Part shown: one piece after another, positions 1 to 64,000 of the stretch | Layout of the letters: every line of letters starts with the position of its first letter | How positions within the stretch are numbered: the stretch's first letter is position 1 | DNA from: Squalus acanthias | Lineage: Eukaryota | NCBI GenBank assembly: GCA_030390025.1 | Contig: CM059449.1 | Coordinates: 33,852,001 to 33,916,000 of the forward strand | DNA length: 64,000 nucleotides | Direction: 5' to 3' | Made by a program: the position numbers and the translations under genes | The notes under the pieces: generated by a model | The model's input: the letters and a program-made list of their open reading frames with translations, nothing else | What the model was told of the DNA's origin: nothing | Databases searched by the model: none

Positions 1-153
1 ATTCTGCAATGTGATTGGCTGCTTAGACAGCTTGTTGATGTCACAGCAGCATCACACACGGGATTCCCACCACAGAGCGCTGAAATCACTTGAACGTTGG
101 AAAAAGCAAACTTTCCGCCACAGAGATCGCGAGAATTTCGCAAATTCTGGTCC
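1..153. mobile_element. Right end of a Harbinger-type non-autonomous element cut by the window start
   Basis: Ends in the TIR-like aattctggtcc (143-153). The preceding gcgagaatttcgcaaattctgg resembles 36467-36491. Confidence 0.4.
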
Positions 154-1541
154 ATCGTGTTTCTGATAAATATCTCAAAATACTTCGAGAACAATTAGTC
201 GGAGACAGTGAGTGTCTTGTACAGCTTAGAATATCACAATCAGCCTGGGCAGCTGTTGGGATGAGATAATACGCAGCAGCAACCTTGGGTTAGTGAGGGA
301 CAAATCAATCTGGACTCCATCTTTTAATAGAAATAAGCATCTGTGAATTTCTGATGAGGTCTGGATTGGCCTGAACTAGCCTCTTGCCGTTCAATAACCA
401 AAGACTGTTCTCAAATTTAGACAGACGCCTGGGCAATGTCGGAATAGAGTGTCATCTTTACATAAAGTGGTTAATTACTTCTTGGCTGCGCAAACTTTGA
501 GAATGAACCTTGAGGTTGGAATCAGCTATCACAACAGCAGCTTCAGACTGGCTGGAAGAAAATTTAATGAAGCAGTGATTCGAAGGAGTTCGATTGAGTT
601 TAAAACAACACATCATCCTATAACTGTAATTTTGTAATTCTCCACAGTTCCCCATTATTTTATTTAAGTCCTGTGCATTTATTCGTTGTATAACGTATCC
701 TGTGTATTTATAAAACCTGCTGCAATCAATTTAATGTAAAATAAAACTCGAGCAAAGATGAAGTTAAAGTCATAGATATGATTTATCCAATCAAAAAATA
801 ATTGTCGTCAAATGAATTTCAACCGAAATTAATCTAGGCTAATCCATTTTTACTTGAAAGTGTATAAGGACAATTTTCAAACATTATCCCTGAAGGCACA
901 GAAGTTTCCCAATCTCTGCCATTGTTGCCTCAAGTGATAATCTACGTGGGTTGACCCACACATTTCCTTCCAACAGCTCCCTCCACCGTGCCTTACATTT
1001 CATAACATTCTGTGACGAAATCCCCAATGCCACATTCTCAGCAATGGGTGGAGTTTGGTTTTAAGCTGCTTAGTTGAATACCTCACTTGTAGAAAGGCAG
1101 GAAAGTGTAGAAAGGCATTTAAAGAACACAAATAATATTTACAAACTTTACTTTTAGCTTCCTCATTATATCTAAGAAGGAAAACAAATGTTAAACATTA
1201 GGAGCAGTTGAATGCCTTGACATCCAGAAATGTCTTGTTGTAAAAATGATGATATGAGTTTAACCACCGATTATAAACCGCGCTCAATTTCCCTTTCTAT
1301 TGAACTCAGTCGAAGAGGAAAGTGGGCGGTCCTGTGATGGGCGACCAAGTCGATACCGTCCATTTTACACCATCGCCCAGAGTAAAATTACTCCCTGTAT
1401 TATAATGCAGCTGTTGAAATTTCACTTCATCACACCGCACATATAAAGGAAGACGGCCTTCAGCTGCAGCACAAATCGATAATACATGTTATCTTTGCTC
1501 ATCTGTGTGCAATATTGCATCCGCATTAGGGAAAAGAGAAT

Positions 1542-2305
1542 GGCCCAAAAATTCGGCTGAATACGGGAGAGTACGAAATGTGTACTCTCGCGTATTCGGT
1601 CCCGAAGTGCAGGTTTCCTGTATGCACTGCGCATGCGCGGGAAACCGGCACTTCCGGTATGGCGATGGGGGCGGTTCCTAAGTGAACCGCGTGCGCACGA
1701 CAGGCTGTGCGCACGCAGCACACTTAGGTTTTTTTTCAGGTTTCAACGCGAAGGTAAGTATGGAATATTTTACACATGAAGAAAGGAGGCGTAAGTCCCC
1801 CTTTTAACAAGGTAAGTATTTAATTAAGTATTATTTTAAATTTTGTTCAACAAGTTTATCTTTTTTAGAGACTTTAAAGAAAGGTAAGTTTATTTTTATA
1901 ACATTTAAAAAGAATTTAAATTTTTTCAAAAATTTAAATTTTTGTTTAAAGTGGATAATTTATTTAACTATAGTTATTTTATTAATGTGATGGGTATTTA
2001 AAAAAATTATTTGAGGTTTAGCTGTTCTTTTGGGGGCAATTTGTATTCATAGTTTTGACAGTTCTCCTGTCAAATCTATGAATGTAAGATGGTGTGCTGC
2101 CATTGGCTCTAACTGGCCCACGTGATCCCAGAGGTCGCATCGAATTAACTGCGCCTCTGGGACACGCACACACTGCGCGCCGGCACCAGGGAGAGAGCCA
2201 GGAACTGAAGTTCGTGTGGGCCAAAACCATAAAGGTAGGCGCGGAGTGCGATATCGCGGGGGATCCTTACCCCCGCGGCAACCATCGAACTCCAATTTCT
2301 GGGCT
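1542..2305 (+). mobile_element. Harbinger-type MITE, ~760 bp structured family (copy 1)
   Basis: TIRs ggcccaaaaatt / aatttctgggct, GC-rich ends and an AT-rich core. Colinear with the copies at 8235, 18418, 26355 and 43832. Confidence 0.85.
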
Positions 2306-2316
2306 CAGAACACATA

Positions 2317-2550
2317 AAACTTGCCTTTACATAGCGCCTTTGACGTAGATAAAACATCCAAAACACTTGACAGAGGCTTAAAGGAAAATAAAAGGCAGGA
2401 GCCACAGAAGGAGATATTCAGAGGATTGTAGAAATGTTTCATCGATGTGGTGGGTTTTAAAGTGGGTTTTACAGGAGGAGGGGGAAGTAGAGAGAATGAA
2501 AGGATTGAGAGAATCCATTCCAGAGCGTGGGCTGTGGTCAGCCTGAGACA
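2317..2550 (-). mobile_element. L2-clade LINE 3' end fragment
   Basis: aacttgcctttacatagcgcctttgacgtag...; homologous to 17185-17420 and to the reverse complement of 10600-10757. Confidence 0.6.
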
Positions 2551-2810
2551 ATGGAAAGTAAAGTCAGGCGGGTGCAAAACGGGCAGTCCAACCAATTTCT
2601 GCACCGCCGGGTAGGTTAAAATCAGGGCTACCGGGCTATAACGATACAATCTAAAGAAATTCAGTTACCTCCATTTCACACCGAAGCTTTAATTGTAATT
2701 TATTGTGGTTATAGATTCAATACTGGAATATAATTCTCAATATTCGCAATTTAACAGTGAAACCAACAAGTCAGCTGTTGTATATTTTTACAGCTTAATA
2801 ATAATATTAT

Positions 2811-3320
2811 GGCCCAGAAATTATGCTCCCTGGCTTCCCGCGGGTGCAATGATCGCGCGCGCACCTAACTACCGCGCCTGCCGTTGACCTCTGGGCCGAC
2901 GGGGACTTCAGCTCCTGGGCGCCCTGCAGCTACTTTGAACAAAAATTAAAATTTTTGACAAAATTAAAAATAAACTTACCTTTCTTTAAAGTATCTAAAA
3001 AAGAAAAAACTGTTGAAAATGTTTTTAAATTGTAATTAATTAACACTTACCTTGTTAAAAACGGGTCTTGCGCCTCCTTTTTAAAATCGCAGCTTCTTCC
3101 ATACTTACCTTCCCGGAGAAACCTGAAAAAAAACCTAAGGTCACTGCGTGCGCGCAGCCTCTCCCGCGCACGCGGTTTACCTCTGAACCACTCCGTTCAT
3201 GAAAGCGGAAGTTCCGGTTTCCCGCGCATGCGCAGTGCATGCAGGAAACCGGCACTTCAGGTGGACTGACTGGTGAGTACACAGTGCGTACTCACCCGGC
3301 AAGTGCCTAATTTCTGGCCC
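2811..3320 (-). mobile_element. Harbinger-type MITE, internally deleted copy
   Basis: TIRs ggcccagaaatt / aatttctggccc. Carries the GAGTAC..GTACTC hairpin and three acttacct motifs. Confidence 0.8.
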
Positions 3321-3670
3321 ATATGAAATAACTTTGTCCAGTTGTGAATGAGAATAAAGACTCAAATGGACTGGACCTGTTTCTGGTTGGGGCGGATTTC
3401 ACTTCTTAAAAAAGGTAGTTACTTTAGGATATTCAAGGTCAGAGTGATCAACGGAACTAGTTTTGTTCGCCTAGATGAGTCGGGGAGTAATTTCTCAGAT
3501 TATTTTACCCAAATTAGCCTGTTTTTACCTGTTTTTTCGCCTGTACCATTAGATCATAAAGTCCCAGAAATTCGCTCTTCGGCTTGACGCGGCGGTAAGA
3601 ATCGCGCGCGATATTACCTACCGCGTCTGCCGTTCTGCTTTGCCCCCACAGGAACTTCGGATTTTTTGAA

Positions 3671-3791
3671 GCGCAGTCCCGGGCAGCGTCTGACGTCACA
3701 CCGCCCTGGAGCGCAGCGTGCGCGGAGCCTCCCGAGCGGAGGGCAGTGAAGACACGCCCTTCGAAGTAGCATTTGCATAGGCCACGCCCCC
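3671..3791 (+). promoter_or_regulatory. Putative inward promoter of the H1 Myb-like gene
   Basis: CRE tgacgtca (3671), octamer atttgcat (3771) and KLF/SP box ggccacgccccc. The CRE and GC box recur at the equivalent end of H2 (~31465-31570) and H4 (~39505-39605). Confidence 0.45.
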
Positions 3792-4058
3792 ATTTTTTTT
3801 TTCATGTTGGCAAGCTTTGGAAATAGCAAAACAGGATTTCCAGCATCTGTAGTATTTTGCTATCAAGAGTAATTTGTCTCTTTGTATTTAAATGCATGTT
3901 TTGCTAATTTTTACAAACTTTTAAAGACTTTTACATGAATTGGAAGAATTTTAAACAGTTTTAAAGAGATTTGAATTAATTTAAATAGTTTTAAAAGCCC
4001 TGAAAGCATTTTTTTCATTCAATTTATTTTATTTAATCAGCAAAGTGAAATCGCTGGA

Positions 4059-5529
4059 ATGAGCACAATTCACATTATCAAAAGAACTCACAATTTCAGT
4101 GACGATGATTTCAGCACACTCCTCAACGAGGTTGAGGCGAAGTGCCTGTGGATTATTGGAACTGAGAAGTCGAAGGCGCCGCGAAAAGGCCAGATGTTAG
4201 CCTGGTCTGAGGTTGCCCAGGCTGTCAGCGCAAATTCCACCATTCCACGGACAGCGGAACAATGCCGCAAGAAATTCAGTGATTTATTGCAAACTGTCAA
4301 GGTTTGTATAGTTATTACAAAAGTCAACTGTAAAATGTCTTTAAATTTAACTGAACTAGTTTAAAAAATATATATGTATGTGTTTGTTTACTCAAGTGAC
4401 TTCATTGCAGGCACAGGAGCTTGCCATAATTTTTTATGGCTTTTGGGGCCAGCTCAGGGTCATCCATTGTGCTCTTATCTTGATTCCACTGCTTTGAGTT
4501 GTTTAGTGAGTTAAACAAAACCACTGTCTGCAAAGCTGTGTCCCAATGCACTTTGGGTGTAATCTGCAGAAAAAGCTGACATTTCATGACATTTTATATT
4601 TTTTGTTTTCATTTTAGAGTAAAACTGCTCACAACGCCAGAGAACGTGCACTGACAGGCGGTGGTGTTGTCACGTTAAGGGCTTTATCCGAACATGAGGA
4701 AAGGGTCGAGCATCTGTTTGGATTTAGTAGCGGCTGCCCCTTTAATGGTGTACGAAGCAACACTGGTATGCATAACCGTGAGTTGCTCTGGCCAGCTATA
4801 TGTTTAAAAATGTTAGATGTGTGTTGAATATCAGCTTCTGTGATGTGGCACATTATGCTTTACCTTTGCAAATGTTTACTGTTTCCTTTCCACAAGTGTA
4901 CAGCAGACTTCTCACACACGGGATGAGCAGTGCGTTGAGTCTGCAGCCGCAGAGGGCATTGGGGAAGGCGTTGCTGAGGCAATGGGAGCAGTGAGTGAGG
5001 TGGTGGTGGTGGAGGAGCAGGAGCAACTTGTTGATGTAGTGGAAGAGGAGGGTATGGAATCTGGGTTGCTGGAGAGGTCCTCTCCATCTCCTGGCCCCTC
5101 TGGCTCTGTGCCAGACAGACACCAGCTTGATACTGCAGTGCATTGGGGAGAAGCAGATATACATGCAACAGAACAGAATGAGTTACAAGGTCAGATGCAG
5201 CATCTTGAAGGGTTGAGGGACTCGATGTGTTCTCTTACTGAGAAGAAAGTTGACTCTCTTGCCTCGATCAGGCAGGGAATTGATTCTATTGGCATGTCAC
5301 TTAATCAAATAAATGAGTCTGTCATTGGACTCTTGCAGAAACCAGATGTGGGAATGGCGCTTCATCAAATAAATGAGTCTCTCGTTGGACTCTTGCATAT
5401 GCTTAAACCACTTTCTGCTGCCATTACTTTGACTCCCGCAGAACCGCCCTTACCTGCTCCCAGCGCAGAAACAGTGCGGGCCCAAGAGCCAGCTGCTCCT
5501 GCAGTTGTGATGCAAGCAAACGTTGCCTT

Positions 5530-5561
<32 letters not shown>

Positions 5562-5668
5562 CCTGTCAGGAGGCAATTGCTGAAGGGCAAGAGATGGCAC
5601 ACAGGGCCCTTTCAAGTCGCAGCACAGGGCTCCGGTCACGGGGAGCGATAAAGCGCAGGAGACGGTAG
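4059..5668 (+). pseudogene. H1 Myb/SANT-like DNA-binding protein, ~387 aa; exons 4059-4301, 4618-4765, 4896-5668
   Basis: NFSDDD..W.EVAQAVS..RTAEQCRKKFSDL SANT/trihelix motif, TGGG motif in exon 2, acidic, coiled-coil and polyQ tail. The exon-3 acceptor reads AA where H2 has AG. Confidence 0.8.
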
Positions 5669-6176
5669 GGTGTCACCTTTTCCACAAAGCACATCCATTG
5701 ACCCTCAGGCACAGATGCGAGGGGGCAAATAGTTCAATTGTTTAATTTTTCGTTTTATTTAAATGTTAAATGATTTCATTGCTTTTTTATTGAAATATAT
5801 ATTTGTGACTGAAAGTGTATGTAACGTTTCATTTAAAAAGTATAGCCACTAGTCACTTTTCCTTTTGCAAAAAAAATTAACATTACAACTGTTTTAAATT
5901 TAGAAAATAGCTAGTTTCCATCTTGAATGTCTTTATTGCACTAAGAAAACAAAAATGTCACTGTAAACTGTTTACAAATTTTATTCTAAACTATTTATGT
6001 TTACGAATGTTTGAAAAGTAGAAAATAGCTAGTTAACATTTAAAAGTTATAAACTATGTACATCAACACTGAACCTCAGAAGTCTTTGATGCTGCAATAA
6101 AAGTTCACTGTTTCACTTTAAATTGTGTCTGTTCCTTTCTTTGCCTTGCTGGGGGAGGGGGAGGTACAAGGCGACC

Positions 6177-7324
6177 CTACCTGATGAAGGTGTTGGCTAC
6201 CAGCTGCTCCCGAGCAGCCTTACTTTCAGCTGCACTTGGCTCGTCCCTATCAGGCCTTCCCACAGGCACATTGGCATCGTCCACGTCCTCCATTTCAGCA
6301 GGTAGTTCCATGCAGCGTTAAGGGTCAGTCCTTCCCGCAGGGCAAAGTTATGCAAAGCACAACAGGCCACCACAATCTTTGCCACTTTCAGGGGAGAATA
6401 CTGCAAGGTCTTCCCTGACCTGTCCAGGCACCTGAAGCGTGATTTCCGAACTCCGATTGTCCTCTCCACCACGTGCCATGTGGGCACGTATGCCTAGTTG
6501 TATCTCTCCTGAGCCTCATTATTGGTCTTGCAGTAGGGAGTCAGCAGCCATGGTCTCAGCGGGTATCCCTTGTCGCCCAATATCCATGCGGATCCTGGAG
6601 GCAATGCGTTGAGGGCGCCATATAAGTTCGAGTTACGGAGGACGAAGGAGTCATGATTACTTCCCCGGTTACTTGCATTCACATTTAGGATCGTGGGGTG
6701 CGCATCGCAGACTATCATGACATTCAATGAATGAAACCCCTTCCTTTTGATGAATGTAACAGGTGCATCCACTGGTGCCTTCAATGCAACATGGGTTCCA
6801 TCGACGGCCCCAATCACTTTGGGGATTCTAGCAATGGTATAAAATGCAAGGCCCATCTCCTTTTGATGGCGAGTGGACAAGTCAAAGTTAATGAACTCTG
6901 AAGCCCTACGGAAAATGGCATCTGTGACCTGGTGAATGCAGGCCCTCGCAGCATTCTTGGAGATGTTGGTAATGTCACCGGTGCTTGCCTGAAATGACCC
7001 ACGTGCAAAGAAGTTCACTGCTGTGGTTACCTCCATGCTCACTGTCAAGGCAGTACGGGTCTTCGAGCGTGTTTGAAGGTCCTCCTTTAACATGTCATGT
7101 AGTCGGCCGATTGCCTCTTTACTGAAGCGCAGCCTCCTCACACAGAACTCCTCCAACAGCATCTCAAATGACAGCCTCTCCCTGTACACTCTCTGGGGTG
7201 GGTAGTATTTTCTCCTTCTCAGGAGGAGACGGTTTTGGTTCCTACGTCTGTCTTGTCGACTGGCGTCTAAAATTCTCTGATACAAAATCGCACAGAGGAC
7301 CAGGACAGCATTCTCAAAGGGCAT
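6177..7324 (-). pseudogene. H1 Harbinger DDE transposase (HARBI1-like), disabled
   Basis: Motifs [24 protein letters not shown] and VERTIG..K.RFRCL. Premature TAG at 6494-6496 and a frameshift near 6312. Confidence 0.92.
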
Positions 7325-8234
7325 GTTTCTCCCTCACAGGCTTCCTCTTTAAACACATTAAGTAGTTGTAAGGAAAAAATGGAAAGAGTTGTTAAAGTAA
7401 TTTTAATAAAGTGAGTGGCTAGAAAATCACGTCGGGCTATGGTGGGAAAGATGCGGTATCGGATTGGGAACACGTCTACCAGCCTGATGAATATCACGGC
7501 CCGAGATGAGTTTCCAAAACTGTGACATTTTCAGAAAGTCATACATACATACTTACTTAAAGGAATATAATTGATGATCATTTTCTTTTTTTTAAACTTT
7601 TGGAAATGTAAATAATTCATTTTTAAACAGTCATTTTCATATTTAAGAAAGAAAGCTAATTCAATAGGCCTTGTACACACCGAGAGTTGCTAGACTACTC
7701 CAAATGGTCAAAATCCGTTTTAATTTTTTTTTACAATTCCAAACTTTTTCAGACTTTATGAAATAAACTTTGCTGACTTTCAGAATTAAAAATGTTCACT
7801 TTAGTAGCCCCACTGCTGAAAGATTTCTTCTTCCTGCTCGTTACGGAGCTTTCCAAGATGGTTTACTCAAGCTTTTTACAAGCGTAGTTGCCGCGATCTT
7901 ACCCGCACTAAACCCATTCATAAAAATAGCGAAGTTCAATACGCACGCGCTGCCTCTCCGGCGCACGCGATTCACCTACGAACCCTTTCCTTCAGGCTAC
8001 CAGAAGTTCAGGTTTCCCGCGCATGCGCCGTGCATGCAGGAAACCGGCATTTCAGGATGCCTTACGGGTGAGTACACACCGCGTACTCACCCGAAAAGGG
8101 CCGAATTTCAGCCCCATTGTTTTGGCAGGGTGGAGAGTGCAAATATTGTGATACACTAGTATCACAATCGTGTGGGAAAGTCGAAATGGACCAGAACGTC
8201 TTCGCCTGTCCGTCATTGTTCGTTTGTTCATATT

Positions 8235-8996
8235 GGGCCAAAAATTCGGCCCTTGCCGGGTGAGTACGCACTGTATACTCACCCATAAGGCGTCCTGAAG
8301 TGCCGGTTTCCTGCATGCACTGCGCATGCGCGGAAAACCGGAACTTCCGCTCTGGTGAAGGGAGGTTCATAGGTGAACCGCGTGCACGGCAGAGGCTGCC
8401 CGCACGCAGCAAACTTAGTTTTTTTTTCAGGTTTCTACGGGAGGGTAAGTATTGAAGAACCTGCGCTTTTAAAAAGGAGGCGCAGGACCCGTTTTCAACA
8501 AGGTAAATAGTTAATTAATTACAATTGAAACATTTTTTCAACAGGTTTATCTTTTTTAGATACTTTAAAGAAAGGTAAGTTTATTTTTAGCACTGTTAAA
8601 AAGTATTTTAATTTTTTCAAAAATTTTAATTTTTGTTTAAAGTAGTTAATTTATTTAACTTGTAGTTATTTTATAAATGTGATGGTTTTTTAAAATGTAT
8701 TTTAAGTTTAGCTGTTCTTTTGGGGCCGATTTCAATTCATAGATTTGACAGGTCTTCCTGTCGAATCTATGAATGAAAGTTGGTCTGCTGCCATTGGCTC
8801 TCCATGGCCGACGTGATCCTAGAGGATGCATCGCACTAACTACGCCCCTGGGATACGCAAGCACTGTGCGCCGGCACTTGCAGCAGGCCCAGGAGCTGAC
8901 GTTCCCGTGGGCCCAGAGGTCAACGGCAGGCGCATTAGGTAAGTGCGCGCACAATCCTTACCCCCACGGCAAGCCGGAGAGGCGAATTTCAGGGCC
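8235..8996 (+). mobile_element. Harbinger-type MITE, structured family
   Basis: TIRs gggccaaaaattcg / cgaatttcagggcc, flanks att/atg, same hairpin series as copy 1. Confidence 0.85.
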
Positions 8997-9686
8997 ATGA
9001 TCTGAATGAAAGTGGAAGTCACAGCACCTACTTCCAATATCTCTCAATGCAGCAAGTTGTATGGAAGGTTAGGAGACGTATCTTAAATTGCTAGGGACAT
9101 TGATGAGACCGAGATACATCGAAGATGGTTGAAATTCCAAAACAAGGTAATATTTGGGAAGTTTGGACTGCATGCTGTTGAAGATGAACTCCTGGAACAA
9201 GAGCTCTCAGTTTCTTTTTCGGTTGAGCATTGAGGAAAATACAATATCCCCAGGCATAACCTACCCTTCATACAACCAATATCAACCAGTAGTGCCCAGT
9301 CTTGCCCGACGTAGCGATAGACTGGAGATGGGCCTACACCTGAATAAAGAGAACATTAGGCATGTCAGCCCTGTGCTTATTGTGGCCAACAAATAATCAC
9401 CTGGAGGCACTTAGTAAATGAAGCAAAGGCACAAGATGTACAAGTCACGCTACAACACTAAACTCACACCCAGTATTAATAATAACGTCAAAATCAGACA
9501 AAGTCCACTGCTATTAGATCAGTTAGTTTTTCATAATCTTCCACATATACTTCCATCACTCCAGATATCACTAAAAGAATAGACATGTCGTGACCGGAGG
9601 GTGATTTGCACCAAATGGTAACAAAAGAGGATTAGCTATAAAAAAACAGATTTACCAAACACCGTTCGCAAAGACAAAGAGAAATG

Positions 9687-9872
9687 GCGGGGGAGAAATT
9701 CAACTTCGGCGGGGACACAAAACGTGCGGAAGAGGATCGGCCGTCAGTTATGCACCCTGTCCGATTTTCCTTTCCAGTGATGTCAATCAAAAAACAAAGT
9801 CAAACGGGGTGTAGAGCGGCCGGTAGTCCCTGTACCACCCACTTTGTGCCAAACACAGTGGAAATTAACCGC
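9687..9872. mobile_element. Old short palindromic MITE (~180 bp family)
   Basis: Starts ggggagaaattcaac, has a central ttccagtgatgtcaat-type palindrome and imperfect inverted arms. Confidence 0.5.
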
Positions 9873-10109
9873 TATAAACTTCTGAAATAAAGAAGCAGCA
9901 TTTGCCAGCCTACAATGGGACCTGGATAACATTCAGATATACGAGTGCAAGGGGAAGGCAACATATGTGCCACGTACATGAAACAAGAGAAAGACCAGCC
10001 ACCCTCTGCTGACCTTGAATAATGCGACCATCACTGAGTCCTCCTTTATACACATCCGGGGCGTTAGAATTGATCAGAGGGTGAATTGGAATGACATATT
10101 TACACCGTG

Positions 10110-11170
10110 GGTACAAGAGCAAGACAGAGTGTATATCCTGAAATGAGTTGTCTATCTCCTAACTTCTCAATGCCTCGCTACCATCTGTAATGCATAATTC
10201 ATGAGTTTGATGGAACGCTCACCTCTCCTGGCCGGCCTCCTATCTACCATACAACATAAACTTAAGCTCATCCAAGACTCTGCTTCCCGTATCATCACTT
10301 GCACCTGGTCCCGTGCACCCACCACCAATCTGCTCGCAGACCGACAATGACTCCTGGTTCCACAATGTCTCCATTATCATATTCTCATCCTTGTGTTGAA
10401 ATCCCTCCCCGACCTCCCTATCGCTGTAACTTCCCCCAGCCCTACAACTCTCCGCGATCTTTGTCCTCCTCCAATTCTGGCCCATTGTGCATCCCCATTT
10501 TAATCGCTTCACCATTGGCGGCCCTGCCTTCAGCTGCCCAGGCCCTCAGCTCTGTAATTCCTTCCCTAAACCTCTATGCCTCTCCTCCTCACTCTCCTCT
10601 TTTAAAACGCTCCTTAAAACCTAGCTCGTTGACGAAACCTTTAGTCCTCTCTCCTAATTTCTCCTTATGTCAAACCTTTTTCTTAACACTCCTGTAAAGC
10701 GCCTGGTTTTACAATATTGAAGGCGCTGTAACACACGTTTTTGTTAATGTTGTTGTTGCCTGGATGGGTGCAGCTGTAATCACACTCAAGCCGAGCTACA
10801 CCATCCAGGACAGAGCTGTTCCATTTTTGCCTCTGTCATTGGACCCAATATCCACCCCTCCACCATTAGCGCCCTGTTGCTGCAGTGTATAGGATCTATG
10901 GGATGCATTGCAACAACTTACCAAGGTTACTAAGACAGCACCATTATTCCATTCAACCTCAGCCTCCAAGAGGAGCAATAGCATCAACGTTGTTAGAACC
11001 CATCAACTTCACGAGCCACCTCCAAGTCACACGTTATTATGATTTGGACGTATATCAGAATTCCAGAATTCCCTTCCTCATCCCATTGTGGGCGCACCAT
11101 CACCAGGGATTTCAGAGGTCCAAGAACCACCACCTCCTCAATACAGCAAGAGATAGTCAATATGTGCAGC
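10110..11170 (+). mobile_element. Non-LTR retrotransposon 3' region (same family as 56170-57000), interrupted by an L2 fragment
   Basis: 10110-10228 joined to 10758-11170 aligns continuously with 56395-56990. Confidence 0.6.
10229..10757 (+). mobile_element. L2-clade LINE 3' fragment nested in another LINE
   Basis: KLKLIQDSASRI-like ORF2 tail, aagcgcc..gaaggcgc 3' end and (gtt)n tail. Confidence 0.7.
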
Positions 11171-12511
11171 TTTACCCGAATTGCCCACATCTCAAGAAAT
11201 GCAAAGAGAACGTGTACTGCAGCACCTATCCCTCATATATTTCAAACTTTCACCTAGCGATGTAAAGGACCGGTTGAAAAGAATGCACTGAAACTAACGC
11301 AATATTAAACCTATTGCCTGTGCCTCCAGCTCCATTGAGCAGAGCGAGTGACAGTTCATCAGGGCTTGTCTTGCTAATTCCAAGTTCATAGTACAGGACT
11401 TTATATGTACTGAGCTGACTGTCCAGCGAATGAGGATTGAGGCATTTGTACCTCACTGCAGTAATATTCGGGCCTCCCTCCATTCAGCGCTATATATTTG
11501 TGTAAGAGCAGCTCACTGTGTTGCAGGGGTTACATGGACAGCAATACACTATCCATCTATTCTTCTAATGGATTTAACTCTGCGCCTTTAACCCTCGCAG
11601 TGTCCAACCACAAGTGTAACACGGGCGCTGTAATTTGTAGCAGGCAGCGGTGCAACGCTGGTGACTGTGAATTGGCGGCCCGGTTCACACTCTGCTCCAT
11701 TTCCTTTCCCGCCGAAATCAACGGGAAAGAAAAGCAAGTGGATTATAAATTGCGGTGCTGATTTGCTATCACCTGGTTTGCGCTGCTGCTCAGGACGGAT
11801 TTCAGCCCAGTCAGTGTAATAGACTTGTCTTCAGATCTCGGGCCTTTCACCGCGAGCAGCGCGCCTGGTAAATTCGAGTTGCAGGAGTTGCCGCTTTATT
11901 CCACGCATTTATTTTAATGGAGAGGGGATCAGGCAGAGCTCATGCCCGATTTTACACAAGGCATTCCCGACAGTCAGCTCCTACTCCCCAATTTTGATGG
12001 AGTAATGTTGGAAAAATGACTTCCATGATACCTCATGGTGCTTATTGGAGGATATTGGAAGAAGAATTAAAGACAAGTACCTAGATAAAACGAAGAAGTG
12101 CTAATATAGCATCAATGGGCACACCTATGTCATTAAACTCTTCAATACATCTTTGAAAATATGTGACATGCTTTGCTTGTGAGTCTTGTACAGCAAAGAT
12201 CTGCACCAATACTGCACAAAGACACTTCCTAAAATAGTTTATTTTCTACATAAATCAATGTCAAATGCTAGCCTTTAATATTCTTGCTATGCTGCTGATA
12301 CCTGTGAATGTGAAACAGTCCCCTCCTCTCTGGTGATTAGAGTAAGGGCAGCTACCTAACCTGTTTGTTCAATGACTGGGACTAATGTCAGTAATTGGGT
12401 AACCGGATTGCCCCCCATGGGCTCTCACTCAGGGATAAAACAGTGGTTGCTGAGAAGTCATTTCATCTATTTCTCAATCAGAGCAGCCGGTAAGATCACA
12501 GCTCCTAGAAA

Positions 12512-15333
12512 ATGGGATGGCCAATCATTGTGCAGATAGAAGAAATTTTCTACCCGATTCTTGCAGCGATTGGTGTTCCTGGTAAGTCAATGTGATCAAT
12601 TGTTATTTGCCCTTACTGATGGTTAACAGTATCATTGCTCTTGCCTTCTAGCAGCATAGGGGTAGATCTTGACTTTGTGCGATGGTGTGAAGCAGGTGAC
12701 GGGGAATGAGCCGTCTGCTTCACATCTCTCCTGGTTTTTATTTCCATTTACTTCAATTGAACTGAAAATCGAGAAATGGAAAACCGATTGCTGATTCGCT
12801 ATCGCCCGTTTTCACCATCGCACTAAGTCATAATCTGCCCCAATATCTATTTATGTTCCGATGTGTTGACGCAGTCAGTAATTGCAGCAACCGTTACATT
12901 AAAGTCAATGGAAGGGGAATCGGACGAGGTGTATAATGGAAGGTGAATTGGAGATCCCTCGTTTTACACCATTGCTCAAAGTTCAGATTACACCCCGTCT
13001 GATTTTATTTTCCATTGGGTGGATTTTCGCTCTTAGTTACGAACGGAAAACAGACAATAGCGCATTGGCCACCCATTTTACAACTCGCTCGACTCTCGGT
13101 TACATTGAAGTCAGTGGACATGAAAGTCCACGGCTGTGTAAAACAGGCAACTGCTCGCTACAAACCGGTTTCTGCAGGGCAGTATAGGTGAAAAATCACC
13201 TCTAGTGAAGTCTATGGGAAGTACAATCAGGTGGGGTGTAAAACTGGCCGGGTCAATTTCCCAGTCGGCAAATTTAGTTAACATTTATCCAAAGTCTCAT
13301 CCACAAAATGAGGAGATGCTGCATCGTAATCTATGGCACTACCCCTGTACGGGACAGTCTCGGTCCAACAATAACAATCCTACACTGGGTGTCCATGAGG
13401 CTCTGTGGGTCACAGTAGCAGTGAAATTGTTTACCACAACAGTCTCTCACCTCATGGCCTGGCATAACCCTCACTGCTCCATTACTGTCCAGCCAGTAGA
13501 CCCACCCTGTTTTAATGTTGAGTGTTGAGAAATGTGCGTCAGGAACACTATCAACATTCGATGAGAGGCAAATTTGTTAACGTTGTTTTTGGGATGGGGG
13601 TGACGCTGTCAAGGTCATATTTATTACCCAGTACTAGTTTCCCCGCAAAGGGGCTATTGGGTAACATCTTGGTAGTGATTTCAATTAGGGTTATTTCAAC
13701 TTTGGGCATTAGTGAAAAAATGAGCAATGTCGAATTGACCGCTCATTAGGTGCTCGGCCGATTTCCCTTCCATTGACTCCAATGGATGGATAATTGGAAG
13801 TGGTGTATAAAGGGGGGCTAATTTGATATCGTCCATTTTACACTCTGGCCGAAATTTAAAATGAACCCCAATGTATTTGGCAATTCTAGCAGATGGATTA
13901 ATACACTTTGAATCCTCACGTTATTAGGGTTCAGAGCATTAACAATCTGAATATTTGTAATAAAGGTATTTGGTCTGGTCCACGCCAATGATGTAGTGTA
14001 AACACAGCTCGGCCCATTTTCCATTCCAGCGAATCAGTAAAAAGCAAGATGGGGAGACGTGTATAGCGGACCACGGATCGACATTCGCCTGTTTCACACT
14101 ATCGCCGCAGTCAACATTATTCTGAATGTGTGTTCTCTGAATTGGTGGTGACGACCTTTGTAACTAAGTGGATATAAACTGATGCATTCTGGATAAAATC
14201 ACTTCATGCTCCATCAGGTTATTGTTTCCTTGAAATAATTCCAGAATAAATTCGATAGTGTGTGACCATTCTGTAATCGTGTTGACAGGATTTGCGCGTT
14301 TACACGCTGTGGAGAAAGCAAGAATTGAGCGACAGGATTAGACAAATCGGTGTGATTTTACACACGCTGCTCATCCCTGTCTTAAGCCTACAATGAGTCA
14401 CATTCGATTATTTTTTTCTCTCTTGCAGCTAATTTATTGACGATTGTGATTCTCTCCCGGGGAAAGTGCGGTCTCTCCAAATGCATCACTCGCTATCTGA
14501 TTGCCATGGCAATCGCGGATCTCCTGGTCATGATATTTGATGTGATACTGTATGCGATCTACGATATTTATTTCCCATATTCATTCCTGAACTATACTTC
14601 CAGCTGCAGAATCAATCTCTCTCTGATTTATTGTGTCATTGACTGCTCAGTCTGGTTAACAGTGACTTTCACCTTTGATCGCTTTGTGGCCATTTGTTGC
14701 AGGAATTTGAGAACTAAATATTGTAGCGAAAGAACCGCAGCTACCGTTATAGTGACAGTTTGTGGACTGAGCTTTTTAGAAAATATTCCTATTTATTTTA
14801 TGTGTGAACCCCGGGAAATAATTGACAATACCTGGTGGTTCTGCACTGTTCAGTCTAGCTTCTATACCTCTCCCGTCTGGGTAGCCTATCTCTGGTTAGA
14901 CAGTATTTTAACCCCATTTGCTCCATTTGTTTTGATTTTACTCCTCAATGCTTTGACCATCAGACATATTTTAGCAGCTAATATAATCCGCAGGAGAATG
15001 CAAGGCAGCAATGGTGAGATTCACAATGATCCAGAGATGAGGAATCGAAGAAAGTCGATCATCTTACTGCTCGCTATATCTGGTAATTTTATACTGTTGT
15101 GGATGTTAACTCTTATTAATTACGTTTGTATACAAATTACGGACTCGCAGTTTTTTCAGACAGATTATACCGAGCCTTTCACCATCATGGAAAACACAGG
15201 GTATTTGCTGCAGCGGCTCAGTTCTTGCACCAACACCATTATTTATGCAGTGGCCCAGACCAAATTCAGAGAGGAGTTAATGAACACGGTTAAAAGTCCC
15301 TTCACTCTAATTATTAAGTTAATTAAACATTGA
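12512..15333 (+). CDS. Intact class A orphan GPCR, GPR139/GPR142-like, 324 aa; exons 12512-12581 and 14429-15333
   Basis: MGWPIIVQIEEIFYPILAAIGVP, then G|GTAAGT ... TTGCAG|CT in phase. Seven hydrophobic segments, ADL in TM2, FDRFVAIC, NTIIY, no stops. Confidence 0.9.
12659..12841. mobile_element. Old short palindromic MITE in the GPCR intron
   Basis: TIRs ggggtagat / atctgcccc, arms tgcgatggtg / caccatcgca, centre ttccatttacttcaattgaa. Confidence 0.65.
13688..13869. mobile_element. Old short palindromic MITE in the GPCR intron
   Basis: gggttatttc ... aaaatgaacccc with centre ttccattgactccaatgga. Relatives at ~12850-13000, 13016-13203 and 13960-14125. Confidence 0.55.
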
Positions 15334-16611
15334 TGTGAACAAGATTCTTTCACAGCTGACTAGAACCCACGTTGGTTCACAATGTTACCTTCACAAAACA
15401 GAGTAAATTGCACAACAGCGGGGAGATTTTCAATCAGTCCGGTTCGATACTGGGCGGGTGATCAGCTCCATCACTCATCATCCAGGGGTGAAAGTGTTAA
15501 TCTACCCCGAGGAGTCACATTGTAGCCTCAGATTGTTGCTCTTTTCAGAAGGAGCGATGGAAAATCTGCTCCTATTTTACATCGTGACAGCTTCTCCTTT
15601 TCACGGCCTGTATCACCTGCCATTCACTATCGCCCGTTTTGGTTTACCAATAAAGTCCAGTCTCATCCCCCAAGTTTGTGTTCGCAACATATTCCTCACC
15701 ACAGAACTTTATCAGCGGTGTCAATCTCTGCACAGTATCTCCTTCCGCTCATTCAACACGTCATAAGCTGTTGAGGAACAGGAATGACACAGGACGGGAT
15801 GTCACTTCATGTGTTGTCAAATGGAACTGGGTTGGGACGAAGGATTTTGCAGAGACGGCTCAATTTTAACCTACCTCGCCTGGTGGGTAGTGCACGGCAT
15901 CAGGTGGAACACCGGGTTTACAACCCGCTCGATATTACTCTCTGTTGACTGTAATGGATAATTTTTATAAATGATAGATGTAAACCAGCGTTGCGCCCGA
16001 TTCGATCAGTTTCCCGACGGGCGGGTCAGGTTAAAATTGTAGTTGAAGCCCAGACTCGGAGGTACGCTGCCAGTTTCACATCAGTGACTCACATCGACGC
16101 CAAAGGTCCGATGTAAATGCAGCTTTAGAAATGTCCTTACACCTAGACCCTTAAAAACAAATGCATTTTGCAGCATTCTAATTGTTCTTTTCTTTCAGGT
16201 GAAGCTTTATTCATTAAATTGTTATTTGTTAAACCCGCAGCGATAGTTTAATGGGTGTTCTGAGAAATCCTTCAATGTGATATTACAGTTTATTTCAAGA
16301 TTTGTTTCCACTTCAACTCGTCTGGGAGTAAAAGTAATTTTGACTCAGGCGGATGTGTAATCATCGTCTCAATGTTAAACTTACACAAGCCTTTAGCAGC
16401 AGTATGTGTCCTGCTCTCAACAACAGGACAGAAAAGCAAGAGCGATAATTGTCCCTTTTGACAATAATGTAAAGATGGTGATCTGGCACACCCCGTTATA
16501 CACATCGGCCGAGCTTCCTTCCATGATGTGGAGATGCCGGTGTTGGACTGGGGTGGACAAATGTGAGAAGTCGCACAACACCAGGTTAAAGTCCAACAGT
16601 TTTATTTGAAA

Positions 16612-16648
16612 TCCCAAGCTTTCGGAGCGCTGCTCCTTCCTCAGGTGA
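16612..16648 (-). ncRNA. Minimal hammerhead ribozyme, antisense twin
   Basis: On the - strand: tcac CUGAGGA a ggagc-agc-gctcc GAAA gc uu ggga, with one stem I mismatch. Confidence 0.65.
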
Positions 16649-16660
16649 AGTCTTCACACT

Positions 16661-16697
16661 TCACCTGACGAAGGAGCAGCGCTCCGAAAGCTTGTGA
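16661..16697 (+). ncRNA. Minimal type I hammerhead ribozyme (Penelope type)
   Basis: tcac CUGACGA a ggagc-agc-gctcc GAAA gc uu gtga: intact core, stem I, stem II and palindromic AAGCUU stem III. Confidence 0.75.
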
Positions 16698-17184
16698 TTT
16701 CAAATAAAACTGTTGGACTATAACCTGGTTTTGTGCGACTTCTCACATCGAGCTTCCTTCCGATTGACCTCCATGGAATGTAAATTCGGGAGGGTGAATG
16801 ATGAGCAGCCGATCCCACATCGCCTGTTTAATATCATTGCCAACAGTTAAACATTGCCCAAATGAATGGAAAAAATAAAACGAAAGACCGAGATGTTGGA
16901 CCCTGTGTCCTTTTTACAAGCGCACGGAGGGCCAATTTCAGAGAGCAAAGTCTTGCGTCCGATCAGCACCAGAGACAGCGGCGCTGCTATATTTGCACAG
17001 TCAGCTGCCCAGGCGCTCGGTGCGCCGGCCCAATGCAGTCATTAGGCCCGGTACATATGTAAATAAGGCCTGACGTCTGTTTCAGGACCCCTTCACTAAA
17101 TTGGACGCAATGTGAGGAGCAGGCTCTGGACTTTCGCTGCTGACGAATCTTCATTAGCTCTTGCGGCCTAAGCACATACCGTCA

Positions 17185-17420
17185 ACAATAACAACTTGCA
17201 TTGTTATAGCGCTTTTAACGTAGTAAAACGTCCCAAAGTGCTTCACAGGAGCGATTATCAGACAAAACTTGACACAGAGCCGCATAAACAAATATTAGGA
17301 AAGGTGAGCAAAAGCATCTTCAAAGATGTAGCTTTAGACGAGTGTCTTAAAGGAGGAGAGTGAGTGGTGGAGTGGCGGCGAAGTTTAGGGAGGGAATTCC
17401 AGAGCTGAGGGCCTCGGCAA
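17185..17420 (-). mobile_element. L2-clade LINE 3' end
   Basis: (aac)n tail followed by ttgcattgttatagcgcttttaacgtagtaaaacgtcccaaagtgcttcacagg. Confidence 0.7.
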
Positions 17421-18049
17421 AAAATGTGTTTTTTTAAAACGTTCCTGTGGAGGCGGTGGAGAAGGATTGGTCCTCGCGGCTTCATAGCACCTGCCAACTT
17501 ACAATCGCGCCAGTCCAGTTACATCAGGGCAGCTGCTCACGAGCCGGACTGCAGGAATGTGAAATCCTCACAATGGACCAGCTGCCTCTGAAGACGCGAT
17601 AGGCGCCGGCTGCTCGCCCGTGTCCGGCCTCGCGACTATCTGCTGTCTGGGCCCAGGAACATGCAATAATCAATTTTTGTTTCAAAGCCTGGCGAAGAAC
17701 TTGTTAATGTTGCAGAGCAATGGTTGTAGTCTGAGTTCAGTAGCTGGATTTGGGATTGTGTTTCGGTAGGTTCAAAGGGTGCGAGGGACCGCCATTTGAC
17801 TTTGTTAAAGAGATTTGATATCAATGTTCCCTCTAATTTTTTTGCACTGAGCGGGCCATGAATTCCTTTGAGCGTGACCTTTACGTCCGTGAGAAAATTT
17901 TAGAACAACAACAACGTTTACAACAACAACTTTTACAACAACGGCTGCAACAGCAACCACTTAAAAGCATATATACTGTATTGTCATATTGCCACCCCAC
18001 TGTCTCAAATCATGAGACAATCAGCCAAGTTTCTATAAAAGTTTAACAT

Positions 18050-18310
18050 AACTATTCTGCTTTTGAATTCTATTCCTCTAGAAATGAATCCCAGTGATTT
18101 ATTTGCACTGTTCTACTTTTTTAACCTGCGTTGCTATATTTAATGATTTATGAATCTATACTGCTACATCTCTTTGCATCTCGAGTACACTTAGACTCTT
18201 ATTTTCCAAGGAGTAGGGAGCCTCTTTATTCCTCCCACCAAAATGCACCATCTCACACGTACCTATATTGATAGTCATTTGACATTTACATGACCATTCT
18301 GCAAGTTAGT
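18050..18310 (-). mobile_element. Decayed CR1 LINE reverse transcriptase fragment
   Basis: The reverse complement matches the CR1 segments at 32140-32370 and 42440-42700. Confidence 0.55.
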
Positions 18311-18417
18311 TTACGATTGAATTAATTAAAAGCTTTTAGTTCGTCATGTAGAAACGCTATTAAAAAAAATACTTTTCAGAAATGACTCCCTGGGATAATA
18401 AAGAACCGCATAATAAT

Positions 18418-19153
18418 GGCCCAAAAATTAGTGAGGGAGCCTTCGTGCGAGGGTAAGGCTTCCCCGCGATCTCTCACTGCGCGTTGGCTTTTTCAGTCCG
18501 AGCTCGCACGAACTTGATGTTCTGGACAGCAGCTGTGCAGGGCTTCCGTATCCCACAGGCGCAGTTAATTCGTGCGAGCTGTGGGATCACGTGACTCAGT
18601 TAGAGCCAATGGCAGCACACCATCTTCATTCATAGCTTTCACATAAGTGCTGTGAAAGCTATGAATCTATACCCCCCAAAAGAACAGCTAAACCTCAATT
18701 AAATTAAAAAAACCATCACATTAATAAAATAAGTATAGTTAAATAAATTAACCATTTCAAACAAAAAATTAAATTTTTGAAAAAATTTAAAATCTTTTAA
18801 AAAGTTATAAAAATAAACTTACCTGTCTTTAAAGTCTCTAAAAAAGATATATCTGTTAAAAAAAAATCAAAATAATACTTAATTAACTACTTACCTTGTT
18901 AAAAGAGGGTCTTACGCCTCCTTTCTTTATGTCTAAAATGTTCCACGCTTACCTGCGCGTTCAAAGCACTAAGTGCACTGCGTGCGCGCAGCCTGTAGCG
19001 CGCACGCGTATCACCGAGGAACCGCCCCCTTTTGAATTCACCAAGTGCCGGTGTTCAGCGCATGCGCAGTGCATGCAGAATACCAGCAATTGAGACAGAA
19101 TACGCGAGAGTACACAGTGCGTACTCTCGCGTAGCGGCACTAATTTTTGAGCC
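18418..19153 (-). mobile_element. Harbinger-type MITE, structured family, AAT TSD
   Basis: aat|ggcccaaaaattagtg ... cactaatttttgagcc|aat. Confidence 0.9.
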
Positions 19154-20125
19154 AATAAATTAACACTTCAGAAACGTTACTCAGTTACACGGTTATGCAT
19201 TGACAAACATTCCAAAAATCCCAAGGTGAGCTGAAAGCGGCATATCTATTCGTACAATTTGTATTAATTTTAATGTTTTCAACGTATAAGCGCATCCCTC
19301 ATGTTGCTATAGCAACGGCTGCACAGTCAGCAGGAGCAGCGGATTTCCTATGGGGCTGACGTGCTGTACGTCCAGATAAGTAATTAGAATATGCATCACA
19401 ATGCAACCAGACAACCAACAAATATAAAGTGCTGAAGTTCTTCAGCTCACTCTATTTCAAAGAATCTAAACAAAACGGATATCCGTATTTTGAACTTCAA
19501 TCACTTCCATTAATAAACGTGGTGTTCTTTTTCAGCACACCCCCATGTAACATGTTGGAAATGCAGCACTTATTCACAAGTGCATTAAACAAATAAACAA
19601 TTTGCGTCATTGAATTAAAAAGAAAAAGCAGGAAAAGCTATGACTTAACAGAAATAAACAGTCTTCTTTCTTCCTGGACACGAGAACCAATCTGACTGAC
19701 TTGGAAATGTTTACTAATATGTTGACGTAAAGATGTTAATTTACGAATTTTGCTGCTAATATTTTTTCTCTCAAACATTTTCCACAATATTACCCCCTGC
19801 TCTTATGACGAAAAGTGTTGAATTACTTGAGATATATCGCAATTAAACTGCATTGCACTCTCAATTTTTAATCTATTTTTTCAAACATTTATACCAAATC
19901 GAAATTGTACATTAATAGTTTAATCGAAGTATTTTCTGTGTCTTTCTCAATGAACAAATAATACGTTCTTCTAAAGTAGCTTCCTGCAATTTTTATGCAT
20001 CATTACATAACTCTTCTTTCTATTAACAATCCACTAAACCTTTAAGATGAAATCTATATTACCTCATCCCTGAGAAATGTTCGGATTATGGAACAACAGA
20101 CTGTAAGACGTTCAGATTGTGTTAG

Positions 20126-20545
20126 GAACATAAGAACATAAGAAATAGGAGCAGGAGTAGGCCATTTGACGCTTCGAACCTGCTCCGCCATTCAATAAGA
20201 TCATGACTGATCTTCTACCTCATCTCCACTTTCCTGCACTATCCCCATATCCCTTTTTCCCTTAATATTCAAAATTCAATCGATGTCTGTCTTGAATATA
20301 CTCAATGACTAAGCCTCCACAGCCCTCTGGGGTAGAGAATTCCAAAGATTACCCACACTTCTGAGTGAAGAAATTGCTCCTCATCTCAGTCCTAAATGGC
20401 CGACCCCTTATTCTGAGACTGTGACCCCTGGTTCTACATTCCTCAGCTAGGGAAAACATCCTCCGTGCACATACCCTGACAAGCCCTGTAAGAATTTTGC
20501 ATGTTTCAATGAGATCACCTCTCAGTCTTCTAAACTCTAGAGATT
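20126..20545 (-). mobile_element. CR1 LINE 3' end
   Basis: (aacataag)2 tail followed by aaataggagcaggagtaggccatt; homologous to 44968-45400. Confidence 0.85.
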
Positions 20546-20903
20546 ATGGGGGAGAAATTCAGTCACGCCCCATTTGGGGCGCAATTATCGGCCATGCGCA
20601 AAGATTAGCGCCTGGCGCTAATTATCGCCACTGACTGCAAACTTGACTTACCCCTGGAGGTGATTGGAGCGCTAAATCAGGCGCTAGACACCTGTCTTAA
20701 GGCGAAAAGGCCGAGGAGCAAGGCGCTAACTCAGAGCACGGGCGCAGCGCAGGTGCTGTCAGTTAGCGATGGAACACAGACACACTGGCGCCAGACAGTT
20801 CTTAAAGGGGAGGGTCGATCTTGCACTCCAGCCACACCCTGCTCATTGGAGTCTTGAATCTCGGCCTGGAGAGACCTGTGCCTAAATCTTCCAGCCAAGG
20901 ACT

Positions 20904-22810
20904 ATGGAGAGGGTGAGAGAACGAGCTCAGAGCTTCAGCGAGCGGGCCTTGGATGCTCTGGTTGGCGCGGTGGAGCGCAGAAGATCTATACTCTTGCCTG
21001 AGTGTGGCAGGAGGCCTTTGCCGCGCGAGTACAGAAGAGTGTGGAGGGAGGTGGCTCAGAGCGTCTCCTGCAGGAGCATGGTGCCGAGGACCGATGTACA
21101 ATGTCGAAAAAAGTTCAACGACCTCACTCGGGTCGTCAGGGTGAGTGGCTTTTTTTCAATACCTCTCCATCCCTCCATCTCAACCTCACTCTATGGCCAG
21201 AGGGTCTTAAAACCCCAATGTACAACACTCATCCAACACCTATGGTCCTCTCATGAAACACACACACACATTCCACACTTTGCATACAGTAAGGGCTATT
21301 CACCTATGGGAGGCACATCAGGCAAGACCATGGCGGCATACAGTAAGGGCTATTCACCTATGGGAGGCACATCAGACAAGAACATGGCTGCATACAGTAA
21401 GGGCTATTCAACTATGGGAGGCACATCAGGCAAGACCATGGCTGCATACAGTAAGGGCTATTCACCTATGGGAGGCACATCAGGCAAGACCATGGCTGTA
21501 TATTTACTCAGACGCCGTCCTTTTTCTTGCAGGCCAAGCTATCTCATAATAGGAGACAGCAGCAACGGATGGGTGGAGGGCGGCCTCAGCTGCAACCCCT
21601 CAGCGATCTTGAGGCGCGCGTCCAGAGGATTGTGGCAAGCCGGGTGATCGGTCCCGTCGCCACTGGAGACGCCGACCCCGTTCTGGACAGCAATGGTAAG
21701 GTCATCACCTTTTTGTCCTCTGTCCTTCCACTTGTCCCTCACAACACCAGCCTTTGACACTTTCAATCCAACTTACTAAATCGCTGCACTTATTCCTCCC
21801 TTACTGCCACCCTGTCCTCACGCTAAAGCCACTCTTGTACCTCCCTGCTTTCAGATGGTGATTCACCAGCTGAGGAGACGGGCCTTCAAGCTGCCAGTGG
21901 GAGTGAAGCTTCAGGCGAGGAGGAAGATGAAGGCGGAGCATCAGTGCCACCCTCTCCCGAGGAAGTCCATGCCCACACTGGGAACACGCCTTCCCTGGAG
22001 GGGAGCAGGGGGGAAGGTTCTGATGAGGGTGAAGCTCCAGGACCCAGCGGGCTGCAGCAACGCCATGGGGGTAGGGAAGAACGGGGGCCTTCTCCCCGGA
22101 GGGAGAGTATGCCAGCGACTCCTACTGCAATGGACGCAGAGGAGGAGCGGCTCATCACTGAAATGAACACCCAGGCGGTGGACATGCACACTGAGCTCAT
22201 GGGTGCATTGGGAAGGGTGCCCGAATGCATTGAATCACTGGCAAGGAGTGTGGAGCACTTCGCTGTAGCACAGGCGGATGCCACACTAAAGCTTAGTGCT
22301 GCAATTCAATCTCAGACTGCTCTCATGCAGACTCAGATTGAGGCCACGCGAGCACTGACTGCTGCCATCCTCGATGGTTCGTACACATTTCCCTGGGGCT
22401 CTCACCGCGCCGCAGCAGGCCAGCAATCTGTGCTCCAGCAGATTGCTCCGGATGCTGAAGTGCTGCCCCGTAGGAGTGCCAGTGTGTCGTTCGAGCAGAG
22501 AGTTGCTGTCCTCTCTCAAGATGACAGCATTCCTGCTGCCACCACTGTCACTTCTCCACTGCACTTGCCACCGCCTGTACGACAGACTGCTGCCGCCCAT
22601 GCAGAGTTGGTGCAGTCTGCAGCCGGGCCCTCCAGGCCCAGAACTGGTCGAGCCCGTCCTTCAAGGGCACCTGCAGTCTCAGATTCTGACAATCAGCAGC
22701 CTTCCACCAGCTTTGCTGCAGCCACTGAGGTCTCATTACGGAGGAGCAGTAGGGTAAGAAGGGGGGAAGTGCGCAAGGGAAGGAGATCACCCTCGAAGGG
22801 CAAAAAGTAG
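20904..22810 (+). CDS. H3 Myb/SANT-like protein, apparently intact, 451 aa; exons 20904-21140, 21533-21695, 21855-22810
   Basis: FSERALDALV..W.EVA..RT..QCRKKFNDL. GT-AG introns in phases 0 and 1 give an open 1356-nt frame. Confidence 0.8.
21282..21497 (+). repeat. 54-bp minisatellite x4 in intron 1 of the H3 Myb-like gene
   Basis: Unit gcatacagtaagggctattcacctatgggaggcacatcaggcaagaccatggct at 21282, 21336, 21390 and 21444. Confidence 0.95.
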
Positions 22811-23109
22811 GAGGTGTGACAAAATGTTGGTCTTTTTTTTATTAAAGGCTAAGTTTCGTGGTCAAACTTTTGGACATTATCTCCAGGTTATGAGAACCAG
22901 TTCTGTTAATGACTGTGTTTTTGTGTTTCTTTCTATTAGTTTGTCATGAGGAAATGACAAACACAGAGTTTGTGAAATAAATAAGTTTTTGTATTCAAAA
23001 TATACATGTTTGGTGTTTGGAATCATTAGTGCTTTGGCAGGCTTAGGGGTTGCGTGTTGGTTTCATTCATGTTGTTCTCAATGGCAGAAGCCATTTCCAC
23101 AGCAGGGGC

Positions 23110-23208
23110 CTAGAAGCGGCTTGCTATCAGCCGTTGACGGACGGCCCTTGCAGTTTCAACATTGTGGGCCGCCCTCACACCTTGGTGCTGCTGATGATCA
23201 TCTTCCTC

Positions 23209-23239
<31 letters not shown>

Positions 23240-24263
23240 GGTGGTGCTCCAAGGCCTGGTAGCATTGGCTGGGTCCTGAGGATTGCCATGTTATGCAGCA
23301 TGCAGCACACAACTACGAAGTTGGAAACTCGCTCAGGCGAGTACTGCAGGGCTCCTCCAGAATGGTCCAGACAGCGGAACCGTTGCTTGAGCACGCCGAT
23401 TGTGTGCTCAACGATGTTCCTGGTAGCTTGATGGCTCTCGTTGTACCGCAGCTCAGCAGGGGTGTTGGGCGTACGGAGCAGTGTCATCAGCCAGGTGCTC
23501 AGTGGATACCCCTTGTCCCCGAGAAGCCAACCAACTGGCTGATGCGGTGCCTCGAAAAGTTCTGCCACAGTAGTCTGGCGCAGGATGAAAGCATCGTGGC
23601 AACTGCCAGGATAGTGGGCATTGACAGCGAGTATCAGCTGTCTGTGGTCACAGACCAACTGAACATTCAAGGAATGGAACCCCTTTCTGTTCCGGAAATC
23701 CTCAGCATTCTCATGCGGAGCACGCAAAGCGTGCAGTCAATGGCGCCCTGCACCATGGGGAAGCCCGCTATCCTCGCAAAGCCCAGAGCGCGTTCATGCT
23801 GCTTGTCTGGGGTCATGGGGAAAGAGATGTACTCTCGTCTCCTTTTAAAGAGGGCATTTGTGACCTGACGGATGCAGCAATGCACCGCAAACTGGGAGAT
23901 ATTGGCGATGTCCCCAGCAGCAGATTGAAATGAGCCAGTAGCATAAAAGTTCAGAGCCACTGTGATCTTCACTGCCACCGACAGAGACGTCCTGGACCTC
24001 AGTTGAGGCTGCAGATCTGGCTGCAGCAGGTGGCAGAGCTCAGTGACCACCTCCTTGCTGAAGCGCAGCCTTCGCAAACACTGCTCCTCAGACATATGAA
24101 TGTAGGAGAGCTGTTCACAATATACCCTGGGAGGGTAAGCTCTCCTGTACAGACGCCTGTTGGCCCTCCTCCGTCTGGCCATCATTGCCACTCTCTCTCT
24201 GCGTCTCTGTGTCCTCCGATTCAGCTGGCACAGGACGACGCCCCTAATCAGTGCAGCCCCCAT
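23110..24263 (-). pseudogene. H3 Harbinger transposase, frameshifted
   Basis: GAIDCT, then a small deletion near 23730 removes HV and shifts the frame. [19 protein letters not shown] and VEHTIG..KQRFRCL are retained. Confidence 0.92.
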
Positions 24264-25225
24264 TGTCTCTTAGCAAGCAAAGTTATGAAGGCCAAAAACC
24301 AAAGTACCTGCCAAGTTATGATCAGTAGCCAAAACTACCTCACACAGCGTTGACTCAATGCAGAATTCTCTCTTTCTCTCTCTCCGGATCTCTCTCTCTC
24401 TCTCAGAACGAGTGGTGCAAAAATGTCAACCACAGAGAAAGACAGGAAGAGGCCCCCTTTAAATAGCGCCCCCCCCCCCCCCAGCCCCACAGCGACTGAT
24501 AGCTTTCCAGTATTCCGGTCGTTGAATGCGCCAGGCGGAAAGGATGGGGGCGCCACTCAATTTCCGCTCCGGGGCGCCACAAGGACGTTGCACCCTCGTA
24601 TGACGTCAAGATCTGCGTGCGCAGGAGATCGCGGCGATAAAGTTTAGCGCCACCGCAAAATGTCTAGTTAAGTTCACGAGCGGCGCAAACATCGCTGCGC
24701 CCAGGCACTAGCTGCTTTGCGCCCCATTAGCGCCCTCTTAAGGCGCTAACGGGAGGCGCAACCAACTGAATTTTTCTCCCATTGACTTTAACTGACAACT
24801 GACCTAGTTGCCCTCGACTGCAGCCTCGAATGTCTTCTAGTAGCAGTTTTTAATACCAAAAACTTGGCAACTCGCCCACAGCATTCATGTCCCGAACCGT
24901 GTGAATAGCGCTGTTTTCTCTCTCTCACTTCCCTATCTGTTTTGACGCTTGGTGAACCAAGGCCTGAAGAAGTCCTTGTTTTTACACCTGAAGGTTGACT
25001 CCTTGTTCTCATAGAATTTTCAGGTCTCATCTTTTGGAGAAAAACAACAGCTTGCAAGCGCATTATTTATTTTACAAATGTTTAGCCAAGAAGTCTCTTT
25101 CCCTCAAAGCCTGTTGGTACATCAAATTTGGTCACTTTAGGTTCAGTCAAGTTTACTGTGATTGTTGTGTTCTTACAGAGTCCACCCTCAAGTGGCTGTG
25201 TACCTGAATTTAAGGTCACAGGCAC

Positions 25226-26340
25226 TTATACTTCGTCGTCAGCTTCTTTCCGTGTCTTCAGTAACAGCTTGATCAATGCTTGCTGCTTGCGGCGTTTGTT
25301 GACTCGACAAGTTATTATTAGAAAGTAAAAAACAAATACAATCACCAACTGATCAATGACTAAAATATGGGAGATAATTCTTATCCAGGGCTGAACCTCG
25401 ATATTCATCCCGATATCCCACCAGGACGAATCAGCCTCAATTTTAGATATTTCTTTGCTCAGGTTTCGCTTTTTCTGGGCCAAGGTATAAAAGTGCTTTT
25501 GAGATTGACTAACGCGTCTCATTAACTCTACCAAGTGTTGTGGCAGAGGTGGAATGTCGTAGCCGAACCGAGTCACGTACTGATGTAATTGCTCTTTTAA
25601 CTTAAAGTTATATCTACTTGCCATTGCGAATAATTGCTTAATAAAACCCGCGCCACAAGTCTCACAGGTTGGACTGGGGTAAAGCAAACAGTTCCCGCCA
25701 CAATGGGACAAGTCAGGTTGTTACCATACTGGTATTCCGGGTACATTGTAGTGACCCAATATTCACCTTTCCCACCATATGCAGATCGGAAAATGCTGTC
25801 CCTCGATCACTTTCATGGTGCAGTTCCATGCTATCCAATCCCAATCAAACCAGCACGCTGGGGCTGCATGTTCTACCACGTCATAAGGACAGATGAATGT
25901 GTCCCGAGCTTGAGCGCACCCGGTAAGACCTGGGGCCATCCATGTGGTCCCATCCACTCGGGTCACATACTGCGGGAGTTCATCATACCTTACTACTCAT
26001 CTCGCTGGCGTACTCCTATATTTTCCACACGGAATAGAGGATTTGGGGTCACCTTTTCCTGCAGGATTGGATAGTACAATACCATCCCGAACAGGGTGAT
26101 GTTGTTCTGTCCTGCAAATAGCATTGACGTTTCACCGGGTACTGCTGTACCAATCCGCTGGCATTACACATATTCATGGGAAATTGCGAAGTGGACATTG
26201 CTCTCAGGTGTCGATCAGTCACCCACGAGGGTAGCTTCCCCTCAGCAATGCTCTGCAAGTTTAAACGGGTTTGTTCCATTAACCAAGATCCATACATTAC
26301 ACACACAACATTTCGTGCGGCCTTATTAGAAGCCTTCCCA
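25226..26340 (-). pseudogene. Decayed viral or retroelement envelope (fusion) glycoprotein, C-terminal half
   Basis: Frameshifted pieces: GKLPSWV; PLFRVENIG; APGLTGC..FICP..C..NC; heptad region; SWWDIG; transmembrane segment IISHILVIDQLVIVFVFYFLII; basic tail NKRRK. Confidence 0.65.
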
Positions 26341-26354
26341 TGATCCTTTATAAT

Positions 26355-27102
26355 GGCCCGAAAATTAGACCTAATACGCGAGAGTACGCACTGTGTACTC
26401 TCGCGTTTTAGGTCTCCAATTGCCGGTTTTCAGCATGCACTGCGCATGCGCGGGAAACCGGCAATTCGTGAGCTCAAAAGGGGGCGGTTCCTAAGTGAAC
26501 CACGTGCGCGCTACAGGCTGCGCGCACGCAGTGCACTTAGTGCTTTGAACGCGCAGGTAAGCATGGAAGATTTTACACATAAAGAAAGGTGGCGTAAGAC
26601 CCTCTTTAAACAAGGTAAATAGTTAATTAAGTATTATTTTAATTTTTTTTCAACAAGTTTATCTTTTTTAGAGACTTTAAAGAAAGGTAAGTTTATTTTT
26701 ATAACTTTTAAAAAGATTTTACATTTTTTCAAAAATTTTAATTTTTGTTTAAAGTGGTTAATTTATTTAAATATAGTTATTTTATTATTGTGATTTTTTT
26801 AAATTTAATTGAGGTTTAGCTGTTCCTTTGGGGGTAAGTTGTATTCATAGCTTTGACAGTTGTCCTGTCAAAACAATGAATGAAAGATGGTGTGCTGCCA
26901 TTGGCTCTAACTGAATCACGTGATCCCACAGCACGCACGAACTAACTGCGTCTGTGGGTCACGCAAGCACTGCACAGCTGCATGTGGGACTGGCCTTGAA
27001 ACTAAAGTTCGTGTGAGCCCGGAGGGAAAAGGGAGGAGCGCACTGAGATTTCGCGGGGAAGCCTTACCCCCGCAGGAACGCTCCGTGTTTAATTTCTGGG
27101 CC
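26355..27102 (+). mobile_element. Harbinger-type MITE, structured family
   Basis: aat|ggcccgaaaatta ... taatttctgggcc. It truncates the env remnant and abuts H2. Confidence 0.88.
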
Positions 27103-27895
27103 AAATAATGTCCGGAAAATTAGACCTAATACGCGAGAGTACGCACTGTGTACTCTCGCGTATTGGGTCTCGAATTGCCGGTTTCCTGCATGCACTGCGC
27201 ATGCGCGGGAAACCGGCACTTCCTGTGGCTTCACCGAAAGGTGTGTCCGTGGTATCGGGTGCGCCGGAGAGTCTGCGCGTGCGTCAAGAACTTGGATTTT
27301 TTTTATCAATGGTGGAAGTGTGTGTCAGCTCCTAGCAATTACACATGTAAAAACCAGGGATAAACCATTTTCGATAGCTCCGGAGACAGCAGGAGGAAGA
27401 AATCTTTTAGCAGTGGGGCTACTTAAGTGAGCTTTTGTAAATCTGAAAGCCAGCAAAGTTTATTTAATTAAGTTTTAGGTAAGTTTGCAATTTTTTAAAA
27501 AGTTTAAAAACGGGTTTGGAGTAGTATAGCAACTGTGGGTGTGTACAAGGCATGTTGATTAAGGTTTCTATCATAAATGTGAAAATGACTGTTTAAAAAT
27601 GAACTATTTACATTTCAAAAAGTTTTAAAGAAGAAAATGATCATCAATGATATTCCTCTAAGTAAGTAAGTATGTATGTATGTATGTATGCATTAATTTA
27701 TGAAAATGTTACAGTTCTGGAAAATCATCTCGGGCCGTGAGGCGGGTAGACGTGTTCCCAATCCGATAGCGCACGTTTCCCACCATAGCCCGACCTGATT
27801 TTATAGCCACTCACTTTACTAAAGTTACTTTAACAACTATTTCCATTTTTTCATTAAAACTTTCTGTTTAAAGAGGAAGCCTGTGAGGGAGAAAG

Positions 27896-29044
27896 ATGCG
27901 CTTTCAGAATCAAGTCCTGTTCCTCTGTGGGATTTTGAATCAGAGAATTTTAGACGCCAGGCGACAAAACAGACGGAGGAACCAAGCCCGTCCCCTCCTG
28001 AGAAGGAGAAACTACTACCCACAAAAGAGAGTGTACAGGGAGAGGCTGTCATTTGAGATGCTGTCGGAGGAGTTGTGTGTGAGGAGGCTGCACTTCAGTA
28101 AAGAGTCAATCGGCCGAATCTGTGACATGTTAAAGGAGGACCTTCAAACACGCTCGAAGAGCCGCACTGCATTGTCAGTGAGCATGAAGGTAACCACAGC
28201 ACTGAACTTCTTTGGAAGTGGGACTTTTCAGGCAAGCACCGGTGACATTTCCAACATATCCAAGAATGCTGCGAGGGCCAGCATTCACCAGGTAAGAGAA
28301 GCCATTTTCCGTAGGGCTTCAAAGTTCATTAACTATGACTTGTCCGCTCGCCATCAAAAGGAGATGGCCCTTGCATTTCATAACATTGCTGGATTCCCCA
28401 AAGTGATTGGGGCCGTCGATGGAACCCATGTTGCATTGAAGGCACCAGGGGTTCCACCTGTGACATTTATCAACAGGAAGGGGTTTCATTCATTGAATGT
28501 CCAGATTGTCTGTGATGCGCATCTCAGGATCCTAAATGTGAATGCAAGTAACCGGGGAAGTAATCATGACTCCTTCGTCCTCCGTAACTCGAACTGATAT
28601 GGCGCCCTCAACGCATTGCCTCCAGGATCTGCATGGATATTGGGCGACAAGGGCTACCCGCTAAGACCATGGCTGATGACTCCCTACCGCAAGACCAATA
28701 ATGAGGCTCAGGAGAGATACAACCAGGCACACGTGTCCACACGGCAAGTGGTGGATTGGACAATAGGAGTTCTGAAATCACGCTTCCGGTGCCTGGACAG
28801 GTCAGGGGGGACCTTGCAGTATTCTCCTCTGAAAGTGGCAAAGATTGTGGTGGTCTGTTGTGCTTTGCGTAACTTTGCCCTGCGGGAAGGACTGACCCTT
28901 AACGCTGCAGAGGAACTACCTGCTGAAATGGAGGACGTGGACAATGCTAATGAGCCTGTGGGAAGGCCTGATGGGGAAGTCCCAACTGCTGCTCAAAGTA
29001 AGGCTGTTCGGGAGCAGCTGGTAGCCAACACCTTCACAAGGTAG
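27896..29044 (+). pseudogene. H2 Harbinger transposase (382 codons) with one nonsense codon
   Basis: A single frame throughout. TGA at 28595-28597 where H1 has TTA, and VVD in place of the conserved VVE. Confidence 0.92.
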
Positions 29045-29599
29045 TGTCGCCTTGTACCTCCCCCTCCCCTCCCCCTCCCCATCCCTCTCCCTCTCCCCCA
29101 GCAAGGCAAATAAAGGAACAGACACAATTTAAAGTGAAACAGTGCTCTTTTATTGCAGCATTATAGATTTCTGAGGTTCAGTGTTGATGTACATAGTTTA
29201 TAACTTTTCAATGTTAACTAGCTACTTTTCAACTTTGCAAACATTCGTAAACAGAAATAGGTTAGAATAAAATTTGTAAACAGTTTTCAGTGACTTTTTT
29301 GCTTCGTTACTGCAATAAAGACATTCAAGATGGAAAATAACTCTTTCCTAAATGTAAACAGTTTTAACGTTCAATTTTTTTTGCAAATAAACAATTTGAA
29401 TTTTTTTAAAGTGAATAGAGGCTGTACTTTTTCAATGAAAAGGTTACTTACACTTTCAGTGACAAATATATATTTCAATAAAAAAACAATGAAAACATGT
29501 AACTTTTAAATAAAACGAAAAATAAAACAATTGAAAGATTTACACGCTGGAAACTATGCCTGAGGGTCAATGGATGTGCATTGTGGAAAATGTGACACC

Positions 29600-31226
29600 C
29601 TACTGTCTCCTGCACTTTCCCGCTCCTCGTGACCGGTGCCCTGTGCTGCGACTTGAAACGGCCCTGTTTGCCGTCTCTTGCCCTTCAGCAATTGCCTCCT
29701 GACAGGGTTGCTGCTGCTGCTGCTGCTGCTGCAAGGCAATGTTTGCTTGCACCACCACAGGCGGAGCAGCTGGCTCTTGGACCTGCACTGTTTCTGTGCT
29801 GGGAGCAGGTAAGGTTGGTTCTGCGGGAGTCACAGTAATGGCAGCAGAAATTATTTGCAAGAGTCCAGCAAGAGACTCATTCATTTTATTAAGCTCCATT
29901 CCCAAATCTGGTTTCTGCAAGAGTCCAACAAGAGACTCATTTATTTTCTTAAGCTCCATTCCCACATTTTGTCCAACAAGAGACTCATTTATTTTCTTAA
30001 GCTCCATTCCCACATTTTGACCAATGATAGACTCTTTCAATTGATTAAATGACATGCACATACAATCCATTCCCTGCTTGACCGAGGCAAGACACTCAAC
30101 TTGTTTCTCTGTAAGAGAACACATCGATTGCCTCAACCCTTCAAGATGGTGGATGTGACCTTGTAACTCCTGTTCTGTTGCATGTATATCTGCATGTATA
30201 TCTGTTTCTCCCACATGCACTGCAGTATCAAGCTGCTGTCTGTCTGGCACAGAGCCAGAGGGGCTTGGAGATGGAGAGGACCTCTCCAGCAACCCAGATT
30301 CCAGACCCTCCAATTCCAGTTCAGCAACAATTTCCTGTTGCTGCTCCTCCACCACCACCACACTCGCATCTCCCACAGGCTCAACATGCCCTTCACCAAT
30401 GACCTCTTCGGCTGCAGACTCAACGCACTGCTCATCCCGTGACTGAGAAGTCTGCTGTAAACCTATGGAAAGGAAACAGTAAAGATTAGCAAAGGTAAAG
30501 CATGATGTGCCACATCACAGAAGCTGATATTCAGCACACATCACCTCTGTCGATTTGTTCAGTTTCAAAGGGGCAGCCGCGAAGATATCCAAATAGATGC
30601 TCGAGCCTTTCCTCATGTTCGGTTAAAGCCCTTAACGTGACAACACCACCGCCTGTCAGTGCACGTTCTCTGGCGTTGTGCGCAGTTTTAGTCTTAAATT
30701 AAAACATAAAATATGAAATGTCATGAAATGTAAGGATTTTTACACCAAAACTGCATTGGCACGCACTCAGTTAACTCAGTAAACAACTCAAAGCAGTGGA
30801 ATCAAGATAACATCAGCATTTTATGACCCTAGCCTGGCTACAAAAGCCATAAAAATTTATGGCAGCATCTTGTGACTTCAGTTAACTCAGCTTAGCAAAC
30901 AAACACTATTTAAAAGTATTTCATATTAAATGTTAAGACATTTTAACATTGACATTTGTTATAACTATACAAACCTTGAGCGTTCGCAATAAATCACTGA
31001 ATTTCTTGCGACATTGTTCTGCTGTACGTGGAATGGTCGAGTTTGTGGTCACACTTTGAGCAACCTCTTTCCACGCTACCATTTGGCCTTTTCGAGGCGG
31101 TTTGGACTTCTCAGTTCCAATGATCCTTAACCGCTTCGCGTTGACCTCGTCGAGGCGTGTGCGGAGATCATCGTCACTGAAATTTTGAGTTCTTTTGATA
31201 AATTGGATATTGCTGATAGCAGCCAT
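29600..31226 (-). CDS. H2 Myb/SANT-like protein, apparently intact, 420 aa; exons 31226-30975, 30692-30545, 30462-29600
   Basis: GT-AG introns, exon 2 is 148 nt as in H1, and the spliced frame is an open 1263 nt. Confidence 0.72.
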
Positions 31227-31989
31227 TTCCGTTTGCTGATTAAATAAAGTAAAATCAATGCAAAAAATGATTTCACGGCTTTTAAAACTATTTAAATTAC
31301 TTTAAATCTCTTTACAACTGTTTAAAATTATTCCAATTCATCTAAAAATCTTTAAAAGTTTTCAAAACATGCATTTAAATGCAACTTACTTTAACTGCCA
31401 CGTCTCCCGTTGTTAGAAATCTCCCTGCAACTGCTTTGAAACTCCATTGAAGTGAAAAAAAAATTGGGGGCGTGGCCTATGGTAATGGCGCCTTCCAGGG
31501 CGTGTCTTCACTGGACATCGCACGCGATGAAACGCGCACGCAGCGCTGCAGGGCGGTGTGACGTCAGACACTGCCATGCAGTGCAGCTCAGAAAATTCCA
31601 AGTTCGTGTGTAGGAAAAGGCAAACGGCAGACGCGGTATGTAATACCGCGCCGGTTCCTTACCCCCGCGGGAAGCATCGCACTCTAATTTCTGGGCCAAT
31701 TTTTTGACAGGCGTTGTCGGATCTGAACGAAAAATAAGATTTTTCAAGTAAATTAGACATATCTATTGCTTATCCTGATCTATTTCCAACACCGGTTTCC
31801 TTAACATATCTTTCAAGCCCTACACCCGTCAGTAACACATGTAGTTAACTATTGAAACAGCCATCTATTCCCAGCAAAGGATCAATTTTGTAAATGAGGC
31901 ACCGGGCGTATGATTCTTTCAATGACAAGTTCCTGCCTGACCTGCCATTTTGTTCCCAAATTGAGAATTCACAACTTTATTTCACAATT

Positions 31990-32958
31990 TATACTAACGA
32001 TTTAGACTTTGGAATCAAAAACACAATTTCTAAATTTCTGGATTCCACCAAACTGGGGGGGATAGGTTAGTCAATGCTAAGGCGAACTGCAAAAAATTGC
32101 AAGAAGACATTAATCAACTTGCAGAATTGTCATACAATTTGCAAATTAATTTTAACATCGGTAACTGTAAGGTATCACATTTTAGTAAGAAGAATTAGCC
32201 ACATATTACTTGGACAATAAAATCTAAATTGTGTAGTGGAGCAAAGGTATTAGGGAGTACAAAAACCCAAATCACGAAGAGTTGCGACACAGGTCAATAA
32301 GGCCATTAGAAAAGCAAACCAAGCATGAGTTGTTATTTCCTGGGGGATAAAATTGAAAAAGTAGAGAAAGCATGCTAGACTTGTATCGAACATTGATTAG
32401 ACCACCCTTTGAGTTCTGTGTACAGTTATCGTCATCATATTATGAAAAACGATATAAAGGCACTGGAGAATGTGCAAAGAAACATTGCAAGGATGATACC
32501 AGAACTGCGAGGTTATACATATCAGGAAAGGATGAACAGGCTCTTGAAAAGCGGTTACATAACAGAGGTCTTTGAAATTATGCAACATTTTGATAGGGTA
32601 AACAGAGAGAGAGAGAGAGAGAGAGAGAGTTTCCACTTGTGGGGAAGAGCAAAACTAAAGGCAGTCATCATAAGATAGTTATCAAGAAATCAAACTGGGA
32701 ATTCAGAAGAAACTTATTTACCCAGAGCATGGTGAGAATAAGGAACTCGCTATCACAGGGAGCAGTTGAGGCGAATAGTACAGCTGGATTTCAGGGAAAG
32801 CGAGATATGCATATGAGGGACAAAGGTACAGAGGGTTATGCTGACAGACTGAGATGAAGAAGGATGAGAGGAGGCGTGAGTGGAGCATTAATGCTGGCAT
32901 GTACTGGTCGGACCAAATAGCATATTTCTGTGCTGTATATTGTATGTAATTCTACGTA
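31990..32958 (+). mobile_element. CR1 LINE RT C-terminus and 3' end, decayed
   Basis: SKFLDSTKLGG, LYRTLIRP.FEFCVQ and ALENVQRNIARMIPELRG motifs, followed by the 3' tail. Confidence 0.85.
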
Positions 32959-34737
32959 AACTCAGAGTTCAGATCTCCAGTCAGCATTAAAGACAAGGGA
33001 AAACTTAGACTTGCTGTCACAGCGGAAATTAATCGAGCTACAGAAATTACCTTGAAGTCAACAAAACAGGAGGTCAGCTGACCAATTGCTAGTGAGGCAA
33101 TGTTAAATGTATTGCCTCCTTCCACTAAAAGTGGCCTTCATTGATCCACAATTAGAGATCTTAAAACCGCCAACTACATTGGTTCTCAGTCAATATGCAT
33201 TCGCTTTCCAACTATGCCGTTCTCTTCACTAAACATCATTTTCCCTTAATTTATTTCCAAACAAAGGCACAAACAAAGCAAAGTAACCCCATCAGATTCG
33301 CTGTTTCTTTTCGCTCAGAATGAGAGATCTGCATAGTTAACGCCATCAATGTCATGTCATCAATGGAATTCACATAATGATGCAGTTTGCTCAATCTATG
33401 TATAAGTCATATTTTCCTTTTCCTAATTCAAATCATTCAACTTAAAACACAAAAAATCTTATTTTGTTACAGAATCATGGGGAAAAAATCCCATCACACT
33501 TTCCCAACATGCACAAGTTATGAGGGGCGGCTAATATCAATTCGGAGAGGGAAGCAGAGAAGCTTTCCAAAAATAATCGAAGGGAGCTGAGACGGATTGT
33601 AATGGCTGATATCGCTACCCTGAATGGGATCAGCGACCTCAATTCCGAGTGTGGATGCAACTTTCGGGAATTATTTGGATAGGACTTATGTAAAGTTTAT
33701 GAAAATAGCATTCAAGTAGCATAAAGTGGACAATCTAACTTTCATATACAAAAGTGGCACCTCTTTCCGCCATCCAAACCTTGCCCCCAATCCCAGCATC
33801 TGCTGCAGTGAGAATGGTAATCACTTTGAGGAACTATCTGAATGTACATCATCATTTTAATATACATCACACCAAAATTCATTGTTGACCATATGGTAAA
33901 ATATTTAAAAAGATGACGGGCATTAGGGGAATGTGCCTTATTTCTAAAATAATTCGGCTTCAGGCAGGGCTACTTGCCATTGACCGGAGTGTTATAACCG
34001 GGTCCCCGATCCCAATTCCGGCTGCACTGTCGGCGTGAAGTCTCCTTTTTACCCTCCAACTCCTTGGAATTTGACGGCCATAAACTCCCATAGCCCTTCC
34101 AAACGGCTACTGAGATGGTTATCCACATTCATCTTTCTCACACCCGGTATATATCAGACCAGACTCTGTCTCCTTCCCCTTCGCCCAACGCCTGTTGATG
34201 CTGAAATCCAACATCTCAGCATATCCGCGGGGCGGCTCAGCTTTATACAACTGATTATATCACTGTCTATCTTTGAATGCTCATCAATATAACATGCCCC
34301 ACGGAGCCTCCTTATACTGATATTATACTGAATATCAATTAACAAATAAAATTTATGATGCACCCAAAATGTAGGTGGTGCTTATCTACCGCTAATATGC
34401 ACAGTTATTTCATCAAATGCCTTCCATGAACCTTTAATGGAAAGACCTCAGCTTCAGGTGTCTGCACCTTTAGTTTAGGAGTGCAGATTTCAAACTAGTT
34501 TATTTTAAATTATGATCAATGTAATATACTTGACATTTTTTGAATGTGAAATGTTCTGCTCCCTGATCAGTAGGAGCGAATACGGCTCGGCTTAATCTGT
34601 TTGTTCAAATGACTTGAATTGATGCCAATTGTGCAATTTTCTTTTAAAACTTGAGCTTTCTCTCAGGTCTGAAAAGGACCTAATTTTTAAAGCAGTTTGT
34701 CCATAACACTGACAGACCGCATCGCTTCCCTCCGAAA

Positions 34738-36283
34738 ATAGGGCAGCCGTTAATAATCATACAGATAGAAAGGATATACTACGGTATTCTTGCAAAAGTT
34801 GGAGTTCAGAGTAAGCCGCTTATAATAAGTTAATATTCACCTTCAGGGGTATCCCACTGTCTCACTGCTCATGCTGTCGCTGTAATAATACTATCTCTTT
34901 GTTTTGACGTGGTTGATGTGCAGACATTAATTACCGCCAGCAAATAAATAACAACAAGAAAACACAAATTTTCCTACATTTTCCTCATGTAATAACCGGA
35001 CGGGCAGCACAAATTGCTCTGAAGCTTTAAATTAAACCGTTTCTGGGGATTTTGTCTCATTTGCAGATAATCTTGCAAATTTCAGTCGGAGCCAAATATT
35101 AGCATCGCAGCTTGGTTCTGGTTGATTAATATTATTGAGAAGTAGCAACTATCCATTAGGATAAGATGCCAAGATCTGCCGGGAGAGACGCTCTGAACGG
35201 TCCAAGTTACGGCCGCCGATCGGAAGAACCTCCAACCTCCGGAATTCTACCCAGTAAAGTATCGCTGGAGGTAAAATCTGTGCTGCTTCTGCTTTCTTCG
35301 GCGTTAGTAAGACAAGGCATTAATGATATAAAATATAATAGACTTTACTCACCTTGTGGGCAGATTTTTTTAAATTATTCTTATTCTGGGAAACTGAACG
35401 CAGGAAAAATTCCGCATCACACATAAAACCCTGAACATGCAACTGATAAATTGGAATTATTTTCTCAAATGAGTTCTGGGTTTAAAGGCAGCTTGAATTA
35501 TGTATTGTTTTAATAGTTGAAACACGACTCAATGAATCTACTGGAGAGTAATACTGGGCGTGGTGTAAAACCAGCTTTCCAGCGATTCCCTTGGATTTCC
35601 GCCCTGCGAGTTAGGTTAAAATTAGCGACAGAGGATTTGGAGAGACAAGATAAAGGGAGCAGGAATTTTAATAAAAAGCAACTGTCGACTGATCATCCTC
35701 TTAATATAAGGAGAGTTAGTAATGTCATTGCATCGTTTTTGCAGATAATTTAGTTACAATTGTAATTCTCTCCCGCGGAGGTTACGGCCTCTCCAAATGC
35801 AGCACGCGTTACCTGGTGACCATGGCTGCGGCGGGTCTACTGGTCCTGACACCTGATCTAATATATATGGGATTCAAGATGCTCATTGTCCATATTCCTT
35901 CTAGAATGATGCTCCCATTTGCTGCCTCAATCCCGCCCTAATTTTTACTAATGTCGGTTGTTTTATCTGGGTAACTGTCACTTTCACCTTTGACCGGGTT
36001 GGGCCATTTGTTGCCAAACGTTGCCAACAATATTTTGCAGTGAAAACACTGCGGCTGTGGTTATAGCAGCGGTCTGTTCCATGAGCGTTAAATACAATAT
36101 TGCAATCTACTTTGTATATTAACTTCCTGAAATAATTGAGAAAGCAACATGTTCTTGCTATGTAATATAAAACTTTTATAGCTTAACTATATGGGTAGAA
36201 TTTTGTGGTAGTAAATTATTTAAACTCGATTGGCTCCAATGGTTTTGATTTTTCTGCTGAATGCTCTGCTCATCAGACACATT
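34738..36283 (+). pseudogene. GPR139/142-like pseudogene; exon 1 34738-34810 (ATG>ATA), exon 2 35745-36283, truncated by H4
   Basis: GQPLIIIQIERIYYGILAKVGV; NLVTIVILSRGGYGLSKCSTRYLV; WVTVTFTFDR. Contains frameshifts and stops, and ends at LNALLIRHI. Confidence 0.85.
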
Positions 36284-37121
36284 GGCGCGTATTTTGCGAC
36301 CCCCACGCGTGCGTACGAGGTGCGCACGAGCCCATAAGGGGTCGCGCAAGTGCCGGGTTCAGGCATTCAAAGCGCATGCGCTGAAACTCGTCACTTGCGC
36401 TTTGTCAAGAATCATCTTTACAAATCCTCAGCAAACGCAGCAGAGATAGCAGTGCCGGCACAGATTTGCGAGAATTTGTCAAATACTGGCCAGCAGCTAC
36501 ATACGAAACAGCTGTGACAGATAATAGCAGACGTACAGCCTGCATTCTATCTTAAGAAGCAGCAGAAGAAGACCTGGAAAGCAGGGGGCTGGGAAACGGG
36601 ACTGTTTTCGCTGTGAAAGTGAACAAAGTTCTTTGTACAAAGCCTGATGTAAGCTTTTAACAACTTTAATTTGTTTATTTAATTGGTTTCCGATCTTGTT
36701 TTGAGCAGTGCAGGTAATTTAAAGAGCAACTCTCGCTGTTGGCAAGATAAATATTCTATTCAATTAGACTTAATTTTTTTTAATTTGAAAATGACTGTTT
36801 ATAAATGATTTATTTCACGTTTACTAATGTCTAAAAAAGTTATGCCAGAATATATGAATTATTTAATTGTTAAGTTGTTTATGCTGTTTAAAAATTTTAC
36901 TTATGACTTTGTTTAAATGTTAAAGTTCTTAGAAATTCATCTTGGGCGGAGATATTCATCAGGCGGGTATGACGGGTGCTCGATCCGATATCGCCCGTTT
37001 CGCACTACAGCCCGACGTGAATTTCTACCCATTCACTTTTTAAAATGACTTTTACAACTCTTTCCATTTCTTCCCGACATGTACTTCATCTGTTTAAAGA
37101 GGAAAACTGTGAGAGAGAAAC

Positions 37122-63859: not shown

Positions 63860-64000
63860 CCAGGAAATGGAGGGAGCTCACCTCTCTTTGAATACTGCCA
63901 TAGAGACTTTAACGTGACCCAGAACAGAAAGATGGCTCCTGGGTCAATGTATCACTCCAACAATTTCCCCCGTGACAAAGTGGCGCTCCTTCAGTGAGAC
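63860..64000 (-). mobile_element. Possible degenerate DeuSINE-type fragment
   Basis: tttgaatactgccatagagactttaacgt...gcgctccttcagt resembles the central domain of that family; recognised from memory only. Confidence 0.35.

What the first reader, a model, noticed from the sequence alone, without database searches (positions are those of the whole stretch)
1542..2305. Harbinger MITE family built from serial hairpins with compensatory substitutions: candidate structured RNA
Seen: beyond its TIRs, copy 1 has at least six local hairpins (1559-1597, 1604-1654, 1671-1690, 1691-1714, 2045-2083, 2126-2162), and both arms change together between copies. Hairpin a is cgcgaGAGTAC..GTACTCtcgcg at 19103, 26377 and 27132, but cgggtGAGTAC..GTACTCacccg at 8066, 8257 and 44555. 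Hairpin b is aagtgccgg..ccggcactt versus aattgccgg..ccggcaatt (26418). Hairpin e is atagatttgac..gtcaaatctat (44057) versus atagctttcac..gtgaaagctat (18632). Hairpin f is cccaga..tctggg versus cccaca..tgtggg (18552, 26925). The inner pair of hairpin a is G-U on the strand carrying the splice donors and A-C on the other. Known: Harbinger MITEs need TIRs plus subterminal sites for the Myb-like protein; I know of no described structured RNA for them. Inference: pairing is under selection across the element, as an RNA or ssDNA fold or as an array of co-evolving palindromic protein sites.
Basis: partly seen in the sequence, partly recalled or inferred. Interest (0 to 1): 0.85.

Follow-up and report, generated by a model that had tools for sequence, protein, structure and literature searches.

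The report
Symmetry-keeping hairpin arrays in Harbinger MITE
A 760-base jumping DNA element with over 22,000 copies in this animal genome carries six internal palindromes whose two arms change together between subfamilies, likely because the arms are copied onto each other at the DNA level in actively jumping lineages rather than because the element works as a folded RNA.

Summary
The hairpins and most quoted paired changes are real. The element is a ~760-bp PIF/Harbinger MITE (12-bp TIRs, 3-bp ANT target duplications, at least 22,423 copies); two longer relatives in the window encode a DDE_Tnp_4 transposase and a Myb/SANT protein. Across 21 subfamily consensuses, 20 of 80 stem pairs show two or more Watson-Crick types (null 8.8 +/- 2.3). 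The RNA reading fails: the G-U strand bias is absent (new mismatches 9 G-T, 19 A-C, 33 other), both strands fold alike, 16 of 24 compensations are transversions, mismatched arms amplified (copy 1 itself has G-G), and the loop of hairpin a is inverted in a lineage of at least 666 copies. Inserted copies decay about neutrally; compensation arises in master lineages. The first 116 bp track coding-element subfamilies (94% versus 60% beyond), showing sequence exchange. Best reading: palindromic DNA sites under sequence constraint, re-symmetrised by template switching during gap repair (0.5); selection on DNA hairpins or cruciforms remains open (0.3). The scan noted similar DNA-level palindrome dynamics in other genomes' MITEs, not this family.

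The parts
1542..2305 (+). Harbinger MITE, copy 1 (subfamily A / cluster 6)
   Evidence: 94% identical to 39 other top hits, 5196 candidates; left flank AAT, right TSD not kept and last base T for C in this copy
1542..1553 (+). left TIR GGCCCAAAAATT
2294..2305 (-). right TIR
1559..1597 (.). inverted repeat a, core GAGTAC-N7-GTACTC; G-G mismatch in this copy; loop inverted in another lineage
   Evidence: (31,317 exact cores vs 264 control)
1601..1657 (.). inverted repeat b around GCGCATGCGC (1629-1638) and ending in ACTTCCGG (1650-1657); NRF1-like and ETS-like names are recalled
1677..1728 (.). inverted repeat c, two GCGYRCGCA-type sites; overlaps the small repeat 1671-1690
1768..1796 (.). inverted repeat d (weak in this copy, perfect in an older relative)
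1753..1888 (+). three GGTAAG donor-like motifs (1753, 1811, 1883); a fourth on the minus strand at 2266-2271
   Evidence: in the long relative a donor at about the same position is spliced to the transposase exon in 1 contig of 1 of 4 runs; homology inferred
1807..2030 (.). AT-rich middle, the slowest-changing part between subfamilies
   Evidence: 0.0040 changes per site-branch vs 0.0055 stems, 0.0099 other
2045..2083 (.). inverted repeat e (TTGACAG..CTGTCAA or TTCACAG..CTGTGAA; spacer 5 or 6)
2102..2124 (.). ATTGG and CACGTG motifs, invariant across subfamilies (CCAAT-box and E-box names recalled)
2125..2163 (.). inverted repeat f (CCCAGAG/CCCACAG/CCCAGGG with matching right arms)
2811..3320 (-). 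internally deleted MITE copy
3561..8115 (-). long relative with DDE_Tnp_4 and Myb_DNA-bind_5 ORFs; first 116 bp match MITE cluster 14
8235..8996 (+). MITE copy, subfamily C
18418..19153 (-). MITE copy, cluster 8
26355..27102 (+). MITE copy, subfamily B
27110..31697 (+). long relative, AAT/AAT TSD, transposase on + (27890-29044, interrupted by a stop) and spliced Myb gene on -; first 116 bp match MITE clusters 10/11
43832..44605 (-). MITE copy, subfamily D
61863..62368 (-). partial older copy

Best explanation
This is a Harbinger MITE whose six internal inverted repeats covary between subfamilies, and the symmetry is likely kept at the DNA level: the palindrome cores are probably protein-binding sites needed for mobility, and the arms are likely re-matched by arm-to-arm template switching in lineages that keep transposing. 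Shown: family membership, covariation, its restriction to master lineages, strand symmetry, a loop inversion, exchange of the first 116 bp with coding elements. Inferred: that excision followed by gap-repair synthesis (SDSA) exposes single strands in which one arm templates the other, that a new mismatch persists through a round of amplification and is later either reverted or copied across, and that the invariant cores bind the element's Myb-like protein or host promoter factors.
For: On 147 internal branches mismatches were resolved to a new pair 21 times, reverted 19 times and changed to another mismatch 20 times; pairing-blind point mutation predicts a new-pair share of 0.2, observed 21 of 41, p=8e-6. 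An even revert/copy split is what unbiased arm copying gives. Loop of a occurs as its reverse complement with unchanged flanks (clusters 15, 18, 19), at least 666 exact copies; PMC8794818 (passages) treats loop inversion and multi-base arm matching as template-switch footprints. Clustered changes on internal branches match a nearby reverse complement in 6 of 144 cases vs 1 and 1 for reversed and complemented controls (p=0.02), e.g. a 3-base tract in the left arm of a. 49 of 50 long-element left ends scored match one MITE subfamily at median 94% over 1-116 and 60% over 117-216, including the inverted loop, so copies exchange sequence. Inserted copies decay about neutrally: stems vs rest 0.0121 vs about 0.0126 at non-CpG G/C, 3 double hits vs 3.46 expected. 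GCGYRCGCA-type sites occur 5-8 times in 7 MITE consensuses vs about 0.6 in shuffles. ORF1/Myb binds element ends in this superfamily (PMC2836001, passages); SDSA gap repair after excision (PMC3878927, passages).
Against: Only 6 of 144 internal clusters look like template switches; most restorations are single bases and fit selection equally. Instantaneous double changes are few (3). Only one of six loops shows an inversion. Pair-breaking changes are about 3.7 times rarer than changes in other GC-rich parts (56 per 10,334 pair-branches vs 0.0099 per site), which needs selection of some kind. Repeats e and f share no motif with a-c, the GCGYRCGCA pattern was chosen after seeing the data and is absent from the older cluster-1 copy, and no binding was tested. 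On terminal branches the reverse-complement test gave 2 vs 6 and 0. Non-CpG A/T stem sites mutate less than the rest in inserted copies (0.0068 vs about 0.0106, p=0.002). Trees of recombining copies misplace events.
Confidence: 0.5

Rival explanations
1. Selection on DNA secondary structure itself: hairpins in single-stranded intermediates or cruciforms in the duplex would raise excision, gap-repair copying or escape from methylation, so symmetry rather than sequence is selected.
For: Pair-breaking changes are depleted and mismatches resolved in excess in master lineages; six unrelated stem sequences covary, with 14-21 bp arms longer than usual half-sites; spacer of e varies 5-6; strand symmetry and loop inversion are compatible; older relatives carry different hairpins where c stands.
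Against: Subfamilies with mismatched arms amplified (GGGA/ACCC 10 and GGGA/TCGC 2 of 93 copies not picked by rank); outer arms of a are unpaired in several subfamilies; the two long coding relatives in the window keep only a, or a and b, at the score threshold; the unpaired AT-rich middle is more conserved than the stems.
Confidence: 0.3
2. Structured RNA: a transcript of the element folds into serial hairpins under selection.
For: Folding z of -9.5 and -7.6 on the plus strand; family sequence is present in contigs of 4 of 4 probable RNA runs laid; the long relative's left end yields a spliced transposase leader in 1 contig.
Against: Minus strand folds as well (z -8.9, -7.7); new mismatches on internal branches 9 G-T, 19 A-C, 33 other (p=0.09, opposite direction); 16 of 24 compensations are transversions; inverted loop lineage; no Rfam family near threshold, 2 chance hits; no splice joints at the donor-like motifs of copy 1 among the 2 joints listed; a cut-and-paste element has no RNA intermediate (established knowledge).
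Confidence: 0.08
3. Pure protein-site co-evolution: both halves of dimer sites follow a drifting Myb specificity by point mutation alone.
For: The first 116 bp of MITE and coding-element subfamilies match; an unrelated Harbinger in the window has a short motif repeated in both orientations at both ends.
Against: The C-terminal helix region of the Myb domain is the same in the two long elements (TAEQCRKKFSDLL) while their ends differ; changes in different repeats are unrelated; identical derived haplotypes, including an inversion, are shared, which needs exchange, not parallel mutation.
Confidence: 0.12

Closest known systems
PIF/Harbinger superfamily MITEs (Tourist-like; mPing; zebrafish Harbinger3N_DR)
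   Same: Short G-started TIRs, 3-bp TSD, non-coding high-copy element, partners with DDE_Tnp_4 transposase plus Myb/SANT ORF; ORF1 binds element ends (PMC2836001, passages). Palindromic subterminal Myb sites in Harbinger3_DR are recalled only; that paper was not held.
   Different: Six internal inverted repeats with 9-21 bp arms that covary between subfamilies; TSD preference ANT; a 116-bp terminal cassette shared subfamily by subfamily with coding elements. Not found in print in searches; Repbase and Dfam could not be searched, so the family may already be catalogued.
Template-switch mutation creating and maintaining hairpins (PMC8794818, passages; PMC5453318, listing and start of abstract)
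   Same: Loop inversion, multi-base arm matching, single-base restoration of pairs.
   Different: Described for rRNA, miRNA and human genomic DNA; 'transposon' does not occur in the main text of PMC8794818. Here it is confined to transposing master lineages.
Sequence exchange among DNA transposon copies by gap repair (P element, Tc1, Ac/Ds)
   Same: Mosaic copies; SDSA repair of the excision site (PMC3878927, passages; the Tc1 exchange paper seen as a reference title only, not held).
   Different: Here exchange is between a MITE and coding relatives and has a sharp boundary at the end of repeat b.

Membership tests
PIF/Harbinger MITE | Short terminal inverted repeats | tested here: met
   12-bp TIRs in the 120 loci printed, a few with a clipped end
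PIF/Harbinger MITE | 3-bp target-site duplication | tested here: met
   exact in 117 of 206, within one mismatch in 180 of 206; left flank ANT in 150
PIF/Harbinger MITE | Related element encoding DDE_Tnp_4 transposase and Myb/SANT protein with shared ends | tested here: met
   two in the window, Pfam E down to 1e-21 and 4e-13; ends shared
PIF/Harbinger MITE | Small, non-coding, high copy | tested here: met
   about 745-775 bp, no internal ORF of 110 aa, 22,423 exact internal 25-mers
PIF/Harbinger MITE | Myb-like protein binds subterminal sites; mobilised in trans | not testable with these tools
   candidate GCGYRCGCA-type sites only
Structured non-coding RNA | Covariation above controls | tested here: met
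Structured non-coding RNA | G-U over A-C bias marking one strand | tested here: not met
   9 vs 19 on internal branches, 201 vs 185 terminal, 27 vs 19 distinct states
Structured non-coding RNA | Conserved loop orientation and avoidance of non-wobble intermediates | tested here: not met
   inverted loop in at least 666 copies; 55 of 101 distinct mismatch states are non-wobble
Structured non-coding RNA | Discrete stranded transcript | tested here: inconclusive
   only contigs of unstranded, guessed-RNA runs were available
Structured non-coding RNA | Match to an Rfam family | tested here: not met
   2 hits far below gathering score

The most novel reading that the evidence does not exclude
A vertebrate-type cut-and-paste transposon whose spread is selected on DNA shape: serial hairpins or cruciforms, free in sequence but fixed in symmetry, promote its own excision or gap-repair copying, and the terminal two-hairpin cassette is swapped as a module between MITEs and their coding helpers.
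Probability: 0.27. Interest if true: 0.75.

Novelty: new variant of a known kind. Interest (0 to 1): 0.45.

Why it matters
It is a clear case of strong compensatory covariation without an RNA-style signature, a caution for covariation screens of repeats. It also offers tens of thousands of dated copies in which to measure how transposing lineages mutate differently from inserted copies (61% vs 48% transversions, CpG kept at o/e about 1.1) and how MITE ends track their helpers. If DNA structure itself is selected, that would add a new cis requirement to Harbinger transposition.

Tried and rejected
G-U strand bias: tested three ways, absent. Host-level selection or ongoing homogenisation in inserted copies: not seen in the four tight clusters, 124 copies; 23 of 47 changes at fixed mismatches restored a pair, but many are shared with sister sub-lineages or are CpG transitions, so they were not counted as support. 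Loop inversions in b-f: none among the haplotypes listed. Right-end repeat g: no single register fits, dropped. Repeat 1671-1690 and the outer arms of a and c were left out of the 80 pairs. 12 singleton clusters were left out of the consensus tests. Rfam: nothing. Splicing at the MITE's donor-like motifs: none listed. Primary papers on Harbinger3_DR and Tc1 exchange were not held; a search for a recalled Myb-site motif returned only unrelated titles among 20 of 67 listed. No earlier finding by sequence.

Full report
Observation. Copy 1 spans 1542-2305 and has 8 local inverted repeats against a mean of 0.30 in 30 dinucleotide shuffles; 900 bases of flank have none. Three do not: the copy at 8257 has a broken right arm, the paired form of b at 26418 is private to that copy within its cluster of 33, and copy 1's own repeat a has a G-G mismatch. 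A further covarying repeat, d, lies at 1768-1796.

What the element is. The genome has 3.7 Gb. An internal 25-mer occurs exactly 22,423 times and the core of a, GAGTAC-N7-GTACTC, 31,317 times against 264 for the control. From 255 loci and the window I kept 206 non-redundant full-length copies: 113 came from BLAST-ranked searches, 93 did not. TIRs are 12 bp; a 3-bp TSD is exact in 117 of 206 and within one mismatch in 180, mostly ANT. Two 4.5-kb relatives in the window (3561-8115 minus, 27110-31697 plus) carry convergent DDE_Tnp_4 and Myb_DNA-bind_5 ORFs. This is a PIF/Harbinger MITE. On the second long element, probable RNA contigs show CT..AC joints in the Myb gene in 4 of 4 and 2 of 4 runs, and one GT..AG joint from a left-end donor to the transposase exon in 1 of 4 runs; the MITE's donor-like motif at 1883 is likely a relic of that leader (inferred).

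Is the covariation real? The copies fall into 33 clusters; 18 with two or more copies plus 3 old single copies gave 21 consensuses, 12 singletons were dropped. Of 80 chosen pairs in six repeats, 20 show two or more Watson-Crick types, and 24 of 38 doubly changed states are complementary; a column-swap null gives 8.8 +/- 2.3 and 33%, 0 of 2000 as high. The independent count on 22 real copies agrees: 95 cells changed on both sides vs 36 shuffled and 4-36 slid. The pairs were chosen from these same data, which favours the result. On a tree built from non-stem columns, 55 of 79 changes at mismatched pairs on internal branches restored a pair vs about 30% for slid partners. Leaving out the branches next to the root, 21 gave a new pair, 19 reverted, 20 stayed mismatched, 5 had no paired ancestor; p=8e-6 for new pairs. 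In inserted copies (four clusters, 124 copies) stems mutate like the rest at G/C and CpG sites, somewhat less at A/T sites (p=0.002), and double hits are 3 vs 3.46 expected. So symmetry is made in master lineages.

Is it RNA? No sign of it. The inner pair of a on the donor strand is G-T in 67 of 93 copies but also A-C, T-C, G-C, A-T, C-C. New mismatches on internal branches are 9 G-T, 19 A-C, 33 other. Both strands fold equally (z -9.5/-8.9 and -7.6/-7.7). 16 of 24 compensations are transversions, close to the 61% background of master lineages, and the G-G, A-A and C-C intermediates are seen in amplified subfamilies. The loop of a is reverse-complemented in clusters 15, 18 and 19 with flanks unchanged, at least 666 exact copies. 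Rfam gives nothing. Family sequence is in contigs of 4 of 4 runs laid, as expected for a repeat of this copy number; strand and ends cannot be read.

How it likely works. Three observations point to DNA copying. First, the loop inversion, which PMC8794818 (passages) lists as a template-switch footprint; one copy (L202) also shows a 4-base inversion inside a 3-bp repeat (read). Second, 6 of 144 clustered internal changes match a nearby reverse complement vs 1 and 1 in controls; terminal branches gave 2 vs 6 and 0 of 236. Third, 49 of 50 long-element left ends could be scored and each matches one MITE subfamily at median 94% over bases 1-116, against 78% between MITE subfamilies and 60% over 117-216; inverted-loop types are shared. 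Right ends of the two window elements match only 77-82%. Gap repair by SDSA after excision (PMC3878927, passages) would give transposing lineages repeated rounds of such synthesis; that link is inferred. Copying alone does not explain that pair-breaking changes are about 3.7 times rarer than changes in other GC-rich parts, nor the 19 pairs that never vary, so the cores are under constraint. GCGYRCGCA-type palindromes recur in a, b and c (pattern chosen after the fact); ORF1/Myb binds element ends in this superfamily (PMC2836001, passages); promoter-like motifs are invariant (names recalled). I put sequence-constrained sites plus arm copying at 0.5, selection on DNA hairpins or cruciforms at 0.3, pure site co-evolution at 0.12, RNA at 0.08. 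The first two are not separated by my data, since most restorations are single bases.

Novelty. The superfamily and the mutational mechanism are known. Searches listed no paper on covarying internal inverted repeats in a Harbinger MITE or on a terminal cassette swapped with helper subfamilies; subscription papers, Repbase and Dfam were out of reach and no supplements were read. The scan has no note on this sequence; an unchecked note on giant-virus MITEs reached a similar DNA-level reading, after my reading was recorded. Verdict: new variant of a known kind, interest 0.45.

Noticed in passing
window about 20550-24790: An unrelated Harbinger element (Myb ORF 20886-21647, transposase pieces 23110-24269) whose two ends repeat GGCGCTAA in both orientations, forming short inverted repeats at 20604-20622, 20724-20768 and about 24723-24753.
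   Followed up: partly
internal vs terminal branches of the MITE tree: Master lineages have 584 transversions to 373 transitions, inserted copies 1351 to 1445; C>G and G>C are about doubled and consensus CpG o/e stays near 1.1. Could reflect repair synthesis or purging of CpG decay.
   Followed up: partly
L222:4653-5387, L245:3768-4527, L253:2868-3612: Older relatives keep a, b, e, f and the AT-rich middle but have different inverted repeats where c stands (CTGTCAAG..CTTGACAG and a longer one).
   Followed up: partly
window 14386-15333, 35736-36284, 48144-48764, 61159-61854: Cluster of related seven-transmembrane receptor ORFs (7tm_1 for the first; the others by similarity); the region has near-identical duplicates elsewhere on C26 and on C1054.
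   Followed up: no
window 12656-12844, 16561-16748, 60316-60467: Self-complementary 150-190 bp elements (70-94% palindromic), a different repeat type.
   Followed up: no
window 36756-39615 and 39799-41221: A third decayed relative of the long coding element and another Harbinger transposase remnant.
   Followed up: no
window 26355-27102 and 27110-31697: A subfamily-B MITE sits 7 bases from the B-type long element, and 8235-8996 lies 120 bases from its C-type long partner; local hopping or end preference not tested.
   Followed up: no
window 1807-2030: The AT-rich middle is the most conserved part between subfamilies; its role is unexplained.
   Followed up: no

What the first reader, a model, noticed from the sequence alone, without database searches (positions are those of the whole stretch)
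1628..1890. The same MITEs carry promoter motifs followed by three conserved 5' splice sites and no downstream exon
Seen: an NRF1-type tgcgcatgcgc (1628) and an ETS-type cacttccgg (1649), then AG|GTAAGT at 1754, 1812 and 1884. The triple donor recurs at 8445/8503/8575 and 26557/26615/26687, and as acttacc-type motifs in the - copies (~2975/3046/3103, ~18818/18890/18948, ~44247/44319/44387). The donors persist inside an otherwise drifting AT-rich core. Known: these match the U1 consensus, and promoter-proximal U1 sites boost transcription and suppress premature polyadenylation. Inference: a mobile promoter and first-exon cassette that could splice into neighbouring acceptors, such as GPCR exon 2 (14429) or transposon exons.
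Basis: partly seen in the sequence, partly recalled or inferred. Interest (0 to 1): 0.7.

Follow-up and report, generated by a model that had tools for sequence, protein, structure and literature searches.

The report
Harbinger mini-transposon keeping promoter and donors
A very abundant non-coding jumping element carries three real splice-donor signals behind promoter-like DNA, likely inherited from the spliced front end of its parent's cutting-enzyme gene; inserted copies lose them like any other DNA, so they likely serve the copies that keep jumping rather than the host.

Summary
The motifs are real and at the stated places. They lie in a ~765-bp non-autonomous PIF/Harbinger element (at least 21,854 copies). 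Its donor-bearing end matches the transposase-side end of full-length Harbingers in the window. RNA contigs from two studies show that full-length leader spliced from an AG|GTAAGT donor to an acceptor 22 nt before the transposase ATG; the MITE lacks that acceptor and the gene. No junction from a MITE donor was seen (tables partly cut). After insertion the donors are not protected: private changes 0.90% vs 0.86% in flanks; genome-wide, donor 3's G is lost 199 times vs 85 for a control G; CpGs decay fourfold faster. The AT-rich core is not drifting, and the GPCR has its own first exon. What remains odd: on branches leading to subfamilies the three GGTAAG never changed (0 changes vs ~11 expected; p about 0.01) and CpGs escaped decay. 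So the constraint likely acts on source copies, not the host. The scan noted this family before on other pieces of this genome.

The parts
1542..2305 (+). M1: non-autonomous PIF/Harbinger element (MITE), subfamily F1
   Evidence: 12-bp TIRs; 3-bp AWT-type target duplication exact in 19 of 29 family copies; ends shared with transposase+Myb elements A1/A2
1565..1594 (+). Subterminal palindrome 1, shared with full-length elements; candidate site for the Myb-like protein (inferred)
   Evidence: few lineage-level changes (4 internal vs 34 tip, p=0.010)
1603..1654 (+). Subterminal palindrome 2; contains the NRF1-type motif (1628-1638) and most of the ETS-type motif (1649-1657)
   Evidence: 3 internal vs 32 tip changes, p=0.007; 87-95% identical to full-length elements over nt 61-120 for best partners
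1753..1758 (+). Donor 1 (GT at 1754), 212 nt from the TIR; aligned with a GTAAG in full-length leaders
   Evidence: absent from subfamily F7
1811..1816 (+). Donor 2 (GT at 1812)
   Evidence: absent from F7 and from full-length family A
1883..1888 (+). Donor 3 (GT at 1884), 342 nt from the TIR; present in all five subfamilies; best alignment puts it 24 nt upstream of the donor that full-length elements use
2045..2081 (+). Internal palindrome whose two arms change together between subfamilies
   Evidence: 8 of 15 pairs show two or more Watson-Crick types
2102..2124 (-). CCAAT box and E-box facing inward from the right end; probable remnant of a second (Myb-side) promoter (inferred; parent not found)
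   Evidence: kept in all five subfamilies
2811..3320 (-). M6: internally deleted copy with all three donors
3561..8115 (.). A1: decayed full-length Harbinger (Myb/SANT gene on +, from 4059; DDE transposase on -, from 7324); its transposase-side end matches the MITE's donor end
   Evidence: Pfam PF13873 E 4e-13, PF13359 E 1e-21
8235..8996 (+). M2: MITE copy, subfamily F2; fourth co-oriented donor at 8939
12512..12581 (+). Own coding exon 1 of the GPCR gene (donor at 12582), in frame with exon 2 at 14429-15333
   Evidence: joined reading gives an open 324-aa protein; nearest solved relative GPR139, E 1.8e-7
18418..19153 (-). M4: MITE copy, F3-like
26355..27102 (+). M3: MITE copy, subfamily F3, 7 bp upstream of A2
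27110..31697 (+). A2: full-length Harbinger (transposase on +, ATG 27896; Myb/SANT gene on -)
27479..27873 (+). GT..AG intron in the untranslated leader of the transposase gene, spliced in RNA contigs of family members
   Evidence: joint 27473>27872 with three letters between, runs X3 (side 73) and X5 (side 28), two studies
43830..44605 (-). M5: MITE copy, subfamily F5
61860..62368 (-). M7: deleted copy of subfamily F7, no intact donor

Best explanation
The promoter-like motifs and three donors are the front end of an abundant non-coding PIF/Harbinger transposon, likely descended from the promoter and spliced leader of a transposase gene, and likely kept by selection among the source copies that go on jumping, not by the host. 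Shown: the element has Harbinger ends and target duplications; its donor end is the transposase-side end; full-length relatives splice their leader from such a donor; the MITE lacks the acceptor and both genes; inserted copies lose donors at background rate or faster and lose CpGs fourfold faster; lineages that founded subfamilies lost neither. Inferred: source copies stay unmethylated and are transcribed inward from the CpG-rich end; U1 pairing at the donors would shield that short transcript from early termination even without splicing; the open state would make those copies better substrates for transposase and Myb-like protein supplied in trans; most new insertions are methylated and decay.
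For: Family and polarity. Spliced leader in full-length elements, with Myb introns as positive control (CT..AC joints 30692-30975, 30460-30543); no intron-less DNA version among 45 of 50 leaders that could be measured. No protection after insertion: private changes 17/1899 at donor 8-mers vs 108/12585 in flanks; donor-3 G to C/T 199 vs control G 85 on 21,854 intact; donor-2 G to A/T 43 vs about 42 estimated for a control G. Constraint on source lineages: in a tree of 108 copies, 0 internal and 16 tip changes at the 18 GGTAAG sites vs 382 and 932 elsewhere, Fisher p 0.002-0.018 over four clade-size cut-offs, random hexamer triples p 0.001-0.006; donors 1+2 alone p=0.024. CpG transitions 1.09x the non-CpG rate on internal branches, 4.17x at tips, p=2.5e-9. 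GTRAG is enriched on the sense strand in all five subfamilies (3-7 observed in one copy each vs 0.9-1.5 in shuffles). A sense 5' splice site blocks Restrictor without needing splicing (PMC12211998, section 6 read).
Against: No transcription start or splice from any MITE copy was shown; only contigs were available. Beyond nt 120 the MITE is only 43-72% identical to the full-length family sampled, close to a null of 40-68%, donor 3 aligns 24 nt from the used donor, and donor 2 has no counterpart, so descent of each donor is not proven; the direct parent was not found. Subfamily F7 spread without donors 1 and 2. 12-15% of all 6-nt windows also have no internal change, and donor 3 sits in a 23-nt invariant block longer than U1 needs. 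23 of the 108 copies were picked by an exact donor-3 pattern. Internal-branch changes could come from error-prone copying during transposition, which would also flatten the CpG ratio. Tip changes at donors (0.89 per site) were below background (1.54) in the tree count. Poly(A)-signal depletion on the sense strand was not significant.
Confidence: 0.5

Rival explanations
1. Pure relic: the motifs are carried along from a coding parent with no role in the MITE; their invariance reflects common descent, chance in a generally conserved element, or repeated copying from a full-length family not sampled here, where the donors are functional.
For: Leader splicing in full-length elements explains why donors exist there. 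F7 lacks two of three. 64% of non-CpG columns have no internal change. The first ~115 bp of MITE subfamilies track different full-length subfamilies, so exchange with coding elements does occur.
Against: Five subfamilies 60-88% alike are collinear over the whole ~760 bp, so much divergence arose without coding capacity; all three GGTAAG of the element escaped change in that time; donor 1 is invariant inside the most variable stretch.
Confidence: 0.23
2. GGTAAG is a double-stranded DNA site for the element's Myb/SANT (trihelix-type) protein or a host factor needed for transposition, and only looks like a U1 site.
For: The Myb-like protein of Harbinger3_DR binds a subterminal 9-bp motif (PMC9710019, passage). 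An inward-facing GGTAAG also stands ~35 nt inside the other end in three subfamilies and in A1/A2. Invariance around donor 3 extends beyond the U1 footprint. Plant trihelix factors bind GGTAA-like motifs (recalled, not checked).
Against: The sites are 210-345 nt inside, on one strand, the transcribed one; tolerated changes fall at -2 and +6 and include GTAAG/GTGAG swaps; in full-length leaders loss of the used donor goes with a stronger upstream one (-1 G in 14 of 20 leaders that lost it, 0 of 27 that kept it; probably one event). The palindromes at 1565-1654 are better candidates for that protein.
Confidence: 0.18
3. One reading: a mobile promoter and first-exon cassette used by the host, splicing into neighbouring acceptors such as the GPCR's exon 2.
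For: CpG-rich end (observed/expected 1.33 vs 0.64 for the window), strong co-oriented donors, more than 20,000 copies, so single co-opted copies are likely somewhere. An LTR element does this in Drosophila (10.1101/2025.10.13.681963, search listing only).
Against: No protection of donors in inserted copies; methylation-type CpG decay; no joint or loose end at donors among those shown, and contigs bridge each donor unspliced; the GPCR has its own coding exon 1.
Confidence: 0.07

Closest known systems
Non-autonomous PIF/Harbinger elements (Tourist-like MITEs): rice mPing with Ping/Pong; zebrafish Harbinger3N_DR (PMC2836001, PMC9710019, passages)
   Same: Short TIRs, 3-bp A/T-rich target duplication, no ORF, high copy number, full-length partners with DDE transposase and Myb/SANT gene in the same genome.
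   Different: Longer (~765 bp); five subfamilies keep one internal layout with a CpG-rich promoter-like end, co-oriented donors and palindromes; evidence here of lineage-level constraint on internal donor sites.
Short non-autonomous variants of Harbinger-Snek in sea kraits (PMC8437027, passages) and MITE-like derivatives of Harbinger-1M_cIno (PMC13668399, passages)
   Same: Mass expansion of non-coding derivatives beside two-gene and single-gene forms in one animal genome.
   Different: The passages read give no promoter or splice-donor anatomy; the C. inopinata MITEs keep about 80-100 bp of recognisable ends, here the whole interior is conserved between subfamilies.
Promoter-proximal 5' splice sites that block Restrictor (ZC3H4/WDR82) termination (PMC12211998, abstract and section 6)
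   Same: Strong sense-strand donors a short way behind a CpG-rich promoter-like region, with no acceptor needed.
   Different: Shown in mammalian cells for host genes and reporters; here an analogy for a transposon, untested.
Transposons whose promoter and donor splice into host genes, e.g. Drosophila Springer LTR (10.1101/2025.10.13.681963, search listing only)
   Same: Promoter followed by a donor inside a mobile element.
   Different: There chimeric transcripts are reported; none was seen here, and this is a DNA transposon.

Membership tests
Non-autonomous PIF/Harbinger (Tourist-like MITE) | Short terminal inverted repeats | tested here: met
   12-bp TIRs at both ends of 30 of 30 loci
Non-autonomous PIF/Harbinger (Tourist-like MITE) | 3-bp A/T-rich target-site duplication | tested here: met
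   Exact in 19 of 29 loci, AAT or ATT in 17 of these; 6 more differ only AAT/ATT
Non-autonomous PIF/Harbinger (Tourist-like MITE) | No coding capacity, high copy number | tested here: met
   No transposase or Myb match inside copies; 21,854 exact matches to a 27-mer, and all of the first 30 lie in such elements
Non-autonomous PIF/Harbinger (Tourist-like MITE) | Ends shared with a two-gene partner (DDE_Tnp_4 transposase + Myb/SANT) | tested here: met
   Pfam matches in A1/A2; first ~115 bp up to 96.6% identical to full-length ends, right ~97 bp 76-81%
Non-autonomous PIF/Harbinger (Tourist-like MITE) | Mobilised in trans by the partner's proteins | not testable with these tools
   Inferred from shared ends and dispersed copies with their own target duplications
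Host-co-opted mobile promoter / first exon | Transcription starts inside copies | not testable with these tools
   Only assembled contigs were offered; they cannot show starts
Host-co-opted mobile promoter / first exon | Junctions from the donors to downstream exons | tested here: inconclusive
   None in the one joint and 24 of 255 loose ends shown, nor in 15 of 31 joints and 24 of 331 loose ends shown
Host-co-opted mobile promoter / first exon | Donors conserved above flanks in inserted copies | tested here: not met
   0.90% vs 0.86% private changes; 199 vs 85 genome-wide at donor 3; 43 vs about 42 at donor 2
Known structured RNA family (Rfam) | Match at gathering score | tested here: not met
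   3 chance-level matches, E 0.2-0.7, all far below cut-off

The most novel reading that the evidence does not exclude
A coding-dead cut-and-paste transposon lineage has been selected, over five subfamilies, to remain a tiny transcription unit: a CpG-island-like promoter plus stacked U1 sites with no acceptor, which keeps source copies unmethylated, transcribed and open, and so lets them win access to transposase in trans. MITE success would then depend on staying transcribed, not only on terminal binding sites.
Probability: 0.3. Interest if true: 0.72.

Novelty: new member of a known kind. Interest (0 to 1): 0.37.

Why it matters
As a non-autonomous Harbinger it is ordinary. The point of interest is the split between source and inserted copies: donors and CpGs are held on the branches that founded subfamilies and lost freely afterwards. 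If that reflects a need to stay transcribed, it gives a direct test of why some MITE lineages amplify to tens of thousands of copies, and shows a transposon using U1 protection without splicing. It also puts more than 20,000 strong cryptic donors into this genome, raw material for rare co-option.

Tried and rejected
1) Splicing of MITE donors to GPCR exon 2: rejected on anatomy, the gene has its own coding exon 1; not tested by RNA at that locus. 2) Internal splicing (donor 1 to the poly-T AG at 1868, or 14-15-nt micro-exons before donors 1 and 3): no such joint in four runs on 1500-2350, where the table held a single unrelated joint. 3) Contig depth along the MITE was flat across the donors, but the tool says depth cannot rank parts, so it is not used. 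4) U1-PAS asymmetry: AATAAA is nearly absent on the sense strand (0-0.3 per copy vs 1.4-3.2 antisense) but not beyond composition-matched shuffles (p 0.13-0.50). 5) Search for the direct coding parent: 50 transposase loci, 30 Myb-domain loci and all flanks gave only end matches. 6) Donor-2 count at face value (66 mutants vs 594 controls) looks like ninefold conservation, but 93 of the first 100 controls are one amplified variant, so only the A/T classes were compared. 7) Whole-element consensus folding kept 35 pairs only, weakened by truncated copies; Rfam gave nothing. 8) Rows dropped: 13 of 110 loci before and one more as segmental or same-site duplicates; one search kept 123 full-length copies after removing shared flanks, and the 15 F7 copies served only as outgroup. 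9) The papers on Harbinger3_DR binding (Sinzelle 2008) and coelacanth Harbinger promoters (Smith 2012) were not held; both are known here only through citing passages. Paper searches listed nothing describing this family; listings only. No supplementary files were read.

Full report
Observation. AGGTAAGT occurs 13 times in the window against 2.16 expected: 11 are the donors of six MITE copies, one is a fourth donor near the far end of M2, one is the donor of a full-length element. All 18 sites in the six copies keep GT; 11 read AG|GTAAGT. Three claims fail. The AT-rich core is the best-kept part between subfamilies, not a drifting one (0.80-0.88 of columns invariant at 1862-1981 vs 0.64 overall). 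The ETS-type 9-mer is broken in 19 of 20 copies of subfamily F3. Subfamily F7 lacks donors 1 and 2 in 15 of 15 copies (all). The names NRF1 and ETS are recalled consensus matches; both motifs lie in one 52-bp palindrome (1603-1654) that full-length elements share.

What the element is. The window lies in a 3.7-Gb genome; earlier scan notes call it a shark, which I did not test. M1 (1542-2305) has 12-bp TIRs and a 3-bp AWT target duplication (exact in 19 of 29 loci). Two 4.6-kb elements in the window, A1 and A2, carry a DDE_Tnp_4 transposase and a Myb/SANT gene facing each other, the two-gene layout of PIF/Harbinger (PMC9710019, PMC2836001, passages). The MITE's donor end is their transposase-side end: 77-97% identity over the first ~115 bp across 50 transposase loci. 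One 27-mer around donor 3 has 21,854 exact matches, and the first 30 all lie in MITE-type copies, none in a coding element. Five subfamilies, 60-88% alike, are collinear over ~760 bp.

Where the donors come from. Contigs of four public runs (RNA by guess; two studies) laid on M3 plus A2 show a joint that removes 27479-27873, GT..AG, from an AG|GTAAGT donor 369 nt inside the TIR to an acceptor 22 nt before the transposase ATG (runs X3 and X5); two Myb introns appear as controls. None of 45 measurable leaders of 50 lacks that intron as DNA. So in full-length elements this region is the promoter and non-coding first exon of the transposase gene, and it also holds several donor-like sites. The MITE has donors at 212, 270 and 342 nt and no acceptor or ORF behind them. 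The homology is loose: past nt 120 identity falls to 43-72%, near a 40-68% null; the donor-3 region aligns better than all 300 shuffles with A2 (92 vs at most 79), barely with a second copy (78 vs 75) and not with A3; the best register puts donor 3 24 nt upstream of the used donor. Donor 1 aligns with a GTAAG kept in most leaders; donor 2 has no counterpart. The direct parent was not found.

Are the donors used or kept by the host? Not on this evidence. Private substitutions in 81 copies: 17 of 1899 at donor 8-mers, 108 of 12,585 in flanks. Genome-wide, donor 3's G is changed to C or T in 199 copies, a control G five bases upstream in 85; context effects or selection against cryptic donors could explain the excess. 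For donor 2, G to A or T is seen 43 times against about 42 estimated for a control G (7 of the first 100 of 594; the other 93 are one amplified variant). CpG transitions at tips run 4.17 times the non-CpG rate, as in methylated DNA. RNA contigs cover the whole MITE and bridge each donor unspliced; no joint or loose end at a donor is among the rows shown (24 of 255 and 24 of 331 loose ends, 15 of 31 joints), which is weak because raw reads were not available.

What is left unexplained by a relic. In a tree of 108 copies of four subfamilies, the 18 GGTAAG positions show 0 changes on internal branches and 16 at tips, against 382 and 932 at 608 other non-CpG sites (Fisher p 0.002-0.018 by cut-off; random hexamer triples p 0.001-0.006). 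Leaving out donor 3, on which 23 copies were selected, p=0.024. The two left palindromes show the same pattern (p 0.010 and 0.007). CpG transitions on internal branches run at only 1.09 times the non-CpG rate (p=2.5e-9 against tips), and the left 210 bp keep CpG observed/expected of 1.07-1.28 in these four subfamilies (0.80 in F7). GTRAG is enriched on the sense strand in every subfamily. Cautions: 12-15% of all hexamers are equally invariant; F7 spread without two donors; tip changes at donors were also below background in this count (0.89 vs 1.54 per site); error-prone copying during transposition could flatten the CpG ratio.

Mechanism. I commit, at 0.5, to constraint on source copies. Shown: identity, polarity, spliced leader in the partner, decay after insertion, stasis on founding branches. 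Inferred: source copies are unmethylated and transcribed inward; U1 at the donors would protect the nascent RNA, as a sense 5' splice site blocks Restrictor without splicing in mammalian cells (PMC12211998, abstract and section 6); open chromatin would favour mobilisation in trans. Rivals: pure relic or refreshment from an unsampled parent (0.23); a DNA site for the Myb-like protein (0.18; that protein binds a subterminal 9-bp motif in Harbinger3_DR, PMC9710019 passage); host-used cassette (0.07 at family level, though single co-opted copies among more than 20,000 are likely).

Known and new. It is a member of the non-autonomous PIF/Harbinger elements by every feature I could test, comparable to mPing, the short Harbinger-Snek variants (PMC8437027, passages) and the C. 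inopinata derivatives (PMC13668399, passages). It fails the one testable criterion for a host-co-opted first exon. A fish survey found no Harbingers in the elephant shark (PMC9179366, passages); this genome gave 88,739 first-look candidates for one transposase. Six paper searches (listings only) showed no description of this family. The scan has noted the same family or anatomy on other pieces of this genome; those notes are not independent support. Added here are the spliced leader junction, the genome-wide decay counts and the source-versus-tip contrast. Interest 0.37.

Noticed in passing
window 1542-2305 and all subfamilies (e.g. 1565-1594, 1603-1654, 2045-2081, 2125-2159): The element is a string of palindromes (fold z -12.8 against 20 shuffles) whose two arms change together between subfamilies: 13 of 35 consensus pairs show two or more Watson-Crick types vs 1-8 in slid controls; the 2045-2081 stem is rewritten yet stays perfect in several subfamilies. 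Selection on structure or template-switch copying; not separated.
   Followed up: partly
window 1542-1660, 26355-26470; loci L038, L058: The first ~115 bp of each MITE subfamily match a different full-length subfamily best (F3 with L058 0.93-0.95, F1 with L038 0.92-0.93) and identity then drops to about 0.5-0.65: MITE ends may be refreshed from currently active elements.
   Followed up: partly
window 26355-27110; L045, L067, L071, L074, L080: MITE sequence lies directly against or close to the transposase-side end in 6 of 50 full-length loci, the window's own included; possible insertion preference next to relatives.
   Followed up: no
L031-L080, leader region: Donor turnover in full-length leaders: the spliced donor is lost in 20 of 47 scored leaders, and 14 of these have gained a G at -1 of a GTGAG site about 50 nt upstream; none of 27 with the donor intact has. 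A (GTAA)(GTAT)n run lies inside the intron.
   Followed up: partly
window 8939; subfamilies F2, F5, F7, F3 at about nt 680-710: A fourth same-strand GTRAG 60-80 nt from the far end (18/21, 14/18, 8/15 and 26/31 copies).
   Followed up: partly
window 1729-1742, 1859-1868: Poly-T acceptor-like motifs 14-15 nt upstream of donors 1 and 3 (micro-exon-like spacing); one is deleted in F3, the other altered in F5; no joint seen.
   Followed up: partly
window 12512-15333, 35736-36284, 48144-48764, 58694-61854: Cluster of two-exon GPR139-like receptor genes; the first has an open 324-aa frame, others look broken or partial; an extra donor-like site lies at 12490, just before the first ATG.
   Followed up: partly
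window 36285-39615: A third Harbinger whose transposase jumps from its start to its end near 37225 (middle missing) while the Myb gene remains; its left end resembles subfamily F7 (77% over 147 bp).
   Followed up: no
G000 C26 near 34.7, 36.4-36.5 and 38.0-38.3 Mb, and C1054: Near-identical copies of several window elements with shared context: the region appears segmentally duplicated.
   Followed up: no
window 20886-24350 and 40236-41221: Two further, more distant Harbinger families; the first has a 54-bp tandem repeat at 21227-21550 behind its Myb exon.
   Followed up: no
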